Origin: a virus | DNA: 46,827 nucleotides | Direction: 5' to 3' (one strand) | Virus record (IMG/VR): IMGVR_UViG_3300045988_062651 | Coordinates: 1 to 46,827 of that record | Shown: positions 1-46,827 of the stretch, one piece after another | How positions within the stretch are numbered: the first letter of the stretch is position 1 | How the letters are laid out: each line of letters starts with the position of its first letter | Position numbers and translations under genes: made by a program | Notes under the pieces: model-generated | Told to the model about the DNA's origin: nothing | The model's database searches: none | The model's input: the letters and a program-made list of their open reading frames with translations, nothing else

Positions 1-55
1 ATTTAATGCCTATCTCGAATGATTGCAAATTTTATTATGTATACGTGTCCTGATT
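1..55. repeat. Terminal overlap: nt 1-55 are identical to nt 46773-46827 (circular closure or assembler overlap)
   Basis: Direct comparison of the two contig ends gives 55/55 identical bases. Confidence 0.95.
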
Positions 56-122
56 TTTTATTTTCGGAGGAGGGCCTTGCTACATAGTAGTATTAAGGGG
101 CCAAGTCAGCCAAAAAGGGGCC

Positions 123-147
123 TAACTGGCTGATAGTCAATGACTTA
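123..147. promoter_or_regulatory. 25-bp palindromic operator, copy 1 of 7 (TAACT-N3-TGA-N3-TCA-N3-AGTTA family)
   Basis: The sequence is TAACTGGCTGATAGTCAATGACTTA. It lies in the non-coding leader upstream of the first early promoter. Confidence 0.6.
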
Positions 148-205
148 GGCCTAATTAAAAATTTTAAGACCCTAAAAAAAATTTTTTTTATATTAAAAAA
201 AGCGC

Positions 206-213
206 TATATTTG
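206..213 (+). promoter_or_regulatory. Bacteroidota-type -7 promoter element TATATTTG (early promoter 1)
   Basis: Exact match to TAnnTTTG, 65 nt upstream of the ATG at 278. The same TATATTTGT string recurs at 1837, 2380 and 4050. Confidence 0.55.
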
Positions 214-277
214 TCTTAGAGAATTAAAGCCAAGGGGCTTTATTAAAAAATTTATTAAACCTTAATTAAAAAAAATT

Positions 278-475
278 ATGAGCAGACACATTAAGTTAAA
301 TCAGGTCCAGGACCCAGAATATCCGGACCGGACCATTTCAGGCCTTCATTTGGAAGGTGGCAAAATCACTATTGAATTCCTCTCCGGGGAAGGTTCCGAT
401 ATGGTTCCTCTTGAGGGCCTGACCGCTGAACAGCTCAGGGCTTTGGTCCTGGCTATGGCCCAGACCTGCGAATAG
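278..475 (+). CDS. Hypothetical early protein (65 aa)
   Basis: ORF with an ATG start, preceded by the AACCTTAA leader motif and followed by an intrinsic terminator. Confidence 0.6.
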   Translation: MSRHIKLNQVQDPEYPDRTISGLHLEGGKITIEFLSGEGSDMVPLEGLTAEQLRALVLAMAQTCE

Positions 476-483
476 GACTTTTG

Positions 484-522
484 CCCTGGAGGGAACCCTC
501 CAAAACCCTCCGGGGTATTTTC
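484..522 (+). terminator. Intrinsic terminator after the first early gene
   Basis: The 10-bp stem CCCTGGAGGG/CCCTCCGGGG (one G-T pair) is followed by TATTTT. The internal CCCTCC allows an alternative pairing. Confidence 0.6.
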
Positions 523-637
523 CAGATTGCTCCCTTGCTTGGCAGAATGGGTGCGCAAACACTTAAAGTTTTATGCGCCATACCAAAAATTTTTAATAAA
601 CCAAGGGAACTAATTAAAGGTGCATAGGCACCAATAC

Positions 638-671
638 CCTTGCGGCCCTTGATTGCGGCCCCTTGGGTGCC
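638..671 (+). promoter_or_regulatory. GC-rich leader element, copy 1 (CCTTGCGGCCCTTGATTGCGGCCCCTTGGGTGCC)
   Basis: Near-duplicate of 1877-1908. The GGCC blocks can pair as a hairpin. It lies about 60 nt upstream of the ATG at 730. Confidence 0.45.
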
Positions 672-729
672 AAAAGTCCTGAGTAACTCAGGCAGTTATT
701 AATAAAAAACCTTAAAATTATTAAGTATT

Positions 730-1182
730 ATGGCTAAAAATCTTGCTAAGGTTGAGGACCTCCAGGAGGTTGTCACCACCACTACCAACGTTGAACTTTC
801 TAAGGCTGAAGTTGCCTCTGAAATCAGGAAACAGGCTGAGGAACTTATTGGGCATCGTGCCCGCATCGTGCCCGCAGGCACCATTGATTGGGTTGAGGGC
901 TGGGTAAAAACCACCCAGGCAGACCTCAGGCCTAAGACCCCATGCGTGCTGGTTGTTGTTGAGGGGGATGATGGTAAAATCTACCGCCGCACCTATGGCT
1001 CCAAACTTCTTGAGGTAGACTTGACCTCAGAGAAGAGAGAGGCCAAGTCAAGGGTACACGTACCTGAAACCCTCGAGGAGCTTGAGGAAGCCCTTAAGAA
1101 AGCCCAGGCCCAGCTTGAGAGTGCCACCAATAAGGTGAACCTCTTGACCAGAGCCCTCGAGGAAGCCAAGAAGAACCAGTAA
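730..1182 (+). CDS. Hypothetical early protein (150 aa), paralogue of 4109-5089, with a C-terminal coiled coil
   Basis: It shares the motif GHRARIVPAGTIDWVEGWV with GHRCKLVPVGTIEWEEGTV in 4109-5089. It has the conserved leader AACCTTAAAATTATTAAGTATTATG. Confidence 0.75.
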   Translation: MAKNLAKVEDLQEVVTTTTNVELSKAEVASEIRKQAEELIGHRARIVPAGTIDWVEGWVKTTQADLRPKTPCVLVVVEGDDGKIYRRTYGSKLLEVDLTSEKREAKSRVHVPETLEELEEALKKAQAQLESATNKVNLLTRALEEAKKNQ

Positions 1183-1185
1183 AAG

Positions 1186-1214
1186 AGAGGGGGGACTGGT
1201 TCCCCCTTCTTTTT
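1186..1214 (+). terminator. Intrinsic terminator
   Basis: Stem AGAGGGGGGA/TCCCCCTTCT, loop CTGGT, then TTTT. Confidence 0.7.
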
Positions 1215-1254
1215 GTCCTCCATAAAGAATAGAATTGTGCGGGAGCGATACCCG

Positions 1255-1515
1255 ATGGAGGACCCATTAAGTAATCTTATTAAAACAATGAAAGAGAAAG
1301 TATTTAATGCAATCCTTAGTATTGCGGTAGTAGGTCTTGGAGCTCTTATACTCCTTGCAGAAACAAGCCTCCTGATACACCATGGAGTAACACCTGAGAT
1401 GGCCCTTATAGGCAGTCTCTACACAGGGTCCCTTGGCTGGATAATCCTTGCCGCGGTCCTCACAACTACTGACTGGTTCTATGACCACGTAACTAGCAAA
1501 ATCATCAAGAAGTAA
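1255..1515 (+). CDS. Small membrane protein (86 aa from the ATG at 1255; the ORF track starts at a TTG at 1213)
   Basis: Two hydrophobic segments (AILSIAVVGLGALILL and GSLGWIILAAVL). The ATG at 1255 lies downstream of the terminator at 1186-1214. Confidence 0.6.
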   Translation: MEDPLSNLIKTMKEKVFNAILSIAVVGLGALILLAETSLLIHHGVTPEMALIGSLYTGSLGWIILAAVLTTTDWFYDHVTSKIIKK

Positions 1516-1538
1516 CCTTAAAATTATAAGCAAACATT

Positions 1539-1763
1539 ATGGAGAAGATTTTCAAACTTATCGCAGTTGTCGTCCTTAAGGTTGACAATGTGCTCTACAA
1601 AACTTTTGGACTTGTAAGTCCTTTTAGGAGACACAGCTGGGCCCTCAGTGGCAAGAGGCTCCAAAGAGACTTGGACCGCGAGCACGCCACGCGGGACTAT
1701 CTTAATTACCTCTATGGCACAAGTTACACCACTAAGCAAGCCCTTGCATTGCAAAAGGACTAA
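1539..1763 (+). CDS. Hypothetical early protein (74 aa)
   Basis: ORF with the leader AACCTTAAAATTATAAGCAAACATTATG. Confidence 0.55.
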   Translation: MEKIFKLIAVVVLKVDNVLYKTFGLVSPFRRHSWALSGKRLQRDLDREHATRDYLNYLYGTSYTTKQALALQKD

Positions 1764-1774
1764 GTGCTCCGAGA

Positions 1775-1813
1775 ACCCTAAGCCCTTATTCACAAATAAG
1801 TGCTTAGGGTTTG
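1775..1813 (+). terminator. Intrinsic terminator-like hairpin
   Basis: The 9-bp stem ACCCTAAGC/GCTTAGGGT is followed by TTGAT. Confidence 0.5.
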
Positions 1814-1836
1814 ATACAACTTATCTATATATTTAT

Positions 1837-1844
1837 TATATTTG
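1837..1844 (+). promoter_or_regulatory. -7 promoter element TATATTTG (early promoter 2)
   Basis: Exact TAnnTTTG match, 94 nt upstream of the ATG at 1938. Confidence 0.55.
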
Positions 1845-1876
1845 TATATAAGTTGAACGGGGGATAATCCCTATAT

Positions 1877-1908
1877 CCTTGGGCCCTTGAGTGCGGCCCT
1901 TGGGTACC
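1877..1908 (+). promoter_or_regulatory. GC-rich leader element, copy 2
   Basis: CCTTGGGCCCTTGAGTGCGGCCCTTGGGTACC, a near-duplicate of 638-671. Confidence 0.45.
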
Positions 1909-1937
1909 AAATAAAACCTTAAAATCATTAAAGTATT

Positions 1938-2324
1938 ATGACAAACAATTCCCTTTTTGCGGCGCTTTATCGTGGGTACTATGAAGCCGCTAATGACAAT
2001 TCAAGGGTTGCACTTTTGGAGTACTTTGTCCCGGTCATCAGCCGTTGGAATATCCAATGGGGCGATGGTACTCTGGACCCTTTCTCAAATCAGATAATCA
2101 AGTTTGTACATTCGAACGAGAAGCACTTCCTGAAGTACTTTGGAAAAGGCACAAAGCTTGTGTACGGAACTTATTCGAGGAACAATGGTGTCTACTTCAG
2201 TATTGCGGCTCTGGCCAACTTCAATTTTGACCTTCTCCCGAGCCCTGACTTTATTGTGGAGCGGTCCAATGGCCGCCAATACTACTTATATAGGCTGGAA
2301 GACTATGACACCCTAGAACCTTAA
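1938..2324 (+). CDS. Hypothetical early protein (128 aa)
   Basis: ORF with the conserved leader AACCTTAAAATCATTAAAGTATTATG. Confidence 0.7.
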   Translation: MTNNSLFAALYRGYYEAANDNSRVALLEYFVPVISRWNIQWGDGTLDPFSNQIIKFVHSNEKHFLKYFGKGTKLVYGTYSRNNGVYFSIAALANFNFDLLPSPDFIVERSNGRQYYLYRLEDYDTLEP

Positions 2325-2379
2325 TACCAAAATTATATAAAGTTGCACAAGGACTGATACAACATATAAATATAATTGC

Positions 2380-2387
2380 TATATTTG
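2380..2387 (+). promoter_or_regulatory. -7 promoter element TATATTTG (early promoter 3)
   Basis: Exact match, 22 nt upstream of the ATG at 2409. Confidence 0.55.
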
Positions 2388-2408
2388 TAGTAGTTAAATA
2401 GAAGCACA

Positions 2409-2591
2409 ATGAACCAATACGACAAACAATACTTCAAGGATGCGGTTCTTGGAACTGAGTCCAGACACACGGAGCACTGCGACGTGGAATATAACAAGGA
2501 CCTTGATGCGTATATGCTCTTCAAGAACGGCAAACTTGTCGGAGAGGCTAAGGTCCTGAACAACGAAGTATATATTACAAACCTTAAATAG
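2409..2591 (+). CDS. Hypothetical early protein (60 aa)
   Basis: ORF directly downstream of the promoter element at 2380. Confidence 0.55.
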   Translation: MNQYDKQYFKDAVLGTESRHTEHCDVEYNKDLDAYMLFKNGKLVGEAKVLNNEVYITNLK

Positions 2592-2599
2592 TCACTAAG

Positions 2600-2875
2600 A
2601 TGGAAAAGAAAACTGAAAAGCGCACCTTTAGCGCTATCGCTGCGGAGGTCATGAACCTCTGGAAAACAAAGTACTGAAAATATCTTCCTTGGTCCTTGAA
2701 GGGCGCTCTCCCTTATCTGGAAGCAATGCTTGAGTGCGACACCACCGACAAGGACGCGCGATATTACGCAGAGACCGTAGAAAGCGTGGTCATCTGCTTC
2801 CGGGCCAACATTAACAACTGGAGAGGCGCCGACGCCAAGCGCATCAAGGCGGAACTCAAAGAGATGCTCAAGTAA
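2600..2875 (+). CDS. Hypothetical early protein interrupted by an in-frame TGA at 2675-2677 (25 codons, TGA, 65 codons, TAA)
   Basis: Hand translation gives MEKKTEKRTFSAIAAEVMNLWKTKY*KYLPWSLKGALPYLEAMLECDTTDKDARYYAETVESVVICFRANINNWRGADAKRIKAELKEMLK. The leader AACCTTAAATAGTCACTAAG precedes the ATG at 2600. No other plus-strand ORF occupies this gene-sized slot. Confidence 0.5.
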
Positions 2876-2902
2876 AAAGTAATCTTAAAAACATTAAGTA
2901 AT

Positions 2903-3289
2903 ATGGAAAAAGCAAAAGAAATCGAGCTCTTACAGAGCCTCAAGGGTGACACTTATTTCGCTCGGCTTTTTGGCGACCAACAAATCGACGCCATGTGTGA
3001 GAACATTAAAAATGACTTCCCAATTGAACTTGGCTTGAATCTTTTTGAGGGTTCTTCTGTTGCTAAAGAGAATGCGGAACTGAGGAAACAACTTACTCGC
3101 CATGTAAACTGGGAAGAGTCTGTAGCAGAAGGCCTCCTCCTTAAAGCGAATGAACATATGGATGACTCGCTTGAGGGCCTCGCTGCGCGTCTTATTGGCT
3201 ATGAGAAATGTCTGGCTATCAAGCTCCACCTCGCGTTACCCCTTTCTGGAGAAGACCGTGACACTCTAGTTAAACTTTTAACAAAATAA
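2903..3289 (+). CDS. Hypothetical early protein (128 aa)
   Basis: ORF with the leader AATCTTAAAAACATTAAGTAATATG. Confidence 0.7.
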   Translation: MEKAKEIELLQSLKGDTYFARLFGDQQIDAMCENIKNDFPIELGLNLFEGSSVAKENAELRKQLTRHVNWEESVAEGLLLKANEHMDDSLEGLAARLIGYEKCLAIKLHLALPLSGEDRDTLVKLLTK

Positions 3290-3294
3290 GTATT

Positions 3295-3591
3295 ATGAAA
3301 AAGATTAGCGCAAAAAGTAAGCTCGGCCAACACTTTGTTGAGGCTTACATAAGAAGTACACGGCATACCCTTAAAGACGCCTATGTCAAACCAAGTAGCG
3401 CAAAACAGGCTGTCTTCAAACGTTGCCAGCGGCAATGCGAAGCGGAGAAGGGCGATGGCCTTAAGGTCATTAGCTTTAATTGTAACCAATTCACAGTTGC
3501 CTTTGAAGTGACTACAGCTTCTGGAGCTACCGAGCTCCGCGTAATAACCAAGCGTAATGACTATGTAATCCCTTTTGGAGACAAGATATGA
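3295..3591 (+). CDS. Hypothetical early protein (98 aa)
   Basis: ORF preceded by TAAGTATTATG. Confidence 0.65.
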   Translation: MKKISAKSKLGQHFVEAYIRSTRHTLKDAYVKPSSAKQAVFKRCQRQCEAEKGDGLKVISFNCNQFTVAFEVTTASGATELRVITKRNDYVIPFGDKI

Positions 3592-3914
3592 AAGCAAATG
3601 AACTAATGCTTGGCGACTGGGTGAAAGATAAATATAAACCCAAGCCTTATATGGTGGATAGTTGGAAGGACTTTAATAGTGCTGAAGATTTATCCCCTAT
3701 CCCGCTCACTTATGAAATCCTTAAAAAGAATGGATGGAAAGACACTGAATTTTGGTGCGAATATCAAGATGATAATATTTATATTCAGGCTTCTCTACCA
3801 TATATGCGAGGAAGAATTAACGGGATTGAGATTGAGCGCTTCCAATGCGAGTATATACACCAATACCAGCATTTACTTCGCTTGTGTGGACTTGAAAAAG
3901 AAATAAGTATATGA
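3588..3914 (+). CDS. Hypothetical early protein (108 aa)
   Basis: ORF whose start overlaps the upstream stop (ATGA), suggesting translational coupling. Confidence 0.65.
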   Translation: MKANELMLGDWVKDKYKPKPYMVDSWKDFNSAEDLSPIPLTYEILKKNGWKDTEFWCEYQDDNIYIQASLPYMRGRINGIEIERFQCEYIHQYQHLLRLCGLEKEISI

Positions 3915-4049
3915 AAGCAGTTCTTACCAAGCAATCAGGCATGAAGTCCAATACTTTCATTTTGGTAAAGATAATGAGGGAGCAAAAGCCCCTGAGAGCA
4001 AAATGAAAAATAACTTTATAAAAATAGCATAAAAGTCAAAAAAAGTTAT

Positions 4050-4057
4050 TATATTTG
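4050..4057 (+). promoter_or_regulatory. -7 promoter element TATATTTG (early promoter 4)
   Basis: Exact match, 52 nt upstream of the ATG at 4109. Confidence 0.55.
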
Positions 4058-4108
4058 TAGAAAGAAAAATTAAATTTTTTAACCTTAATTTTTAATCCTT
4101 AAAGTATT

Positions 4109-5089
4109 ATGAAACGTAATTTCAAAAAAATGTCCGACGAAGAGTTGGTTGCTCTTCAGGAAACCGCAGATGAACAGACACTTGCTGCTATCGAAGCTGA
4201 ACTTGAATCCCGTGCTACTGCAGCGGCCGAACAGGTCTCTGTAGAAGAGCAGACCGCAGACCCTTCTGAGGACGCTGAGGCCGAGACCGCCGATGGTGCT
4301 GAGCAGGACAAAGCCGCAGAGCTTGAGGAGCTTCTTGCTGAGTGCCAGAAGAATGTTGGTCACCGCTGCAAACTGGTCCCTGTTGGTACCATCGAGTGGG
4401 AAGAAGGTACGGTTGTCGGCTGTGTGAAAATCAAGCGTTCCAACACGGTTGCTTACGCAGTCAAGCTTGACAACGGTAAGCGTGTAGTGAAGAACTACAA
4501 GGCTCCTCTGTTCGAGATTCTCGATGAGGTTGTCGAGCGCGCCAAGGTTACTCGTCATGCTGGTTCACGCACCAAGGCTGAACTTTGGTCTGAGGAGCGT
4601 ATGACTGAAGAAGTTAACAAGTATATCCACAATGTTGGTCGTGCCATTGTCCTCAAGGGTGCTACTGAGGAAGAGAACGTCACTGGCCAGATTACAGGTA
4701 TCGTACCTGTTAAGCGTTCCAACTCAGTTCTCTATCGTGTAGCGGTTCCTGCTCCTACTGAGGAGGACCCTGAGGCTGTTGCCATCGTTCACAAGTCTGT
4801 TGCGAACATTGCTGCTTATGACATCATGGCTGCCACTGAGGAATCTGAGGCTTTCAACGCCAACTATATGGCCCGTCGCGAGAACATGGCCAACCGTACA
4901 CCTCTGACTGGCGCCGAGCTTGTTCTTGACCTCGAGCTTAAGCTTGAGAAAGCTAAGGAGGCCGTTAAGAAAGCTGAAGAGCGTGTCGCTACTCTGGAGA
5001 AAGCTATAGCTGAGAAGAAAGCTCAGCTTGAGGCTACCGCTGCAGAGCCTACCGCAGAAACTACTTCTGAAGAAGAGAACATGCTTTAA
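4109..5089 (+). CDS. Hypothetical early protein (326 aa): acidic N-terminus, two copies of the module shared with 730-1182, C-terminal coiled coil
   Basis: Motifs GHRCKLVPVGTIEWEEGTVVG and VGRAIVLKGATEEENVTGQITGIVPVKRSNSVLYRV. The N-terminal 70 aa are rich in E, D and A. It has the conserved leader. Confidence 0.8.
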   Translation: MKRNFKKMSDEELVALQETADEQTLAAIEAELESRATAAAEQVSVEEQTADPSEDAEAETADGAEQDKAAELEELLAECQKNVGHRCKLVPVGTIEWEEGTVVGCVKIKRSNTVAYAVKLDNGKRVVKNYKAPLFEILDEVVERAKVTRHAGSRTKAELWSEERMTEEVNKYIHNVGRAIVLKGATEEENVTGQITGIVPVKRSNSVLYRVAVPAPTEEDPEAVAIVHKSVANIAAYDIMAATEESEAFNANYMARRENMANRTPLTGAELVLDLELKLEKAKEAVKKAEERVATLEKAIAEKKAQLEATAAEPTAETTSEEENML

Positions 5090-5118
5090 TCAGTATGCAA
5101 ACGTCTAAACATAGGACA

Positions 5119-5149
5119 AGCCCTCGAGTACCCGCTCGGGGGCTTTTTG
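5119..5149 (+). terminator. Intrinsic terminator
   Basis: Stem AGCCCTCGAG/CTCGGGGGCT followed by TTTTTG. Confidence 0.7.
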
Positions 5150-5172
5150 TTTAATTATAAATCCTTAGAATT

Positions 5173-5385
5173 ATGCCATACAAAAGACCCTTATGGTACG
5201 TTGTAGACGACGGAGGCGTGTATAACGTGTTCTCCTCGGACGACTTCGATGAAGACGGACAGTATACGGTAAATCCGGAATACTCTCTCGACGACTTTGA
5301 TATTATCGCCAAATACACGACGGCGGACGCCGCTTGGAATGAAGCTGAGCGCCTGAATCAATTAAGTGAAAAAGACAGGTATTAG
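5173..5385 (+). CDS. Hypothetical acidic early protein (70 aa)
   Basis: ORF with the leader ATCCTTAGAATTATG. Confidence 0.6.
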   Translation: MPYKRPLWYVVDDGGVYNVFSSDDFDEDGQYTVNPEYSLDDFDIIAKYTTADAAWNEAERLNQLSEKDRY

Positions 5386-5387
5386 GC

Positions 5388-5519
5388 ATGAAAGCAAAAT
5401 CAAGGATAGGTTTTTTATTTGGTCCAGAATTGGCCAAAAATTTTTGGATAGTAAATTATATTCTGGATATTTTCTGGCTTGCCAGAAGAGCTGAAATATA
5501 TCTAATTTTTCAAATTTAG
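5388..5519 (+). CDS. Possible 43-aa ORF lying inside repeat element A
   Basis: ATG at 5388 and TAG at 5517. The peptide MKAKSRIGFLFGPELAKNFWIVNYILDIFWLARRAEIYLIFQI resembles a frame of element B at 34253-34347. Confidence 0.25.
   Translation: MKAKSRIGFLFGPELAKNFWIVNYILDIFWLARRAEIYLIFQI
5407..5502 (+). repeat. Dispersed ~95-nt repeat, element A (partner is element B at 34253-34347, opposite strand)
   Basis: Hand alignment of A against the reverse complement of B shows shared blocks CCAGAATTG, AAAAATTT, TGGATAGT, AATTATATT, GCCAGAAGAGC and AAATATATC. Confidence 0.7.
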
Positions 5520-5573
5520 AACTTATTCATCAGTCCATTTTCCTCATTTCGAAATTTACCCTTAAGATATAAT

Positions 5574-6110
5574 ATGTTTGAGACTTTTCAGTTATCTAAT
5601 GACGCTTTCTATTACCTCAAAAATGGAGAGGAACCGCTCGTTGATGAGGCGCTGGATGAAGCACTTGTAGTTGAGGCCCTATATCCAGACGGGTTTACAA
5701 TACTTGACTTCAAACCACTTGGTAATACGGGCTACATTGAAGCGCGAATAGGCCCTAAGATAGTAATGCCGGCCAAAGCTTTGCAGCCTGCCATTAAGCC
5801 TATAACTCAAAGGTGCCAAGAGCTTGGTTATAATGCTGAGACCGTAGAGCGTAACCGCAAAGAGTATGCTGACTCAGATGAAGTGCAAATGCTTTCAAAT
5901 GTATGCCGCTTAGAAATTGTTTGGCTTAATGCTGGGCGCACACAACTAAGGGTTTACTGGAACCGGCTTGACTTGGGCCAAAGAACAGTATTCGGTGAGT
6001 TTCCTGTTTGGTCAACGCCTAAAGGCCTTAAGTATTTTCAGGGAACAAATCCTAATGGCACATTTTACAGATTTTATTTGAAGCATTTTAATAAAGTAGT
6101 TAAATCATGA
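5574..6110 (+). CDS. Hypothetical protein (178 aa)
   Basis: Long ORF with the leader ACCCTTAAGATATAATATG. Confidence 0.7.
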   Translation: MFETFQLSNDAFYYLKNGEEPLVDEALDEALVVEALYPDGFTILDFKPLGNTGYIEARIGPKIVMPAKALQPAIKPITQRCQELGYNAETVERNRKEYADSDEVQMLSNVCRLEIVWLNAGRTQLRVYWNRLDLGQRTVFGEFPVWSTPKGLKYFQGTNPNGTFYRFYLKHFNKVVKS

Positions 6111-6544
6111 CACTTGCAGAACTTATTGAACAATGCGTACGAGTCGAAGGACAAGTGACCGCCGCGCACATTCCTATGGTCAATGCAGATGGAAGTCCCT
6201 TCGAAGTGGAAAATCTTAGCATTGTTACCCGAGAAGATGGTACATTATATGTGGCAGTCCAAGGTCCTGAGAGCCTTCAGCCCGGAACCTACGCAATTCC
6301 TGAAGATTGTACTTTCAAGTACGCTAATCGTCAGATTATTGTGGTTCCTAAAAAAGTCAAAGATACAAGCGTTTTACGGTGCGGTACTTGTAAGCACATC
6401 AAGACCGGAAACAAATGCTGTAAGGGCCAATACTGGGAAACACAGTATTGCGAACTTAAACCAAAAACTATTGGCGGTAAAGCCGAGTATTTTTATCATG
6501 TAAGTCCGAGCGCCAAAGCTTGTGATAAATACGAGGAAGCTTAG
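6107..6544 (+). CDS. Hypothetical Cys-rich protein (145 aa)
   Basis: ATGA overlap with the upstream gene. Contains the cysteine cluster CGTCKHIKTGNKCCKGQYWETQYC. Confidence 0.65.
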   Translation: MTLAELIEQCVRVEGQVTAAHIPMVNADGSPFEVENLSIVTREDGTLYVAVQGPESLQPGTYAIPEDCTFKYANRQIIVVPKKVKDTSVLRCGTCKHIKTGNKCCKGQYWETQYCELKPKTIGGKAEYFYHVSPSAKACDKYEEA

Positions 6545-6553
6545 CTCCGTCAA

Positions 6554-6605
6554 TATATAAAGTAAAACCTCCTGACAAGATTGCCAGGAGGTTTTACTTT
6601 ATATA
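6554..6605. terminator. Bidirectional terminator at the convergence of the early (+) and middle (-) transcription units
   Basis: Perfect 21-bp inverted repeat TATATAAAGTAAAACCTCCTG / CAGGAGGTTTTACTTTATATA with a 10-nt loop. Confidence 0.75.
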
Positions 6606-6732
6606 GTTCAAACCGGTTGGGCTAAAATAAAGACTTTTGGCGAGGCTTAAAGCTCAGCAATAGGATTGTCCATTTATTGGCCAAAAGCTCTTCTAAAGTC
6701 TTATAAATAGTCTTTATTTGTGAATTTCAGGC

Positions 6733-7446
6733 CTATTTTTCGACTCTAAAAACATAACCTTTACCATATACCGTTACTATCTTAACTTTAGGGTCCGCAG
6801 CAATGTATTTGCGTATTGCAGTCATATAGAAGTCCAGGCTACGTTTTGCAAACACATCAATCTGGTGCCACACAGCACTTAGTATTACTTGCGTCATAAG
6901 TAATTGATTTGGGCTGCTAAAGAGGTACGTCATAATGGAGAACTCCTTGTCCGTCAGTTCTATAGTCTTGTGCCCGTCAAAGAACGTGTGGTCCTCAGTA
7001 TTCAAGACCATATCGTGAATTACGTACTCTTTCTTGAATTGTAAAAAGCGAAGAGGCGCATGTTTTGTCCAGGTACGTAGGCGCCACACAAATTCTTCTG
7101 TATTATACGGTTTACGTACAAAGTCTGAAACACCGGCTTCATAAGCAGCAACGGCAGCAAGCGGGTCGTCGTTCTCAACACAAAGAATAATTGGAACGTT
7201 AGGATAATACTTTTGCATTGTGTGCACAAGCGTAAGGTCATTAGGCCTGTCGTACTTATGATAATAATCAAGTACTGCAACGTCAATATTATCTTTGGCA
7301 ATTTCGGATAGCGCGTTTTCCTCGTCTACAGCCCAAGCATTAAAGCATTGTTCCTGTAAGTATTTTACAAGAGTGTCCGCGCCATCATTTTGGAACACCA
7401 AGACACTATACTGCCCAAGGTGCTCAAGTATTGATTGTCTACTCAT
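6733..7446 (-). CDS. Orphan OmpR/PhoB-family response regulator (receiver plus winged-helix DNA-binding domain) with a degenerate receiver pocket
   Basis: Receiver: VLVFQND replaces the hhhhDD motif, VAVLDY retains the acceptor Asp, PIILCVE lacks the conserved Thr/Ser, and DFVRKPY retains the Lys. C-terminus: LTDKEFSIMTYL...VWHQ...RSLDFYMTAIRKYI...IVTVYGKGYVF matches the trans_reg_C pattern. Confidence 0.8.
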   Translation of the reverse strand: MSRQSILEHLGQYSVLVFQNDGADTLVKYLQEQCFNAWAVDEENALSEIAKDNIDVAVLDYYHKYDRPNDLTLVHTMQKYYPNVPIILCVENDDPLAAVAAYEAGVSDFVRKPYNTEEFVWRLRTWTKHAPLRFLQFKKEYVIHDMVLNTEDHTFFDGHKTIELTDKEFSIMTYLFSSPNQLLMTQVILSAVWHQIDVFAKRSLDFYMTAIRKYIAADPKVKIVTVYGKGYVFRVEK

Positions 7447-8245
7447 TTTTAGCTAAATTATAAAGTAATTCAAACCAACGAGGGTTGTACATAAGGAGGT
7501 CAAAATAAGTCTTCACGTTGTTTTTGATAATTCTTGTAGCAACTCCAAGCGCTTTAGCTTCTTGAGCGTTCTGGTATTTATAATACATATTAACCGCGTT
7601 ATCTACAAGATATATCATTTCAGGCCGATACTTGAGAAGTATATTTTGCTCTGTTCCTTGTCTAAAATAATAGGGCACATTTGGCGTAGCCCAAAAAAGT
7701 ATTCTATGCCCATTCATATCTTTGCCTCGTCCAGAACCGGCAGTGCGGCCAATATAAACAGTGTCATAAACAAATCCTGGGCATCTTTTAACAACCCAAG
7801 GATAGGTGTTATATAAGCGACGGATTGGAATAGGTATCAAAGAATTGAGCAATCGCTTGAGGCGCTTATTAGCTGAAGCCTGTGCGCGTTCTGCAATTGT
7901 AACTTGCTTTTCGGCTACAATACGAGTAAGCGCCTGTAAGTCATAATTTGGAATTTTGTCAGAGAGCTTAATAAGATTCTGGCTAACGGCAAGACGCTGA
8001 ATCTTGATTTTATAACGGGTATGCGCATCCTTGTCCTTTACTTTTCCGTATTCCTTTAATTTGGCAGTTACGTCAGAAGTGTCTGATGTGTCTTCCTCGG
8101 TAACGTCTACAAAATCAAGTGCCTCTTCTTTTACAATACTTTGTTCAATCTTTGCAACGTCTGTAGATAAAGTCTCGTCCTCCTGTTCGAGTTCAGCGAG
8201 CAGGAGGGCTAAGTCTTCAGTAGATAGCTTATTGAGGTCTGTCAT
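7439..8245 (-). CDS. Hypothetical protein (268 aa from the ATG at 8245; the ORF track extends to 8272)
   Basis: The ATG at 8245 overlaps the upstream stop (ATGA). The N-terminal half is acidic and coiled-coil. No family was recognised. Confidence 0.65.
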   Translation of the reverse strand: MTDLNKLSTEDLALLLAELEQEDETLSTDVAKIEQSIVKEEALDFVDVTEEDTSDTSDVTAKLKEYGKVKDKDAHTRYKIKIQRLAVSQNLIKLSDKIPNYDLQALTRIVAEKQVTIAERAQASANKRLKRLLNSLIPIPIRRLYNTYPWVVKRCPGFVYDTVYIGRTAGSGRGKDMNGHRILFWATPNVPYYFRQGTEQNILLKYRPEMIYLVDNAVNMYYKYQNAQEAKALGVATRIIKNNVKTYFDLLMYNPRWFELLYNLAKNE

Positions 8246-8550
8246 TTGAGAATGAGTTTGAAGGCACGCCAAGCGCGACCAGGATTAAACATAAGGACAT
8301 AGCAAATGCAAGTTAAGAAGCGAAGGACTATAGAGACAATGTATACCATGTAATAAATAGGTATATATAGGGTCTCAAGTATTTTGACAATGACTTTACC
8401 AGTCTTCCTAACCCACTTAGTGTCGCGCACCCAAATTATCAGTCTTTGCCAGAGCCACGCAAAAAAGTAGCCAATCATTGTGAAGATACCGAGTATCATC
8501 AATCCAATTGTCCGGATAACGTTCCAGGCTTTTCTAAAAAACGGTTTCAT
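8242..8550 (-). CDS. Membrane protein (102 aa)
   Basis: Several hydrophobic helices (IGLMILGIFTMIGYFFAWLW and YIPIYYMVYIVSIVLRFL). Confidence 0.6.
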   Translation of the reverse strand: MKPFFRKAWNVIRTIGLMILGIFTMIGYFFAWLWQRLIIWVRDTKWVRKTGKVIVKILETLYIPIYYMVYIVSIVLRFLTCICYVLMFNPGRAWRAFKLILK

Positions 8551-8555
8551 AACAA

Positions 8556-8885
8556 TTACTTTTTAGTAGGTTCGGTAGTCTTGATAATTTTTGACTTGTT
8601 CTGCTCGTCGAGCTTAATCCAAGTATTAGCGTAACCAACCAGGTCTTTGCAAAAAAGGCCAATATGGGCTTTAATCGCTTTATGGTCCTTAAGTGAGCCG
8701 CAAATCATCGCGCCCACAAATTGGAGCATCACAATCTCGGCGTCTGAGAAGAGCTTGGTCTTAGGTAAACCCTCAAGTATAATCTTCTCCATTTTTGAAC
8801 CCATCTCATTGATGGATTTGACGGCCATTTCACTCCCCGGGTACTTGTCAAGAGGAATGTTGTTTTTTGGTTGTTGTTTGTTCAT
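8556..8885 (-). CDS. Hypothetical protein (109 aa)
   Basis: ORF in operon context. Confidence 0.6.
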   Translation of the reverse strand: MNKQQPKNNIPLDKYPGSEMAVKSINEMGSKMEKIILEGLPKTKLFSDAEIVMLQFVGAMICGSLKDHKAIKAHIGLFCKDLVGYANTWIKLDEQNKSKIIKTTEPTKK

Positions 8886-9035
8886 TTTGAAAAGTGTTTA
8901 CGAATATATTCTTCTGCTTTTGGCTTTGTCTTAAAGGTCTTATCCACAGTCTGCTAGCTGAGCCATAAAGAAGTGGCTCCTTTATACTCAATAGCAAAAA
9001 CGCCTTTTTCTAGTTTTACTATTCTTGTTAACATA

Positions 9036-9287
9036 TTAATCTTCTTTTTTCTTTAAGAAATCAAAATTTATAAGGCTCCAAATGTATTTCATAAACCAAT
9101 TGGGCAAATACTTATAACTTTTATAGTCAATACGAAATACTAACCAAACAAAGGTCCAGGTTGCGTAATTGTAAACTATATTAACTGATAACGAAGGCAA
9201 TAAATAAAAACCACCCCAATGGCTCATAAAGATAAAACTAAAATGCTTCAAGTGTTTATTACTACCGTTGCTTTCCATATTAGTCAT
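9036..9287 (-). CDS. Small membrane protein (83 aa from the ATG at 9287)
   Basis: The ATG at 9287 overlaps the upstream stop (ATGACTAA). The long N-terminal extension in the ORF track overlaps 9280-9702 and is unlikely to be real. Confidence 0.5.
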   Translation of the reverse strand: MTNMESNGSNKHLKHFSFIFMSHWGGFYLLPSLSVNIVYNYATWTFVWLVFRIDYKSYKYLPNWFMKYIWSLINFDFLKKKED

Positions 9288-9702
9288 AGATATGCGGAGT
9301 TTCGTCCAAAATTTCTGTTTCCAATACAAGGCCTCCATTGAGGACATGTTCAACAGCTTCTTTGTGTTTGAGTAACCACTGCAGTGGAGGTCGAACCCAG
9401 TTAATGACTTTATAACTCTCGGCAATATTGAATATTCTTGCGTCATGCTCGGAAATGGTATTAGCGTGCTGAGCCCAGCCGTCACAATAAGGACATTGCA
9501 TTATAAATGGAGTCACGCCCTTGTCCTTGTATCTTGTCAATGTCTTTTTATGGCATACGCTGCAAATGTAAACGTCTATTCCTTTACCGCGGCCGTCATA
9601 AATTTTTAGCCCTTCAATACCGCCTACCAACTTCTTGTATTGGCGACAAATTTTTTGTTGTGTCATACCCCTTTCTCCTTTTTCATTATCTCTTCTTCCC
9701 AC
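9280..9702 (-). CDS. Zinc-ribbon-like Cys-rich protein (140 aa)
   Basis: Contains CSVCHKK...CPYCDG cysteine pairs. Confidence 0.6.
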   Translation of the reverse strand: MGRRDNEKGERGMTQQKICRQYKKLVGGIEGLKIYDGRGKGIDVYICSVCHKKTLTRYKDKGVTPFIMQCPYCDGWAQHANTISEHDARIFNIAESYKVINWVRPPLQWLLKHKEAVEHVLNGGLVLETEILDETPHIYD

Positions 9703-9722
9703 TTAATTAGTTTTAAGTCATA

Positions 9723-10109
9723 TCAATCTCCAGAACTTTCCCAAGTATCATAACGATTACATCTACAGCCTCCAATAGAATATTCCCAACTTGTATTTAA
9801 TAAAGTTTCTTCTTCTTTATTAAGCTTAAACGTCGGAACATTTTTTACACACCACTCTACATATTGCGTATCTATCATTATAATTTCGCCGACATATCTA
9901 TCTTTATATTTACCGAAATCAAATTTATGATAATGACAAAAATGATTTACTAAACGTAAAGCATTGTTACATAGTTCTCGCCAATAATATAATTTCAGAT
10001 TCCTGGCTCTCAATTCCAAGTTATTGCGGAGCGCGTCCTCATATTCCAAAGCTTTTTGTTTGTCAGAAAATTCCTTCCCTGCAACATGGTATATTTCTGT
10101 AATCTGCAT
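9723..10109 (-). CDS. Hypothetical protein with a C-terminal DUF3820-like motif
   Basis: FGKYKDRYVGEI..DTQYVEWCVKN resembles the FGKYKG..Y..W signature, recalled from memory. Confidence 0.5.
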   Translation of the reverse strand: MQITEIYHVAGKEFSDKQKALEYEDALRNNLELRARNLKLYYWRELCNNALRLVNHFCHYHKFDFGKYKDRYVGEIIMIDTQYVEWCVKNVPTFKLNKEEETLLNTSWEYSIGGCRCNRYDTWESSGD

Positions 10110-10408
10110 AATTTCAAATTATTGCTTAATGGTCACTTACAATTTCAAGAGCAAGGTCTTCAAGTTCGCTTTCAAGAGCTACACGTTTAACCTTGTTGCC
10201 GTCCATTTGGGCCCCATTGACGTTTATGGTCCGGTTGTGATACTCCGGCAAACACCCAACCTTGTTCACGAAGGTATTCTTCAATATCTGGTCTCATAGC
10301 TTTTAAGATTAAAAGGTCAGTCTCACTTAGTTGTCTTGTTGCAGTTTATTTGAGCATGAGTAACTTTGTAGCTATAGCTGCTTACAACTCGGAGACCGGC
10401 CTAAGTTT

Positions 10409-10912
10409 TTACTTATTGGTTGAACCGAAGCCACCTGCACCGCGGTCAGTTTCTTCAGGGAAGAGTTCTTCTCTCGAGTCAACAACCTCAACATTGTCGT
10501 AGAATACAGGTACGAGAATGAATTGTGCAATCTTCATACCAGGCTGAAGCGTGATACAGTTGTTACCTACGTTAATGACGTGGATATGGATTTCACCCTG
10601 ATAATCCTCATCAACAATCTTGGCTCCAATAATAAGCGGACTGAGAAAAGGTTTACGTTTTCTTGGTCCAAGCTTGGTTCGTATATACCCTTCTTCAGAC
10701 ACTACAACACCGGACTTATCTGCACCCATAAGCATATAGCCTTCAGGAATCTTAGCTACAATACCGGACGGGATAAGAACGTCGGTATGCGGGAAGAGCA
10801 TCTTGGTTTCAAAATCTTCAGGAATATAGAAGTCTATTCCTGCACTTTTGTTAGTACCCCTATCAGGAGTTTTAACGTTTCTTACTTTTGCAATTTTCAT
10901 ATTACGTGACAA
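10409..10912 (-). CDS. dut: dUTP diphosphatase (dUTPase) with an internal insertion
   Basis: Motifs AGIDF, IVDEDYQGEIHIHV and a C-terminal RGAGGFGST. Confidence 0.8.
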   Translation of the reverse strand: MSRNMKIAKVRNVKTPDRGTNKSAGIDFYIPEDFETKMLFPHTDVLIPSGIVAKIPEGYMLMGADKSGVVVSEEGYIRTKLGPRKRKPFLSPLIIGAKIVDEDYQGEIHIHVINVGNNCITLQPGMKIAQFILVPVFYDNVEVVDSREELFPEETDRGAGGFGSTNK

Positions 10913-11181
10913 CTTTTATGAATATCAAATTTTATACCTGCGGCATCTCTTAGTTCTCGTTTCAGTCTATAGCTCGCACGACCCTTAAAACAATATGCAG
11001 TTTGTAGAAAGCCTAATACTAAGTCTTTAGCTCTTTGTCCGCCGCGAGTAGCTTCTGGGTCAGTCGTATCAAACTCCTGAAGTGCTTCCAAATAGATACC
11101 GGCCCTAACGGTCTGTCTATTTACGCCATTCCAAGTCAAGTCTATTTCGTCTGCTATTTCCTGAAATGTGCGTCCCATCAC
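10897..11181 (-). CDS. Hypothetical protein (94 aa)
   Basis: ORF in operon context. Confidence 0.55.
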   Translation of the reverse strand: MMGRTFQEIADEIDLTWNGVNRQTVRAGIYLEALQEFDTTDPEATRGGQRAKDLVLGFLQTAYCFKGRASYRLKRELRDAAGIKFDIHKSCHVI

Positions 11182-11759
11182 TTGCCGAGAGTTATAAAGT
11201 CTTCTGCATAAGGCAGACTACGAATCATATCAAGAACTGCACCCCAGTCCTCTTTCAGCTTATCGTGAATACGCTGATGATAGAGGTTTCGGAGGCTCAT
11301 GTAATTAGTGCTGCACCTCATAAAAAGCTGCAGACCAAGAGGACAGTTACTGAGGAGAACCATATAGTTCTCATAGCTCGGATTAGCATTGTATGCATCA
11401 AGATACTCTTGCATGCTGGCCTTAGTCTTCTCGGTCACATACTTATTGTACCAACGAGCTTCCATAATTCTTGATAGCCTGTGGTCCTTACTACTGGAAG
11501 ACACAATGTCAATAAAATGATAGCGCTGAAGCTGCGGAGTGAAATACTGTGGGTACACAATATCGAAAGACACACGTATACCAATCAAAAAGTTTGGATG
11601 ACCAGAATTACTACTAAGACTTGCCAGATTCTTGGCTCGCTCTAATGACTTTCTAAAGTCTTCTGCAGAATAGTCAGAAGGTTCAACACGCGTAGCATTG
11701 CGGCAAGCACATACACTTTCCTGAAGGTCGTAAACCTTTATGTTGCTAATTTCTACCAT
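11178..11759 (-). CDS. Divergent ThyX-like protein lacking the canonical RHR motif
   Basis: The layout FDIVYPQYFTPQLQRYHFIDIVSSSS ... MSLRNLYHQRIH resembles the ThyX core, but RHR reads RYH and the downstream AQ.EIR-type motif is absent. Confidence 0.4.
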   Translation of the reverse strand: MVEISNIKVYDLQESVCACRNATRVEPSDYSAEDFRKSLERAKNLASLSSNSGHPNFLIGIRVSFDIVYPQYFTPQLQRYHFIDIVSSSSKDHRLSRIMEARWYNKYVTEKTKASMQEYLDAYNANPSYENYMVLLSNCPLGLQLFMRCSTNYMSLRNLYHQRIHDKLKEDWGAVLDMIRSLPYAEDFITLGK

Positions 11760-11761
11760 AA

Positions 11762-12052
11762 TTAAAAGAGTTTAGGGTCTTCATTTTTCTCGTCGATGTA
11801 GTTGTTGAGCGCTCCGATATAGGCGAGAGCGTCAAGAAGATTGTCTTCCTTGTGAGCATTTGCTTCACGAGCGAATTTCATTGCAATCATCGCGCGGTAC
11901 ATACCTTCAGGTGTAATAGTCTCGCCATCAGGAGACATAGCGTTGAAGATATTAGCTGCACGTTCCATGCACTTAGAGAAAGGGCCATACTGGCGTTCAC
12001 GTTCTTCAGAACGGTGGTTGACGATTTCGTCAGCTCTGTGTAAAATGTTCAT
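11762..12052 (-). CDS. DUF6378-like small protein (nucleotide-metabolism associated in phages)
   Basis: IVNHRSEERERQYGPF...MYRAMIAMKFAREANAHKEDNLLDALAYIG matches the R..YG ... K..R ... D...D..Y pattern recalled for this family. Confidence 0.5.
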   Translation of the reverse strand: MNILHRADEIVNHRSEERERQYGPFSKCMERAANIFNAMSPDGETITPEGMYRAMIAMKFAREANAHKEDNLLDALAYIGALNNYIDEKNEDPKLF

Positions 12053-12054
12053 AA

Positions 12055-13467
12055 CTATTGAAAATTTTGTTTATATTTATCAAGCTTTGCTTTAAGGCTC
12101 TCCAGGAGCCCAGATTGTGTTCTATCTTTAGTTTTAAGAGCTTTTATAACTTCTTCATCTTCTGTTCCTTTAACAACTAAATGGTTTATAATAACGCCCT
12201 TCTGTTGTCCTTGTCTATAAAGTCTGGCGTTAAATTGCTGGTATAATTCGAGGCTCCAGGTAAGGCCAAACCAGACTATTATATTTCCTCCGGCTTGGAG
12301 GTTTAAGCCATGACCAGCAGAAGCAGGATGCGCAATAAGAATTTGTATTTTACCCTCATTCCACTCAGCTATGTCACGAGCAGTTTTAAGCTCTCTTACT
12401 TCGTAGTTCTTGAAATACTCTTTGATGCGGTCGCGGTCAGATTGAAAGGTCCAAGCTACAAGAACAGGCTGTCCATTTGCATCATCGATTATTTCTTTAA
12501 GTGCTTCGAGTTTTATGTCATGAATTTCATGCGCTTGTCTTGCTTCTGCCTCGTTATCATATATTGCGCCATTGGCAAATTGGAGAAGTTTATTAGACAA
12601 GCCCATTGCGTTAGCCGTTGTAATTGTGAGCGGCTTTCCGTCGGCGTCTACAGCATTTGTGAGCTCAAGCACTTTTTCTTTTTCAAACTCGTCATACTGG
12701 GCCTTAAGTGCAGAAGACATTTGTAACTCTACAAAGTTATCAATCTTGTCGGGCATTGTCAGATAATCCTTAGCAGACATACTTATACAAATATCTGAAA
12801 CTTTGCGACGTATTTCTTCTTCTGCGCCAGGTAACAATCCATACTTGTAAACTATAAATCCATCAGACACAAGTGGCTTAAAGTAGTTTTGACGAAAAGC
12901 TGTTATAGTCTTGCCTAAACGCGTACCGCGGTCCATAAGATAGATTTGTGGCCACAGGTCAATAAAACCATTTGGAGCTGGTGTACCGGTCAATCCAACA
13001 AATCTCATAAGACCTGGACGAATAGCGCGAAGAGCCTTAAATCTCTGTGCTTTATATGACTTGAAGCTACTTAACTCATCTGCTACAATCATGTCATAAG
13101 GTAGCTTCTGTCCGCCGAAATACAAGCACAACCAAGCAATGTTATCGCGTGATACAATATAAACATCAGCCGGTTTGTTTATAGCGGCTACTCTCTGCTT
13201 CGGCGTACCGATAATTTTAGAGAAGCGCAAATGCTTTAAGTGGTCCCACTTTTTAGCCTCTTCCTGCCATACAGTTTCTGCCACACGCTTAGGCGCAATT
13301 ACAAGAACTCTTTTAACTTCGCAGTAATCAAACATTAAGTCATTGATAGCGGTCAGAGTTATAACAGTCTTGCCGAGGCCCATATCAAGAAATAGACCGC
13401 AATACGGAACATTTATAATATGGTTCACGCAAATTTGCTGATAGTTATGTAAATCAGATTTGTTCAT
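12055..13467 (-). CDS. SNF2-family DNA helicase / ATPase
   Basis: Motif I DMGLGKT, motif II VADELSSFK, motif III LTGTPAPN, motif VI QQFNARLYRQGQ. Confidence 0.9.
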   Translation of the reverse strand: MNKSDLHNYQQICVNHIINVPYCGLFLDMGLGKTVITLTAINDLMFDYCEVKRVLVIAPKRVAETVWQEEAKKWDHLKHLRFSKIIGTPKQRVAAINKPADVYIVSRDNIAWLCLYFGGQKLPYDMIVADELSSFKSYKAQRFKALRAIRPGLMRFVGLTGTPAPNGFIDLWPQIYLMDRGTRLGKTITAFRQNYFKPLVSDGFIVYKYGLLPGAEEEIRRKVSDICISMSAKDYLTMPDKIDNFVELQMSSALKAQYDEFEKEKVLELTNAVDADGKPLTITTANAMGLSNKLLQFANGAIYDNEAEARQAHEIHDIKLEALKEIIDDANGQPVLVAWTFQSDRDRIKEYFKNYEVRELKTARDIAEWNEGKIQILIAHPASAGHGLNLQAGGNIIVWFGLTWSLELYQQFNARLYRQGQQKGVIINHLVVKGTEDEEVIKALKTKDRTQSGLLESLKAKLDKYKQNFQ

Positions 13468-13762
13468 CTAAAAACTGTGTTAACTTTTCCTGTGTATCAA
13501 TAACAAATACTCTAAATCCTAAAGCTCTTAATTCCTCGTGTCTTACTAGCTGTAGTTTTCTTGGCTTAATACCTTCGGACTTGAGCTCTACAAAAATTGC
13601 ACGTCCTTCTGGTAATAATATCAACCGGTCTGGCATGCCCGCATACATATTACCTTGTAACTTCAGGCATATACCACTACGCTGACGTATCTTCTCAACC
13701 AGAGAACGCTCGAGAGTTTTCTCGCTATCCTTCTTTTCTCTTATAATACTTCTGGACGCCAT
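13454..13762 (-). CDS. VRR-NUC domain nuclease
   Basis: GMPDRLILLPEGRAIFVELKSEGIKPRKLQ, a PD..(D/E)xK-type motif typical of VRR-NUC. Confidence 0.8.
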   Translation of the reverse strand: MASRSIIREKKDSEKTLERSLVEKIRQRSGICLKLQGNMYAGMPDRLILLPEGRAIFVELKSEGIKPRKLQLVRHEELRALGFRVFVIDTQEKLTQFLDEQI

Positions 13763-16103
13763 AATTTACAAAAGTCTTAGTTGAGCCTGTATTCTCCCAA
13801 TGGTCAATAGTTCTCATTATTTCATTAAGGTCTCGGGTATTATATCTTGTCATATCAGCACGGTCTTTACCTAAGCACTCACACCAAATCTCTGCAACAC
13901 ACACATAATCTTTGCGTACTGTACCATTTGCTGAGAGAGGGTCTTCAAGCCATTGTTTACGCTCAAATATATCTTTAGAGTCCCAGTCTTCTGGATAAAG
14001 CCGGTCAAGATAATTAATTATAATACCCCGTCTGTTATCTACTTCTTCATGTTTATTCTGAGCATCAACTGCAAGTTTAGCGGCTTCATCCTGGAGATAC
14101 AAAGGCTCATGGTTCTTATAGATTTGATAAGCCTCGGCCCAAATCTGGTCAACCTCTTCGTCCGTCAGGTCTTCAATAACAGACTTTGTAACGCGCGCTA
14201 TATCTACATCTACCGGTAAAAAGCGCCTATTGCCGGAAGAGTCATGTAAAAAGTCTTGTGAGTTGGTTGTACCAAAAAATACACACTGGCGCTTATAAGT
14301 TTCAACCACGCGGCCATAAGCCGGACGGAATGAATCTTCACGCTTTGATATGTAATGCTTGATGGACTCGACTTCTGCTTTCTTCAAGCCTGAGAGCTCT
14401 GCCATTTCAACAATCCATGCACCTTGAATCTGCTCGAAAGCCTCTTTACCTTGAACCGTTGTAAATGTATCTGAGAACCAGTCTCTACCAAGCTTTTTAA
14501 CAAATGTACTTTTATAAGAACCTTGCGGACCTACAATTACCAAAGCTGTGTCAAACTTAATACCAGGCTGGAACACACGAGCAACTGCGGCCGTAAGTGT
14601 TTTTCTTATAATCGCTCTTGTGTACGTAGTATCTTCAGCGCCAAAGTAGTCAATAAGAAGCGTATCAACACGTGGAGAGCCGTCCCAAGATAAGCCCATA
14701 AGGTATTCCTGAATTGGGTGATACTGATTTTTCTCAAAGTCAAGAGCGAAGGCATCATCAATCTTTGCGAAAGACCCGATATTATACAAGCACTCAATGT
14801 AATTATGTAGACCTGCATAATCTACGTCTTTTAGTGGCTCTTCACCTTTGACAATTCTCCAAGGAAGGCTCTTTACAACATAGCGCTTGTTATTAAAAGT
14901 GTTTAGCTTGAAAGCGCCTTTTAATTTTGGGTCATTGGAAAGAATTATATTGATATTGTTTGCTGTAGTTTCATACTCGCCTTTTGTATTAACCGTAAGG
15001 CTCTTAAGCCATTCAGTGTCTTCAGGCGCTGGGTCTTCATAAGGCTCAGCAAAGTCAAATTTTGCGGCCTGGATATTCTCTGTCGCAATTCGTTTGCGGA
15101 TTTCTGGGTCTTTAGTTGCGAAGACTTCCATAGCCTTAAAACTGGCCGTATCTTCTGGCTTTTTATCCAGATTACCAAATTTGTGAATACGAACCAAGTC
15201 AAACGCATTACAGAGCCTATTGCCCGCAGGGTCTGTACTATGGTGTGAATATGCAAACAAATCTTTGTATACAACCAAACCTGAAGCAGTTGAACCTTGT
15301 GTATACGTGTATCGGTCCTTACCAGATTTAACATACACGTCAGAAAGGAAAGTTTCAATCGCAGCGCTCATTGTATAGGCTCGGCAGAAAGTTCCTACAA
15401 TACTTGATTTCTCAGTAGGGTTCTCCTGTTTGTTAATAGTCTTAGTTATATACTCGGCCTCGTCTTCGGGTGATGGCCACTCCATAACATTATGCCAATC
15501 ACTATATGTAGCAAGAACCCTATCAGCAGATAGGAATGCACCGTCCTGAAAGTGGAAATCATACTCCATGTCCTTCGGAATAGAAGGCCAGAACATTAGG
15601 CGATTTATGTCAAAGGTTGTCGAGTCATAACAGTTAATACCGGTGTTACCCGCAATTTTTCTCGCTATAGCTTGATACTCTTCGCAAGAGACCTGTCGGT
15701 CCAAAGGAATGATGAGACGGTGTCTAACATGATTTGGACCTGAGGAGTGCGTGGCATGAAGAACTGCTGCACAATCATAAAGCATAGTGAAGTCCCACCA
15801 GAAATTATCGTGGGAAAAGTCAACATCAAGCGTTATTATTTGCCGGTAAGAAACACTGGCTTTATCGCGCTTGCCACCAACAAGAAAACCGCCAACATAA
15901 CCGCCAAGGTCTTTGACTTTTGCTCGGTCAGCCTTTGGCATAGCATTGTATTCCTTGTAGGTTTCAACAGTTACCACTGGTTTGGCTAAGCGAGCAACAA
16001 GCTCTGACCACATAATTTTTGTATTACGCCAGGTTTTACTTGTTGCACTTGTGCCAATCGCTATGTCTAACTGCTCGTCTATAGTTACTTTAAGCTCAAT
16101 CAT
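13725..16103 (-). CDS. DNA primase / P-loop helicase (VirE / D5-like C-terminal NTPase)
   Basis: 792 aa with Walker A VGPQGSYKSTF. It sits between the polymerase and VRR-NUC, as in the DUF2800-DUF2815-PolA-primase-VRR-NUC-SNF2 phage replication module. Confidence 0.75.
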   Translation of the reverse strand: MIELKVTIDEQLDIAIGTSATSKTWRNTKIMWSELVARLAKPVVTVETYKEYNAMPKADRAKVKDLGGYVGGFLVGGKRDKASVSYRQIITLDVDFSHDNFWWDFTMLYDCAAVLHATHSSGPNHVRHRLIIPLDRQVSCEEYQAIARKIAGNTGINCYDSTTFDINRLMFWPSIPKDMEYDFHFQDGAFLSADRVLATYSDWHNVMEWPSPEDEAEYITKTINKQENPTEKSSIVGTFCRAYTMSAAIETFLSDVYVKSGKDRYTYTQGSTASGLVVYKDLFAYSHHSTDPAGNRLCNAFDLVRIHKFGNLDKKPEDTASFKAMEVFATKDPEIRKRIATENIQAAKFDFAEPYEDPAPEDTEWLKSLTVNTKGEYETTANNINIILSNDPKLKGAFKLNTFNNKRYVVKSLPWRIVKGEEPLKDVDYAGLHNYIECLYNIGSFAKIDDAFALDFEKNQYHPIQEYLMGLSWDGSPRVDTLLIDYFGAEDTTYTRAIIRKTLTAAVARVFQPGIKFDTALVIVGPQGSYKSTFVKKLGRDWFSDTFTTVQGKEAFEQIQGAWIVEMAELSGLKKAEVESIKHYISKREDSFRPAYGRVVETYKRQCVFFGTTNSQDFLHDSSGNRRFLPVDVDIARVTKSVIEDLTDEEVDQIWAEAYQIYKNHEPLYLQDEAAKLAVDAQNKHEEVDNRRGIIINYLDRLYPEDWDSKDIFERKQWLEDPLSANGTVRKDYVCVAEIWCECLGKDRADMTRYNTRDLNEIMRTIDHWENTGSTKTFVNYGVQKYYKRKEG

Positions 16104-16107
16104 TATT

Positions 16108-18087
16108 TTAATCCTTTAAGTAAAAAGGTGTTACATATCCGTCGGCTTTAAGGGGCATATCTAAGGCCCACTTAGGCTGTTTATCCATAATGCTCACAAT
16201 CTTATTATAGTGGTCTTCCGCATTTTCTTTTGGTATTTCAATGAGGACTTCATCGTGAATATGACAAATAGGAAGATAGCCGGCCGCCGCAAGATTGAGC
16301 ATAGAATTGCCCAACATATCTCTAGCTGTAGCCTGTACAATATTCTCGGTCAGCTTTCCGCCGTAAGTATCAATATCGCCCCAAACGCCTTTATCAGTAG
16401 TACCTTCATAGAAGATATTAGAACTCTGATATGTTGAACTTCCTACACGTACGTTTTTGAAATGAGGATGCCGGTAATAAAGCTTTCTGCCAGAAGGGAG
16501 TTTGATAGTCAAGTTCTCGCCATCACACTCAAAAACTAATTTACGAACAGTAGCTGTAACAGGCTTATGATACTTGATAGCGGTAACTGCCGCGGTCTCA
16601 AGCTCAGACCACATCTTTACGATTGCAGGATTTGCATTACGCCATTTCCTAACCAGGTCAAGCTCGACTTGCTGAGATAGCCCCATATCGTGACCACCCA
16701 TTCTTTCAAGCGCATTAACACCTCCACCATAGCCAAGGGCCAGCTCAGAGATTTTGGACTTCTGCCTCAACTCGGAACCTTTGGTAATTGCTGAGATTGG
16801 AACACCGAACATCTTAGAACCTGTAGCCTCGTAGATTTTGCCATCACCGTTAAACACGTCCATTCTCCACTGTTCATTAGCATACCAGGAAATAACACGT
16901 GCCTCAATGGCAGAGAAGTCAGCAACACCTATGAGCATACCATCAGGAGCAATGATAGCTGTACGGATAAGCTGTGACAGAATGTCTGATACGTCGTCGT
17001 ACATCATACCAACAACATTAACGTCGCCAGTTTTTACAGCTTCTCTTGCTATCTCAATATGGCTAATATGATTCTTAGCAAGGTTCTGCAACTGCAGAAG
17101 ACGACCAGCCCAACGACCTGTCCGGTTTGCGCCATAGAACTGAAATGTGCCTCTGATACGTCTATCGTCCATAGCACAATTAAGCATCATCTGGTACTTC
17201 TTAATAGAGGACTTTGCAAGTTTCTTGCGTAAGTCCAGCATCTGGATAACCTCAGGAAATTTGGCGTAATCCTCATATAGCTGAGGCAGGTATCGCTTCT
17301 CAAAGGACTCAGGCCTTAGGCCTGTAGTGGCCTCAATCCAGTCTGCAAGTTGCGCCACAGAATTAGGATTCTCCAGGCCAGTCAGGTCTTGTGCTTCTTT
17401 GAGAACCTGTGCAGAGTACTTCTCATTTATATCAAGGGCCTTCTCGGCCAAGTCAAGGTCGAGTAGAATGCCTTTGTCGTTAATCTGCTGGTCTAAGATA
17501 TAAAGTGCTAATTCAGATTCTGGCCACTCTACATGCATTTCTTCAGTGAGCTTATAGAATATCTCACGCTCAGACCGCACATCATAGTCATTATATTCCT
17601 TATAGCTTTCCCACTTTTCTGGGTCATCTTCCGGATAGTTTCTGGTCTTGTTAGGGTCAGCTTTAGTAGGCTTACAAGGACACGAGAAGAACCTAATCAG
17701 CAGAAGTCCCGTAGCAAGTTTACGCTCTTTTATTTTAAGAATATCGCAAACGTCTTTCAAGGCGAGAGGTAAGCCGGCATACGCAGACAAAATAAGAGTA
17801 TCACGCCATTGCTCAATAGAGGTCTTCATACCAATACGAGCAAAGCATCGGCGCTCAAAAGCAGAGTTATGCGCTACCTTAATAACATTAGGGTCATTAA
17901 GAGCATTAACCAGGCGTTCAGGCCATTCTTCGCCATTTACCAGGTCAACAACAGCAACCGGTTCGTGGTTAAAAGCATAGCCACAAATAAGAACCTCGAA
18001 CTCTGGGTCTTCAACATATTTGTAAAGACCTACAGTTTTCAAATCTCTCGAGGAGTACGTTTCTAAATCTATAAATAAGTAGTCCAT
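16108..18087 (-). CDS. polA: Family A DNA polymerase with an N-terminal 3'-5' exonuclease
   Basis: ExoI FIDLETYS, motif A DFSAIEARV, motif B RQKSKISELALGYGGG, motif C HIHDEVLIE. Confidence 0.9.
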   Translation of the reverse strand: MDYLFIDLETYSSRDLKTVGLYKYVEDPEFEVLICGYAFNHEPVAVVDLVNGEEWPERLVNALNDPNVIKVAHNSAFERRCFARIGMKTSIEQWRDTLILSAYAGLPLALKDVCDILKIKERKLATGLLLIRFFSCPCKPTKADPNKTRNYPEDDPEKWESYKEYNDYDVRSEREIFYKLTEEMHVEWPESELALYILDQQINDKGILLDLDLAEKALDINEKYSAQVLKEAQDLTGLENPNSVAQLADWIEATTGLRPESFEKRYLPQLYEDYAKFPEVIQMLDLRKKLAKSSIKKYQMMLNCAMDDRRIRGTFQFYGANRTGRWAGRLLQLQNLAKNHISHIEIAREAVKTGDVNVVGMMYDDVSDILSQLIRTAIIAPDGMLIGVADFSAIEARVISWYANEQWRMDVFNGDGKIYEATGSKMFGVPISAITKGSELRQKSKISELALGYGGGVNALERMGGHDMGLSQQVELDLVRKWRNANPAIVKMWSELETAAVTAIKYHKPVTATVRKLVFECDGENLTIKLPSGRKLYYRHPHFKNVRVGSSTYQSSNIFYEGTTDKGVWGDIDTYGGKLTENIVQATARDMLGNSMLNLAAAGYLPICHIHDEVLIEIPKENAEDHYNKIVSIMDKQPKWALDMPLKADGYVTPFYLKD

Positions 18088-18089
18088 AG

Positions 18090-18168
18090 TGCGCTCAACT
18101 AGATTCGAACTAGCATTGTCAGCAAGCGGTCAAGCAAGACTGAGGACTTACCATTAGTCTATGAGCGC
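18090..18168 (-). tRNA. tRNA-like element 1: canonical acceptor, D and T arms, but a 15-nt anticodon loop
   Basis: Minus strand: GCGCTCA TA GACT AATGGTA AGTC C TCAGT CTTGCTTGACCGCTT GCTGA CAAT GCTAG TTCGAAT CTAGT TGAGCGC A. The loop contains the direct duplication CTTGCT(T)GAC. The 3' end lies 2 nt before the polymerase ATG. Confidence 0.5.
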
Positions 18169-18190
18169 TATCCTTAAAATCATTAAGTTG

Positions 18191-18214
18191 ATATTGTATT
18201 TCACAACACAATAT
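18191..18214. other. 7-bp hairpin between the two tRNA-like elements
   Basis: ATATTGT (N10) ACAATAT. Confidence 0.4.
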
Positions 18215-18217
18215 TTG

Positions 18218-18300
18218 TAGCTCGGGCTGGTAACGAACCAGCTAATGAGATTTCGAGCATTACCTCGTCCGACGACTTTCTATTACGTCCTATCCGAGCT
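18218..18300 (-). ncRNA. tRNA-like element 2: class-II-like cloverleaf with aberrant D and anticodon arms
   Basis: Minus strand: acceptor AGCTCGG/CCGAGCT (7 bp), T arm GCTGG TTCGTTA CCAGC, stem GACG/CGTC with an 11-nt loop, stem CGAG/CTCG with a 6-nt loop GTAATG, and a short extra arm AAT CTC ATT. Confidence 0.35.
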
Positions 18301-18307
18301 AAGAGTA

Positions 18308-18859
18308 CTACAGCATGTCGCTGTCTTTGTACTCGTTGTCGCCACCGAAGTCCTGCTCTGCGGAAGCACCAGCAAGCGGCTCGCCTTCAGCTAACTTCTG
18401 GAGGTTCTGCAGACCGGCAGCAATACCTTTGTTACCGTTAGCATTGAATGCGTAGAAGTTAATAGAGGCGCGGCCGTAACAACCAGAGTAAAAGTCCTCA
18501 GGAGTGATGATTTCATTCAGCTGGGCGTCAACCACACCTGGACGACGGTTGCTGCTTGCATTGAGGAAGAAGGAGTCAGCATAAGCCTCATCGTCTGGAC
18601 GGTCAGTGTCACCGTCACGGAGCGGAATCTTTATGTTAGCAGGAATCTTGCCTGTCTTGTCAGCAAGCTTTGCTTTTCCGGCAACCTTCGCGGCCTCGAT
18701 AGCCTTGTTGATGTGGTCAAGTGTAGCCTTGTCGTTCTTCGGAATGATAATAGAAACACTGTACTTTGGCTCAGACTTCTCGTCCATAGCCTTTGGCTGG
18801 AATACAGCCACGTAACTGAAGCGTACTTTTCCAGTTACAACTTTTGTTGTTTGTTCCAT
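18308..18859 (-). CDS. DUF2815-like single-stranded DNA-binding protein
   Basis: The N-terminus VVTGKVRFSYVAVFQPK...KYSVSIIIPKNDKAT and the acidic C-terminal tail DFGGDNEYKDSDML are typical of this phage SSB family. Confidence 0.75.
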   Translation of the reverse strand: MEQTTKVVTGKVRFSYVAVFQPKAMDEKSEPKYSVSIIIPKNDKATLDHINKAIEAAKVAGKAKLADKTGKIPANIKIPLRDGDTDRPDDEAYADSFFLNASSNRRPGVVDAQLNEIITPEDFYSGCYGRASINFYAFNANGNKGIAAGLQNLQKLAEGEPLAGASAEQDFGGDNEYKDSDML

Positions 18860-18871
18860 AATGGTACTGAA

Positions 18872-19153
18872 TTATTTAGTTAACCTAATACAGAGTATAG
18901 TCTGGTCTGCCTTGTCAGCGACTACTTTCAAAGTCCTGATGAGATTCTGAGTCATAGAAGTCATCTTGTTAGAAAGCTCGCCGGTGTCTGGGTTTACATA
19001 CTTATAGCTTTCGTCCAGAACATCTATAACAGTCATCTTGCTGTTACTGTAGTCAGGAGATACGAGAATGTCGCCAATAGCAACTTTGGATTCAGTGTTG
19101 TAGGCATATTTCTTTTTACAAGTGCCTTCAAACATTACAACGATTGTGTTCAT
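18872..19153 (-). CDS. Hypothetical protein (93 aa)
   Basis: ORF in operon context. Confidence 0.6.
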   Translation of the reverse strand: MNTIVVMFEGTCKKKYAYNTESKVAIGDILVSPDYSNSKMTVIDVLDESYKYVNPDTGELSNKMTSMTQNLIRTLKVVADKADQTILCIRLTK

Positions 19154-19161
19154 AGCTTTAA

Positions 19162-20370
19162 TTATTGAAAGTCTTTCTGTGCTTGTGTGATACCGATAGC
19201 AGGACGTTTATCGTCCTCAGGAACAAGAGTAGGAGTACCAGCGGGCTTTACTACAATGTCAGCAAACAGCGTTGAGAATTCTTTCTTACCCACTGCGCGT
19301 TCAATAGTAGTCAAGCTGTTAAGCTTGGTAGTGTAAAGTACGTCGTTAGGAATTTCAGGACAACGTTCGCGAATTGTCTTCTCTGCGAGGTCAGGGTCAA
19401 TCCACTTGCGGACAGACCGTCCCTCAACCAGTTTAAGACCTGGCCACTGTTTACCCTCGTTAACGGCTTGATTTTGTGCATACTCTGTAACAGAGTTAAC
19501 CCAGCTCGTAAAACTTGGAGCACGACGAACAATGTCCGCAATATCCTCATCAGATAGCATTCTAGGGTCTTCTGCAAAATCGGCTTTAGCGATTTTGACT
19601 TGTTCCTCATATAGAGCACGACAACGAGTCTTAACCGTACAGAACTTACACCAGTCGCCAGGCTGAAGCTCGCCCTCGCCATTCCAGGCCATTCTTGCTT
19701 TAGGTTTGAGCTCCTCAAGTGCCCACTTATTCAATTCTTCAACTGAGATTTGGAACGAAGAAATGTTGTCAATTCTTGGCTGAACAATCGTAAGTAGGAC
19801 CTCTTTTATATCATAAATACCGAAGAAGATTTGAAGAGCGCCGAGCCCGTAAAGCATAAGCTGAGAGTTCCAATCTGCATAAACCGGTACACCCATACCA
19901 TATTTGAAGTCAATAACTTCAAGAACGTCGTCACTGATAACACAACAGTCTGCAGTACCAAAGCCCTCAGGAATAAATTCCGTAAGGTTAAGTTTCTGCT
20001 CAATGAACATACTGGCCTGCTTCTCATGCGCGAGTGCTTCCATATATTCATTGGTACAGTACTCAACATATTGGTCTACATAATTTAGCATGTCCTCTGT
20101 AAAGAGCTCATTGCTCATCAGGCGTTCGAGCTCATCATTAAACTGCCTATCAGTACACTTGTGAAGAATATCGTGCTCCAAATAGAGAGCGCAAAAAGCG
20201 TGAGCCAGCGTACCTTCCTTAGCATAAGCGGAATCGATTTTTATACCGAATTTCTCCTCGAGCCTTGGGGCTGGAGTGCAATGTAGCCAGCGGCTTGAGA
20301 GTGAAGCTGACAAAAGAGCATGCGACGTAGGAGCCGGAGCCTTTTTAGGTGATGTGCTTAATGTTTTCAT
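19162..20370 (-). CDS. DUF2800-like PD-(D/E)XK (Cas4/RecB-type) exonuclease
   Basis: Nuclease motif DCCVISDDVLEVIDFKYG and the C-terminal Cys cluster CKFCTVKTRC. Confidence 0.75.
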   Translation of the reverse strand: MKTLSTSPKKAPAPTSHALLSASLSSRWLHCTPAPRLEEKFGIKIDSAYAKEGTLAHAFCALYLEHDILHKCTDRQFNDELERLMSNELFTEDMLNYVDQYVEYCTNEYMEALAHEKQASMFIEQKLNLTEFIPEGFGTADCCVISDDVLEVIDFKYGMGVPVYADWNSQLMLYGLGALQIFFGIYDIKEVLLTIVQPRIDNISSFQISVEELNKWALEELKPKARMAWNGEGELQPGDWCKFCTVKTRCRALYEEQVKIAKADFAEDPRMLSDEDIADIVRRAPSFTSWVNSVTEYAQNQAVNEGKQWPGLKLVEGRSVRKWIDPDLAEKTIRERCPEIPNDVLYTTKLNSLTTIERAVGKKEFSTLFADIVVKPAGTPTLVPEDDKRPAIGITQAQKDFQ

Positions 20371-20615
20371 TACTTAAATGACCTACCATAAGTTAATTCA
20401 TTCTGCTGATATGTAAGTGAACTGGAATAGCGCTTAACTAAAGCCGAGTCAGTAGGAACTGGTCCAATTGCAGTAGGAGCTATCAAACCAGCATCTGCCT
20501 TTTTTCGGTAAGCAAGCGCAGACAAAGCCTCTCTTGCATTACGCCATAATTCCCGGTTTTCGCTGCCAAAGCGATTGGCCGCTTCTCTAAGTCTTCTTGT
20601 CTGTGATTTACCCAT
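20370..20615 (-). CDS. Hypothetical protein (81 aa)
   Basis: ORF coupled by stop/start overlap on both sides. Confidence 0.55.
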   Translation of the reverse strand: MGKSQTRRLREAANRFGSENRELWRNAREALSALAYRKKADAGLIAPTAIGPVPTDSALVKRYSSSLTYQQNELTYGRSFK

Positions 20616-21082
20616 TACTCAAGACCATTAAGAAAATCGTACATTTCCTGATACTTGGCCACGTCAAGTTTTGTAATTGACGGAGTACCAAGCTCTGTGA
20701 GCTTCTGCTTTATTTCCACACGGTGCGCATTCATCTTAGTCATTGCCAGTTCACGAAGACCGTCAATTGTAACAGAAGACTGTGTAGACACAGTAGGAGC
20801 GGGTGCCACAGCTGGCTTAGGCTGTTCTGCGGGCTTTGCAGGTGCTGCCGCAGGTGCCGCAGCAGGTTTAGGCTGTTCCGCAGGCTTTGCAGGTGCCACA
20901 GTGGTAGATTTTGCAGGCGCTGCAACAGCTGGCTTAGGCTTAGGCTGTTCAGCCGGTTTCTGTTGTTCAGCTGGTTTAGACTGCTCTCCCGCAGACTTAG
21001 CCAGACCTCCGAATAACGAGCTCAGGAAAGCCTGAGTGCCGTCATCGAGTTTTACATTTACGTTAATTTGAATAGGTTCCAT
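20615..21082 (-). CDS. Hypothetical protein with a Pro/Ala/Glu/Lys-rich repeat linker
   Basis: KPAEQQKPAEQPKPKPAVAAPAK...KPAEQPKPAAAPAAAPAKPAEQPKPAV lies between small N- and C-terminal domains. Confidence 0.7.
   Translation of the reverse strand: MEPIQINVNVKLDDGTQAFLSSLFGGLAKSAGEQSKPAEQQKPAEQPKPKPAVAAPAKSTTVAPAKPAEQPKPAAAPAAAPAKPAEQPKPAVAPAPTVSTQSSVTIDGLRELAMTKMNAHRVEIKQKLTELGTPSITKLDVAKYQEMYDFLNGLE
20805..20980. repeat. Imperfect tandem coding repeat (unit about 50 nt, GGCTTAGGCTGTTC.GC.GGCTTTGCAGGTGC)
   Basis: The units at 20814-20846 and 20865-20897, and a degenerate third at 20931-20977, encode the KPAEQPKP repeats. Confidence 0.7.
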
Positions 21083-21491
21083 CTATAATATTGTTAATGA
21101 TGTTTACTAAGTCCTGAACGAGCAAGTCGCCATCTGCAACAACGTCATTGAACAATTCTTTGTCGTCGGCTGTAACGGTTAGCACGTGAGTGGCATAAAT
21201 ATACTTAGCCACGTAGATACCCCGCTTAATACAGAAGCTGTCCTGCTTTTCTGTAGCATCATGCCACAGGTCACAACCCGCTTCATATATAGCGGAAACG
21301 GACACGCCTACATACTGTGCGAGGGCTTCAAGCTGGTCTACTGAAACGTGGCCTTTTCCTTTAAGAATTCGGCGGAGCGCGAGGTCAGCATACTTGCTTG
21401 TAGGAAACATGACACTTGCTACGTCAGCCTGGTTCAGCTTGTAGTTTTTAAGCACGTTGTTCAAATAAAATAGTGATTGTTGTTCTTGCAT
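21063..21491 (-). CDS. XRE-type helix-turn-helix DNA-binding protein; first gene of the middle operon
   Basis: LNQADVASVMF...LRRILKGKGHVSVDQLEALAQYVGVSVSAIY has the HTH_XRE pattern. It lies directly downstream of control region 1. Confidence 0.6.
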   Translation of the reverse strand: MQEQQSLFYLNNVLKNYKLNQADVASVMFPTSKYADLALRRILKGKGHVSVDQLEALAQYVGVSVSAIYEAGCDLWHDATEKQDSFCIKRGIYVAKYIYATHVLTVTADDKELFNDVVADGDLLVQDLVNIINNIIDGTYSN

Positions 21492-21702
21492 TGTTCTGCC
21501 TCATTTATTTTCATATACGAATATAGCTGAAATTTTTCATATAAAAAAATAAAATTAAAAAATTTTTTCGTTTTGCATTTAAGGGCTTTTTCAGCTAATT
21601 ATTAAGGCGTAAAAAGCATACGTAGCTGAAAACAGGCAGGCCAAGCTTCCTAAACAATACGTTCGAGCTCTAAACAATCCTAAACAATACTTTGTTTAAC
21701 CC

Positions 21703-21727
21703 TAACTAATTGAAAATCAATCAGTTA
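21703..21727. promoter_or_regulatory. 25-bp palindromic operator, copy 2
   Basis: TAACTAATTGAAAATCAATCAGTTA. Confidence 0.6.
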
Positions 21728-21804
21728 GACCATCCTAAACAATAAAACAATAATTTCTATATATAGTATATATGAATTTTATAAAATCCGTAAAATCTAT
21801 ATAA

Positions 21805-21812
21805 CAAATCTA
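21805..21812 (-). promoter_or_regulatory. -7 promoter element TAGATTTG (class II), reading toward the middle operon
   Basis: The plus strand reads CAAATCTA. The extended minus-strand string TTAGATTTGTTA is shared with 29085 and 42488. Confidence 0.5.
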
Positions 21813-21871
21813 AATTACAGTAATGGTCCAATGTTTTTATATATTTTATTGTTTTATTGTTTAGACTGTCC

Positions 21872-21896
21872 TAATTTATTGAAAATCAATCAGTTA
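21872..21896. promoter_or_regulatory. 25-bp palindromic operator, copy 3
   Basis: TAATTTATTGAAAATCAATCAGTTA. Confidence 0.55.
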
Positions 21897-21995
21897 TGAT
21901 AAACAAAGTATTGTTTAGGATTGTTTGAACGGCCAAATTATTGTTTAGAAACCGCATAACATGGGAATCAGTTTGAGACCGAACAGCTTGCGCAA

Positions 21996-22604
21996 TTATT
22001 GCACAATCTTCGTATAGCTAACATTTTTTATAGTGGTGTTCGGATTATGACTCACAACATCAACCTTTCTACTTTCAAGTTTTTTGCAGTACCATAGGAA
22101 ACCAAGGAACCTTTTACGGGTAACGCTCTCAACAATTTCCAAATCTTCTCGGTTAGCTATGTTGATTTGCATTGTGTCTTTTATCATATCGATAGTTCCG
22201 GACAGGTCTGTCCAGGCACTCGTATAGTTGAAAGTAGCAACTCCAGGTATCGTATCATGAACTGCAACAAGAATTGTATCACGAGTTTCTAGCTTAGTAT
22301 TAACAAGCGCTTCCAGGTCTTTGTTACGAATTTTGAGGCTTTCAATAAGTTTCATGTCCTCTTCTCGATAGGTCTTGAACTCTTTGGCTGTTAGCTCCAA
22401 ACTTCTGATTTGCGCAACATTTAGGCTGTCCTGGATTTGATAATGACGGACCTTTAATATAAGGTCATTATTTGACTCCAGAAGAACCTCCATATTTTCC
22501 TTAATACGGCCCAGATTCTTTTTATGGACTGAAATACGGTCGCATAATAAGCCGATAATCACGAATAGGACCAGGATTACAAGATAGGGTGTCAACTTTT
22601 TCAT
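21996..22604 (-). CDS. N-terminally anchored coiled-coil membrane protein (202 aa from the ATG at 22604); possible spanin-like lysis accessory
   Basis: TM segment LTPYLVILVLFVIIGLL followed by heptad-rich sequence. It is the last gene of the lysis cassette. Confidence 0.45.
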   Translation of the reverse strand: MKKLTPYLVILVLFVIIGLLCDRISVHKKNLGRIKENMEVLLESNNDLILKVRHYQIQDSLNVAQIRSLELTAKEFKTYREEDMKLIESLKIRNKDLEALVNTKLETRDTILVAVHDTIPGVATFNYTSAWTDLSGTIDMIKDTMQINIANREDLEIVESVTRKRFLGFLWYCKKLESRKVDVVSHNPNTTIKNVSYTKIVQ

Positions 22605-22661
22605 AACTGATAAAAAATTACCTCCAGGCAAGATACCAGGAGGCAGTTAAAAATGATTAAA

Positions 22662-22781
22662 CTACTTAGACTGAAGAGCCGTAACGATTGCCTTCAGTAC
22701 CGGAATAAGCTCGCTAGCTCTAAGCTGGTTGCCCTGTTCAAGCATCTTGTTAAGAGCAGCAGTCATTTCTTCATTTGTCAT
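22662..22781 (-). CDS. 39-aa ORF, paralogue of 24116-24268
   Basis: The peptide is MTNEEMTAALNKMLEQGNQLRASELIPVLKAIVTALQSK. It shares a 44-nt core (43/44 identical) with the second copy. Confidence 0.45.
   Translation of the reverse strand: MTNEEMTAALNKMLEQGNQLRASELIPVLKAIVTALQSK
22702..22745. repeat. 44-nt near-perfect direct repeat, copy 1 (partner 24189-24232)
   Basis: GGAATAAGCTCGCTAGCTCTAAGCTGGTTGCCCTGTTCAAGCAT compared with the same string carrying A for G at position 12. Confidence 0.9.
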
Positions 22782-22836
22782 GGCTTAACGATTTTGATAG
22801 TTAATAAATAAGGGAACTATTATTCTTTTATTGCGC

Positions 22837-23301
22837 TCATTCACTTCCTAAATTTTCTGCCCATTTTTCAGTCCAGAAATGTGAATACTCTTTGTTTTTT
22901 GCCCATAACTTGTCATGCCAACATGCGTGCCACAATGACGGAATACCAATCACTACAAGATATAACCACCCAAGCATTCGTGATTGTCGGACATGTCCGT
23001 ATTCGTGCCGCACATCGCTTTCGTCCCATTTTCCGCCAATAATGATATATTCGCCTAAAGTGACGCCGCCTGGAAAAGCACGAAAATGAACAAATCTAAC
23101 TTCACGCATCTTGCCTTTAATCTTTAGGCAATAGACATACCTTTGCCCTCCGTTATCTCTTATATTTGCCGAGAAGATGAACCCCAAAAGGTTCTGCGGC
23201 AATTGCCATATCCACAATAGGACATAAAGCAACACATGATACCATTTCTTTTTTTCTTGCGATAGCTTTGCAAAGTCATCGCTGTAATCATAATTATACA
23301 T
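22837..23301 (-). CDS. Membrane protein with an HExxH zinc-metalloprotease-like motif
   Basis: RHEYGHVRQSRMLGWLYLVVIGIPSLW. The HEYGH motif is followed by a hydrophobic helix, and there is an N-terminal TM segment WYHVLLYVLLWIW. Confidence 0.5.
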   Translation of the reverse strand: MYNYDYSDDFAKLSQEKKKWYHVLLYVLLWIWQLPQNLLGFIFSANIRDNGGQRYVYCLKIKGKMREVRFVHFRAFPGGVTLGEYIIIGGKWDESDVRHEYGHVRQSRMLGWLYLVVIGIPSLWHACWHDKLWAKNKEYSHFWTEKWAENLGSE

Positions 23302-23306
23302 AACTC

Positions 23307-23759
23307 TTAAAGTTTTTCGCCTTTATACGATTTGTTATACAGAATCTGCCGCCGTTGTTTACCCTCCAACTTGTGCGAAAAATGCACAAACGTTGGGTAA
23401 ATTATCATCTGGTCAAACGGCAAATGATTGGCCGCTGCCATTCTGGCCAATTCAATAGGTTTAGGAAAAGCGACATCCGCCGCTTCTCCCTTTACGTGTT
23501 GTGATGTCGGAACACCGCCAACAGCGGCATTCAGTTCGCTACATCTATACCCGGAATTTATCCGAAGCGGTACGCCCGCAATGTCGCGCAATGGCTGTAG
23601 AACATTATCCACAAGCGACTTTATAGCATCGCGGACAGCAAAGGAACGAACAACATTGCAAATGCCCTTTTCTTCCGCTATTTTGCTGTCCTCAAATTCC
23701 GAAAATGAAAAATCTTTACTGATTGTGCCCATATCATTTGGTTTTGTTAATTTCGTCAT
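23307..23759 (-). CDS. Peptidase M15 (VanY / L-alanyl-D-glutamate peptidase type) endolysin
   Basis: SGYRCSELNAAVGGVPTSQHVKGEAADV ... FVHFSH contains the H-x6-D ... H zinc ligands. Confidence 0.8.
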   Translation of the reverse strand: MTKLTKPNDMGTISKDFSFSEFEDSKIAEEKGICNVVRSFAVRDAIKSLVDNVLQPLRDIAGVPLRINSGYRCSELNAAVGGVPTSQHVKGEAADVAFPKPIELARMAAANHLPFDQMIIYPTFVHFSHKLEGKQRRQILYNKSYKGEKL

Positions 23760-24135
23760 ATACTGCCTTTATAGTAGGTACCTCATAGGCAGTAAGCGGG
23801 AAATCGGGCTCTTCATTGCTAACAAACGTCACTACATTTATAGCCTTCAAAAGTACGCTCATATGCATATTTTTTCCATACCTTCTCAGTGTTTGTATAT
23901 TTGACGTCACTTCTGAGCCACTGCTTTCGTCGTACATCACTCGATACCATTCGTCAGTTTTCCATGGAAGAAGATAAATACAACCATATCCGGCTTCATT
24001 TGGGGCTATTATAGCACAAGGATTTTTATCCAAAATTGCGGCTTTTTCTGCCGGAATCTCAAAGTCAATACCGCTTGGAAATATGACATCTTCAATATTG
24101 GAGATGTCAGGCATTTCAATTTCTACTACTGGCAC
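23734..24135 (-). CDS. Hypothetical protein (GTG start at 24135 or ATG at 24114), possibly fused to 24116-24268 through a G6 run
   Basis: This frame is open upstream through FRNQLGGGGV. It lies +1 relative to the small ORF. Confidence 0.55.
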   Translation of the reverse strand: MPVVEIEMPDISNIEDVIFPSGIDFEIPAEKAAILDKNPCAIIAPNEAGYGCIYLLPWKTDEWYRVMYDESSGSEVTSNIQTLRRYGKNMHMSVLLKAINVVTFVSNEEPDFPLTAYEVPTIKAVYDEINKTK

Positions 24136-24268
24136 TCCGCCGCCCCCCAGTTGATTCCGGAATTAAATCTATAATTTTATTTAGTGCAGGAATAAGCTCA
24201 CTAGCTCTAAGCTGGTTGCCCTGTTCAAGCATAGCCGTCAGGGCCATGCTAATTTCATTCTTTGTCAT
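24116..24268 (-). CDS. 50-aa ORF, paralogue of 22662-22781
   Basis: The peptide is MTKNEISMALTAMLEQGNQLRASELIPALNKIIDLIPESTGGRRSASSRN. It ends just after a G6 homopolymer (plus-strand C6 at 24143-24148). Confidence 0.45.
   Translation of the reverse strand: MTKNEISMALTAMLEQGNQLRASELIPALNKIIDLIPESTGGRRSASSRN
24189..24232. repeat. 44-nt near-perfect direct repeat, copy 2
   Basis: See 22702-22745. Confidence 0.9.
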
Positions 24269-24282
24269 AATACTATTTGTTT

Positions 24283-24744
24283 TTATTTTACTTTACCATG
24301 TTTCGGCTGTTCCTTAATCATCTCGATAATCTTTTGAGCTTTTTCGCTGTCCACGCACGCGATTATCTCCTGAACAGCATCTACCACTCTGCCAGCCGCG
24401 CTCTGCTTCTTACGCGAGTTTTCAATGACGGAGCGCCCTTCAATGAGAAGTACGCCAAGCGTCGCTAAAATCGCGCAGTACGGCAGGTTATACCACGTAA
24501 ACACAGCGCCCAAGATGTCAATGAGAATGAAGAAGTACACTATCCGCAGATAGTCGATAATCTTCCTTATAGTCTTACGAAGTCCGTGGCTCATAATCTT
24601 TTCCTTGTTCGCCTTTGCTGCGTCTATGCCTGTCCACATGTCAATCAACGCAGCCGCGCAGACGAGCACGCAGAGCATGAAGGTTATCATTATTCCCTGA
24701 CTTAGGCCGTCGGGGAGATTTAGCATTGTGATTATTTCGTCCAT
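24283..24744 (-). CDS. Holin (phage_holin_4-like)
   Basis: Three hydrophobic helices, DMWTGIDAAK, and the LIEGRSVIEN motif typical of this holin family. It lies upstream of the endolysin. Confidence 0.65.
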   Translation of the reverse strand: MDEIITMLNLPDGLSQGIMITFMLCVLVCAAALIDMWTGIDAAKANKEKIMSHGLRKTIRKIIDYLRIVYFFILIDILGAVFTWYNLPYCAILATLGVLLIEGRSVIENSRKKQSAAGRVVDAVQEIIACVDSEKAQKIIEMIKEQPKHGKVK

Positions 24745-24755
24745 ACTTTTTACTC

Positions 24756-24935
24756 CTATTGTGCTGAGTTGCCCTCTGTGATTGCACCGTCAGCGGATAA
24801 TTTGATATTGATGTTGTCAGCAGGGTTGTTGGTGTTCTTGACGAGCAAGCCATACCAATCGTCGTTTATCTTGTAGAGAGTGCCAGCCCAAACCCCTTGT
24901 AGGTACAGTGCATAACCGTTGCATTTGGTACCCTC
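24756..24935 (-). other. 59-codon open frame (-1 relative to 24866-25144), a likely C-terminal continuation of the fibre-like gene
   Basis: Hand translation gives EGTKCNGYALYLQGVWAGTLYKINDDWYGLLVKNTNNPADNINIKLSADGAITEGNSAQ. It has no start codon of its own. Confidence 0.4.
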
Positions 24936-25144
24936 CTAAGATAGTCATCGAGCTTCGACTTGTTGGAGGAGGATGTCTCCGTGAAATTCACGCAGGTCGC
25001 AATACCAATAAATTGGTACCCAATACCCAATGAATTTATTATTGCTAACAAACTTTGTTGAAGCAATGCGCCCGTAATTTCATTGTTATCATTTGTCTTG
25101 ATAACATGTTGAATTGCGGCTTTTAAGGTTTCATAATTTGCCAT
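24866..25144 (-). CDS. Tail-fibre-like protein N-terminal part (92 aa), apparently frameshift-truncated
   Basis: The N-terminus MANYETLKAAIQHVIKTNDNNEITGALLQQSLLAIINSLG resembles the conserved N-termini of Bacteroidota phage fibre proteins, recalled from memory and unverified. Confidence 0.5.
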   Translation of the reverse strand: MANYETLKAAIQHVIKTNDNNEITGALLQQSLLAIINSLGIGYQFIGIATCVNFTETSSSNKSKLDDYLRRVPNATVMHCTYKGFGLALSTR

Positions 25145-25158
25145 AATTCTCTCGGTTT

Positions 25159-26388
25159 TTAACTATTTAAGTAGTCATCATTATAATCATTGTTGAAATC
25201 GCCTATAGACCGAATATAGCCGAGGCCAATTTTCTTTGCGACGGTCGCAGTCGTAAACTCAGCGTCTACTGAAGCAATATCTCCGTAGTCTTCCCATTCT
25301 GGTGAAAGCATGAACGAATCAACAGAATATCTTTGTCCCTTGTAGGTTATTACTGCATAGTCCGACAGCCTTATGAAGCGCATGACGTCTAGAAGATACT
25401 CCGAAGCCAAGAATGAAAAATGAAACGTTTTCTTTGATATTTGCTTGATAGGGAAAGTATAGCCGTCCCTTTCTTCGCTTTCTTCCTCGAACTCGTATTC
25501 TGGCTTAGCAATATCTGTCTGTAAATACAAGATATTTCTAAATTGTGTATTGTTTGCGTATTTGTAAACAATCGTTCCGGCGTCCATCACGAAATCTTCT
25601 ACGTCCCACCACTCGATTTTCAAATATGGTTCAATGTCGTTTACGACCGTGAACATTTCGGAATACCACGTTTGGGTTCCGTCGGAAATCGTGGCGTAAT
25701 ATTGGCCATTTGCAAATTGCGTGAACACGGGCGTTTGACCGCCGAACACGATTACATCATACCCAAGCGACGCAAACGGTTTAATGGCAATTCCGGCGTC
25801 CAGGATTGCTTGTGTAAAGTCGCCTACCAACTCGCCGCATCGTGTATAAATCTTGAAACTTTTTATCGTTGTTGGTACGTTATTCGCCTTATACACTTCC
25901 CCGTCATACTGCTCAAACTCGCTATTTGAGGTAAGCACCTTTATTTTTGTAGTACCTTTTGGCAATGTCCAAAAGCCAGAATACGTACCCATACTAACAG
26001 ATCGAGAAAACAGGACTTTATCCGAACTATCATAAGCAACATAGCATACCGAGTCTCCGACCTCCTCGCCTCCGTGAACATACGTTGGAATATTAGATAA
26101 ATACACCGCGTCTATCCCCGATACGTCATATACATTGACAAAACCTGAACTCACGTCCTGATACCAAGAACCATCGCTTGTCAGATAGCCCGTATCGCCG
26201 TCTGTCGATTCAAGGAGGTCACCTTTTGCAAGTTCTGTTCTTGGCGGGCGCATCACTTGAAAAGGAAGCATATAGCCAGACGGAACAAACAGCGGATATA
26301 CTTTGTCATACATCCACCATTTACGGGCATTCTGTCGCTCGATTGAATCGTAGAATGGTAACACAGATAAATTATTATTTGGTATCAT
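25159..26388 (-). CDS. Tail tip / baseplate-associated structural protein (409 aa)
   Basis: Assigned by position downstream of the tape measure and the 816-aa protein. No motif was recognised. Confidence 0.45.
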   Translation of the reverse strand: MIPNNNLSVLPFYDSIERQNARKWWMYDKVYPLFVPSGYMLPFQVMRPPRTELAKGDLLESTDGDTGYLTSDGSWYQDVSSGFVNVYDVSGIDAVYLSNIPTYVHGGEEVGDSVCYVAYDSSDKVLFSRSVSMGTYSGFWTLPKGTTKIKVLTSNSEFEQYDGEVYKANNVPTTIKSFKIYTRCGELVGDFTQAILDAGIAIKPFASLGYDVIVFGGQTPVFTQFANGQYYATISDGTQTWYSEMFTVVNDIEPYLKIEWWDVEDFVMDAGTIVYKYANNTQFRNILYLQTDIAKPEYEFEEESEERDGYTFPIKQISKKTFHFSFLASEYLLDVMRFIRLSDYAVITYKGQRYSVDSFMLSPEWEDYGDIASVDAEFTTATVAKKIGLGYIRSIGDFNNDYNDDYLNS

Positions 26389-28825
26389 ACTTTAACGTTG
26401 TGTTTGCGTTCCTTGATGACAAATTTATGGACATTTTCTGGATTGTCCCATTGCCAAGTCCCGTTTTAATTAAATTGAACATATCTGGTTCTTTTAAGAC
26501 TGGGAATTTGATGGTTTGTGTTTTCAACTTTTTAATACCCTGCACCACTTGTCTAACGCCATTTATTTCTACATTCTGCGCAGGCATATCAAACATATAG
26601 TACTGCTGCAAGAACATAAATGAGACCCACGCATTTTGCAATATATGGTCCATTCCATCAAAGTTAAAATTAGCATACGGTAATTTGTACGTAATGCCAT
26701 ATATTGCATTCAACGTTCCAGTGAAATTCGTTGCAGAATTATACATTATAATAAACATTTGCGTAACCTTGAACGTAAATGAATATGTTGTATTTGCCCG
26801 TACAATCGTACCAATTTCTTCCAGTTCTGCAATAGCATCTGATTGCGCAATTTTTATATTTCCTGCCGTGCTTTGAATATTTATCGTTATCGTTTGCCCA
26901 AGGAATTGACGCAAGTCAATTTCATTAAATATAATTCCAGACGTCGGCGTACCGCTTTTCGTAATTGGTTCTTCCAAATAATTTTCAGCTGCTCCGGCAA
27001 GCAATACAAAGCCATCTTTGGAAATTTCGCTAGGATTCAACAAAATATAATCAACGTCAGACGTGAATTGTGACACATCAATTTGTTTTATGTTGTCCGG
27101 AGTAACGTACTTGGAAACAATATCAATCGGGTATCCGTCAAAAGGCTCAGTAACGTCGTCCATCCATCCAAATTGGTAGCGAGCCGCCATTTCCGATTTA
27201 TCAAATTCGTATTGATTACGGGCGTACGCCCATGGTTTCCCGTTTCGAGTTACAATCTGTTTCGTCAAATTTATTCCAACAAGAGGCTCTCCCCTATATC
27301 TACCACCGCGCATAAAATATGATATATGTTCGATGCGGAACCGGTTTTGTTTATCAATGAACCAATAACAACGGAAACAATCACGCAACATATCAGTAAT
27401 GCGCTTTAATGTTATTGGGGCCTTTTGCGCCGGTTGGTCATAACCAGAGGAAATGACATTTGATTTAGGCGCAATGAACAACCGTTGTTTAATACTTGTA
27501 ATTGGGTTGGTATCGTCATACAGGAATTGGGAATAATCTGTTGTTTTATCGTGTGTGATTCCGGGCGCAATCTTTGCCAACAAAACTGATATAACCGACC
27601 AAAGTGGGAACACATCTTTTAATGTGTATTCCTTGCGCCAATGTTGTTCCGTTATCCAATCGAATACGTCAAAGACGAACCAATATGATATATGGGACCA
27701 TGCTGCTCGAGCAATTGGATATGCGTTGCTAAAACCAGCGGCTGCGGGTATTCCGGCATCGTAGTATAGCCCTGGCTGATATATACCCCATTTGGTCGGC
27801 GTTGTTGTAAGATAATCTGAAATCCAAATTGTGTCCGGGAAATAGTAACCGATAACATGCGAATAATTGCGGTTATTTTCTACAATATCATCAGTTGGAA
27901 TTGGACTTGCGTCCAGTCCTGATGCATGTTCAACGTCTGTTATATACCGCGCGAATACCGATGTGTCGTGAATGTATAATTTAACAGTTCCTGACGCGCC
28001 TGCACCCGAATTCGGAATCAATTCAATTTCAATCGGGTATGTCGTGGGTGTTTGATTGCCGAAAATTACTCGCCACATTACTGTACCGTCTGAAATACGA
28101 ACGATTTGGAACTTTTCGAACGTGGCGTTAGTTGCACGGTAGTAACTATGCAAAAACTTATATCCTTCTTTTACGTATTCTGTTGTACCGATTCCTGAAT
28201 ACGGCTCACCAAAGTATACTTCTGGAATAGTCGGAGTTCCCTGTTGTGTTACCTCAACAATTCGGGTTGTTTTATTCTTGTAAAAGTAGTATTTGTTTTC
28301 CAATACGCTTTCGTTGGTCACCTCGTCGCATTCTTGTTCCCACCACATGCCAGAAAGGAAACAACCGATAACCGTTTGGCCAGGAATATAAACCTGAATC
28401 ATCGGCCGTTTGTCCAACTTGACAGGTTGGATTACCGGAGCCAAATTGATAAGGTCATATTCCTTGTCCATTCCAGCTAAAATCGCATTATAGCAGTCAT
28501 TGACGTTCGGCGTTACTATCACTGTTTGGTCGTCATCATTAAATTGGCAATCAGTTTTCCAAAATTGCCCGGACCAATAAACAGCCCACGTTTGGCCGCC
28601 ATTATATGAAATAGATATTACGACGTTAAATTGTGTGTCGAACGCCTTATCGCGAATAAATAGGTAATCGTCTTTTTGAAATGTTAATTTACCAGACAAT
28701 TTGCCCCGGTAAAATTCTTGGTTCTGTTCTAACGCATACTCAATCGCCAAATCGTCTTTATAAATAGGGAACGCTTGGCGAGTATCATTTCCGGCAGAAA
28801 GTTGAAATTTATAAATCGGGTTCAT
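26375..28825 (-). CDS. Large tail tip protein (816 aa; distal tail or tail-associated candidate)
   Basis: Assigned by position after the tape measure and by size. Confidence 0.5.
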   Translation of the reverse strand: MNPIYKFQLSAGNDTRQAFPIYKDDLAIEYALEQNQEFYRGKLSGKLTFQKDDYLFIRDKAFDTQFNVVISISYNGGQTWAVYWSGQFWKTDCQFNDDDQTVIVTPNVNDCYNAILAGMDKEYDLINLAPVIQPVKLDKRPMIQVYIPGQTVIGCFLSGMWWEQECDEVTNESVLENKYYFYKNKTTRIVEVTQQGTPTIPEVYFGEPYSGIGTTEYVKEGYKFLHSYYRATNATFEKFQIVRISDGTVMWRVIFGNQTPTTYPIEIELIPNSGAGASGTVKLYIHDTSVFARYITDVEHASGLDASPIPTDDIVENNRNYSHVIGYYFPDTIWISDYLTTTPTKWGIYQPGLYYDAGIPAAAGFSNAYPIARAAWSHISYWFVFDVFDWITEQHWRKEYTLKDVFPLWSVISVLLAKIAPGITHDKTTDYSQFLYDDTNPITSIKQRLFIAPKSNVISSGYDQPAQKAPITLKRITDMLRDCFRCYWFIDKQNRFRIEHISYFMRGGRYRGEPLVGINLTKQIVTRNGKPWAYARNQYEFDKSEMAARYQFGWMDDVTEPFDGYPIDIVSKYVTPDNIKQIDVSQFTSDVDYILLNPSEISKDGFVLLAGAAENYLEEPITKSGTPTSGIIFNEIDLRQFLGQTITINIQSTAGNIKIAQSDAIAELEEIGTIVRANTTYSFTFKVTQMFIIMYNSATNFTGTLNAIYGITYKLPYANFNFDGMDHILQNAWVSFMFLQQYYMFDMPAQNVEINGVRQVVQGIKKLKTQTIKFPVLKEPDMFNLIKTGLGNGTIQKMSINLSSRNANTTLKYDTK

Positions 28826-29018
28826 TGTGGTTTGCTTTTAACGTTTTGCCGATTGATTCAAATAATGCTTTAAGGTCTTCCTCCTCTCCTGCAACCGACA
28901 CTCTGGCCTGTTTATTTGCCGCAACAGCTAGTCCCTGCAACTGACAATTAAAATTGTTAGCGGTTCTTTGAATTTGCCCAGCCTTCTCTGTTGGCAATAA
29001 TGCAGTCTTAACTATCAT
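28809..29018 (-). CDS. Hypothetical protein (69 aa)
   Basis: First ORF after the class II promoter at 29085. Confidence 0.5.
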   Translation of the reverse strand: MIVKTALLPTEKAGQIQRTANNFNCQLQGLAVAANKQARVSVAGEEEDLKALFESIGKTLKANHNEPDL

Positions 29019-29084
29019 ATATTACAGGCTTTATACTATACGCGTAAATATAACAAATTAAAGCGGGTTTCCTGTACAATTTAG

Positions 29085-29092
29085 CAAATCTA
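29085..29092 (-). promoter_or_regulatory. -7 promoter element TAGATTTG (class II) for the tail-tip and lysis genes
   Basis: The minus strand reads GTTAGATTTGCTAA, nearly identical to the string at 42488. Confidence 0.55.
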
Positions 29093-29102
29093 ACGAGACA
29101 AT

Positions 29103-29136
29103 AAAATCCCGGAGCAAATTGGCCGTCCGGGATTTT
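29103..29136 (-). terminator. Intrinsic terminator after the tape measure gene
   Basis: Stem AAAATCCCGGA/TCCGGGATTTT with a 12-nt loop. A T-run follows on the minus strand. Confidence 0.7.
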
Positions 29137-29145
29137 ATTTGTTCA

Positions 29146-32100
29146 CTATTTCCTTATTATTCTTGTCAAATTGCCTTTTTTAACAATTGTGCGGTCAGGT
29201 TCAGAATAGTATCTGTAGCCGAGCTCCTCCTTAATACGGGACACGTCCTGTTCAAGTCTGGATATATCCGTAGACTGGCTAAAGCCGGCTAACTGCAGTT
29301 CAACAGGCGCAGCGAAGGACTGCATATAAGACTGTTCGAACGTACCCTTATTAAGGCTCTCGATAATACCAGGAAGTATATCACGATATTGGCGCGTACG
29401 CTTCTTATTAATAATTGCGAGAGCCTCGCCACCTTCAGCACGCATTCTCTTATGGCGCTTGTTTTCAACACCGAGGTCAATATCGTTACCAGAAGCATGA
29501 GAACCACCTTCAAGGAACTCAAGACCGCCTTCGCCGTACTGTTCAGACTGAGACGCAACCTGAGCGGCTTTAATTTTAGCGGCAACGAACGAGCCCCACA
29601 TAGTAGCAATAGCTGCAAGAGCCAGCGCAGGACCAATAATAGGAACACCGCCAACCGCAGACCAAAGCTGGGCAGTTGCTGTAATAAGAGATGAAGTTTG
29701 CGTGACAGTATCAATAGCAAGTTGGGCCTTCTGGGCTTTTTCCTTTTCCTTGATAGCTTCTTCACGTTTTTTCCTGGCAAGCGCAAGTTCCTTCTGAGCC
29801 GTAACAACACTATTGGCATAGCCGTTATTGCGGGCCTCAAGTTCAGCGTCCAGAACACTCTTAGCAGCTTCAACTTGTTTATCCGCAGCGTCTACAGCGG
29901 CTTGCGCTGCCTCATTCCAGGAGTCAATCAAAGATGAGATATTATCTTTGATAGCGTCAAATACCTCGTTAAAAGCGCCAATCGCGTTATCGTCAAAACC
30001 AAGATGCTTAAGTATTGTTCCGCCAATGCCATACTCTCCAATATCGGCGAGAATTTCATCAAATTTTCTAGGCAACTTATCTAGTTGCCTGTTAATGTTG
30101 GCAATCATCTGTTTTGCCTCGTCAATCTGGACCTTAGACCAATTAAGCATGCCGGCTTCTGCGAGTTTTACTTTTTCTTCCCACAGAGCTTTTTCCTGTT
30201 CCAGCTCAAAGCGCTTAATTTGAGTTGTTGTATGTTCTACACTATTGAATCTTGCTTTTTGTAGGCCTTGTTTCTGCTCGAAACCTTCAAGAATATGACT
30301 ACCCTTGGTCCTGGCGGCTTTAGTATTAAAAGCCGCATTGATAGAAGACTCGCTAACTTGTTCACTGGTAGGTTTTAAGCGATTCTCAGCAAGAGCAATC
30401 TTACGCTCGGCCTTAAGTTTCTTAAGCTTAATACTGAGCTCTTCATCAGAATTAGACTGAACAGCTTCCAACTCATTGTCAAGGCCCGCTACAATGATAC
30501 GGTACATTTCCTGCATATGCTTTGTAACCAGGTCTTCTTCCTTCTTGGCGTAAGTCTGGCTAATGAGCTGAAGGCCAATATCATTACCATCGTCGTCTCG
30601 TATACGGTCATCTTGATTACGCTTTTGGTAAGCCTCGATTTCAGCTTTCTTCTGGGCCGCAAGAATCTTCTTTTGCAAGTCAAGCTGTTCATCCGCAGTA
30701 GCGTTGCCCAGATTGAGTATGTACTGATACCGCTCTTCTGCCAGCTTATTCATCTGTATATTATGCTCGCGCTCGAGCTTCTCCAGCTCCTGATTTTTCG
30801 CTACTTCAAGATTGACAAGAATCTGGCCTATAGCCTTGTTAGAGGTTTCAATCTTGTCCCGCTGTTCAGGCGTTAGAGCAGTCTTAGCGTAAGCGCCACG
30901 TTTGTTGAGAATGTCATCGTTCTTGCTATACATTTTCTGCAACTCCGCAAGCTCGTTCTGGTAGTTAGCCTCAATTTGTGCTTTACGCTGCTCAAAGCCG
31001 TCTTCAATCGCTTTAGCGGCCGCATCATTAGCTTTTTTAATGAGCGTAGTAGACATATTGCGGATATACTCATCAAGGGAGCGCGCACCACGGCCATAAC
31101 CTGATTTACCAACGTCTTTTTGGTCTTTAGGTTTAATACCTGCGGCGTTGAGCTTATCAATAATATCTTGGGTATAGCCAAGACCCATTCTGGTATACTG
31201 TACGCCATTTTGTATGTACTGCTGTTCACGCTCACGAGAAGCTGCAATTTCCTTAGCCTGCTTGGCCCGTTTCTTATCATTTGCAAGCGCTTCTTCTTGT
31301 AATTTGTTGAGTTGTTCTTGGGTAGTCTTTTGCATTACTTGCCTACCTTGGCTATCATGGGTCCAAACATAGTCACCAACCTGTCCATTTTGTAAATACA
31401 GGGCGCTAATACGACCTCTCGCGCTATTCTCATGCGCCTGATACTCGGCTTCGAGAACGCCACGACTTGCGCCCTCCTGCATTGCTTTCTTATACTCTTC
31501 AGCTGCAAGCTGCTCTGCAGCGGCTGCAATAGCACGAAGACGCATAGACTCAATAACAGCACCTGTATTCTTAATAAATACATTCTCGGCATCAGCCACA
31601 TTGTTAATGGCAATACCAAGCTTTGAGAATTCAGACTGGTTATTTTTAATCCATTTGGTTTTCTCGGCTTCAGTACGTAAGTTTTTCCACTGTAGTTGCA
31701 AGCGGTACAAAGTAGACAAGCCTTCACCAAACTCATCGCTCGTCTCTTTAATTTGCTTTTTAAGCTTCTTGAGCGCTTTGGTTGTACTGATAATAACATT
31801 GTTACCGGTTATAAGCTTTTTGGCCCACTTCAAAATATCCTCACCAAAGAAGGTAAGAAGTGTGACCACTAGCATCATAATAGCGTTAAAGGATAGTAGA
31901 GATTTACCAATCTGCTTAACCACACTTACTGTTTCAGTGCCGGCAGCTTTAAGCTGTTTGTTAGCCGTAATAACCTTCCTAATCTGGTCAACAACCATAG
32001 GAACGTTGTTAGAGATAGCAAGGAAGAATGTATTCATCGACACTGCAGCGGCTGGCGCTTCACGTAAGAGCTGCGATATAGAATAAGATAAGCCGTCAAA

Positions 32101-33438
32101 GTTCTTACCGAGTCTCTGCATACCACCGCGGCCGGCGCTAATGCCCACCTCCATAGTAGTCATTAGCGCCGCAATTTGTTGCTGATACGCAGTTAATTCA
32201 TCGCGCTGTGCTTTTTGAGAGAGAGATAGCTTTCTGAGTTCAAGAGCATTGGCCTCGTAAATGGCATTCAGCTGGTCATAGGACAGCTTTGTGAAGTCTA
32301 CCTGATTTCTAGCCTCAACCTCAATAGGAATATTTGCACGCATAAGCGCCGCACGCGCTTGGTTCAGCCGGTTCTGCTCAGCAATATCCTGGTTTGTAGC
32401 TGCTAATTGTGCAGCTTCACCTGATTGCGCAAGACGTAAACGCTCTTCTGCTTTTTCAAGGTCGGTCTCAAGCTGAATACGCGCTTTTATCTTAAAATTT
32501 GCTATATCCGCCTGTGCGTTAGTCTCTGCAATACGCTCAGCCTCAGTACTCTGGGCAAGCGCAAGCCGACGAGACGCATTGGCAAGAGCATCTGCACTTA
32601 ATGAGCTACCATTCATAGTTGCATTAAGCGCTTCATACTGGGCCGTAAGATTCATAATGTCCTTCTGCATCTGCACTCCTTGCGCAGAATTACGCGCAGA
32701 CTCATCAAGTTTACGGTATGAAGCAACAAGCTGGTCAAGTCTTGCTTTAAGGCCATCGATAGACGTGGCCTTGGTATTCATAGCTGCGGCATCAAGCTGG
32801 TGGGCTTTTCTCTTACGAGCTGCTGCGTCTGCATAACGGGCAGTCATAACCGCTAAACTGTCGTCTTGCTTAAGCATATTTGTTTGTGCTCGTACATAGT
32901 CATTAACCGCACTAATAGAAGCTTTAAGTTCACGCTGAGCATATGCGCGCTCTTGAGTAAGCTGACGAATTTTTGCAAGTTGCTCATCATTAGTATGTAC
33001 ATTCATACGGTCAGCCTCACTGAGCGCATTATAGAGAGCTGTCTCACGCTTAATCGATTCATTAAGAGCATCGATAGCTCCTTTTGCCGCTTTATCCAGT
33101 TTGTACCGGGAAAGTGTTTCTTGGTTAGCCTCTTTAATCTGCTCTTTAACTACAGCAGTGGCTTTGCCAAAATCAGACTGCGCGTATGCAAGGTCACGAT
33201 AAGACTTTTCAAGCTTTTCGATAAAAGTAGCCATTTCGGCAAGAGCGTTCTCGCCGTCGGTAGTTACACCCGTAACCTTTTTAATAGCTGCCGTCATTTT
33301 CTCAGCAGTAACTGGCACACTCTGGGCCACTTTAGACATGTGTACGTTAACCTGCTCGAGAAGCTCTATAAGTTTCTCGATAGAGTCGTCAGGTACTATA
33401 AAATCACTGTACCTAATAAAGCTGTCGTCTGCTGCCAT
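29146..33438 (-). CDS. Tape measure protein (1430 aa)
   Basis: Very long coiled-coil protein with internal hydrophobic segments (AIMMLVVTLLTFFG and IIGPALALAAIATMWGSFVAA), directly after the G/GT chaperone pair. Confidence 0.85.
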   Translation of the reverse strand: MAADDSFIRYSDFIVPDDSIEKLIELLEQVNVHMSKVAQSVPVTAEKMTAAIKKVTGVTTDGENALAEMATFIEKLEKSYRDLAYAQSDFGKATAVVKEQIKEANQETLSRYKLDKAAKGAIDALNESIKRETALYNALSEADRMNVHTNDEQLAKIRQLTQERAYAQRELKASISAVNDYVRAQTNMLKQDDSLAVMTARYADAAARKRKAHQLDAAAMNTKATSIDGLKARLDQLVASYRKLDESARNSAQGVQMQKDIMNLTAQYEALNATMNGSSLSADALANASRRLALAQSTEAERIAETNAQADIANFKIKARIQLETDLEKAEERLRLAQSGEAAQLAATNQDIAEQNRLNQARAALMRANIPIEVEARNQVDFTKLSYDQLNAIYEANALELRKLSLSQKAQRDELTAYQQQIAALMTTMEVGISAGRGGMQRLGKNFDGLSYSISQLLREAPAAAVSMNTFFLAISNNVPMVVDQIRKVITANKQLKAAGTETVSVVKQIGKSLLSFNAIMMLVVTLLTFFGEDILKWAKKLITGNNVIISTTKALKKLKKQIKETSDEFGEGLSTLYRLQLQWKNLRTEAEKTKWIKNNQSEFSKLGIAINNVADAENVFIKNTGAVIESMRLRAIAAAAEQLAAEEYKKAMQEGASRGVLEAEYQAHENSARGRISALYLQNGQVGDYVWTHDSQGRQVMQKTTQEQLNKLQEEALANDKKRAKQAKEIAASREREQQYIQNGVQYTRMGLGYTQDIIDKLNAAGIKPKDQKDVGKSGYGRGARSLDEYIRNMSTTLIKKANDAAAKAIEDGFEQRKAQIEANYQNELAELQKMYSKNDDILNKRGAYAKTALTPEQRDKIETSNKAIGQILVNLEVAKNQELEKLEREHNIQMNKLAEERYQYILNLGNATADEQLDLQKKILAAQKKAEIEAYQKRNQDDRIRDDDGNDIGLQLISQTYAKKEEDLVTKHMQEMYRIIVAGLDNELEAVQSNSDEELSIKLKKLKAERKIALAENRLKPTSEQVSESSINAAFNTKAARTKGSHILEGFEQKQGLQKARFNSVEHTTTQIKRFELEQEKALWEEKVKLAEAGMLNWSKVQIDEAKQMIANINRQLDKLPRKFDEILADIGEYGIGGTILKHLGFDDNAIGAFNEVFDAIKDNISSLIDSWNEAAQAAVDAADKQVEAAKSVLDAELEARNNGYANSVVTAQKELALARKKREEAIKEKEKAQKAQLAIDTVTQTSSLITATAQLWSAVGGVPIIGPALALAAIATMWGSFVAAKIKAAQVASQSEQYGEGGLEFLEGGSHASGNDIDLGVENKRHKRMRAEGGEALAIINKKRTRQYRDILPGIIESLNKGTFEQSYMQSFAAPVELQLAGFSQSTDISRLEQDVSRIKEELGYRYYSEPDRTIVKKGNLTRIIRK

Positions 33439-33712
33439 ATTTCGTATTGCGTTTAATTTGTTTCTTTATGTCTTCAAGTGCGCTATAAAACTGCAACACT
33501 GTTAAAGTCTTCGGTGCAAGGCCTGTTTGCTGCGCTATAATCAAGCATGTACTTTCAAATTGCTTGTTATACTCAACCTCTATTGACTTAGGACCATCAA
33601 AATTACCAGGCCGATACTTTGCGAACATTTTAGCGTCCAACTCTTGTATTTCATCGTCATGGTCTACACCATTTGCCAGAAAATCAAGCTGTAAAAGTAT
33701 ACGCTGTTTCAA
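33413..33712 (-). CDS. Tail assembly chaperone T-frame (expressed as a -1 frameshift extension of 33742-34185)
   Basis: It lies in the -1 frame relative to the upstream ORF, and that frame is open from the A9 slippery run down to 33413. Confidence 0.7.
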   Translation of the reverse strand: MKQRILLQLDFLANGVDHDDEIQELDAKMFAKYRPGNFDGPKSIEVEYNKQFESTCLIIAQQTGLAPKTLTVLQFYSALEDIKKQIKRNTKYGSRRQLY

Positions 33713-33741
33713 TTGGGCATAATATTCTTTCTCTTGAGCGG

Positions 33742-34185
33742 TTATTGCTTGTCCTGGGAAGTATGCTTCAAGTTCGTCTGTAATTTTTTTTTAAGCCAAT
33801 CGAGTGTCTTGGTTAACAAACTGTGTGGCATTTCCTGAATTTTGGTCAGTAACTCGCTGTAATCATCATCAGAAACAGCCTCAATCTTCTTACCATCAAT
33901 ACTGTAGACTAATGCGGCAAAAGCTAAGTACTTTGGAGATATGTTAGCGTTAATCATAAATAGATTTTGGCGCATATTCTGCAGTTCTTGCGCTGCTTTT
34001 TCGCGTTCATTATTTCCAATAAACTTTGCCAGCTTTACAATATGAGCATCGAGGTCGTCAATAGAGGACCCGATACCGGCATCAATCAATAAAAATTTGT
34101 TGTAACGCTGATAAGCGCCAATCGGAAGTTCATCTACGCTGTCATACAGCTTAATTACGTGTTTTCCTGTGTCAATTGTCTTCAT
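33742..34185 (-). CDS. Tail assembly chaperone (G-like, 147 aa)
   Basis: It lies immediately upstream of the tape measure. Its 3' end contains CTT AAA AAA AAA TTA. Confidence 0.7.
   Translation of the reverse strand: MKTIDTGKHVIKLYDSVDELPIGAYQRYNKFLLIDAGIGSSIDDLDAHIVKLAKFIGNNEREKAAQELQNMRQNLFMINANISPKYLAFAALVYSIDGKKIEAVSDDDYSELLTKIQEMPHSLLTKTLDWLKKKLQTNLKHTSQDKQ
33784..33792 (-). promoter_or_regulatory. Programmed -1 ribosomal frameshift slippery site (A9)
   Basis: Nine consecutive A on the minus strand form exactly three in-frame AAA codons. The -1 frame then reads ITDELEAYFPGQAITAQEKEYYAQLKQRILLQ... Confidence 0.7.
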
Positions 34186-34252
34186 AGCTTTATGGATTTT
34201 ATTTTAAGGGCGGATTTCTCTCCCGGAAAAACTATAAAAAATCAAGATTATT

Positions 34253-34347
34253 GATATATTTTGGCTCTTCTGGCCAATCTGAAATTCTCCAAAATATAAT
34301 TAACTATCCAGAAATTTTTTGTCAATTCTGGAAGACGAAAAAACCTA
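34253..34347 (-). repeat. Dispersed ~95-nt repeat, element B (partner is element A at 5407-5502)
   Basis: See element A. Element B directly abuts the stop codon of the 88-aa membrane-protein gene. Confidence 0.7.
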
Positions 34348-34350
34348 CCC

Positions 34351-34617
34351 TTAATTGAGTAAAAAACGTATAATTGGCGTGGTAAAGACTGGCGCAAACA
34401 AAATACACCAGTTTCCAAGCACCGCAAGAACAATAATGCTCAAAATTAAGCTCGTCCAGAAGCCTAAACAGAAGTCACATTTGAGCATTTCTTGCAAAAG
34501 GCCTTTAGTATTGTCGATTGCGCGGTCACGATAACCACGCTTTTCGGCAAACTGAATGATAAATGTTACTGCAAGTGCAATAAGCACTATAAGTACTAAA
34601 TAATATACGGTTGACAT
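34351..34617 (-). CDS. Small three-helix membrane protein (88 aa) embedded in the tail module (moron-like)
   Basis: Hydrophobic helices VYYLVLIVLIALAVTFII, GFWTSLILSIIVLAVL and WCILFAPVF. Confidence 0.6.
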   Translation of the reverse strand: MSTVYYLVLIVLIALAVTFIIQFAEKRGYRDRAIDNTKGLLQEMLKCDFCLGFWTSLILSIIVLAVLGNWCILFAPVFTTPIIRFLLN

Positions 34618-35231
34618 AATTCACGAGTTGTCATTTCAAATTCAATACGAAGACCACCAAATGGGTACATAAAGAACTGCTTGTCCTTTGCGGCCAAGTC
34701 CTGGCTGCTATAAACAAACTCATTATAGATTTTTTGGATAGTATACCCACGGTAGATATTCTCAAACCGCTCGTATGCTTCTTTAACAACAAGTTTGCCC
34801 TGGACCTTGATAATACCAGGAGTGGTGAGCAGTGAAATCACTTCATTCTTTATTTCTTCGGTGTGAAGATAAGTTGCATCTGGATAAATGGTTTCCATAT
34901 TATACCAGAATATAATTGCGCCTCGGAAAGTGTATTGGGGCAGACCTTGCGTAACTTGCCTGATTTCCTGAGGGTCATAAATATCGAACCAGCAGAAATT
35001 TCCAAATTTGTCATTTGGGTTGAGCGAGACGTATTCGCCTTGTCCCGTGTACGCCGCAGGATAGACCCACTTACCAGAATCTGACTGGTGCTCTACGAGT
35101 TTATACGCACGGCCAAAAGCCTTATCAAGCCAGGAGAGCCTGGTCACTAGGGCTTTCTGCAAATCCTGTATAACTGCATCAAGCAAAACCGGATTTTGCT
35201 TTATAGGTATCGTTACATTTTCAAGTCTCAT
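34596..35231 (-). CDS. Structural protein (211 aa; neck or tail candidate)
   Basis: Assigned only by position between the head and tail-chaperone genes. Confidence 0.45.
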   Translation of the reverse strand: MRLENVTIPIKQNPVLLDAVIQDLQKALVTRLSWLDKAFGRAYKLVEHQSDSGKWVYPAAYTGQGEYVSLNPNDKFGNFCWFDIYDPQEIRQVTQGLPQYTFRGAIIFWYNMETIYPDATYLHTEEIKNEVISLLTTPGIIKVQGKLVVKEAYERFENIYRGYTIQKIYNEFVYSSQDLAAKDKQFFMYPFGGLRIEFEMTTRELCQPYII

Positions 35232-35707
35232 TTTATTTTAAGTCCATATTTAATTCGTATAAAACTTGATAAATCTTTACGTAAGTGACTGCGTATTAGT
35301 CGAGAGAAGTTCTCAGCAGTAAGCCTGAAAATTGACGGGCCATATTTATCAACTAGTTTGTCAGTTTTCTCGTCAGTAGACGTGATATAGAAGCCTTCGC
35401 TATTTGCTATAACCTTGAAGCCCTCATAAAATGCACCCGTATCTTTCAAAGTTACGCGAGTATACGGCTGACCTTTGCGTTTTTTATTAGCGATAGTTCT
35501 TGGCGCGTATGGCGCATAACTCATAATCTTGGTGCCAAAACCTTCTATGCCTCGTCTGTATAGCTGACTGTTGGCTACCATACCTGTCAGCAGCTCCTGT
35601 GTGCCGGAAAAGGCAAAATAGTCCTCAAGGTACTCATCTAAGTAAGTTCTAAACTTACGTAGACGATACGTCATATTACGAAGTGTACCTTGATAGTAGT
35701 AAGCCAT
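35228..35707 (-). CDS. Head-tail joining / virion morphogenesis-like protein (159 aa)
   Basis: Assigned by position. LKDTGAFYEGF weakly resembles the L.dTG.L motif of morphogenesis proteins. Confidence 0.35.
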   Translation of the reverse strand: MAYYYQGTLRNMTYRLRKFRTYLDEYLEDYFAFSGTQELLTGMVANSQLYRRGIEGFGTKIMSYAPYAPRTIANKKRKGQPYTRVTLKDTGAFYEGFKVIANSEGFYITSTDEKTDKLVDKYGPSIFRLTAENFSRLIRSHLRKDLSSFIRIKYGLKIK

Positions 35708-35709
35708 AA

Positions 35710-37107
35710 CTAAATTGGTTTGTAGCGAAGTCCGTGATTACAGCAAGGCAGACAGACACGATTGATACCAGAAGTAGCAAGGCTGATAGCCCCGAGAGCT
35801 TGCTTAAGCTCGTAGGCCAGACCGCTTTCACGCATAGAACTAGAGTCGCCGTCAATCTCGTACAGGATTTCAGTACGTCCAGCGTTAACTGAATGTCTGT
35901 TAGTGCGTACATTTGGATTATAGACAAACTCACGAAGAGCGTCAACGGCCATTTGCTTCATGAGCACATCCTGGAATAGCCAGCGCTGGTCAACTATAAA
36001 GTCAGTCAGGTCGCAGCCCACAGTAATGTCCAGATTAAGGCCCCAGGTCTTGTCAGCAAAATACTGCATGTCTTCGGCATCCCACAAGGCGAGAGACTTT
36101 TGATTTGTGTTAAAGAACGCGTTAGAGTAGTCATCATTGAAATCACCAGAAACCAGACTTACGTCATTACCGTTAACACGAAATGGGTTAATCTCCATGT
36201 ACTTTGACCAAGCGAGATATGCCTCATAGTCCCTGCGGTTGCAGGTTCTACAAGTCATGCCGGACCAGTCATAAGACCGGTTAATCGCCTGGCTGTTTGG
36301 AGGAAGTTCGCTCTGCAGATAGCATACGTACCAGGAACCTGCGACTGTGCCATTCTCGGACTCAATATACGGAAGATAGAGGTTGTCAGTCTTGAACCAT
36401 TCACAGGTGTTAGGCTGAGTTTTAATAAAGGTTAAAGAGTAGACTGGTCCCCGCTTAGACGAATGCATGATATACACCCTGTAGATACCAGGTGTAGAAA
36501 AGTGCAAGCCAATCTTGTTCACTTTGATAGTAACGCCCTTAGCACGTGCCGGAATAATCTCAAAACCGACTAATGCATCAGTATTTGCAATTTTATCGGA
36601 AATACGTGTAGTGACGTCAAACAGAATGCGGTCTTCAAGAAGGTTCTTGTACGTACCTTTATTCTGCTTATCATTAAGGTACGTATAGATAGCTTTGTAG
36701 ATAGTAGAACGCGTCTTATCTTCAAGCCATTCAGAGAACGGTGAGGTTTCAATCCAGTAGTTAGGCCAGCCTTCAGAGACCCCAGGCTTAATACCCACAG
36801 GTACAGTGTCAATGGCCTTAAAGTACTTGACTACTGCGGTTTCTTCAGTAGTAGTCGTAACTTTAATAATCTGGTCCTTAAGATACGTGGCCGTATCATC
36901 ATACTCAGGCTTGGTATAATCGGAAAAGTCAGGTGCAATGCTCGCCATGTTATTAAGAGTGAGCAAAGGGTGTGCCTGCTGATAATATAAACCGCTCTCA
37001 CTACCAAGCAGATTGGAGGATAGCAAGAGGTCAGGATTAGCATCATCGGTCTGTTTCCAACCAACAAGACCGAGAAGACTATCTTCTATGTATTTTGCTC
37101 GTAACAT
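35710..37107 (-). CDS. Structural protein of unknown role (465 aa)
   Basis: Long ORF directly after the capsid gene terminator. Confidence 0.55.
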   Translation of the reverse strand: MLRAKYIEDSLLGLVGWKQTDDANPDLLLSSNLLGSESGLYYQQAHPLLTLNNMASIAPDFSDYTKPEYDDTATYLKDQIIKVTTTTEETAVVKYFKAIDTVPVGIKPGVSEGWPNYWIETSPFSEWLEDKTRSTIYKAIYTYLNDKQNKGTYKNLLEDRILFDVTTRISDKIANTDALVGFEIIPARAKGVTIKVNKIGLHFSTPGIYRVYIMHSSKRGPVYSLTFIKTQPNTCEWFKTDNLYLPYIESENGTVAGSWYVCYLQSELPPNSQAINRSYDWSGMTCRTCNRRDYEAYLAWSKYMEINPFRVNGNDVSLVSGDFNDDYSNAFFNTNQKSLALWDAEDMQYFADKTWGLNLDITVGCDLTDFIVDQRWLFQDVLMKQMAVDALREFVYNPNVRTNRHSVNAGRTEILYEIDGDSSSMRESGLAYELKQALGAISLATSGINRVCLPCCNHGLRYKPI

Positions 37108-37133
37108 GCTGCGTGTCTTTTAATATAAAAACA

Positions 37134-37170
37134 GAGGACGCTTAGGACTTTAGTGGTCCACGGCGTCCTC
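37134..37170 (-). terminator. Hairpin terminator or attenuator after the major capsid gene
   Basis: The 8-bp GC stem GAGGACGC/GCGTCCTC is followed on the minus strand by TGTTTTTAT. Confidence 0.6.
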
Positions 37171-37209
37171 CGGCCTTAAAGCTATGAAACAGAAAGGGTT
37201 TTTGCTCTA

Positions 37210-38292
37210 CTACTGGCCAACATTGTTAACCACAAGACCGAGCTTGTCAGTAGTGGCGTCATAGCCAACGTTGAAGGCAATGATAGGACTGGCAAGTTTG
37301 CTAGGGCTGCTGTTGTATGCGGTGACGAAGCAAACGTCTATTGCGAAACCATAGTGCTCTTTACGAGTACGAGTCAAGTCAGCGGTAGCTGCACCAGCGA
37401 TAGTGTTGTAGTCGTCGACAGAGTCGTAGAAGTAAGTGCCGACAGGCATGTTGAGGACAGGCAGCGTTGCGATACCCCACTCATGGCCGTCGCCAGAACG
37501 AGTGCCAAGAATACTGTCACGCTCGAAGCGGGTCAATAGACCAACTGAGCCCTGCTGTACTGCGTAGCCCTGAGCAAAAGTTTTCTCAGCGGCGGTAATA
37601 CCATTGGTAAAGTGGAATACCTTGTCACCCCACTCATTGTGCTTGTTCTCAATGTTGTAGAGGTCCTTCTGGGCGAGCTTACGGACAATGCTCTGGACGC
37701 CGGCGTCGCCGACAACGTGGAGCTGACCGAAGAAGTCGTTGGCCTCCATCATAACATTGAGGTCACCAAGCAAGTTCTCGCGCTGTAGCCAGCCAGCAGA
37801 GATTGTATTGGAGCCGAAGGTGTAGAACAACGGATTAGCCATAACCTGGGTCTTAGCCGCAGCAAGAGCAGCGAGAGCGGCCTTGTCAAGTGTAGAAGCA
37901 AATTTGTAGATGTACTTCATCATCTTGGCCTCGAAGTCACGCTGAATGCTGATTTCGTTGTTCATGTACATTGCTGGAGTTACAGTGAAGCCCCAGGAGT
38001 AGGTTGTGAAAGAGAACTGAACCATAGCAGAAGTGTTCTCACTGTCTGCGATAGTTACGCTGCGAGTGTTACCGATGCTGATGTTTGCATCGTAGTTGAT
38101 AACCGGAGTCTCAAGGGTGTTGCCGATAGAGGTGCGAGCCTTCTCGACAAGCTCCGGAGTGAGAATACCATTCGGGTCCTGGCTCTGGTCCATGAAGAGA
38201 TTCAGTGCGCCATAGCGACTCGGACGGAGCTCGAACTTATCCAGGCGAGAATTAGACCTGATGTTCTGAATACGTGTGTTAACTAAGCTCAT
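37210..38292 (-). CDS. Major capsid protein (360 aa)
   Basis: Assigned by size and by position after the scaffold gene. It is followed by a strong hairpin. Confidence 0.65.
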   Translation of the reverse strand: MSLVNTRIQNIRSNSRLDKFELRPSRYGALNLFMDQSQDPNGILTPELVEKARTSIGNTLETPVINYDANISIGNTRSVTIADSENTSAMVQFSFTTYSWGFTVTPAMYMNNEISIQRDFEAKMMKYIYKFASTLDKAALAALAAAKTQVMANPLFYTFGSNTISAGWLQRENLLGDLNVMMEANDFFGQLHVVGDAGVQSIVRKLAQKDLYNIENKHNEWGDKVFHFTNGITAAEKTFAQGYAVQQGSVGLLTRFERDSILGTRSGDGHEWGIATLPVLNMPVGTYFYDSVDDYNTIAGAATADLTRTRKEHYGFAIDVCFVTAYNSSPSKLASPIIAFNVGYDATTDKLGLVVNNVGQ

Positions 38293-38354
38293 AGTGCTTG
38301 CTTTTAAGAAGATTTAACGTGTCTGAGGCATTACCCTTGTGCTTCAGTAGATTA

Positions 38355-39287
38355 CTATTTGAGAGGCAATTCTGCCACTTTTGCTTCATTACGAAGCCTG
38401 AGAGATTCTTCACCGAATTCAGCCTTATCGCGAGTGAGGCCCTTGACAGTCAGGAGATAATTCTCAATCATGTTGTCGGCCTCAAGCTGGGTCTTTGCGC
38501 CACTCAAGTCGAGAGGCAGATTCGGGTCAGCTGGAGGAGTTGGACCAGTGCCGCCGCCGCCATGGTTAGGAGCAGTGCTGATTGCGTCCTTAATAGACGT
38601 TTCCATAACCAGCTCCTGAATGGTATAAGGCGCGAGTCCATTCTTTGGGTTGTTGACCAGGCTACCGTCAGTACCACGGAGAGCCAGGCGCTTGCTGCCG
38701 TTACCGTCATCAATGAGTTCAGGCTTGCCCTTTGCAAGAACCTCGTTCTTAGCTGCGTTAAGAATAACGTTCTTGAGCGTATCGCTGATACCATCCTTAA
38801 ATTTAAGGCCAGCAGTTGCAGCCTTGAATGCGTAATCAACGTGTGCGTCCATAACCTGCTTTTCAAGGTTTGCTTTTGTAGTAGCAAACTCAGTCTCTTT
38901 GGCCTGCAGGCTGTTCTTGAGCTGTTCAGCACGAGTCTTCGCATCTTTGAGCTCTTGCTTGATGGCCTCATCCGGACCTTTAGACTTTAGCTCTTCAATC
39001 TGGGCATTAGCAGCGTCAAGCTGGGACTGCAGATTTTTAGAAGCCTCAAGTTTAGCTTTATAGTCGCCGAGAACGCGCTTGACGTAGTCATAGCTCTTCT
39101 CGCCACTTTTCTTGGCAACGCCAGAAATACCGAGTACGTCAGTATCGTACTGGCCATGAAGTTCACCGATACGAGCACCAATAACGGTGTTCTCGTCATT
39201 CTGCGACATAGTAGCAATAGCGTTTAGCTGCTCGTCGCTCAAGCCAGAAAGCCTAGTGTTCTGCTTAAGAATTTCAACTGTTAACAT
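38355..39287 (-). CDS. Scaffolding protein (310 aa)
   Basis: Coiled-coil rich (KLEASKNLQSQLDAANAQIEELKSK). It lies between the portal and capsid genes. Confidence 0.55.
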   Translation of the reverse strand: MLTVEILKQNTRLSGLSDEQLNAIATMSQNDENTVIGARIGELHGQYDTDVLGISGVAKKSGEKSYDYVKRVLGDYKAKLEASKNLQSQLDAANAQIEELKSKGPDEAIKQELKDAKTRAEQLKNSLQAKETEFATTKANLEKQVMDAHVDYAFKAATAGLKFKDGISDTLKNVILNAAKNEVLAKGKPELIDDGNGSKRLALRGTDGSLVNNPKNGLAPYTIQELVMETSIKDAISTAPNHGGGGTGPTPPADPNLPLDLSGAKTQLEADNMIENYLLTVKGLTRDKAEFGEESLRLRNEAKVAELPLK

Positions 39288-39290
39288 ATG

Positions 39291-39758
39291 CTACTTTTCA
39301 AATGGGTTATAAATAACTTCTTCGATGGTATAGCCCAGGCTCTGATAGTGCTCCATAAACAGGCGGTACTCACTAGCATTGAACTTCTGGGTGAACACAG
39401 GAGCTTCACGCTCGCCAGTGTCAGGATTGAATCTGCGGCCTTTAGTCAAGCTCAGAACTGCAATATTCTCTTCGCCCTTAAGAGGGACGTAAGCACGAGA
39501 CTTAGCCTGCTCTGGTTTCGGCTGCTCAGACTTGGCCTGCTCAGATTTCTCGGTTGTGGTAGGCTTCTTGATAAGTTTACCAACAGCGACGAGGTAAACC
39601 GTGAGGTCTTCGAGCTCAGCCTGTTCTTCATCGGCGATAACGCCGTCTTTTTTCTTCTGCAGAAGTTCCGCCTTGCGGACCATCAGCTCTTTCTGGTGTG
39701 CTACAAGTTCCTCAGGCTTGAGGTTCTCCAGCTCCTTTTCGTTTTTCTTCTGAAACAT
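39291..39758 (-). CDS. Hypothetical head-module protein (155 aa)
   Basis: ORF with a charged low-complexity centre. It overlaps the portal 3' end by 47 nt. Confidence 0.5.
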   Translation of the reverse strand: MFQKKNEKELENLKPEELVAHQKELMVRKAELLQKKKDGVIADEEQAELEDLTVYLVAVGKLIKKPTTTEKSEQAKSEQPKPEQAKSRAYVPLKGEENIAVLSLTKGRRFNPDTGEREAPVFTQKFNASEYRLFMEHYQSLGYTIEEVIYNPFEK

Positions 39759-41448
39759 AGCTTTGAAGTGTTTGTAATATTGTTGAAACCTTCTCTCTCA
39801 TCGGGCGACCGGCCGCAAAAGACACGATGTCGATATTTTCACGTTCGAAACGCTTGATGTAGGGAGTAAAATTCACTTTCAGTCTAACTTGGTCCTCATC
39901 AAGTAGCCCTTTATCAAACAAATCAACAACTTCATTTGTTGTCTTATTCGGATAAGGCTCAAGCTGCCGAAGGACCTTCATACGTTGCAGCTCAATAGGA
40001 TTATTCCTATACTCAACTTCCATTATTTGCTCAGCAAGTGCGTTCAGCTCGGCATCGGATGCTCCGCTATCTTTAGCCTCTTTATAACGTTTGTAGAGCT
40101 CACCAACTGTAAAGATATAGAACTCAGTACCCCAGTTAATGGAGGAATTGACAAAAGCTTCAGCATAACGTAGCTTGCAAATTGTATCGTCAACAAATTT
40201 CTGTGCCAACTCGAAATTAGTCTTCAAGGCGTTAAGTACACTAGTCTTGCTCTCAAAGTTAGCAGAAACCTGAGTCTCATTGATTGCCTCTTTTTCACTT
40301 ACTGTACCACCAGAACCAACAATTGACGTAATAATTTCATCCTTAAGACGACTGGTCTCTTTAACGTTATAATCAAGAGACTCACGGTCAATTGTCGTAA
40401 TCTGAACAGGATTACGCATATCTGCGATACCTTCAGACTGGTTCGGCACAGGAACCTCAATAAAGGAACCAGGACCAGCGAGATGCCTGGAACCGCATAT
40501 CGGACAGCGCTCTACAGAACCGTCTGCTAAGAACTTGTAATTACCCTTTGAGTTACGCAGGAAACCACCGTCACAGTAATCGCCTGTTTCGCTATTCTCA
40601 TAGTTGCAATCTTCCTGGTATGCACTATAAATCGGATATGGCGCATACGTGTCAAGATGTCTCTTAGACAGCGCAAAGAACAAATACCAGTCCAAATTGG
40701 CAAGTTCCTTAGTGAGCGGGTTTTTCTTGAGGTCACGCTCTTTTTCGTTTAGAGGCGTAGACCAGAAGAACCTTGCCGGACAATAGGTGAGACCGTGGAA
40801 CGCCTGTGAAAGCATTTTTACAATCTCGTGCTTCTCATTGACTTCAAAGATGCGAATCGACAAATCGTCAAATACCGCAATCTTCTTAGGTCCCTGCCTG
40901 AAAATAAGCCATTCGAAACGATTCCAGTCACCTTCAACCAGTTTGTAGTCGATAACGTCCTCGAGGTCAAGCCAATAAAAATACGGCTCTGGCCTTTCAG
41001 TCGTTTGCACAGGTGGCATGTCGACAATCAAAATAGAATTAGGTGATACTTGCATTTTGTGCCAGCCACAAGTCCGCCAAATCTGAGGCTCATGAAGGCG
41101 CACCGTCCGATAAGTTGCCCAATCCTCAGCCGCAGCCTGGTCCTTAAACTGGAAAGAAACAGAAGAGTTTCTGCTGTCAAAGACACGCTCCAATTCACGA
41201 TATACGTCTTCAACAACAGTTGATGACGGTAGCGGGAACTGAAATAGAGTAAGAAAAGTGGCAAACTTATCTTTCGGCAACATGTGTGAAACCCAGTCAA
41301 GGAAAATCTGCGCTTGCGGCACATTAAGCCTTGACACGTTGGTTTCTGTATGAAACCTGATACGAGCCTGAAGAGCAAGAGCACGGGTTATACGCTCTCG
41401 CTTCATAGGCGCTTTGAGATGTTCTCGTATAGTATCAAGTTCAAGCAT
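39712..41448 (-). CDS. Putative portal protein (578 aa)
   Basis: Assigned by size and by position between the terminase and scaffold genes. No motif was verified. Confidence 0.5.
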   Translation of the reverse strand: MLELDTIREHLKAPMKRERITRALALQARIRFHTETNVSRLNVPQAQIFLDWVSHMLPKDKFATFLTLFQFPLPSSTVVEDVYRELERVFDSRNSSVSFQFKDQAAAEDWATYRTVRLHEPQIWRTCGWHKMQVSPNSILIVDMPPVQTTERPEPYFYWLDLEDVIDYKLVEGDWNRFEWLIFRQGPKKIAVFDDLSIRIFEVNEKHEIVKMLSQAFHGLTYCPARFFWSTPLNEKERDLKKNPLTKELANLDWYLFFALSKRHLDTYAPYPIYSAYQEDCNYENSETGDYCDGGFLRNSKGNYKFLADGSVERCPICGSRHLAGPGSFIEVPVPNQSEGIADMRNPVQITTIDRESLDYNVKETSRLKDEIITSIVGSGGTVSEKEAINETQVSANFESKTSVLNALKTNFELAQKFVDDTICKLRYAEAFVNSSINWGTEFYIFTVGELYKRYKEAKDSGASDAELNALAEQIMEVEYRNNPIELQRMKVLRQLEPYPNKTTNEVVDLFDKGLLDEDQVRLKVNFTPYIKRFERENIDIVSFAAGRPMREKVSTILQTLQSYVSEEKRKGAGEPQA

Positions 41449-41498
41449 TACACTTTGTTTTTAACTTTGAAAGACTATCCAGGGTCGAACTGGAGAAG

Positions 41499-41705
41499 CT
41501 ATTTGGCTTCCGGCTTCCGGTTAGCCGTAGTCCTCTGAACCTTCTTTTTGTGTAGGCCAGTTACGCGGTCATACTCATAATCGCTATCTTTAGGAAGCTC
41601 CCAGCCGCTGTTAGGCATCCGAAGCAGCCTCTCAGCATGGTCGATGCTGAAAGACTGCTGAATGCCAGCGGGAAGGGCTACGAGAGTAACAGATGTGAGG
41701 TGCAT
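41499..41705 (-). CDS. Hypothetical protein (68 aa)
   Basis: ORF in operon context. Confidence 0.45.
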   Translation of the reverse strand: MHLTSVTLVALPAGIQQSFSIDHAERLLRMPNSGWELPKDSDYEYDRVTGLHKKKVQRTTANRKPEAK

Positions 41706-41731
41706 ATGGCTTACAAAAGAATGTTTGTGAT

Positions 41732-42370
41732 TTAGGCCGAAGCCGCGTTAACCAGGTCGGTCAGCGGATTGAAGTCCGTAGGGGTTACTATCACGAAGTT
41801 GTCGCTCCAATTCGGGAGGAAGCTCCAAGAAATAGCGTTTCCATCAGGAGCGTCATAGCCGCCGAGGTTCTTGTCACCTACAAAGAAGGAATGGATAGGA
41901 ATCGGAGAGTAAGCAGTTGGTTTAGCAGGATTGTCTGCGATACAACCGATACGGCCGTTCTCGTCGATGAGGTACACGCCGATAGTCTCGCACATGTAGC
42001 TCTTCAGAACCTTGATAACAGACTGGCTTTCCTGGTAGATATTACCGGAGAAGGTAGTAGGCTCAGAACCGATGATAACAGATACACCACCAAGAGAGTC
42101 ATTACCGCCGCCCCAAGTACGAGCAGCGCCAGGCTCTGTAGTAGGGCCCTGAATGTAAGGAGAGATAATACACTTAGTGCCGTCAGAGGCAGAAAGGAGA
42201 GCTGTCCAGGAAGCTTTCAACGTAGGGTCAGTGATAGTATTCTTGGTACCATCAGCTGCGCGCAAACGCTGGAAAATAACCTTCTGAACCTGCCCCATAG
42301 ATTCTTTGCAATCTGGAATGTTCAGGTCAGCAAGATGGGCGCCTGCAGGGCACCCGCATTTAAGTCCCAT
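41732..42370 (-). CDS. Hypothetical, probably abundant virion protein (212 aa) with its own promoter
   Basis: Gly/Thr/Ser-rich beta-type sequence. A class II promoter lies at 42488, about 115 nt upstream. Confidence 0.55.
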   Translation of the reverse strand: MGLKCGCPAGAHLADLNIPDCKESMGQVQKVIFQRLRAADGTKNTITDPTLKASWTALLSASDGTKCIISPYIQGPTTEPGAARTWGGGNDSLGGVSVIIGSEPTTFSGNIYQESQSVIKVLKSYMCETIGVYLIDENGRIGCIADNPAKPTAYSPIPIHSFFVGDKNLGGYDAPDGNAISWSFLPNWSDNFVIVTPTDFNPLTDLVNAASA

Positions 42371-42487
42371 AGTAATTCGAATTTATGAGTTTAACTGAGA
42401 TGCTTGAGTTACGTTTTGAGTTTCCCTTAACCCCGCAACCTTCACAGTAAATATAGTAGTAAAATTTGGACTAGGTACTATTTCTAG

Positions 42488-42495
42488 CAAATCTA
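42488..42495 (-). promoter_or_regulatory. -7 promoter element TAGATTTG (class II)
   Basis: The minus strand reads GTTAGATTTGCTAG. It lies between the TerL stop and the 212-aa gene. Confidence 0.55.
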
Positions 42496-42504
42496 ACATA
42501 CTTT

Positions 42505-44136
42505 TTAATTACCCCTCTTAATACCCTTATGCAAACTCTTACTAGTTCGCATTTCGATAATGCCTGTCAGCATATCAGGCGCATCATCATGCTTTGTAGT
42601 CTTATTATTCTTTTTGCGGTACGTCTTTATGGCCGCTGCAAATTTAGGCCACCTCTTTTCCCAGCCTTCAGGAAAGTAGATGTCTGAACATACAAGAGCT
42701 GAATTAGAGAATATGCGGACTTGCTTGTTCTTTGTCTGCGTGAACGTTTCAATAACAGAAAACATATTGTGCTGTACTTCACGCAATATACGTTTAACGT
42801 TTCGTGCAAACTGACGACCGCCATTGTTGCCCTCAATTCTTGCTCGTTTAGTTCTATTAACTGTAAGCATTCTAGCTAGCTTAGGCTCAGTTACTTCCAT
42901 CGGCTCATCAGAGTAAAGGATGTCGGTTATGTACGCGCCCATCGGTGTATTTACGAAACAGCCAGAAGCCAAGAAGTCAGCACCGGTGTCAGCTGTATCT
43001 GTGTAATTCCATCGTTGAGTAGAAGACAAGAAAGCCTGAGGCGGGTCCGCAGGATTATATGTTTTGAACTCCTCATACATTAGGCCCTCTTTAGGCGTCG
43101 GGTCCTGCTGGTACTGAGTGTCATAAGTTAGCGGGTCCACCTCCTGTAGATGATGCAGCTCTTCAACAGTGTGTTTTACAGGCCACAATGCTATCTCCTC
43201 TGTCTCCTCAACTATCACGTCCTCACCGCTCTCGTCTTGAACATGCTTGGTGACGGTCTCGGTACGTAAAGCGGGCAAGCTAAGCACGGTCCAGTTGTCT
43301 GGCTCTGTGTCCAATAGATAGCCGCATAAGTCGCGCTCATGCAGGCGCTGCATTATTATAATAATAGGTGTCTCCCTGGAGTTAGTACGTGAACGGATAG
43401 TATTCTCAAACCGGGAATTGATACGCTCTCGAACAATATCAGATGTTGCGTCCTCCGGTTTTAATGGGTCATCTATAACAATAGCGCCAGGGAAGACATT
43501 AGACGCAGCGCCAATTAAAGCCAACTTAGTCTGAGTCGTCTCGTCAAAAGAAAAGGCTTGCGATATGCGCTCAGCCATCGCAGCGTCAGCCGCGGCAGAC
43601 ATCTCTTGCATGGCGCCGGCACCGAAACCAGTAACCTGGCCCTGCGTTGATACCGCATAAAATGAACCTTTGGCTTTAGTTTCCCAAGACCTGGTACTGC
43701 CTTTGTTCTCATTAAGAAGCGCTGACTGCGGAAACAGCTCTTTATAGAGCGGTAACGTCATTATCTCTCTGATAGTAGACGAGTTGTCATTAACCAGCAA
43801 GTCTGAATACGACAGGTGCATAAACTGGCACTTAGGGTTAAGGGCAAAGCACCAGGATATGAACATCTTAATAGCGATAAGGGTCTTGCCATATCGTGGA
43901 GGCATGTTAATGATAAGATGCTTGACGTCTCCATCAACAACTGACTGTAGGGCGGTGAATAACTTTTTATGCAGGTCTGCCACAATAAGAGACGAGCCAT
44001 ATTGTGCCTTAAACATAGCTCGTGAGTAGCTCTCAAGTGAGCCTTTTAGCTCTAACGCAAAAAGGTCTCTTGCGGAGACCTGTCCCTTGACTTGTGCAAT
44101 AGCCGCCTGCTGTATATCCTCTAATGACTGTGCCAT
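42505..44136 (-). CDS. terL: Terminase large subunit
   Basis: Walker A-like MPPRYGKT, Walker B AIVIDDPLKPED, 543 aa. Confidence 0.85.
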   Translation of the reverse strand: MAQSLEDIQQAAIAQVKGQVSARDLFALELKGSLESYSRAMFKAQYGSSLIVADLHKKLFTALQSVVDGDVKHLIINMPPRYGKTLIAIKMFISWCFALNPKCQFMHLSYSDLLVNDNSSTIREIMTLPLYKELFPQSALLNENKGSTRSWETKAKGSFYAVSTQGQVTGFGAGAMQEMSAAADAAMAERISQAFSFDETTQTKLALIGAASNVFPGAIVIDDPLKPEDATSDIVRERINSRFENTIRSRTNSRETPIIIIMQRLHERDLCGYLLDTEPDNWTVLSLPALRTETVTKHVQDESGEDVIVEETEEIALWPVKHTVEELHHLQEVDPLTYDTQYQQDPTPKEGLMYEEFKTYNPADPPQAFLSSTQRWNYTDTADTGADFLASGCFVNTPMGAYITDILYSDEPMEVTEPKLARMLTVNRTKRARIEGNNGGRQFARNVKRILREVQHNMFSVIETFTQTKNKQVRIFSNSALVCSDIYFPEGWEKRWPKFAAAIKTYRKKNNKTTKHDDAPDMLTGIIEMRTSKSLHKGIKRGN

Positions 44137-44148
44137 AGTAGACTGAAC

Positions 44149-44925
44149 TTATTTTAACAATGTCTCACGAATAATAACATAAGCCTCTCGGGATATTGGC
44201 TGGTCAGGAATAAGGCCCGGCACGGCAGACGGTACTCCCGTGATTGGCGTTGCGTCAAGGCTCATAGGGCCTTTGCCGAACAGCCTGTCCCAAATGCGCT
44301 CGATTGTGCACGTCTCGCCAATTCTTGCGTCAAGTTGAATACGTTTAATGATGGCTTTTATAGCGAGCGGCATTTTGTCATTAGTCATTAAGGCCGCTAG
44401 CTGTGTTTCATTGCAAGTGAGAAGGCAGGCCAGCAAATTGGCCGTATCTGTCTTGCTGAGGCGGACTGACAGGTTAATACCAAGGTTGTTGAGCAGTTTA
44501 GCCATCTCAGGTCTATTAGTGCCCTGGAGAGTTTGAAGTGTTAGCAGCTGAGAGGCTGACATCTCTTGGCCGGTCTTAGTTACTACCTGTACCTCTTTAA
44601 GGTCAAGCGGGTCCGCCGGTGTTTGTTCGTCTATTGCAGACTCAATAGCTTTACGCTCGGCTTCTGCCTTTGCCGCAGTAAGAGATTCATCAGTGTCGGT
44701 TGGAGCGAGGTCCTCTACGCGCATCCCGTGCTTTGCCGCCAACTCCTCCCGCTCTTTTTGCTTTTGCTGCTCCTCGAGACCCGCATTACGAGCTTTGAGC
44801 TGAATGCGCGCTAACTCTTTAGCTGAAAGCTGTTCATGGATAGCCTCGGCCTGTGCCTCGCGTTTCTCCGGGGCAACATTGGGCAGAATGTCGCCAAGTC
44901 TAGATGATATGTTGTCTTTAGTCAT
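44149..44925 (-). CDS. Putative terminase small subunit (258 aa)
   Basis: Assigned only by position immediately upstream of terL. Confidence 0.4.
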   Translation of the reverse strand: MTKDNISSRLGDILPNVAPEKREAQAEAIHEQLSAKELARIQLKARNAGLEEQQKQKEREELAAKHGMRVEDLAPTDTDESLTAAKAEAERKAIESAIDEQTPADPLDLKEVQVVTKTGQEMSASQLLTLQTLQGTNRPEMAKLLNNLGINLSVRLSKTDTANLLACLLTCNETQLAALMTNDKMPLAIKAIIKRIQLDARIGETCTIERIWDRLFGKGPMSLDATPITGVPSAVPGLIPDQPISREAYVIIRETLLK

Positions 44926-44966
44926 AGTATACCAGTGTTAACTATCTATCCCAATATTTTGGTTTG

Positions 44967-45302
44967 TTACAAATTAAACGTTAAGCTAGCCATCCCGTCA
45001 TCGAACGTACGTTGTTGCGTAAACCCGTGTCGTTTATACCATTCAGCCATCCACTGTTTTGGGTCTACATACAGGCATAATATTTTTGCGCCCATTTCTC
45101 GTGCGTGTTCCTTGGCTATGTTTAATAAATCATTTCCAAGCCCGCGACCTCTGGCCGGTTCCCGCACAATAAGCTCAGACAAATATGCTACAGTCGGATT
45201 TTCGTCCTCAATGGATAACTGGCATAATGCCTGTCCGTTTGCGATTACTATTGTGTCTTTTCGGCCCCAAGACCAAGTGTTCTGATGGATATACTTTGTC
45301 AT
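44967..45302 (-). CDS. GNAT-family N-acetyltransferase (111 aa)
   Basis: Acetyl-CoA motif A VREPARGRGLGNDLL plus the C-terminal YKRHGF. Confidence 0.8.
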   Translation of the reverse strand: MTKYIHQNTWSWGRKDTIVIANGQALCQLSIEDENPTVAYLSELIVREPARGRGLGNDLLNIAKEHAREMGAKILCLYVDPKQWMAEWYKRHGFTQQRTFDDGMASLTFNL

Positions 45303-45315
45303 GTTAAACTATCTA

Positions 45316-46056
45316 TTAAAGCAAGTCCTCCGGGCTCACCGGCGGACGGCTGTTAGGGTCCGCGTAAAAGTAATAGCCCTGCTGTAGCCTTCCCGGGTTC
45401 ATTAGTCCTCGGCGGACATTGCGATAGTCTATCTGCAACTCGTGGGCTGTGTCGGCTATTGTGGCGAACACGCCGACGGCCTCACCATTATAGTCATACG
45501 CGTATACGCGCACAGATTGTCCGGCGCCAAGCCTTGCCGTTGTGACACGTCTCAGATTAAGCTCCTCCGGTGTCAGATAGTGGTTAGTCGTAACAATTGA
45601 GCCTTTGATAACCGCTGTATTACCCCAGCAACAGGCATGCACAGAATGAGCGCCTACACCGAGGTCCTTGGCGCACACGCCTTCTAAAGGATATAGCTCG
45701 ACGAGTCTGTCGGCGTCAAGATTATAGTAGCACCATGCGCCTTTGTGAAGGCGGCGAACTCCTTCTGTGCAGGTTGGCTCAGCAGCGAACTCTTCTTCCG
45801 TGTGTGGCGTCAAATGTACCTCGATTTGAGGCTTGGCCCAATTTTGAGTTATGGGTATACCGCAGAACGGTTCTTGTGCCAATACCTGGTACAAATCTTC
45901 GATAATGTTCTTACTGTAGTAGAAACGGTGTATAATTGTGTCGCCGTATATTAGCCAGTACTCTCGAGGAGCATTTAGCGGAGCTGGTTCCAGAGGTGGT
46001 ACCTCGTCAAAAAGAGTCACGAGACCTTTTACCTTAACAAGTAGGGATTGTTCCAT
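45316..46056 (-). CDS. Hypothetical protein, first gene of the late operon; the C-terminus resembles a NUMOD1/IENR1-type DNA-binding module
   Basis: VRVYAYDYNGEAVGVFATIADTAHELQIDYRNVRRGL...GYYF, matched to the motif from memory. Confidence 0.55.
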   Translation of the reverse strand: MEQSLLVKVKGLVTLFDEVPPLEPAPLNAPREYWLIYGDTIIHRFYYSKNIIEDLYQVLAQEPFCGIPITQNWAKPQIEVHLTPHTEEEFAAEPTCTEGVRRLHKGAWCYYNLDADRLVELYPLEGVCAKDLGVGAHSVHACCWGNTAVIKGSIVTTNHYLTPEELNLRRVTTARLGAGQSVRVYAYDYNGEAVGVFATIADTAHELQIDYRNVRRGLMNPGRLQQGYYFYADPNSRPPVSPEDLL

Positions 46057-46083
46057 AGCAATAAACTTTCTTTAATATATACG

Positions 46084-46099
46084 CGTGCGCAAGCGCACG
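46084..46099. promoter_or_regulatory. GC palindrome CGTGCGC-AA-GCGCACG within a GCGTGC-repeat cluster in the late leader
   Basis: Nt 46081-46127 read ACGCGTGCGCAAGCGCACGAGCGTGTAGCGTGCATAAGTATGCGTAC, between the promoter at 46127 and the ATG at 46056. Confidence 0.5.
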
Positions 46100-46126
46100 A
46101 GCGTGTAGCGTGCATAAGTATGCGTA

Positions 46127-46134
46127 CAAATATA
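46127..46134 (-). promoter_or_regulatory. -7 promoter element TATATTTG (class I string TATATTTGTA) for the late operon
   Basis: The plus strand reads CAAATATA. The element lies 71 nt upstream of the ATG at 46056. Confidence 0.5.
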
Positions 46135-46199
46135 GGCAATCTTGTGAGAAAATTGGCATTTTTTAGCGAATTTAACAGAAAATGGGGTCTTAAACAATA

Positions 46200-46224
46200 T
46201 AACTGACTGATTTCCAGCCAGTTA
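46200..46224. promoter_or_regulatory. 25-bp palindromic operator, copy 4
   Basis: TAACTGACTGATTTCCAGCCAGTTA. Confidence 0.55.
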
Positions 46225-46274
46225 GGCCTTTTTCTAAACAATCTTAAACAATCATAAACAATGATTGTTTGTCC

Positions 46275-46299
46275 TAACTGACTGATTTTCAATAAGTTA
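46275..46299. promoter_or_regulatory. 25-bp palindromic operator, copy 5 (the best palindrome)
   Basis: TAACTGACTGATTTTCAATAAGTTA. Confidence 0.6.
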
Positions 46300-46447
46300 G
46301 ACCTTCTTAAACAAAACAAACACAATTTCCTATATATAGATATATGGAAATATCAATTTTTATATAAAATTATTTAGTGCCATATATCTAAAAACAATTC
46401 TATATAATTATTTTATATATTTTATTGTTTTATTGTTTAAGAGGACC

Positions 46448-46472
46448 TAATTTCTTGATTTTCAATTAGTTA
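46448..46472. promoter_or_regulatory. 25-bp palindromic operator, copy 6
   Basis: TAATTTCTTGATTTTCAATTAGTTA. Confidence 0.55.
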
Positions 46473-46515
46473 CGGAAAACAATACTTTGTTTAAGATTGT
46501 TTAAGACCGTTTTTC

Positions 46516-46540
46516 TAAATAGCTGATTTTCAACCAGTTA
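46516..46540. promoter_or_regulatory. 25-bp palindromic operator, copy 7 (degenerate left half)
   Basis: TAAATAGCTGATTTTCAACCAGTTA. Confidence 0.45.
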
Positions 46541-46673
46541 CATATTTTTTATTGTTTAAGCGCGGTCCATTTTCCATTATTATTCGAGGGCCCTCCGTGT
46601 CAGCTACGAACTACGTTATAATAGATTTGAGGACCAGGCGGATATTTAGTGCCCTTTACGCAGTAGTTCCAAT

Positions 46674-46827
46674 GTTTTAGTGCCTATCTCGAATGGCTGT
46701 AAATTTTATTATGTATACGCAATATTTAGTGCCTATCTCGAATTACTGTAAATTTTATTATGTATACGTATTATTTAATGCCTATCTCGAATGATTGCAA
46801 ATTTTATTATGTATACGTGTCCTGATT
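46674..46827. repeat. Three tandem 49-bp repeats (iteron-like), running across the circular junction
   Basis: Units start at 46674, 46723 and 46772. The unit consensus is TATTTAGTGCCTATCTCGAATnnnTGnAAATTTTATTATGTATACG. The 11-mer TATTTAGTGCC also occurs at 46371 and 46643. Confidence 0.85.
46773..46827. repeat. Terminal overlap, second copy (identical to nt 1-55)
   Basis: 55/55 identity with the contig start. Confidence 0.95.

Follow-up and report, generated by a model that had tools for sequence, protein, structure and literature searches.

A kinase-less OmpR/PhoB-type regulator with a pseudo-receiver in a phage-restricted family: probable action without phosphorylation

The question raised by this locus is how a response regulator might act in a phage genome in which no histidine kinase domain was recognized among the scanned ORFs, and which DNA it might address. 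The window, i.e., the whole stretch of 46,827 nucleotides analyzed here (IMG/VR record IMGVR_UViG_3300045988_062651), has bases 1–55 that recur identically at 46773–46827, which indicates a circular assembly; the genome is that of a complete phage, in which portal, terminase, polymerase, and primase-helicase genes were found. The original prediction, made from the DNA letters, held that the gene at the end of the middle operon encodes an orphan OmpR/PhoB-type regulator with a degenerate phospho-acceptor pocket, and that this protein and repeat arrays in both control regions make a candidate pair.

The gene, its neighbors and its predicted fold

The minus-strand replication (middle) operon extends from 21491 to 6733 with the regulator gene at its end, and the convergent plus-strand (early) genes, which face this end, stop at 6544. 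The gene does stand last in the middle operon, as had been proposed. A hairpin-forming inverted repeat lies between the two operons and probably terminates transcription from both sides, so that the middle operon would end behind the regulator gene. The features of this part of the window are as follows.

6733..7446, minus strand: regulator gene, encoding a 237-aa orphan, atypical response regulator of the OmpR/PhoB type (ORF, Pfam, PDB, AF2, Foldseek)
7066..7407, minus strand: pseudo-receiver domain, residues 14–127 (alignments to RegX3, PhoB, OmpR, and CheY; AF2)
6742..7029, minus strand: OmpR-type winged helix, residues 140–235 (Pfam Trans_reg_C, AF2 secondary structure)
7439..8245, minus strand: p277, the upstream partner gene, 268 aa from its ATG (the ORF from TTG reaches 8272)
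6554..6605: inverted repeat of 25 nt with 96% complementarity, at the junction where the early and middle operons converge (repeat search)

The regulator ORF starts with ATG and has the boundaries first described for it. Both domains were recovered by profile search above the Pfam gathering scores, namely Response_reg (PF00072) at residues 28–122 (E = 7.3e-9, 36.2 bits, cutoff 30.2) and Trans_reg_C (PF00486) at residues 160–233 (E = 3.3e-16, 59.6 bits, cutoff 26.2), and the peptide strings by which the protein had been recognized (LTDKEF, VW, RSLDFYMTAIRKYI, VTVYGKGYVF, VAVLDY, and RKPY) are all present. Structure prediction agrees with this two-domain assignment: the AlphaFold2 (AF2) model, with a pLDDT of 84.6 and the (beta-alpha)5 topology of a receiver, is matched by Foldseek to full-length OmpR-family regulators, including RpaA, KdpE, DrrD, and PrrA, while receiver-only PDB matches reach TM scores of 0.8–0.88. 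By sequence, phmmer matches in the PDB include RegX3 and DrrD; a fold search of BFVD gave only weak viral matches, mostly receiver-only. In the output domain, the recognition helix comprises K201–I215 (KRSLDFYMTAIRKYI) and the wing residues 221–235. The positions of R200 and R201, the basic specificity residues in the recognition helix of PhoB, are occupied by Thr and Ala, so the binding of DNA could be weak or could need a partner.

The claim that the regulator is an orphan also stood, since a Pfam scan of the ORFs of at least 200 aa detected neither a HisKA nor a HATPase domain, and the early ORFs returned no Pfam domain at all. Among the scanned ORFs, the only recognized DNA-binding domains belong to the regulator and to a NUMOD1 protein, the rest of the genome being for the most part "hypothetical". 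The stop of p277 and the ATG of the regulator gene overlap by 8 nt, and p277 is always immediately ahead of the regulator gene in the syntenic loci compared (L005–L008 and about 50 IMG/VR loci). The p277 protein has no Pfam or PHROG match, and its AF2 model (pLDDT 74) has no fold match in the PDB (best E = 0.16); as a result, p277 was dropped as a candidate kinase substitute or co-regulator.

A degenerate pocket in a family of phage proteins

The signature positions of the receiver were mapped by three independent alignments that agree with one another (a phmmer alignment to RegX3 and DrrD, and two MAFFT alignments with PhoB, one of which also contained OmpR and CheY), and the strand ends of the AF2 model agree with this map (beta1 14–18, beta3 56–60, beta4 86–90, and beta5 108–111). 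The position of the acidic pair after beta-1 reads Q19-N20, followed by D21 (Q19, 7390–7392, caa; N20, 7387–7389, aat); the phospho-acceptor is D60 (VAVLD; 7267–7269, gat), aligned with D53 of RegX3 and PhoB; the Thr/Ser position is V90 (7177–7179, gtt), preceded by C89 and followed by E91 at T+1; and the conserved Lys is K112 (7111–7113, aaa), followed by P113. The degenerate pocket had therefore been read exactly: Q-N-D stands in place of the acidic pair and C-V at the Thr/Ser position, with the acceptor Asp and the Lys of a canonical receiver retained and its acidic pair, its Thr/Ser, and its small T+1 residue missing. The five pocket residues Q19, N20, D60, V90, and K112 are invariant in 19/19 sequences of the window's own clade (clade A). 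A receiver that lacks any one of the five active-site residues DD, D, T, and K is defined as a pseudo-receiver (PMC12632262); the regulator is without DD1, DD2, and T and is thus, on its aligned sequence, a pseudo-receiver, but not an aspartate-less one, as D60 is present.

Members of the family to which this protein belongs always close the replication operon, where their genes immediately follow that of a conserved protein of about 270 aa, the homologue of p277. The family is common in metagenomic phage contigs of about 45–52 kb and nearly missing from cellular genomes. A search with the family profile returned 519 clusters at E <= 1e-10; among the best 120 of these 519, none is named, all come from Logan and ENA, and the longest contigs measure 45–52 kb. 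The same 120 clusters have Gly at the acceptor position, Arg in place of the Lys, and Ser in place of the Thr in 120/120 cases. Across 185,579 species genomes, only three family members were found, all on MAG contigs and all directly after a p277 homologue. A large sister clade (clade B) with about 27% identity occupies the same position after p277 in about 50 IMG/VR phage contigs, and its syntenic homologues read ...CIL(S/G)HY... at the acceptor, with Ala in a further case (L102), so that the Asp is replaced by Gly, Ser, or Ala and these homologues are aspartate-less receivers. Gln at DD1 ("YQ" or "FQ" after beta-1) is nearly invariant in the family alignment and invariant in the 126 aligned family proteins, whereas C89 is specific to clade A and there is no family-wide Cys.

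Both domains of the regulator are under strong purifying selection, with dN/dS of 0.02–0.08 for the receiver and 0.00–0.05 for the winged helix. Throughout the phage family, W193, R202, S203, D205, R212, and Y231 do not vary; the core of the recognition helix (KRSLD), R212, and the G-Y of the wing are invariant or nearly so; and the beta5-alpha5 segment (P113, Y114, N115, E117, E118, and L119) ranks with the best-conserved stretches of the family. A decaying pseudogene is ruled out by these dN/dS values of the receiver and by a reading frame that is intact in hundreds of contigs. Similarly, a recent capture of a host regulator is ruled out, because the nearest proteins outside the family, the cellular ones included, are at most 30% identical to the regulator.

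This distribution bears on whether the pocket still accepts a phosphoryl group. The original prediction had left two options, a phosphorylation-independent regulator or one that taps host kinases, and the first is now strongly favored, both by the sister clade without the Asp and by Asn at the metal-binding DD2 position in 19/19 clade-A sequences read. Because the sister clade has Gly, Ser, or Ala at the acceptor position, the conserved function of the family cannot need Asp phosphorylation, and the aligned sequences indicate that the family probably works without it. A regulator that accepts phosphoryl groups through D60 and K112, from host histidine kinases or acetyl phosphate, and so couples phage transcription to host signaling, would explain why D60, K112, P113, and the aromatic switch F109 are kept in 18–19/19 clade-A sequences and why the receiver is so strongly constrained, and it would suit the finding that Bacteroides RprY is the best NCBIfam model. 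It is nevertheless considered highly improbable: both metal-ligand positions are non-acidic (Q19 and N20), and DD2 is a residue that contacts the metal directly (PMC12632262); Val occupies the Thr/Ser position; Glu stands at T+1, a position at which 74% of true receivers have Ala or Gly (PMC12632262), residues that normally keep the site accessible; syntenic members without the Asp are still conserved; and an identity of at most 30% to any cellular regulator is unlike a recent host copy that would fit a host kinase. As clade A keeps D60 and K112 invariantly, D60 may still have a structural role or take part in a remnant of phosphoryl chemistry.

The gene is not universal in this phage group. 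A survey of related phages, which had been suggested as a check, found the syntenic family together with some related phages that are without the gene. Three loci (L040, IMGVR_UViG_3300045988_159919; L053, IMGVR_UViG_3300045988_163540; and L063, IMGVR_UViG_3300029465_000004) have no regulator at the syntenic site, and in L063 and L096 none was found within contig positions 4186–34330 (30 of 51 kb); six genomes of the BF486P2 group, isolated on B. fragilis, gave no regulator match by tblastn. The regulator gene is therefore dispensable, in that relatives built on the same genome plan, cultured lytic phages of B. fragilis among them, get along without it. In INPHARED, the 7 kb around the regulator gene had no megablast match among the phages, and a protein search returned only distant matches (at most 27% identity), many of them in records of bacterial-looking size or annotation.

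The repeat arrays and the proposed regulator/site pair

The regulator had been paired with TAAACAAT arrays said to be phased at exactly 10 bp in both control regions. The motif has 16 matches in the genome against 2.98 expected, and 14 of the 16 lie within two intervals, which together with an adjacent box make up the following features.

21651..21947: TAAACAAT array with dyad symmetry, upstream of the middle (replication) operon (enrichment, sequence, conservation)
46191..46558: second copy of this dyad TAAACAAT module, ahead of the late operon (enrichment, sequence)
46127-46134, minus strand: TATATTTG box near the second array; the first late gene starts at 46056

The arrays are thus real, but the phasing holds for only a part of them, since the outer triplets are 10-bp direct repeats and the inner doublets are spaced at 9 bp. 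The -7 box TATATTTG is by itself enriched in the genome; the Bacteroidota composite promoter TTTG-N18-22-TANNTTTG is not (3 matches against 1.5 expected).

A regulator that binds the 10-bp-phased repeats at 21651–21947 and 46191–46558, and thereby controls the middle and late operons, would be in keeping with several of these observations. The arrays are strongly enriched and stand upstream of operon starts, one with a TATATTTG box; the 10-bp direct repeats of the outer triplets in the window's clade have an OmpR-type geometry; the regulator is, besides the NUMOD1 protein, the only transcription-factor-like protein that Pfam recognizes among the scanned ORFs; and the cultured phage BF486P2 has neither regulator nor arrays. 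Comparison across the phage group speaks against it. Dyad arrays of AAACAA(T/A) with the same architecture are present in 3/3 related loci that have no regulator at the fixed position (L040, L053, and L063), and a phage of the L063 type, in which no regulator was found within 30 of 51 kb, has them in both control regions, including the region equivalent to 46191–46558. Clade B has the arrays equally, with a regulator of only about 27% identity whose recognition helix differs from that of clade A at most specificity positions (SLDFYMTAIRKY vs SLDVHVCVLRNM). Outside the window's clade, the arrays are mostly phased at 9 bp, with an inverted copy within each half-array; the contigs of the lineages at 75% and 56% identity (P0005 and P0007 types) are too short to show their control regions. 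The module of array, hairpin, and AT-rich center is common to clades A and B and to loci without the regulator, and its simpler binder would be a protein of the host or one that all these phages share.

Read from the sequences of these loci, the array at 21651–21947 is a conserved module of the phage group that is not tied to the regulator. The proposed regulator/site pair accordingly found no support in the comparison, and the binding of these arrays by the regulator is now regarded as unlikely. Other candidate binders fared no better: the NUMOD1 protein (45316–46056) is ruled out as the conserved array binder because it occurs in clade A only, and the early ORFs, which have no Pfam domain, yielded no candidate. 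The phages B40-8 and PDS1, considered as comparators without a regulator, are uninformative on the arrays; only a structural module is common to them and the window, and their replication and control regions differ.

Probable mode of action and significance

The explanation that accounts best for these results, and that is held to be fairly probable, is a phage-borne, kinase-less, atypical OmpR/PhoB regulator with a pseudo-receiver, which belongs to a phage-restricted family of gut Bacteroidales siphoviruses and serves as a phosphorylation-independent accessory regulator. In such a scheme, the regulator would be made together with the replication genes and would be active without Asp phosphorylation, probably as a constitutive dimer through the alpha4-beta5-alpha5 face, by analogy with HP1043 and ChxR. 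Its residues D108, E118, R122, and R124 align with D101, E111, R115, and K117 of PhoB, presumably the residues of the PhoB dimer interface. The conserved winged helix would then bind DNA and modulate transcription in the middle-to-late phase. Because relatives of like genome organization, cultured phages included, lack the gene, its role would be that of an accessory fine-tuner or a host-directed regulator and not of a core temporal switch.

The strong conservation of the beta5-alpha5 segment in the family could alternatively point to a protein that acts mainly on other proteins, by forming heterodimers with host OmpR regulators through alpha4-beta5-alpha5, by occupying host kinases, or in a complex with p277, whose gene it overlaps and always follows; heterodimers are documented for atypical regulators, as in BldM-WhiI (PMC4125116). 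The winged helix is more constrained than the receiver (dN/dS 0.00–0.05; KRSLD, R212, and the wing), however, which argues for retained DNA binding, and p277, which has no recognizable fold, occurs in phages that lack the regulator as well. Such a mainly protein-directed action is therefore judged distinctly unlikely, and DNA binding by an accessory regulator remains the preferred reading.

Among the closest known counterparts is HP1043 (HsrA) of Helicobacter pylori (PDB 2hqr), likewise a full-length orphan with a receiver, a winged helix, and a degenerate pocket, which acts without phosphorylation and which was recovered with the regulator both by sequence (E = 2.8e-9) and by fold (rank 26). 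HP1043 is cellular and essential, whereas the phage protein is phage-encoded and dispensable and keeps its acceptor Asp, at about 20% identity. ChxR (Chlamydia), GlnR (actinomycetes), and NblR (cyanobacteria) are also atypical, phosphorylation-independent OmpR-family proteins with no cognate kinase; they differ in being chromosomal regulators of cellular regulons with other pocket substitutions. The fold matches include GlnR; NblR ranks second among the NCBIfam models (78.7 bits against a cutoff of 300, so that the regulator is not a member); and direct repeats are bound by ChxR, which homodimerizes (reference 60 in PMC12632262). In RitR (Streptococcus; PDB 5u8k and 5u8m), another fold match, and CmrT (C. 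difficile), an OmpR-type output domain is joined to a non-phosphorylatable, aspartate-less receiver, a class that the sister phage clade fits exactly and from which the window's regulator departs by keeping the Asp; RitR is controlled via a redox-active Cys, for which the phage family has no family-wide equivalent.

Equivalog cutoffs were not reached for the canonical models either, with 98.2 bits against 370 for RprY (the best curated NCBIfam model), 74.9 against 296 for PhoB, and 72 against 270 for the Bacteroidetes PhoB. Canonical Bacteroidota regulators (L104 and L105) have the same KRSLDVF motif in the recognition helix, and RprY- and PhoB-type regulators of Bacteroides are likely distant ancestors of the phage protein, although, unlike it, they are served by a cognate kinase and have the DD-D-T-K pocket intact. 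In the Alphaproteobacteria, phage genes are governed by the host's CtrA, an OmpR-family protein, through sites in phage promoters (PMC9437464); in that system, the binding and the regulation were examined with the host's canonical CtrA after its phosphorylation in vitro (PMC9437464), whereas the regulator here is phage-encoded and has a dead pocket.

As for novelty, response regulators had been thought not to be a described feature of lytic Bacteroidota phages, and this view holds in part. Literature searches on phage-encoded response regulators, Bacteroides phages with response regulators, and BF486P2 found nothing relevant. The protein itself has already been named in one source, which calls it a "DNA-binding response OmpR family regulator", and it matches phrog_731 of PHROGs v4 ("unknown function"; E = 2e-27, residues 25–234 vs profile positions 16–225 of 227). 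That cluster already groups response-regulator-like phage proteins, but the Bacteroidales subfamily with Gln at DD1 and a place after p277 is not delineated there. The phage family is thus previously undescribed and uncharacterized, and it is an incremental addition to the atypical OmpR-type regulators, with no indication of a new mechanism.

Pseudo-receiver regulators are common, and the unresolved question of how they are switched on and off was called "a mystery" in a 2025 review that never mentions phages (PMC12632262). The present family offers a convenient comparative system: natural variants of it can be counted in the hundreds, all from a single genomic position in phages that are abundant in gut Bacteroidales, spanning orthologues with and without the acceptor Asp as well as sister phages without the gene. 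A further-reaching reading, in which the family is fully uncoupled from phosphotransfer and the pseudo-receiver senses something other than a phosphoryl group (for instance a host regulator, kinase, or metabolite, or the co-translated p277), is speculative and rather improbable. If true, the uncoupled sensor would let a virulent Bacteroidales phage time its late transcription or reprogram a host OmpR-type regulon, and the Asp-retaining and Asp-less orthologues at one locus would be a natural experiment on pseudo-receiver switching. As one of two recognizable DNA-binding proteins among the scanned ORFs, the regulator gives access to the temporal or host-directed control of genes in phages of a group that has received little study.

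The regulator gene and its genomic setting

Because bases 1-55 of the window recur exactly, as a 55-bp repeat, at 46773-46827, the assembly is circularised, and the window comprises a complete phage genome of ~46.77 kb. It encodes a terminase, a portal, a tail fibre-like protein, a DNA polymerase, a primase-helicase, an SNF2 helicase and an exonuclease, together with a virion structural protein that is likely the major capsid protein. Among cultured phages, the BF486P2 and BF503P2 group of B. fragilis siphoviruses is closest (portal identity 62%), and B40-8, PDS1, and Croceibacter and Flavobacterium phages follow at a greater distance. The gene layout is as follows:

288-6544, plus strand: early block
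6554-6605: 25-nt hairpin between the regulator gene and the convergent early genes
21491 to 6733, minus strand: replication operon
46056 to 21996, minus strand: late operon

The ORF at 6733..7446 on the minus strand was confirmed to encode a 237-aa product (the regulator), and, in keeping with the original prediction, it closes the replication operon, with the convergent early genes lying beyond the hairpin. Its start overlaps by 8 nt the stop of the directly preceding gene, p277 (~270 aa; 7439-8245, minus strand, the ORF reaching 8272), and this order, at the close of the replication operon, is retained in every contig with a window-type protein. The p277 product gave a reasonable, helical AlphaFold2 model (pLDDT 74) and no Pfam, PHROG or PDB-fold match; the gene is kept in regulator-less relatives, including BF486P2. 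The predicted lack of a histidine kinase was borne out in that no kinase domain was found in any window ORF of at least 200 aa; the early ORFs carry no Pfam domain. Elsewhere in the genome, ARAGORN reported an odd tRNA-like element, 'tRNA-???' (anticodon not called), at 18089-18168 on the minus strand, directly downstream of the DNA polymerase gene. The product of the first late-operon gene (45316-46056, minus strand), 246 aa long, carries a NUMOD1 DNA-binding motif; its homologues were found only in L003 and L004, loci of the window-like phages (clade A), and in none of the checked loci of clades B and C (L009, L096, L099, L100).

Both predicted domains of the regulator exceed their Pfam gathering scores, with Response_reg spanning residues 28-122 (E 7.3e-9) and Trans_reg_C residues 160-233 (E 3.3e-16). 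The NCBIfam matches are all of the OmpR family, the best being RprY (98 bits), NblR (79) and PhoB (75), each far under its equivalog cutoff, and the top PDB sequence matches are RegX3 (1e-15) and DrrD (1.6e-14). An AlphaFold2 model built from 24 family sequences (mean pLDDT 84.6) folds into an N-terminal (beta-alpha)5 receiver and a C-terminal winged helix, and Foldseek matched it to full-length RpaA, KdpE, DrrD, PrrA, VanR and PhoP, as well as to the atypical regulators HP1043, RitR and GlnR. The protein is thus an OmpR/PhoB-type regulator, though the orthologue of no named regulator and a member of no named equivalog.

Phospho-acceptor pocket and distribution of the family

The predicted degeneracy of the pocket holds, since three alignments agree, with each other and with where the strands end in the model, in placing Q19-N20 at the acidic pair (with D21 behind), D60 at the acceptor, V90 at the Thr/Ser position followed by E91 at T+1, and K112 at the Lys position followed by P113, with F109 as the aromatic switch residue; these residues are the same or nearly the same across 19 clade-A sequences. 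In true receivers, the second acidic position (DD2) binds the metal directly, and 74% of them have Ala or Gly at T+1 (PMC12632262); both the DD2 ligand and the small T+1 are absent here. By the definitions of the same review, the receiver is a pseudo-receiver, hence the protein an atypical response regulator, although not, by its retained D60, an aspartate-less one.

Eighty related IMG/VR loci, fetched via the SNF2 helicase, were sorted into two tiers: clade A, with helicase identities of 93-98% to the window, and the much larger clade B, at ~66%. In most clade-B loci, a regulator of ~27% identity lies in exactly the same place after the p277 homologue, with Q-D-E at the acidic positions, ...CIL(S/G)HY... 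at the acceptor, and Thr and Lys replaced by Ser and Arg. The syntenic regulator of clades A and B is absent from the BF486P2 group and from this fixed site in three other loci (L040, L053, L063).

A word-indexed search returned only seven clusters (56-97% identity), and an exhaustive representative search one 50%-identity cluster and fragments, followed by a cliff beyond which nothing exceeded 30% identity. The next matches, clusters P0009, P0012-P0015 and P0018, differ from ordinary regulators: all six lack an intact acidic pair, 'YQ' after beta-1 is common to P0009 and P0012-P0015, and their longest contigs measure 1 to 57 kb (P0012 52 kb, P0013 57 kb). A family profile search gave 519 clusters at E<=1e-10; the best 120 are unnamed, come from Logan and ENA only, have longest contigs of 45-52 kb, and all carry Gly at the acceptor. 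Among 185,579 species genomes, only three members were found, all on MAG contigs directly after a p277 homologue, one with Ala at the acceptor and one with Q-N and a retained Asp; the scan also returned two canonical Saprospiraceae regulators with the same KRSLDVF helix. The family is therefore phage-restricted, and its probable ancestor is an OmpR-type regulator of Bacteroidota. The acceptor Asp has been lost in clade B and in L102, a species-genome member, while the family stayed intact.

Repeat arrays and control regions

The motif TAAACAAT occurs 16 times in the window (2.98 expected), and 14 copies lie in two dyad-symmetric control regions, 21651-21947 and 46191-46558. The plus-strand copies lie to the left, and the minus-strand copies to the right, of a hairpin with TGAAAATCA at its middle and of an AT-rich centre. 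The exact 10-bp phasing of the original prediction applies in the window clade to the outer triplets, but the inner doublets are phased at 9 bp, as are the arrays of clades B and C.

The proposed pairing of the regulator with these arrays is not supported by the sequence comparisons, though the regulator may still bind them. AAACAA(T/A) clusters, at 6-12 copies per 350 bp (shuffled-sequence maximum, 5), are found at the corresponding position in 44 of 50 regulator-positive loci; of the other six, four (L017, L024, L041, L084) begin too near the helicase to include the region, and for two (L051, L081) this is less clear. The clusters are also present in all three loci without the regulator at its fixed site. 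The operon of L063 ends with the p277 homologue, with convergent genes directly after, and L040 has other small genes after that position; in L096, which lengthens the L063 contig, the regulator was not found in the covered positions 4186-34330 of 50.9 kb, and its late control region carries arrays too. Moreover, the repeat core is the same in clades A and B though their recognition helices differ at most specificity positions. Cultured BF486P2 lacks both regulator and arrays, a joint absence that fits the pairing, though it represents one lineage. Taken together, the arrays are most likely an ancestral module of the phage group, of a control or origin-like kind, bound by a factor common to all.

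Each genome has two copies of the ~300-bp dyad module, one heading the replication operon and one the late operon (window 21600-21990 and 46150-46600). The module combines outward-facing (T/G)AAACAA(T/A) arrays, the TGAAAATCA hairpin and an AT-rich 'TATATA' centre; it recurs at L040 1300-1700, L063 1600-2050, L096 4350-4800 and L058 1600-1900, being kept in clades A, B and C with or without the regulator, and looks like a bidirectional origin or else a shared activating or repressing module placed upstream. In BF486P2 (L009), control regions 2300-2400 and 25930-26000 share a ~70-bp element (cctataatatagg...gtttctaaggaaaatagtgaaaac); a duplicated control module is therefore a group-wide trait, also in phages with a different repeat motif. 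Clade-B L058 holds, at 13030-13430 in its replication region, 16 copies of a ~24-bp repeat (core AATGCCACAGT), an array absent from the window. Three tandem ~57-bp repeats (...tttagtgcctatctcgaat..gtaaattttattatgtatacg), at 46640-46827 and on into 1-55, separate the late control region from the early operon and may serve in packaging or regulation.

The motif TATATTTG fits TAnnTTTG, the -7 element of Bacteroidota sigma-A promoters. In the window it is over-represented (8 copies against 2.8 expected) and stands before early ORFs and ~70 nt before the first late gene:

206, plus strand: TATATTTG
1837, plus strand: TATATTTG
2380, plus strand: TATATTTG
4050, plus strand: TATATTTG
46127, minus strand: TATATTTG

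From this enrichment and placement, the operons appear to use host-type promoters, which any such regulator would modulate; for the replication operon there is no more than an imperfect TATATTCG beside its ATG at 21491.

Proposed role and relation to known regulators

Within clade A, pairwise Nei-Gojobori dN/dS ranges from 0.02 to 0.08 in the receiver and from 0.00 to 0.05 in the winged helix, values that are approximate with dS near saturation, and both domains are constrained. Family-wide invariant residues include W193, R202, S203, D205, R212 and Y231 in the DNA-binding domain and P113 and N115 in beta5-alpha5, where E117 is nearly so. Since the Asp-less orthologues are equally conserved, the shared function of the family cannot depend on Asp phosphorylation; of the two modes originally proposed, it is mainly this observation that favours phosphorylation independence over the tapping of host kinases. 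The regulator would be co-expressed with the replication genes and act independently of phosphorylation, probably as a dimer, by binding DNA. Its nearest counterparts in mode of action are the orphan atypical OmpR-type regulators HP1043, ChxR, GlnR and NblR, and for the sister clade RitR and CmrT, both aspartate-less, come nearest; no new mechanism is indicated.

As to novelty, no description of response regulators encoded by Bacteroidota phages was found in the literature, and a review of pseudo-receivers does not mention phages (PMC12632262); the protein itself, however, is already named 'DNA-binding response OmpR family regulator' by one source, falls in a 90% cluster of 364 members, and matches phrog_731, annotated 'unknown function'. 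The protein is thus a phage-specific, previously uncharacterised addition to the atypical response regulators. Related phages share the three-operon plan without the regulator, most clearly six BF486P2-group genomes isolated on B. fragilis, and it is dispensable in such sister phages; therefore, it is more likely to modulate phage timing or host genes as an accessory factor than to be the core middle-to-late switch.

What the first reader, a model, noticed from the sequence alone, without database searches (positions are those of the whole stretch)
18090..18300. Two non-canonical tRNA-like elements fill the SSB-polymerase spacer, and the second ends 2 nt before the polymerase start codon
Element 1 (18168 down to 18090) has a perfect 7-bp acceptor stem, a D arm with a GG loop and a TTCGAAT T loop. 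Its 5-bp anticodon stem (TCAGT/GCTGA) encloses 15 nt (CTTGCTTGACCGCTT) instead of 7, including a direct duplication CTTGCT(T)GAC.

Element 2 (18300 down to 18218) has a 7-bp acceptor stem, a 5-bp T stem with loop TTCGTTA, a short extra arm as in class II tRNAs, a 4-bp anticodon-like stem with a 6-nt loop, and two extra nucleotides before the D stem. Neither element has a decodable anticodon with a preceding U33.

Possible roles:
- Processing punctuation. RNase P / RNase Z cleavage would leave the polymerase mRNA with a 2-nt leader, which is effectively leaderless.
- Decoys or cleavage-resistant substitutes aimed at host anticodon nucleases.
- Decayed tRNA genes.
Basis: partly seen in the sequence, partly recalled or inferred. 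Interest (0 to 1): 0.7.

Follow-up and report, generated by a model that had tools for sequence, protein, structure and literature searches.

The report
tRNA-shaped RNAs upstream of phage polymerase
Two conserved tRNA-shaped RNAs that cannot decode lie between a phage's single-strand-binding-protein gene and its DNA polymerase gene; they most likely act as cut-here signals and stable carriers for small RNAs, a layout shared by a clade of Bacteroidota-type phages that I could not find described.

Summary
Element 1 (E1, 18090-18168, minus strand) is the only tRNA-family match in this complete 46.8-kb phage genome (Rfam tRNA 53.3 bits; ARAGORN 'tRNA-???'). Nine of its base pairs show compensatory changes across 10 variants. 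Its '15-nt loop' is really an extended helix with two U·U mismatches and a 6-nt loop, so it cannot decode. It ends exactly 2 nt before the polymerase ATG.

Element 2 (E2, 18218-18300) is a separate, more diverged tRNA-like cloverleaf. All stem positions pair in 14 variants, and six pairs show compensatory changes. Its 5' 30 nt are invariant among the 11 close relatives first aligned, while its 'anticodon' arm is swapped wholesale between near-identical phages.

Relatives with 48-90% polymerase identity, including cultured Bacteroides fragilis and Croceibacter phages, carry other tRNA-like RNAs in the same slot.

Best reading: these are processing and scaffold elements inside the operon transcript, recognised by host RNase P and RNase Z. 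This is analogous to plant mitochondrial t-elements, mitochondrial tRNA punctuation and engineered tRNA scaffolds. Decay into pseudogenes is contradicted. Decoys for anticodon nucleases are unsupported.

The 49-nt linker between the elements carries a conserved sequence complementary to the translation-start regions of the opposite-strand (probably early) genes. It may be a released antisense RNA.

No cleavage or RNA accumulation has been shown.

The parts
18218..18300 (-). Element 2 (E2): an 83-nt diverged tRNA-like cloverleaf. Acceptor-like stem 18294-18300 pairs with 18219-18225; the discriminator-like A is at 18218. The D-like arm is GACG-UAAUAGAAAGU-CGUC. The variable 'cargo' hairpin is CGAG-GUAAUG-CUCG. 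The T-like arm is GCUGG-UUCGUUA-CCAGC.
   Evidence: MFE cloverleaf. In 14 distinct variants 100% of stem cells are paired, six pairs change on both sides, and 0/500 shuffles reach this. Covariance model R1 hits only this phage group plus L058. No Rfam family matches.
18191..18214 (-). Hairpin HP3: AUAUUGUGUU-GUGA-AAUACAAUAU. The apical motif UGYUGUGAAR is conserved, while the lower stem is replaced by unrelated but still pairing sequences in relatives.
   Evidence: three different stem sequences carry the same apical motif.
18172..18186 (-). Conserved 'anti-leader' sequence UUAAUGAUUUUAAGG, within small hairpin HP4 (18173-18187). It is exactly complementary to CCUUAAAAUCAUUAA, which lies 6 nt upstream of the ATG of plus-strand ORF 1938-2324. 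It is near-complementary to the leaders of other plus-strand genes.
   Evidence: (6 matches against 0.71 expected). The sequence is conserved in all relatives of the window group.
18090..18168 (-). Element 1 (E1): a 79-nt non-decoding tRNA-like RNA. Acceptor stem 18162-18168 pairs with 18091-18097; discriminator A is at 18090. The extended anticodon-position arm spans 18119-18143, with its apical loop UUGACC at 18128-18133.
   Evidence: ARAGORN. Rfam tRNA 53.3 bits. Covariation: 9 pairs change on both sides, 0/500 shuffles reach this. Tertiary-contact nucleotides are invariant.
18085..18089 (-). 'CU' (18089-18088) followed by the ATG of the family-A DNA polymerase gene (18087-18085). This would be a 2-nt leader if the transcript is cut after the discriminator.
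   Evidence: The same 'N73 + CU + AUGGACUA' junction occurs in 11 variants and in L057, where the tRNA-like is a different one.
18308..18859 (-). Upstream gene: Enc34-type (DUF2815) ssDNA-binding protein. Its stop codon is at 18308-18310, and E2 starts 7 nt after it.
   Evidence: Pfam PF10991, E=1.2e-68; sequence.
16108..18087 (-). Downstream gene: family-A DNA polymerase, 659 aa.
   Evidence: Pfam PF00476; homologues.
1917..1931 (+). Candidate target of the linker RNA: the leader motif CCTTAAAATCATTAA, 6 nt before the ATG of ORF 1938-2324. Similar copies lie at 710-724, 1516-1530 and 2883-2897, each just upstream of a plus-strand start codon.

Best explanation
E1 and E2 are selected, non-decoding tRNA-shaped RNAs. 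They are transcribed as part of the replication-operon mRNA, between the SSB and polymerase genes.

Their tRNA frame is a 7-bp acceptor stem stacked on a 5-bp T stem; E1 also keeps the canonical D/T-loop elbow, whereas E2's loops are diverged. This frame is what the host tRNA-maturation nucleases recognise. I propose that RNase P cuts at each 5' end, and that RNase Z (or an equivalent 3' pathway) cuts after each discriminator. Neither element encodes CCA.

This would have three consequences:
1. The SSB and polymerase messages are separated.
2. In this phage the polymerase mRNA keeps only a 2-nt leader (CU-AUG), freeing a start codon that would otherwise lie at the foot of a stable helix.
3. 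Nuclease-resistant RNAs of about 80 nt are released, together with the 49-nt linker.

The anticodon-position arm plays no part in decoding. It behaves as a 'cargo' hairpin carried by the tRNA frame, as in engineered tRNA scaffolds.

What is shown: the folds, their conservation and covariation, the loss of the anticodon loop, the exact junction with the ATG, and the conservation of the slot across a phage clade.

What is inferred: co-transcription, cleavage by RNase P and RNase Z, accumulation of the small RNAs, and any function of the arms.
For: 1. E1 is a genuine tRNA-like RNA.
- Rfam tRNA scores 53.3 bits against a gathering score of 29.
- U8, A14, G18G19, G53-C61 and T54-A58 are invariant in 10 variants.
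- The acceptor, D and T stems all show compensatory changes: 9 pairs in total, with 0/500 shuffles reaching this.

2. E2 has the same architecture.
- It has a 7-bp acceptor-like stem directly abutting a 5-bp T-like stem with a 7-nt loop.
- All stem cells are paired and six pairs show compensatory changes in 14 variants.
- Its homologue in L058 has a GG D loop and a UUCGA T loop, which links it to tRNAs.

3. The spacer shows no sign of independent transcription.
- It has no intrinsic terminator-like site on the gene strand.
- It has no Bacteroidota-type TAnnTTTG promoter motif on either strand. The nearest upstream one on the gene strand is at 21812.

4. The polymerase start needs freeing.
- Only 4 of 52 genes have an SD-like 4-mer upstream.
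- Leaders average 73% A+U, but the 20 nt before the polymerase ATG are the 3' half of E1 (50% A+U, paired).

5. The junction 'discriminator + CU + AUG' is invariant in 11 variants. It is retained in L057, where an unrelated tRNA-like replaces E1.

6. The slot is conserved. tRNA-like RNAs with abnormal anticodon arms sit between SSB and the polymerase gene in these relatives:
- L008-L011 and L029-L031 (33-48 bits)
- L012 and L032 (24.6 and 28.1 bits)
- L059 and L060
- L061, a near-canonical exception (normal 7-nt loop, but C33)
- Croceibacter phage P2559Y (52 bits)
- B. fragilis phage BF486P2, where the cloverleaf is seen by MFE folding only
.
All lie on the gene strand. Those outside the window group end 16-40 nt before the ATG, except in P2559Y (about 560 nt).

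7. There is precedent for each step.
- Plant mitochondrial t-elements separate mRNAs and are cut by RNase P.
- The tRNA-like precursor of P1/P7 C4 RNA and the his operon mRNA are RNase P substrates (PMC3858429).
- A tRNA frame with its anticodon arm replaced by a hairpin is processed and stable in bacteria (PMC3753655).
Against: - There are no expression or end-mapping data. Cleavage is purely inferred.
- The base at -1 of E1 is A, not the U that bacterial RNase P prefers (this preference is from my own knowledge).
- Efficient translation of a 2-nt-leader mRNA in Bacteroidota is not established.
- E2's T loop (UUCGUUA) and its D loop (no GG) lack the canonical elbow contacts.
- Pure punctuation does not explain three things: why the E1 arm and the 5' 30 nt of E2 are more conserved in sequence than the stems; why the cargo CGGAAAYCGUCUGYGGAAACC is kept across three different scaffolds; and why the E2 arm is exchanged wholesale.
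- In some relatives (L012, L039) a terminator-like hairpin lies between the SSB gene and the tRNA-like. There the tRNA-like would be reached only by read-through.
- More distant Bacteroides phages manage with a terminator and a promoter and have no tRNA-like.
Confidence: 0.5

Rival explanations
1. The spacer is a cassette of tRNA-scaffolded regulatory RNAs. The tRNA frames are only vehicles for processing and stability. The active parts are the anticodon-position arms of E1 and E2 and, above all, the 49-nt linker released between them. The linker's sequence UUAAUGAUUUUAAGG would pair with the translation-start regions of the opposite-strand (probably early) genes and shut them off once the replication operon is expressed. 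This would be a P1 C4-like antisense mechanism. It extends the best explanation rather than excluding it.
For: - There is an exact 15-nt complement 6 nt before the ATG of ORF 1938. There is a 14/15 match before ORF 730, with further copies before other plus-strand ORFs: 6 matches against 0.71 expected.
- The six strongest predicted duplexes among 54 gene leaders are all plus-strand leaders.
- In four relatives the genome's own linker sequence again finds plus-cluster start regions as most of its top hits.
- Phages whose linker has A at the polymorphic position have U in their targets. Two phages with G have C in their top targets. A third has U, giving G·U.
- The linker sequence is conserved, while the stem of the neighbouring hairpin is replaced.
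- Cargo arms are either conserved across different scaffolds or swapped within identical scaffolds.
Against: - The motif is quasi-palindromic (CCTTAA-N5-TTAAG). The same pattern would arise if it were a double-stranded DNA site for a dimeric protein.
- The covariation rests on few genomes.
- E2 arms show no consistent complementarity to their own genomes. Only L005b (13 nt) and weakly L006 (11 nt) match; the window, L003, L004 and L005a do not.
- The L008-type clade has no such linker.
- No expression data exist.
Confidence: 0.2
2. The structures act in cis as an uncleaved translational operator. E1 sequesters the polymerase start region and keeps polymerase synthesis low, or makes it depend on a protein that binds or melts the tRNA-like fold. 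Candidates are the phage SSB or polymerase, or a host tRNA-binding factor.
For: - The ATG lies 2 nt from a 7-bp G+C-rich helix, and E1 has a predicted free energy of -24 kcal/mol.
- Autogenous translational control of replication proteins is established for T4 gp32 and gp43 (my own knowledge).
- The E1 arm sequence is conserved, as expected of a protein-binding site.
Against: - It does not explain why a full tRNA elbow is preserved (invariant G18G19 and T-loop).
- In relatives the tRNA-like ends 16-40 nt upstream of the ATG and leaves a free A+U-rich leader.
- It does not explain why unrelated tRNA-likes can be substituted.
Confidence: 0.1
3. The elements are anti-defence tRNA mimics. They would act as decoys that soak up host tRNA-targeting nucleases or other tRNA-binding defence proteins, or as substitutes for cleaved tRNAs.
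For: - The tRNA shape is preserved.
- The E2 arm is hypervariable between near-identical phages, a pattern typical of arms races.
- Phage tRNAs that counter anticodon nucleases are known (my own knowledge).
Against: - There is no 7-nt anticodon loop, no U33 and no anticodon. The RNAs can neither replace a tRNA in decoding nor present the loop that anticodon nucleases read.
- The arms resemble no tRNA anticodon arm.
- The position is fixed in front of the polymerase gene, not in a tRNA or anti-defence gene cluster.
- PHROGs scans of 20 of the window's unannotated ORFs found no RNA-repair or ligase partner.
Confidence: 0.06
4. They are decaying tRNA pseudogenes, or chance cloverleaves, with no function.
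For: - Phage tRNA genes are gained and lost often.
- The same slot in relatives can hold a genuine tRNA-Gln (L057) or a near-canonical tRNA (L061).
- E1 contains a near-duplication, CUUGCU(U)GAC.
Against: - Compensatory changes keep every stem paired. In L004, E1 differs at about a fifth of its positions (17 of 79 by my count of the alignment), yet all stems pair.
- Tertiary-contact nucleotides are invariant.
- E2's 5' 30 nt are invariant among the 11 close relatives first aligned, while neighbouring sequence changes.
- The slot is conserved across lineages down to 48% polymerase identity.
Confidence: 0.03
5. E1 is a real tRNA gene interrupted by a short intron or insertion that is removed to give a decoding tRNA.
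For: - The extra 8 nt lie in the anticodon loop, where tRNA introns usually sit.
- The first 7 nt, CUUGCUU, could be read as a loop with anticodon UGC.
Against: - No known bacterial mechanism splices an 8-nt insert (my own knowledge).
- Removing any 8 nt leaves U37, and there is no G3·U70 to match an Ala anticodon.
- Relatives show the region evolving as a helix: L004 is fully paired and L065 gains an A-U pair.
- In other clades the insert is 25-46 nt and unrelated in sequence.
Confidence: 0.03
6. The element works at the DNA level, as a replication origin or a single-strand initiation structure within the replication module.
For: It lies between the SSB and polymerase genes, and it is strongly structured as a single strand.
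Against: - Conservation of tRNA-specific tertiary nucleotides and G·U pairs in the stems points to RNA of the gene strand.
- The obvious repeat-rich candidate origin or regulatory regions lie elsewhere, at 21647-21951 and 46194-46827.
Confidence: 0.04

Closest known systems
Plant mitochondrial t-elements, and the animal mitochondrial tRNA punctuation model
   Same: tRNA-like or tRNA structures embedded in polycistronic transcripts mark where RNase P and RNase Z cut, and so define mRNA ends. Animal mitochondrial mRNAs are left with almost no 5' leader, as the CU-AUG junction here would be (PMC3858429 for t-elements; the punctuation model is from my own knowledge).
   Different: This is a bacteriophage operon of a probably Bacteroidota host. 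The elements have elaborate, conserved or exchanged anticodon-position arms. Cleavage is not demonstrated here.
Engineered tRNA scaffold for recombinant RNA (Ponchon and Dardel)
   Same: The acceptor stem, T arm and D arm are kept, and the anticodon stem-loop is replaced by a hairpin insert. Such chimeras are recognised by cellular processing enzymes and are stable in bacteria (PMC3753655). E1, E2 and the L008/L012-type elements have exactly this architecture.
   Different: That is a laboratory construct. A natural equivalent in phages has not, to my knowledge, been described. The function of the natural 'inserts' is unknown.
C4 antisense RNA of phages P1 and P7 (and the CI RNA of P4)
   Same: A phage small regulatory RNA is matured from a tRNA-like precursor by RNase P (PMC3858429). 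It acts by pairing with mRNA leader regions (my own knowledge). The linker's anti-leader sequence would work in the same way.
   Different: No Rfam family other than tRNA matches. Here the pairing sequence lies between two tRNA-likes rather than in the loops of one. The host phylum is different, and no immunity function is known.
mascRNA, the MALAT1 tRNA-like small RNA
   Same: A non-decoding tRNA-like at the end of a longer transcript is cut out by RNase P and RNase Z. This defines the end of the long RNA and yields a small stable RNA (my own knowledge).
   Different: That is a eukaryotic nuclear lncRNA. There is no downstream coding sequence abutting it.
Canonical phage tRNA genes (Rfam RF00005), and the stable RNA species 1 and 2 of the T4 tRNA cluster
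   Same: E1 scores as a tRNA and shares all the core tertiary nucleotides. Relatives hold genuine or near-canonical tRNAs in the same spacer (L057, L061). T4 likewise mixes tRNAs with small stable RNAs of unknown function in one processed cluster (my own knowledge).
   Different: E1 has no 7-nt anticodon loop, U33 or anticodon. E2 fails the tRNA model altogether.

Membership tests
tRNA (Rfam RF00005): E1 | A cloverleaf with 7/4/5/5-bp stems that scores at or above the family's gathering score | tested here: met
   53.3 bits against a gathering score of 29. All four stems are supported, three of them by compensatory changes.
tRNA (Rfam RF00005): E1 | Conserved tertiary-contact nucleotides: U8, A14, G18G19, G53-C61 and T54-Psi55-C56...A58 | tested here: met
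   All are present and invariant in 10 variants.
tRNA (Rfam RF00005): E1 | A 7-nt anticodon loop with U33, a readable anticodon and a purine at position 37 | tested here: not met
   15 nt lie between the stem strands. They form an extended helix with a 6-nt loop, UUGACC. ARAGORN reports a 2-base 'anticodon'.
tRNA (Rfam RF00005): E1 | A 3' CCA end and aminoacylation | not testable with these tools
   No CCA is encoded (A73 is followed by CUAUG). Post-transcriptional CCA addition and charging cannot be assessed.
tRNA (Rfam RF00005): E2 | A score against the tRNA covariance model | tested here: not met
   There is no tRNA hit at E<=10 in a 600-nt search, nor in the whole-window search.
tRNA (Rfam RF00005): E2 | A four-arm cloverleaf in which the acceptor stem stacks directly on a 5-bp T stem with a 7-nt loop | tested here: met
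   The homologue in L058 has a GG D loop and a UUCGAGC T loop.
tRNA-like mRNA punctuation elements (t-elements, mitochondrial punctuation, mascRNA) | A tRNA-like fold embedded in a longer transcript on the same strand as the flanking genes | tested here: met
   The elements are on the gene strand. The spacer has no terminator-like site on that strand and no TAnnTTTG promoter motif. Co-transcription itself is inferred.
tRNA-like mRNA punctuation elements (t-elements, mitochondrial punctuation, mascRNA) | Endonucleolytic cleavage by RNase P at the 5' end and by RNase Z at the 3' end | not testable with these tools
   This needs end mapping or in vitro cleavage. Only the substrate features could be checked: the 12-bp acceptor/T helix, the elbow and the absence of an encoded CCA.
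tRNA-like mRNA punctuation elements (t-elements, mitochondrial punctuation, mascRNA) | Conservation of the position relative to the flanking genes | tested here: met
   tRNA-likes occupy the SSB-polymerase spacer in at least five lineages. The CU-AUG junction is invariant within the window group and in L057.
C4-type phage antisense RNA | Complementarity of the small RNA to the leader or RBS region of target mRNAs | tested here: inconclusive
   Met for the linker sequence, although a DNA-operator reading is not excluded. Not met for the arms of E1 or E2.
C4-type phage antisense RNA | Sequence and structure homology to the described family | tested here: not met
   No Rfam family other than tRNA matches the spacer.
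tmRNA and Y-RNA-like (YrlA) tRNA mimics | A match to the family models; a tag ORF (tmRNA) or a Ro-binding stem (YrlA) | tested here: not met
   ARAGORN finds no tmRNA. Rfam gives no such hits. The acceptor ends are open and the anticodon arm is closed, which is the reverse of YrlA (my own knowledge of YrlA).

The most novel reading that the evidence does not exclude
A clade of Bacteroidota-type phages uses the SSB-polymerase spacer as a natural 'tRNA-scaffold' expression cassette.
- Host tRNA-processing enzymes cut a string of tRNA-shaped modules out of the replication-operon mRNA.
- Each module displays an exchangeable hairpin in place of the anticodon arm. These hairpins would act as specificity or anti-host modules.
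- In the window's group the same cuts release a 49-nt antisense RNA. It pairs with a shared leader motif and shuts off translation of the whole opposite-strand early gene cluster.
- The last cut creates a nearly leaderless polymerase mRNA.
Probability: 0.2. Interest if true: 0.85.

Novelty: new variant of a known kind. Interest (0 to 1): 0.65.

Why it matters
If the elements are cut as proposed, this would be the first example I know of in which tRNA punctuation organises a protein-coding operon in a phage. It would do so in a host phylum, Bacteroidota, where translation starts without Shine-Dalgarno pairing and mRNA processing is poorly understood.

It would also show that the laboratory 'tRNA scaffold' trick has a natural counterpart. 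The hypervariable or conserved arms would then be candidate functional small RNAs, and the linker a candidate phage riboregulator of early genes.

The system is testable. Relatives that carry such elements are in culture (B. fragilis phage BF486P2 and Croceibacter phage P2559Y). The window's polymerase cluster has 396 member sequences in public data.

In practical terms, such elements are reported by tRNA finders as 'tRNA-???' or pseudo-tRNAs and are easily discarded.

Tried and rejected
1. A plus-strand ORF downstream of the plus-strand copy of the leader motif in the spacer. It would encode only a 10-aa peptide, and its frame and sequence are not conserved in relatives. Rejected.

2. E2 arms as antisense RNAs to their own phage's early leaders. 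Only L005b (13 nt, 0/200 shuffles) and weakly L006 match; four others show nothing. There is no general rule.

3. An E2 cargo 21-mer matched one Bacteroidota MAG (L055), inside a long perfect hairpin with no Rfam family. About 0.3 chance hits are expected in 596 Gb, so I treated it as chance.

4. A 17-mer from the E1 arm hit the unrelated high-GC contig L056, inside coding sequence. Chance.

5. Resemblance of hairpin HP3 or the arms to CRISPR repeats (RNA anti-CRISPR idea). This rested only on a 7-nt resemblance recalled from memory. It could not be tested without host arrays and was dropped.

6. Partner proteins such as RNA ligase, Ro or nucleotidyltransferase. PHROGs scans of 20 of the window's unannotated ORFs found none.

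7. The Rfam gathering-threshold scan of the whole window missed E1. This was a filter effect: the E-value scan recovers it.

8. Searches of the held paper library found no description of these elements.

9. Host assignment via prophages. No close relative exists among 185,579 species genomes; the only hits are a 39%-identity hit in Alloiococcus and one mis-binned MAG contig, L046.
Full report
**Setting.** The window is a complete phage genome: bases 1-55 repeat at 46773-46827. Genes 6733-46056 are on the minus strand, and a cluster of small orphan genes (278-6544) is on the plus strand. The finding lies in the replication module. Its gene order is DUF2800 nuclease, a small ORF, an Enc34/DUF2815-type SSB (18308-18859), a 220-nt spacer, family-A DNA polymerase (16108-18087), a VapE-type primase/helicase, VRR-NUC and SNF2.

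The host is probably a member of the Bacteroidota.
- The closest cultured relatives are Bacteroides fragilis phages (54% polymerase identity) and Croceibacter phage P2559Y (48.5%).
- Only 4 of 52 genes have an SD-like 4-mer upstream.
- Leaders average 73% A+U.
- TAnnTTTG promoter motifs occur in intergenic regions.

**Checking the observation.** E1 (18090-18168, minus strand) is called 'tRNA-???' by ARAGORN. It scores 53.3 bits against Rfam tRNA, whose gathering score is 29. It is the only tRNA-family match in the genome. The default-filter scan missed it.

E2 (18218-18300) matches no Rfam family, even at E<=10. Its minimum-energy fold is a four-arm cloverleaf.

The discriminator A (18090) is followed by CU and then the polymerase ATG. 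That ATG is the first possible start of the ORF. It aligns with the N-termini of homologues.

**Comparative evidence for E1.** Searches with the polymerase and with DNA patterns recovered near relatives (94-99% polymerase identity) from IMG/VR, metagenomes, one MAG and Logan assemblies. Ten distinct E1 sequences align without gaps.
- 92% of stem cells are paired.
- Nine pairs carry changes on both sides: four in the acceptor stem, two in the D stem, two in the T stem and one in the extended arm.
- No shuffle out of 500 reaches these values, and slid controls collapse.
- The nucleotides that build the tRNA elbow and core are invariant.

In L004 it reads CUUGU-UUGACC-ACAAG, fully paired. In L065 one U·U becomes A-U. 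E1 is therefore L-shaped, with a longer anticodon-side arm and a 6-nt loop. It cannot decode.

**Comparative evidence for E2.** Fourteen distinct E2 sequences pair in every stem cell. Six pairs carry double changes, and 0/500 shuffles reach this.

The 5' 30 nt (AGCUCGG-AUAG-GACG-UAAUAGAAAG...) and the stretch CAUUAG are invariant among the 11 close relatives first aligned. The arm in the anticodon position, by contrast, exists in at least five unrelated versions of roughly 20-45 nt among phages whose polymerases are 94-99% identical. That is cassette exchange, not drift.

A covariance model of E2 finds it only in this group, with one exception. In L058 (79% polymerase identity) an E2 homologue is the sole occupant of the spacer. 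It has a GG-containing D loop and a UUCGAGC T loop, and it is followed by a 16-nt A+U leader and the ATG. E2 is thus a diverged tRNA-like RNA, interchangeable in position with E1. L005 carries two E2 copies. L003, L004 and L046 carry a further module (E3), closed by an 11-bp stem that covaries.

**The slot is conserved across a clade.** Relatives at 52-62% polymerase identity carry one or two tRNA-like RNAs between the SSB and polymerase genes. These are L008-L011, L029-L031, L059, L060 and L061 (Rfam tRNA 33-48 bits where scored), and L012, L013 and L032 (24.6-28.1 bits). Most have 25-46 nt in place of the anticodon arm. All end 16-30 nt before the ATG. Croceibacter phage P2559Y has one (52 bits). 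B. fragilis phage BF486P2 has a cloverleaf seen by MFE folding only.

Two patterns stand out.
- The same scaffold can carry different arms (L008-A against L009).
- Different scaffolds can carry the same arm: CGGAAAYCGUCUGYGGAAACC in L008-A, L059 and L060, with compensatory changes in its basal stem.

In L057 (90% identity) the spacer is 505 nt. It contains a genuine tRNA-Gln, other hairpin modules and a different tRNA-like that again ends 'N73-CU-AUGGACUA'. More distant Bacteroides and Phocaeicola phages (38-44% identity) have only a terminator and a TAnnTTTG promoter there.

**Mechanism.** What is conserved is what RNase P and RNase Z read. In both elements this is the 12-bp acceptor/T helix; E1 also keeps the canonical D/T elbow. 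No CCA is encoded. What varies is the part those enzymes ignore.

The spacer has no terminator-like site on the gene strand and no promoter motif. It is therefore probably part of the operon transcript.

In the window group the polymerase start codon sits 2 nt from the acceptor helix. It is the only start examined whose upstream 20 nt are structured and not A+U-rich. The start must be freed, and cutting after the discriminator would do that. The retention of the CU-AUG register when the tRNA-like itself is replaced argues that this distance matters.

There are precedents.
- Plant mitochondrial t-elements, the P1/P7 C4 precursor and the his operon mRNA are RNase P substrates.
- tRNA frames carrying a foreign hairpin in place of the anticodon arm are processed and stable in bacteria.

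I therefore favour 'processing and scaffold elements' at about 0.5. Every enzymatic step is inferred.

**The linker.** The 49 nt between E2 and E1 hold two features.
- A hairpin with a conserved UGYUGUGAAR apex, whose stem is replaced by other pairing sequences in relatives.
- The conserved sequence UUAAUGAUUUUAAGG.

The exact complement of that sequence lies 6 nt before the ATG of plus-strand ORF 1938. Near-copies precede ORFs 730, 1539 and 2903, giving 6 matches where 0.71 are expected.

Predicted duplexes rank six plus-strand leaders above all 41 minus-strand leaders. The same holds in four relatives when each genome's own linker sequence is used, with an A/U-to-G/C correspondence in two of the three G-variant genomes.

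If the flanking tRNA-likes are cut, this linker would be released as a small antisense RNA against the probable early genes. There is a caveat. The motif is quasi-palindromic, so a DNA operator bound in either orientation would give the same pattern.

**Rivals.**
- Pseudogene decay is contradicted by the covariation.
- The intron idea is contradicted by the helix-like evolution of the insert and by the lack of a restorable loop.
- The decoy or substitute idea lacks any anticodon-loop mimicry.
- An uncleaved operator does not explain the preserved elbow, or the free leaders in relatives.
- A DNA-level role does not explain the RNA-specific conservation.

**Novelty.** Searches of the held paper library found no description, and Rfam has no family for E2 or the linker. 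The principle is known: tRNA-like punctuation, and maturation of phage regulatory RNAs by RNase P. This family, its fixed place before a phage polymerase gene, the exchangeable arms and the possible anti-leader RNA appear to be new. I rate it a new variant of a known kind, with interest 0.65.

Noticed in passing
window 1-55 and 46675-46827: Bases 1-55 are identical to 46773-46827, so the window is a circularly closed or terminally redundant complete genome of about 46.77 kb. Three to four tandem 49-nt repeats (ATTTARTGCCTATCTCGAAT...) lie at this junction. They may be iterons or a packaging or origin region.
   Followed up: no
window 710-724, 1516-1530, 1917-1931, 2883-2897 (also 3273-3300 and 4087-4114): The plus-strand orphan genes share a leader motif, CCTTAAAAT(C/T)ATTAAGTATT-ATG, that is absent from the minus-strand genes. 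Relatives have the same motif (L042-L045). It may be a common translational control site for an early gene cluster.
   Followed up: partly
window 21647-21951 and 46194-46512: Two intergenic regions, one upstream of the replication operon and one at the far end of the minus-strand gene block (upstream of the structural genes), share a 97-nt repeat at 79% identity. They also share many TAAACAAT repeats and inverted repeats of the type CTAACTGACTGATTTTCAATAAGTTAG. These look like paired promoter and operator regions. A TAnnTTTG motif on the gene strand lies at 21812.
   Followed up: no
window 5412-5502 (+) and 34253-34343 (-): An intergenic element of about 110 nt, 80% identical, occurs once in the plus-strand cluster and once in the minus-strand late region. 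It has the same orientation relative to transcription in both places and contains repeated CCAGAA/TTCTGG motifs. It may be a shared promoter or operator, or a structured RNA.
   Followed up: partly
window 6733-7446 (-): The phage encodes an OmpR-type response regulator (receiver domain plus Trans_reg_C DNA-binding domain), at the far end of the minus-strand block.
   Followed up: no
L057 838-1345; L061 1113-1184: In relatives the same spacer holds other RNAs. L057 has a genuine tRNA-Gln(UUG), a twice-repeated hairpin and a tRNA-like whose 6-nt loop contains CUA. L061 has a 72-nt tRNA that ARAGORN calls tRNA-Stop (anticodon UUA, ochre-suppressor-like), with C33 and U37. Whether any of these suppresses stop codons was not examined.
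   Followed up: partly
L004 about 2650-2730; L003; L046 about 295-370 (minus strand): A third module (E3) precedes E2 in some relatives. It is closed by an 11-bp stem that covaries (GCGACUGAGCA/UGCUCAGUCGC against GCGGUUGAGC/GCUCAACCGC) and has an internal hairpin, AUAGCUC(A/G)AAGCUAU. It was not matched when L004 was scanned against Rfam, but it was never searched for specifically.
   Followed up: no
L004 and L005, between E2 and hairpin HP3: Some relatives have a terminator-like hairpin with a U-tract (ACCUUG-UUUCCCU-CAAGGUUUUU) directly after E2. In them, E2 may end one transcript and E1 may begin or follow by read-through.
   Followed up: no
window 22693-22745 and 24180-24232: A 53-nt repeat at 92% identity ends in CAT on the plus strand. 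This means two minus-strand genes share nearly identical N-terminal coding sequence (MLEQGNQLRASELIP...). The true start of ORF 21996-22631 is probably further upstream than the TTG that was listed.
   Followed up: no
L055 3480-3800 (minus strand), Bacteroidota MAG: An intergenic region has an extreme predicted structure (z = -11). It includes a 26-bp perfect hairpin followed by a T-arm-like hairpin (GUGGGUUCGAUACCCAC). It matches no Rfam family and is probably unrelated to the finding.
   Followed up: partly

Follow-up and report, generated by a model that had tools for sequence, protein, structure and literature searches.

Two regions of the same ordered design, at 21651-21947 (copy 1) and 46191-46558 (copy 2), are present in the window, by which we mean the whole 46,827-nucleotide stretch of viral DNA that was analyzed (IMG/VR record IMGVR_UViG_3300045988_062651). 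Each consists of an outer box cluster, a palindrome, an inner box pair and an AT-rich core of about 95 bp, followed by the mirror image of this order; the spans are 297 bp and 368 bp, respectively (Table 1). The boxes are based on the 8-mer TAAACAAT, which has 16 exact matches in the whole window against 2.98 expected, a count reached in none of 100 shuffles. Fourteen of the 16 are inside the two regions, and their polarity is strict, the left arms carrying the 8-mer on the plus strand and the right arms on the minus strand. When up to one mismatch is allowed, copy 1 has six boxes on either side (21651, 21671, 21681, 21691 in inverted orientation, 21736 and 21744 on the left; 21848, 21856, 21900 in inverted orientation, 21910, 21920 and 21940 on the right). 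With the dyad centre near 21799, every box has an equidistant partner to within 1 bp. Phasing is 10 bp in the outer boxes and 8-9 bp in the inner pairs. An earlier sequence-only reading of this DNA had listed the boxes, palindromes and core, and its whole inventory is present; the enrichment over a shuffled background that it had proposed as a check is also seen. Two of its box positions need correction, since ATTGTTTA starts at 21910 and ATTGTTTG at 21920 rather than at 21909 and 21919.

Table 1. Positions of the elements and of the genes discussed with them (strand as assigned; coordinates are those of the window).
Feature	Position	Strand	Basis or remark
Seventh palindrome, without nearby iterons	123..147	.	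motif search
VapE-type Pri-Rep, 792 aa	13725..16103	-	Pfam VapE-like domain
VapE C-terminal winged helix (predicted)	residues ~693-792, nt 13728-14027	-	model and Foldseek to 7PDS
VapE SF3 helicase core	residues ~373-728, nt 13920-14987	-	7PDS match
VapE AEP primase domain (predicted)	residues 1-372, nt 14988-16103	-	structure model and Foldseek
142-aa XRE-like HTH protein, first gene downstream of copy 1	21063..21491	-	weak PHROG repressor match
Copy 1 outer iteron cluster, left (operon-proximal arm in gene sense)	21651..21698	-	TAAACAAT at 21651, 21671, 21681
Copy 1 left outer cluster, inverted box	21691-21698		cluster boxes invariant in relatives
Copy 1 palindrome TAACTAATTGAAAATCAATCAGTTA	21703..21727	.	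one of 7 sites
Copy 1 inner iteron pair TAAACAATAAAACAAT, abuts core	21736..21751	-	inner pair universal in relatives
Copy 1 AT-rich asymmetric core, proposed DNA-unwinding element	21752..21847	-	second least stable 90-bp segment, z=4.0
Copy 1 inner iteron pair ATTGTTTTATTGTTTA, opposite orientation	21848..21863	-	box scan
Copy 1 second palindrome TAATTTATTGAAAATCAATCAGTTA	21872..21896	.	centre oriented like first palindrome
Copy 1 outer iteron cluster, right	21900..21947	-	inverted box 21900; minus-strand boxes 21910, 21920, 21940
Host-type -7 box TATATTTG for copy 2	46127-46134		between copy 2 and its operon
Copy 2 left outer arm	46191..46271	-	box 46191, palindrome 46200-46224, boxes 46235/46245/46255 at 10-bp phasing
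Copy 2 left outer arm, inverted box	46264		box scan
Copy 2 palindrome and degenerate inner pair	46275..46320	-	palindrome 46275-46299; pair TAAACAAAACAAAC at 46308-46321
Copy 2 AT-rich core	46321..46423	-	least stable 90-bp segment (46331-46421), z=4.6
Copy 2 right arm	46424..46558	-	inner pair 46424/46432, palindrome 46448-46472
Copy 2 right arm, further sites	within 46424..46558		boxes 46476(+), 46486, 46496; palindrome 46516-46540; box 46551

The second site class is a 25-bp palindrome, TAACTnnnTGAnnnTCAnnnAGTTA, with seven matches in the whole window against 0.52 expected (starts at 21703, 21872, 46200, 46275, 46448, 46516 and 123). The last of these had escaped the earlier list; about 60 bp farther downstream, at the head of a plus-strand module, is a host-type -7 box, TATATTTG (206-213). 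The palindromes had been described as mirrored, but in copy 1 the asymmetric centre points the same way in the left and in the right arm, the two palindromes forming a direct repeat of 93% identity. In an alignment of close relatives the centre switches between TTT and AAA. It is still reasonable to suppose, as was done before, that two site classes imply at least two DNA-binding factors. For the palindromes, the 142-aa HTH protein encoded next to copy 1 is a candidate reader. Folding of the whole element into one long hairpin or cruciform, as structured ssDNA or RNA, was also considered. It was rejected on three grounds: outside the boxes, the left and right spacers bear no relation to each other; the palindromes repeat their centres in direct orientation; and copy 2 is not symmetric. 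Rfam gave zero family matches.

Copy 2, whose existence had been claimed from the sequence, is present and collinear with copy 1. It is less symmetric, having one additional left box and two additional palindromes. Only the boxes, the palindromes and the ends of the core are common to both copies; the spacers differ. The cores are 96 bp (copy 1) and about 103 bp (copy 2) long and 84-88% AT, and they are the least and second least stable duplex segments of the genome at both 60 and 90 bp (z 4.0-4.6). In both copies the minus strand is the gene-sense one, as judged against relatives from a ..AAAAC.TTT.. motif that adjoins the upstream inner pair. This motif overturned a reading based on TATATAG, in which the window elements were inverted with respect to those of relatives. 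In all lineages compared, the core has the same orientation relative to the operons. GC and AT skew gave no origin signal in the window or in the co-oriented genome of phage P2559Y; the skew follows the coding strand and is therefore uninformative on origins.

The same layout was found in more than 100 viral contigs, many of them divergent, and in the cultured Croceibacter phage P2559Y. A first scan of the collection with TAAACAATNNTAAACAAT proved too permissive for AT-rich DNA, and its matches were filtered by script. The conservation check suggested earlier came out in favor of the sites: in an alignment with three close relatives, the boxes are invariant and the spacers variable. In relatives the element also keeps its two positions, which bracket the replication module. 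The proposal that the two copies divide the genome into a replication/early and a structural/lysis half was upheld, and this division is conserved in P2559Y, TCUEAP1, BF503P4 and a group of ~36-kb contigs. Deposited phages gave no matches in Megablast searches with L169 and with half of the window. Literature searches by box sequence returned primer lists only, and those on iteron origins in VapE or Bacteroides phages yielded no earlier description.

The replication module encodes a VapE-type Pri-Rep. Genes for PolA, SSB and a nuclease adjoin the VapE gene. Residues 373-728 of VapE match SaPI1 Rep1 (PDB 7PDS; E=3e-76), and a four-sequence profile carries this match into the C-terminal domain (E=1.4e-92). 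AF2 folds the last 140 aa into a winged helix, with pLDDT of 87-96 over residues 40-140 of the model, and the only significant PDB matches of that model in Foldseek are the six chains of 7PDS (E 1e-5 to 1e-3, probability 1.0, TM 0.62). From this matching of predicted structure, the winged helix would correspond to the domain with which Rep reads its iterons. Profile libraries gave nothing for the N-terminal domain of VapE, so structure prediction was needed for its assignment. A model of the N-terminal 372 aa (pLDDT 90.6) matches AEP primases in Foldseek, namely the S-2L PrimPol (E=5e-6) and RepB' (E=4e-4), and suggests that the protein is a fused primase-helicase.

The origins of SaPI1, SaPIbov1 and SaPI5 are served by self-loading initiator-helicases of the Rep/PriRep type, and a SaPI ori, in fragments of 318-367 bp, has 6-12 iterons placed around an AT-rich middle, two or more on each side and the two sides opposed in direction (PMC9371898). 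The window elements share this plan: within about 300-370 bp, an AT-rich centre has two or more short iterons on either side, those of one side opposed to those of the other, and among the phage genes is one for a Rep-type SF3 helicase that has a predicted C-terminal winged helix. In SaPIs, too, the initiator is an SF3 helicase whose C-terminal winged helix reads the iterons, and both the helicase core and the C-terminal domain of VapE are homologous to SaPI1 Rep1. At an origin of the SaPI type, Rep bound to its iterons opens the AT-rich part with no need of ATP, and the element sustains replication. The primase is fused to the initiator in SaPI5 and encoded adjacently in others; in window VapE it is fused. 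There are also differences. The boxes are 8-9 nt long in the window and 5-6 nt in SaPIs. Unlike the SaPI origins, the window elements have an outer cluster with one inverted box in addition to the inner pair, and a palindrome class between them for which SaPIs offer no counterpart, a point that counts against the origin reading. The SaPI element follows the initiator gene, whereas the window has two copies at operon heads, 5.5 kb and ~30 kb from the VapE gene, which is a further point against. Some relatives do show the SaPI placement: Bacuni_F1 and the L172/L211 group have their element immediately 3' of the VapE stop codon. Finally, the carrier is a lytic Bacteroidota siphovirus in one case and a Gram-positive satellite in the other.

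If the winged helix reads the boxes, the two should change together, and on the whole they do. The winged-helix signature AEIWCECLG..RYxTR[DE][IL]N..STKxF..YGxQKYY is kept in nearly all phages that bear TAAACAAT. Phage BF503P4 has no TAAACAAT array. Over alignment columns 1-740 its VapE is the closest to that of the window (63%), yet over the last ~75 residues it is the most distant (45%, against 56-59% for box-bearing phages). An alternative box in BF503P4, G[TC]AAAATG, is suggestive only, because only 7 of its 20 matches are in the two homologous regions, and replacement boxes so weakly defined also tell against the origin reading. Two other phages have a different winged-helix sequence and different boxes in the same architecture, GTAAACG (11 copies) in Bacuni_F1 and TGTCTCA in TCUEAP1. 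The covariation is not strict, because in the L172/L211 group a clearly different winged helix goes with a TAAACAAT inner pair. With that exception, the comparison of sequences points to iterons specific for the cognate C-terminal domain of the initiator.

Other readers of the boxes fare less well. The sequence-only reading had named two. One was the response regulator (6733-7446), whose homologues were sought in the complete P2559Y genome and in other box-bearing phages, mostly partial loci; none was found in this sample, and the 8-9 bp phasing of the inner pairs also speaks against it. The other was the 142-aa HTH protein, which is equally distant from its counterparts in box-bearing (24%) and box-less (26%) phages; both it and a 155-aa protein occur in box-less BF503P4. 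TerS was rejected as well, since the packaging module has been swapped with the boxes unchanged: the window lacks the Sf6-type TerS of its relatives and its TerL is only 25% identical, yet the boxes are the same. A host factor is unlikely to be the reader because the box pair is nearly absent from ~186,000 bacterial genomes. The real elements that do occur in bacterial genomes are on phage-sized MAG contigs, and none is on an isolate chromosome.

The same observations bear on the idea that the elements are partition (centromere) sites or sites for a host nucleoid or two-component protein, or, in a variant, TGTTTA-type repeats bound by a phage regulator of the OmpR family. The window does encode an OmpR/PhoB-family regulator, and the outer boxes, with their 10-bp phasing, resemble the TGTTTA direct repeats of PhoP-type regulators. 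The element can also be likened to P1 parS, in which two box classes are arranged around a bend. However, OmpR/PhoB-type sites are direct repeats at 10-11 bp with a co-occurring regulator; here only the outer boxes have such phasing, and the regulator does not accompany the boxes in the phages sampled. Neither ParA/ParB nor an integrase was found among the ~40 ORFs scanned, many structural ORFs being outside that scan, and the distribution of the box pair over phage-sized contigs rather than bacterial chromosomes does not suit a host protein. We regard this explanation as very improbable.

A packaging site (pac or cos), with the small terminase bound to boxes that flank the cleavage region, is suggested by the location of one copy 1-200 bp upstream of Sf6-type terS in most relatives and by the P2559Y record, which opens inside that element. 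The record is circular, and its start point is therefore arbitrary. In Bacuni_F1 the element is not at terS. With a full second copy at a distance of ~24.5 kb, ahead of the replication genes, there would be two sites and hence half-genomes, and a single site beside terS with a cognate small terminase was not found in the window, where the boxes are the same although the Sf6-type TerS is missing. A packaging role is thus hardly credible. Equally hard to credit is a MITE-like non-autonomous element that was inserted twice and whose terminal inverted repeats are transposase-binding boxes. It would explain the long inverted repeats, which are imperfect (76% complementarity over 66 nt and 83% over 52 nt), the presence of two or more copies per genome and the wide distribution. 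However, the copies share motifs and core ends but not spacers, the spacers of left and right arms are unrelated, synteny of the positions extends over very divergent phages, from those of Flavobacteriia to the window phage, and no transposase accompanies the element. Near-identical copies at non-syntenic sites, expected of a MITE along with target-site duplications, were not seen, and the boxes change along with the C-terminal domain of VapE.

Transcriptional control is the rival that deserves most attention. According to it, the two regions are purely control regions, whose operators or activator sites switch the early and late operons, and replication starts elsewhere. In every lineage examined, each copy is at the head of one long operon and at the end of the preceding one, and the asymmetric core has a fixed direction relative to the operons, as a transcriptional element would have; this speaks against origins. 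An HTH gene is directly downstream of copy 1, and the box-free palindrome at 123-147 is ~60 bp upstream of a third promoter-like site (206-213). Core 1 had also been said to carry a promoter directed at the HTH and replication genes. A -7-like box, TAGATTTG, does exist there (21805-21812, minus strand), but its role as a promoter lacks specific support. The closest relatives read TAGACTTG or TAGGCTTG instead and have indels in the core, and what might serve as a -33 element has the sequence ATTG and a spacing of 16 nt, where TTTG and 19-21 would be expected. A conserved Bacteroidota housekeeping promoter (-33 TTTG, -7 TAnnTTTG) was thus not found in core 1. Better host-type -7 boxes are outside the element, between it and the following operon, in copy 2 and in P2559Y; downstream of copy 1 only a box with one mismatch, TATATTCG, was found. 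Neither the response regulator nor the HTH protein tracks the boxes, whose sequence follows the winged helix of the initiator-helicase instead. In Bacuni_F1 and the L211 group the element directly follows VapE and has genes of the same operon on either side, and fixed polarity can reflect inherited synteny. A purely transcriptional function therefore seems unlikely to us.

The reading favored by the evidence is the one that had been offered earlier as an alternative, namely, AT-rich replication origins flanked by iterons. Both regions are probably SaPI-type origins of a Bacteroidota phage, with the VapE winged helix as the proposed reader. The Pri-Rep would dock on the outer and inner box clusters of each side, and one hexamer would load itself on either side of the core, which would then melt. 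The N-terminal AEP primase could lay the first primers, and PolA, SSB and nuclease from the adjacent genes could provide the rest of the replisome. The 25-bp palindromes may be sites for a dimeric accessory or architectural protein. We infer these steps of binding, melting and initiation, as well as any reason for two copies, from the anatomy of the elements and from homology.

Several systems offer partial parallels. In phage P4 (ori and crr) and Bacillus phage SPP1 (oriL and oriR), as in the window, two separated cis regions have the same initiator-binding repeats. The P4 iterons are read by the C-terminal domain of the primase-helicase alpha protein; crr and ori are 4.5 kb apart and, unlike the window copies, do not both have iterons mirrored around an AT core. 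The SPP1 initiator, G38P, is not a helicase. The origins of Streptococcus thermophilus Sfi21-type and lactococcal P335-type phages are non-coding and repeat-rich and lie beside a VapE/VirE-like primase gene in a helicase-primase module; they are single and have another repeat organization. In SV40 and the papillomaviruses, an SF3 initiator-helicase (large T antigen in SV40; E1, together with E2, in papillomaviruses) assembles as a double hexamer at inverted short boxes beside an AT-rich tract, and the control region that separates the early from the late transcription unit contains the origin. In papillomaviruses a palindromic second site class, that of E2, aids loading, and the E1 box ATTGTT has a coincidental likeness to the boxes described here. 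The origin-binding domains are unrelated, being an N-terminal OBD in SV40 and papillomaviruses and a C-terminal winged helix in the window, and since these are eukaryotic viruses the likeness is one of analogy only. A further reading, which we hold to be rather improbable, is that the elements are more than redundant origins and make up a coupled replication-transcription switch, with Pri-Rep and the palindrome factor occupying both. The two elements might then be paired by looping, as in P4 ori-crr, and Pri-Rep would fire replication, turn off the early operon and turn on the late one, in the manner of SV40 large T antigen at its control region.

To our knowledge, replication origins are essentially unmapped in the phages of Bacteroidota, which are major bacteria of gut, rumen and sea, and we know of no origin assigned to the very common VapE/PolA/SNF2 replication cassette. 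The present results provide a concrete and widely conserved candidate origin with a named candidate reader domain. The natural specificity variants (TAAACAAT, GTAAACG and TGTCTCA) make swap experiments straightforward, and at least three cultured phage-host pairs are available (P2559Y/Croceibacter atlanticus HTCC2559, TCUEAP1/Elizabethkingia anophelis and Bacteroides phages, among them BF503P4 with Bacteroides fragilis). Candidate origins of this kind would be of use in origin annotation, in the construction of phage-derived replicons for Bacteroidota and in phage resistance based on origin decoys (PER-type). If the elements are a switch, bacterial viruses would have their own conserved equivalent of the polyoma/papilloma origin-promoter module; it would occur throughout a large and as yet unstudied lineage of siphoviruses of Bacteroidota, in which iteron/winged-helix specificities can be swapped. 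Most likely, the design is that known from SaPIs, duplicated and more elaborate in the window phage. The self-loading helicase model would then apply not only to Gram-positive satellites but also to lytic phages in a different phylum, and the finding raises a new question, why two elements are placed exactly at the early/late boundaries.

The window opens and closes with the same 55 nt (1-55 and 46773-46827), which is what closing a circle at k=55 should leave. With this overlap counted once, the circular phage assembly measures 46,772 bp, and the centres of its two elements are 24,576 bp apart, or 52.5% of the circle. By the positions of the gene blocks (see table), the replication operon is therefore headed by copy 1 and the packaging operon by copy 2. 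The replication block encodes an XRE-like HTH protein, a 155-aa protein, a DUF2800 nuclease, an Enc34-type SSB, PolA, the VapE primase-helicase, VRR-NUC, an SNF2 helicase, a dUTPase and an OmpR-family response regulator. Ranked by duplex stability, the AT-rich cores of the two elements are the two lowest segments in the genome, whether scanned at 60 bp or at 90 bp (z 4.0-4.6).

Features of the window and of related phages
Feature	Position	Strand	Detail
Copy 1	21651-21947		two palindromes
Copy 2	46191-46558		four palindromes
Single palindrome	123-147		without 8-mer boxes
Packaging, structural, lysis block	46056 to 21996	-	
Packaging module	42505-46056	-	
GNAT acetyltransferase	44967-45302		
Replication block	21491 to 6733	-	XRE-like HTH first, OmpR-family response regulator last
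HTH protein	21063-21491	-	142 aa
VapE	13725-16103	-	792 aa
Response regulator	6733-7446	-	
Plus-strand module	278-6544	+	about 10 ORFs
Exact TATATTTG -7 boxes, plus-strand module	206, 1837, 2380, 4050	+	
Core -7 match, copy 1	21805-21812	-	TAGATTTG
-7 box by copy 2	46127-46134		TATATTTG
49-bp tandem repeat	46676-46818		2.9 copies, 91% matches
Extended or duplicated terS-side element, L083	750-1650		
Same, L114 (IMGVR_UViG_3300045988_100356)	14480-14906		
Same, L169	8440-9100		
Bacuni_F1 element	immediately past VapE stop codon		GTAAACG x11 around 107-bp AT core
TCUEAP1 elements	one before replication module, one ~105 bp before terS		TGTCTCA inner pairs around ~103-107-bp cores

The boxes flanking the cores are short iterons (TAAACAAT), with 16 exact sites in the whole window against 2.98 expected, a count reached in none of 100 shuffles; 14 of the 16 fall within the two elements, on the plus strand in left arms and the minus strand in right arms. 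With up to one mismatch, copy 1 has six boxes on each side, every one paired at equal distance, within 1 bp, about a dyad centre near 21799. Copy 2 is less symmetrical. The 25-bp palindrome TAACTnnnTGAnnnTCAnnnAGTTA (consensus CCTAACTnACTGAwwwTCAATCAGTTAGGCC) occurs seven times in the window against 0.52 expected. The features that the sequence-only reading listed for 21651-21947 are all present, mostly at the coordinates it gave (two are wrong by 1), but the palindromes, described there as mirror images, are in direct orientation.

The 3-nt centre of the palindrome is TTT in some cases and AAA in others, both across close relatives (alignment of 21703-21727 and 21872-21896 with the related loci L001, L003 and L004) and across the window's two copies, with constant half-sites, and the inner part ATTGAwwwTCAAT is common to the window, BF503P4 and Bacuni_F1. 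By eye, several palindromes (window; L296 23202-23221 and 23384-23403; L298 ~18110-18140) match the E. coli IHF consensus WATCAANNNNTTR with 0-1 mismatches, preceded by an A-tract; these are possible architectural-protein sites. The tandem repeat separating copy 2 from the plus-strand module runs on into 1-55 via the assembly overlap. Its motif ATTTAGTGCC is also present in the copy 2 core, with a related motif at 46371-46386 and 46643-46658; at a comparable position in BF503P4 lies a perfect direct repeat of 55 nt with a 65-bp period (L296 23590-23709).

By VapE identity, the nearest deposited phages are the Bacteroides fragilis BF503P4 group (61%) and Croceibacter P2559Y (55%). Three close IMG/VR relatives have the same boxes and palindromes, with variable spacers between them. 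The layout recurs in many divergent viral contigs: outer boxes (A A a), a spacer of ~35-40 bp, the inner pair (A A), an asymmetric AT-rich core of ~95-110 bp, and the mirror image. The exact 19-mer of the inner pair is found in at least 120 stretches of viral contigs. It has only 36 matches in bacterial genomes, the genuine elements among them all lying on phage-sized MAG contigs with the same replication genes, which marks it as a phage rather than a host motif. In the cultured phage P2559Y, a large element lies directly upstream of terS and a reduced one between the lysis genes and the replication module; both sites correspond to those in the window. The 21 gene-mapped loci share a plan in which one element is upstream of the HTH/replication module and the other at the opposite end of the early gene set, immediately before terS. 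The element pair brackets the early module. Core polarity relative to the operons is fixed in every evaluable case, and this comparison identifies the minus strand as the sense strand of the window. In a group of ~36-kb contigs the element on the terS side is longer or has been duplicated in tandem, with two units ~650 bp apart, and mixes the box variants TAAACAAT and GAAACAAT.

The packaging module of the window is unlike that of its relatives: before TerL, a 246-aa NUMOD1-domain protein, a GNAT acetyltransferase and a 258-aa protein replace the Sf6-type TerS, and TerL is 25% identical to that of P2559Y and 58% to that of locus L147. The plus-strand module, whose ORFs have no family matches, has homologues only in L147, L280 and L292 and resembles an accessory segment inserted between the end of the early operon and copy 2.

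A promoter had been proposed within the copy 1 core. Its TAGATTTG does fit the Bacteroidota -7 consensus, a motif mildly enriched (59 vs 44 expected), but the site is not conserved, being TAGACTTG or TAGGCTTG in close relatives, whose cores have indels. Copy 2 has a better host-type -7 box between element and operon, and P2559Y has similar boxes after both elements; downstream of copy 1, reading the sequence gave only a one-mismatch box, TATATTCG. The main rival to an origin function, a purely transcriptional role of both regions, is in our judgement unlikely. Packaging, mobile-element and partition readings each failed specific tests. Under the origin reading, a second factor would bind at the palindromes. 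Because the lone palindrome lies upstream of a third promoter-like site (206-213, ~60 bp downstream, heading the plus-strand module), there are hints that this factor may be a transcription factor.

The replication module is the only part common to the window and the other box-bearing phages sampled (mostly partial loci; P2559Y complete). Both binders suggested earlier, the HTH protein and the response regulator, fail as box readers. The latter (OmpR/PhoB-family, with receiver and winged-helix domains; best NCBIfam match Bacteroides RprY, far under the family cut-off; no cognate kinase seen) has no homologue in the other box-bearing phages sampled. The HTH and 155-aa proteins both occur in box-less BF503P4, and the HTH protein shares 24% identity with homologues from box-bearing phages and 26% with the box-less one. 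The 155-aa protein is accordingly rejected as a box reader as well, and so is the Sf6-type TerS, which relatives have and the window lacks.

VapE residues 373-728 match PDB 7PDS (E=3e-76), the SaPI1 Rep1-DNA complex (PMC9371898), and the profile match reaches chain residues 15-442 of 477 (E=1.4e-92). In an AF2 model the last 140 residues form a winged helix (pLDDT 87-96; recognition helix TRDLNEIMRTID, wing at residues 117-137), whose only significant PDB matches are the six 7PDS chains. The N-terminal 372 residues (model pLDDT 90.6) match the AEP primases S-2L PrimPol and RepB'. This makes VapE a Pri-Rep fusion. In SaPIs, the Rep is an initiator-helicase that loads itself and reads 5-6-nt iterons with its C-terminal winged helix; the 6-12 iterons flank a central AT-rich region, at least two on each side in opposite directions, and two hexamers are probably loaded, one per side (PMC9371898). 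The VapE models are consistent with this picture.

The winged-helix signature AEIWCECLG..RYxTR[DE][IL]N..STKxF..YGxQKYY is kept in nearly all TAAACAAT phages. BF503P4 is nearest to the window over VapE columns 1-740 (63% vs 54-57% for others) and most distant over the last ~75 residues (45% vs 56-59%), with its changes in the recognition helix and wing. It has no TAAACAAT array, and retains a core-like 35-mer and palindrome at both homologous positions. The cultured phages Bacuni_F1 and TCUEAP1 differ in winged-helix sequence and share the architecture, with different boxes (see table). A caveat to this covariation is the L172/L211 group, which retains the TAAACAAT inner pair though its winged helix resembles that of Bacuni_F1; its outer boxes differ (GTAAACAAAGG, 12-bp phasing), and its element comes after the VapE stop codon. 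No earlier description of such elements was found in the searchable literature. The most economical reading, which we consider probable, makes both regions origins of the SaPI type, at each of which the winged helix of the phage's own Pri-Rep would read the boxes.

Follow-up and report, generated by a model that had tools for sequence, protein, structure and literature searches.

The window analysed here, a 46,827-nucleotide stretch of an IMG/VR virus record, carries at 46191–46560 a composite array of short repeats (copy 2) whose building blocks recur at 21647–21951 (copy 1). What this array does, and what its presence in two copies means, is the question addressed here. A late operator or enhancer, an origin of replication and a packaging-associated site had been proposed in the initial annotation. 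From sequence comparison, we consider it probable (about 0.8) that 46191–46560 is one of two replication-origin-type elements, with iterons read by the C-terminal domain (CTD) of the phage's own primase-helicase.

Positions 1–55 of the window repeat 46773–46827 exactly, indicating that it is a complete circular genome of ~46.77 kb. Its GC content is 43%. The source is a complete circular, tailed and virulent-looking Bacteroidota phage, of the Bacteroidota siphoviruses. As listed in Table 1, the structural and lysis genes and the replication module are on the minus strand, and small genes without assigned function are on the plus strand. Copy 2 lies within a divergent intergenic region of ~1 kb that crosses the window ends to the first plus-strand gene at 278, and its annotated position upstream of the structural (late) operon was confirmed. 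Copy 1 occupies the 504 bp that separate the lysis block from the replication block. An Rfam scan of the whole window gave zero RNA family matches. GC and AT skews in the window and in phage P2559Y tracked coding strand and gene orientation, with no independent origin signal. No terminator was detected between the lysis gene and copy 1 by a sigma-70 promoter and terminator scan, which is uninformative here, Bacteroidota promoters lying outside its coverage.

Table 1. Coordinates of genes, repeats and promoter boxes in the window (strand "." for features without direction)
Feature	Position	Strand	Remarks
Palindrome B, fifth of the intergenic region	123–147	.	Outside the element; ~85 bp upstream of rightward start; conserved in L001
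-7 box TATATTTG of rightward gene block	206–213	+	Divergent from copy 2 across the circular junction
Small genes	278 to 6544	+	No assigned function
OmpR-type response regulator	6733–7446	-	Closes replication block; Response_reg and Trans_reg_C domains
Replication module	21491 to 6733	-	Gene map; small helix-turn-helix-like protein, exonuclease, SSB, PolA, primase-helicase, VRR-NUC, SNF2 helicase, ThyX, dUTPase
VapE/SaPI-Rep-type primase-helicase	13725–16103	-	792 aa; proposed initiator; Pfam PF05272 VapE-like domain, E=3e-83
CTD codons of primase-helicase	13728–14045	-	~Residues 687–792; proposed iteron reader; wing motif GSTKTF...YGVQKYY
Helix-turn-helix protein	21063–21491	-	First gene of replication operon
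-7-like box TATATTCG	21541–21548	-	Upstream of replication operon; TATATTTG in relative L006
Copy 1 of putative origin-type element, whole	21647–21951	.	Conserved in 4 relatives
Copy 1, left iterons	21651, 21671, 21681, 21691(-), 21736, 21744		
Copy 1, palindromes	21703–21727 and 21872–21896		
Copy 1, inner iteron pairs	21736–21751 (+) and 21848–21863 (-)		
Copy 1, core	21752–21847		
Copy 1, right iterons	21848(-), 21856(-), 21900, 21910(-), 21920(-), 21940(-)		
Structural and lysis genes	46056 to ~22000	-	Gene map; NUMOD1-domain protein, GNAT acetyltransferase, candidate small terminase, large terminase, portal, major capsid, tape measure, tail, lysis
Large terminase	42505–44136	-	Gene map
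Candidate small terminase subunit	44149–44925	-	Gene map
First gene of structural operon	45316–46056	-	
-7 box TATATTTG, structural operon promoter	46127–46134	-	Bacteroidota-type; invariant in 5 genomes
Copy 2 of putative origin-type element, whole	46191–46560	.	Mirror-symmetric iteron arms around AT-rich core; conserved in 4 relatives
Copy 2, outermost left iteron TAAACAAT	46191–46198	+	Motif search
Copy 2, palindrome B, outer left	46200–46224	.	Centre ~92 bp upstream of start expected from 46127–46134 box
Copy 2, outer-left iteron cluster	46235–46271	+	Three TAAACAAT at 10-bp spacing (46235, 46245, 46255, +), then inverted ATTGTTTG (46264–46271)
Copy 2, palindrome B, left spacer	46275–46299	.	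Between outer and inner left iterons
Copy 2, inner-left iteron pair TAAACAAA, AAACAAAC	46308–46321	+	Degenerate
Copy 2, AT-rich core	46322–46423	.	Putative DNA-unwinding element; AT 0.8–0.93 in 30-bp windows
Copy 2, TTTCCTATATATAGATATATGG in core	46326–46347		
Copy 2, TATTTAGTGCC box in core	46371–46381		
Copy 2, TTATTGTTTTATTGTTTAA	46422–46440		
Copy 2, inner-right iteron pair ATTGTTTT, ATTGTTTA	46424–46439	-	
Copy 2, palindrome B, right spacer	46448–46472	.	
Copy 2, outer-right iteron cluster	46476–46503	-	AAAACAAT, TTTGTTTA, ATTGTTTA at 10-bp spacing
Copy 2, ATTGTTTAA	46496 and 46551		
Copy 2, palindrome B, outer right	46516–46540	.	3 mismatches
Copy 2, outermost right iteron ATTGTTTA	46551–46558	-	
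49-bp tandem repeats	46676–46827	+	2.9 copies (46676–46818); each opens with a T(A/T)TTA(G/A)TGCC box

Read from outside to inside, each arm of the element consists of an iteron cluster at 10-bp spacing (forward, then inverted), a ~37-bp spacer and two inner iterons. Past a core of ~100 bp, with an AT content of 0.8–0.93 in both copies, the arm is repeated in mirror image, and copy 2 is extended at each end by a further shell of one palindrome and one iteron. The TAAACAAT boxes with their 10-bp phasing and inverted motif, the four palindromes (at most 3 mismatches) and the shared core and mirror-arm motifs (TTTCCTATATATAGATATATGG, TTATTGTTTTATTGTTTAA and ATTGTTTAA) all lie where the initial annotation had placed them. 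Exact TAAACAAT sites number 16 in the genome against 3.0 ± 1.6 expected; 14 of the 16 fall within 21651–21947 or 46191–46558, on the plus strand in left arms and the minus strand in right arms. Each copy contains 13–14 AACAA cores. The TAAACAAT boxes are predicted to be origin iterons.

Local alignment of copy 1 with copy 2 covered 273 columns at 74% identity and scored 169, versus 25 ± 3 for shuffled sequences (maximum 40). Copy 2 is a true second copy. Aligned with their own reverse complements, the copies scored 158 and 129 (shuffles, 28 ± 6). The TATTTAGTGCC iterons and 49-bp tandem repeats reported nearby were also found, one TATTTAGTGCC box lying inside the core and the tandem repeats adjoining copy 2 outside the element proper. 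Iterons are present within the tandem repeats next to copy 2 in the L056 clade.

A -7 box is located between each element and its downstream operon. As annotated, TAnnTTTG was absent from 46191–46560, the nearest matches being at 46127–46134 (minus) and 46622–46629 (plus). The copy-1 core does contain one, TAGATTTG (21805–21812, minus), which reads TAGACTTG or TAGGCTTG in four relatives. Because this box is not conserved, the promoter difference, taken earlier as a sign that the copies are specialised, is probably not meaningful. Each copy is 60–100 bp upstream of its promoter box, so an initiator bound at either may have a regulatory role.

A 25-nt palindrome, TAACTnAnTGAnnnTCAnTnAGTTA, was matched 7 times in the genome (≤3 mismatches) versus 0 expected: four times in copy 2, twice in copy 1 and once at 123. 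The length of the ~37-bp spacer between inner and outer iterons is conserved in relatives, and in the window this spacer is occupied by the palindrome. In the form TAAnnnATTGAnnnTCAATnnnTTA, the palindrome was present in the origin spacers of the window clade, BF503P1, L042, L044, L048, L051, L054, L056–L059, L079 and L080, irrespective of iteron type, and was confined to a subset of Bacteroidota-branch clades; none was seen in P2559Y or other relatives with ~50% helicase identity. BF503P1, a B. fragilis phage, is the only palindrome bearer with a known host. The "palindromic operators" of the initial annotation are real; they form an insert that is limited to certain clades and sits in a spacer whose length is conserved. 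Since the palindrome is present whatever the iteron type, its binder should be distinct from the helicase CTD. A separate factor, dimeric or DNA-bending and encoded by the host or by the phage (in the latter case perhaps a conserved regulator), is the probable binder and would modulate the helicase complex and perhaps the adjacent promoters too; the helix-turn-helix protein heading the replication operon is a candidate. The central AAA/TTT orientation varies among the copies in the window and flips between relatives. The E. coli IHF consensus WATCAANNNNTTR, which may differ from that of the host's factor, occurs exactly in 3 of the 7 palindromes, and its 7 matches genome-wide (3.3 expected; reached in 6 of 100 shuffles) are not a significant excess. 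An IHF-like site is possible.

Comparison of both regions with 50,697 phage records by blastn gave no match, and relatives were located through protein searches. Four IMG/VR genomes with flanking proteins 76–88% identical retain both elements, with no change in iterons, palindromes or promoter boxes. Among cultured phages, Bacteroides fragilis phage BF503P1 and its kin are closest (large terminase 57% and primase-helicase 61% identical). BF503P1 has two related elements at the equivalent two positions, keeps the palindrome core ATTGAAAATCAAT, and differs in the short repeats of both copies, which are of the type G[GT][CT]AAAATG. Relatives with ~50% helicase identity, including the cultured Croceibacter phage P2559Y, share the architecture with the iteron (G/A)TAAACAA, or its variants GTAAACAG (L019) and GGACAATA (L025). 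TATATA- or CGTATATACG-type cores occupy the equivalent place in relatives. Two copies were also found in L026, L056, L057, L077, BF503P1 and P2559Y, in the last at 23629–23830, ahead of the replication genes, and at 42882–43153 continuing to ~200, ahead of terS. Two copies, one ahead of each major operon, appear to be the rule in the Bacteroidota branch.

A wider search returned 80 loci. In the branch with 45–50% identity, the iteron array, where the locus contains one, nearly always starts within ~50 bp past the helicase stop codon; the exceptions were L097 (~2.5 kb downstream) and L101 (an additional array of a different iteron ~8 kb upstream). Iterons in this branch are lineage-specific (GTCTACA, GTTACCA, GTCAACA, GGAAACA, GTGCACA, GGTATCC, ATGGACA and GGCAACA). 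In the cultured phages Enterococcus phiFL4A (iteron GGATAC) and Staphylococcus phi2 (iteron TGATGCAACA), the array is directly 3' of the helicase gene. The architecture appears to be found throughout phages with this VapE/SaPI-Rep-type primase-helicase.

In SaPIs, Rep acts as a self-loading helicase-initiator and recognises iterons through its C-terminal winged helix (PMC9371898). The 6–12 iterons of a SaPI origin follow closely on the 3' side of rep and surround an AT-rich centre, no fewer than two per side and in opposite orientation, and PriRep5 (790 aa, with a fused primase) loses ori binding when its CTD is removed (PMC9371898). The window encodes a predicted cognate initiator, a VapE-like helicase with a CTD homologous to that of SaPI1 Rep: residues 373–728 of its primase-helicase match SaPI1 Rep (PDB 7PDS_A) with E=3e-76, and a C-terminal domain profile hit the SaPI1 Rep CTD (residues 336–464) with E=1.2e-7. 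As in PriRep5, primase and helicase are fused, in a protein of similar length (792 aa). Also as in SaPI origins, the iterons are short, matched in sequence to the CTD, and opposed across an AT-rich centre, with at least two per side in both copies. In contrast to the single SaPI origin immediately 3' of rep, the window has two copies, 5.5 and ~30 kb from the helicase gene, each heading a major operon; they also have more iterons (the 13–14 AACAA cores), extra outer clusters and the 25-nt palindrome in each spacer. SaPIs are Firmicutes satellites, whereas the window is a virulent-looking tailed Bacteroidota phage. Because the array is helicase-adjacent in most relatives of the 45–50% branch (as in phiFL4A and phi2) and not in the window, the window element would be a SaPI-Rep-type iteron origin in a displaced and duplicated form.

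Iteron sequence covaries with the helicase CTD. Among L091/L093, L092 and L094, helicase identity is 99–100% up to the final 32 residues and only 62–72% across these, and all ~9 iterons have changed in concert, with core and spacers almost unchanged. A second swap was found within the Bacteroidota branch, where palindromes are present. The helicases of L056 and L059 share 99.4% identity over 771 residues, and of their 9 differences 4 are concentrated in the final 32 residues (E781D, T786N, N788K and Y797C; p ~3e-4 for this clustering by a binomial estimate). STKNF is thereby replaced by SNKKF and the iteron AAACAAT by ACACAAT, while core and palindromes are unchanged. Over the last 52 residues, phages with TAAACAA iterons are 56–58% identical to the window protein, BF503P1 is 46% identical though the closest overall (61%), and L025 (iteron GGACAATA) is 23% identical. 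On this comparative basis, the iteron sequence appears to be specific to the initiator CTD. Among the functions proposed in the initial annotation, this covariation supports the origin and argues against a late operator or enhancer as the main function.

Two other proteins were rejected as iteron readers. The OmpR-type response regulator is confined to the window clade, while P2559Y, L016, L017, L020 and L026 share the architecture; no homologue was found in the whole genomes of BF503P1 and P2559Y, or in the stretches of up to 10 kb that flank the helicase gene in L016, L017, L020 and L026. The helix-turn-helix protein (21063–21491) is absent from L025, and its HTH is conserved in BF503P1 despite the different iterons, as judged from manual alignment, the database search having returned close relatives only. 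No phage protein common to the window and P2559Y and missing from BF503P1 was found.

From the anatomy and conservation of the element, the iteron–CTD covariation and the SaPI Rep homology, we propose the following mechanism. The winged-helix CTD of the primase-helicase would read the TAAACAAT iterons. The oppositely oriented inner iteron pairs would form the assembly site for two helicase rings, and the outer clusters, one spacer away, may aid ring assembly. The ~100-bp AT-rich core between the inner pairs would then melt and the helicase would load itself there, at one copy or at both. The circle would be replicated by the fused primase together with the phage PolA, SSB and recombination proteins.

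Whether each copy is an origin in its own right is less certain than the origin-type nature of the element. Possibly, though we think it the lesser chance, copy 2 is a cis-acting helper or regulator that pairs or loops with copy 1, like P4 crr or SPP1 oriR, so that only one copy, either of them, fires. Two arrays sharing an iteron ~24.6 kb apart on a 46.8-kb circle would fit such a role, as would the iteron-bearing tandem repeats beside copy 2 in the L056 clade, which recall the repeated iteron units of P4 crr. However, both copies are complete and their AT-rich core is homogenised between them, and a pure binding array would need no such core. As both copies keep the core, two functional unwinding sites are favoured. 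Control of transcription as the main role, with the array an operator or activator for a phage regulator timing the replication and structural operons, we consider unlikely. It would agree with the TAnnTT(T/C)G box, 60–100 bp from each copy and facing the downstream operon, and with the two palindromes ~85–92 bp upstream of the two divergent promoters; the phage encodes a Response_reg and Trans_reg_C protein, and 10-bp-spaced direct repeats would suit binding by the OmpR family. Yet among the whole genomes and helicase-gene surroundings compared, that regulator was found only in the window's close clade, L025 has the architecture with no detectable helix-turn-helix homologue, and BF503P1 keeps this protein with different iterons. 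Moreover, the iterons follow the helicase CTD, and the Firmicutes-type element is 3' of the helicase gene rather than at an operon head.

It is highly improbable that copy 2 is a pac or cos recognition region for packaging. The terminase genes lie in the operon just downstream, the 49-bp tandem repeats are adjacent, and equivalent repeats lie at or near the ends of the window, of the contigs of two relatives and of the BF503P1 record; however, assembly breaks at tandem repeats would give similar contig ends, and the argument bears on the 49-bp repeats, not on the composite element. Those repeats are candidates for a packaging-associated site. For the composite element, the packaging role suggested initially is not supported, given an equivalent copy ~24.6 kb away, beside the replication genes and far from the terminase, and the position of the element beside the helicase gene in relatives. 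Insertion of a small non-autonomous MITE-like element with terminal inverted repeats, suggested by two ~300-bp copies each with inverted-repeat symmetry, was rejected and has a negligible probability. Synteny of the positions extends to phages with just 50–60% protein identity, no target-site duplication could be read at the element edges, and the arms are phased repeats of a protein-binding type that covary with a phage protein.

Copy-versus-copy alignment scores within genomes were 169–306, and those against copies in other genomes 29–109, with no signal in these scores of orthology by position between genomes. Since likeness within a genome far exceeds that between genomes, the copies evolve in concert, either by gene conversion or through shared constraint from one reader. 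The proposal that the copies are functionally specialised found no support: neither copy lacks any part of the architecture, relatives retain the pair, and the two evolve together. A more elaborate scenario, doubtful as a whole, is that the origin was displaced and duplicated, with one copy heading the replication operon and the other the structural operon, and is homogenised by gene conversion. The initiator and the palindrome factor would then initiate replication at two sites separated by about half the genome and gate or insulate both operons, origin firing timing late expression.

The arrangement has parallels in other systems. The P4 alpha protein is a multifunctional primase-helicase with a C-terminal DNA-binding domain, which binds ori and crr; the latter, needed in cis, consists of an iteron array and does not amount to a second complete origin. 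P4 and the window are alike in having one iteron in two separated cis elements of a small circular genome with one primase-helicase, and they differ in that both window copies have full mirror arms and an AT-rich core. A comparable layout is seen in SV40, papillomavirus and herpes simplex virus, whose origins have an AT-rich centre bordered by inverted initiator sites; two rings of SF3-type or related helicases are thought to load on this centre. These viruses infect eukaryotes and are unrelated in sequence to the window, and the likeness is an analogy of layout only. In Bacillus phage SPP1, oriL and oriR, distant repeat regions beside an AT-rich unwinding element, are bound by G38P, an origin-binding protein distinct from the DnaB-type helicase, which it requires together with a loader (PMC5737612). 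SPP1 resembles the window as a tailed phage with one initiator-binding region in the replication region and the other elsewhere; it differs in its unrelated repeats and proteins, and in the window the helicase itself is the proposed initiator.

A limited literature search found no description of these elements in Bacteroidota phages, and an earlier report may exist. The origin reading would assign a function, and a named reader protein, to the two largest non-coding regions of a widespread phage group; Bacteroides fragilis and the marine flavobacterium Croceibacter are the hosts of its cultured members. The natural swaps pair a few CTD residues with single-base iteron changes (STKNF/AAACAAT versus SNKKF/ACACAAT) and provide a testable recognition code for SaPI-Rep-type initiators. 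A second complete origin copy, conserved and homogenised, would be unusual for a 47-kb phage and offers a tractable system for asking why some phages, such as SPP1 and P4, keep two initiator-binding origins. Together, the element and its helicase could become a minimal replicon for Bacteroidales genetics.

The first and last 55 nt of the window (1-55 and 46773-46827) were 100% identical, indicating that the window was a circularly closed genome of ~46.77 kb. The circular junction was located within the 49-bp tandem repeat beside copy 2, the origin-type element at 46191-46560. As listed in the table, each repeat unit opens with a T(A/T)TTA(G/A)TGCC box, and this box was also found in the core of copy 2 (46371-46381) but not in that of copy 1 (the element at 21647-21951). 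Four repeats were kept in relatives (L001 2180-2400), and tandem repeats of ~66 bp occupied the same place in the cultured Bacteroides fragilis phage BF503P1 (L010 5780-5902 with L009 1-130). In the L056 clade, each tandem repeat beside copy 2 carried an iteron pair (TAAACAATGGAACAATGG; L056 19850-20100, reverse strand display), whereas the 49-bp repeats of the window were without it. The sequences of the window, of two relatives' contigs (L002 and L003) and of the BF503P1 record all ended in or near their tandem repeats at this place, which suggests physical termini, as at a pac region, or else breaks in the assembly.

Features of the window and of related phages
Feature	Position	Strand	Details
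49-bp tandem repeats	window 46640-46827		T(A/T)TTA(G/A)TGCC box opens each unit
Exact box TATATTTG	window 206, 1837, 2380, 4050	+	upstream of four + strand gene groups
Exact box TATATTTG	window 46127	-	upstream of structural operon
Inverted repeat	window 6554-6605		25 bp, 96% complementary, 2-nt loop
Direct repeat	window 22693-22745 and 24180-24232		53 nt, 92% identity
OmpR/PhoB-type response regulator	window 6733-7446	-	Response_reg + Trans_reg_C; PHROG 731
246-aa protein	window 45316-46056	-	NUMOD1 DNA-binding motif, E=3.6e-5
Two genes with common domain	window 730-1182 and 4109-5089	+	GHR..(I/L)VP.GTI.W.EG
tRNA-like gene	window 18089-18168	-	ARAGORN, without anticodon call
Dense GCCAWAWTGGCA-like array	L010 5300-5660 (BF503P1 record ~51300-51660)		>12 boxes
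Two origin-like elements, one genome	L101 1224-1461 and 11445-11681		different iterons: GTCAACA, GGATACA

The recurring TATATTTG boxes probably marked the strong promoters of the phage for host RNA polymerase. The 25-bp inverted repeat lay at the exact convergence point of the + and - strand gene blocks and was likely a bidirectional terminator.

The NUMOD1-motif gene opened the structural operon and was followed by a GNAT gene; BF503P1 had no counterpart of either. The response regulator was ~90% conserved across four close relatives, with no counterpart in BF503P1 or the cultured Croceibacter phage P2559Y. Both + strand genes sharing a domain were matched by a single 347-aa BF503P1 protein (record 48128-49171). 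The tRNA-like gene sat between the PolA and SSB genes, and part of the lysis region was enclosed by the 53-nt direct repeat pair.

Both elements of BF503P1 contained a GCCAWAWTGGCA-like motif family in place of TAAACAAT, and its dense array was placed between the early genes and the tandem repeats. Of the two origin-like elements in the L101 genome, the second alone adjoined the helicase gene (VapE/SaPI-Rep-type, the proposed iteron reader); the other element could be a remnant, or it might represent a second specificity.
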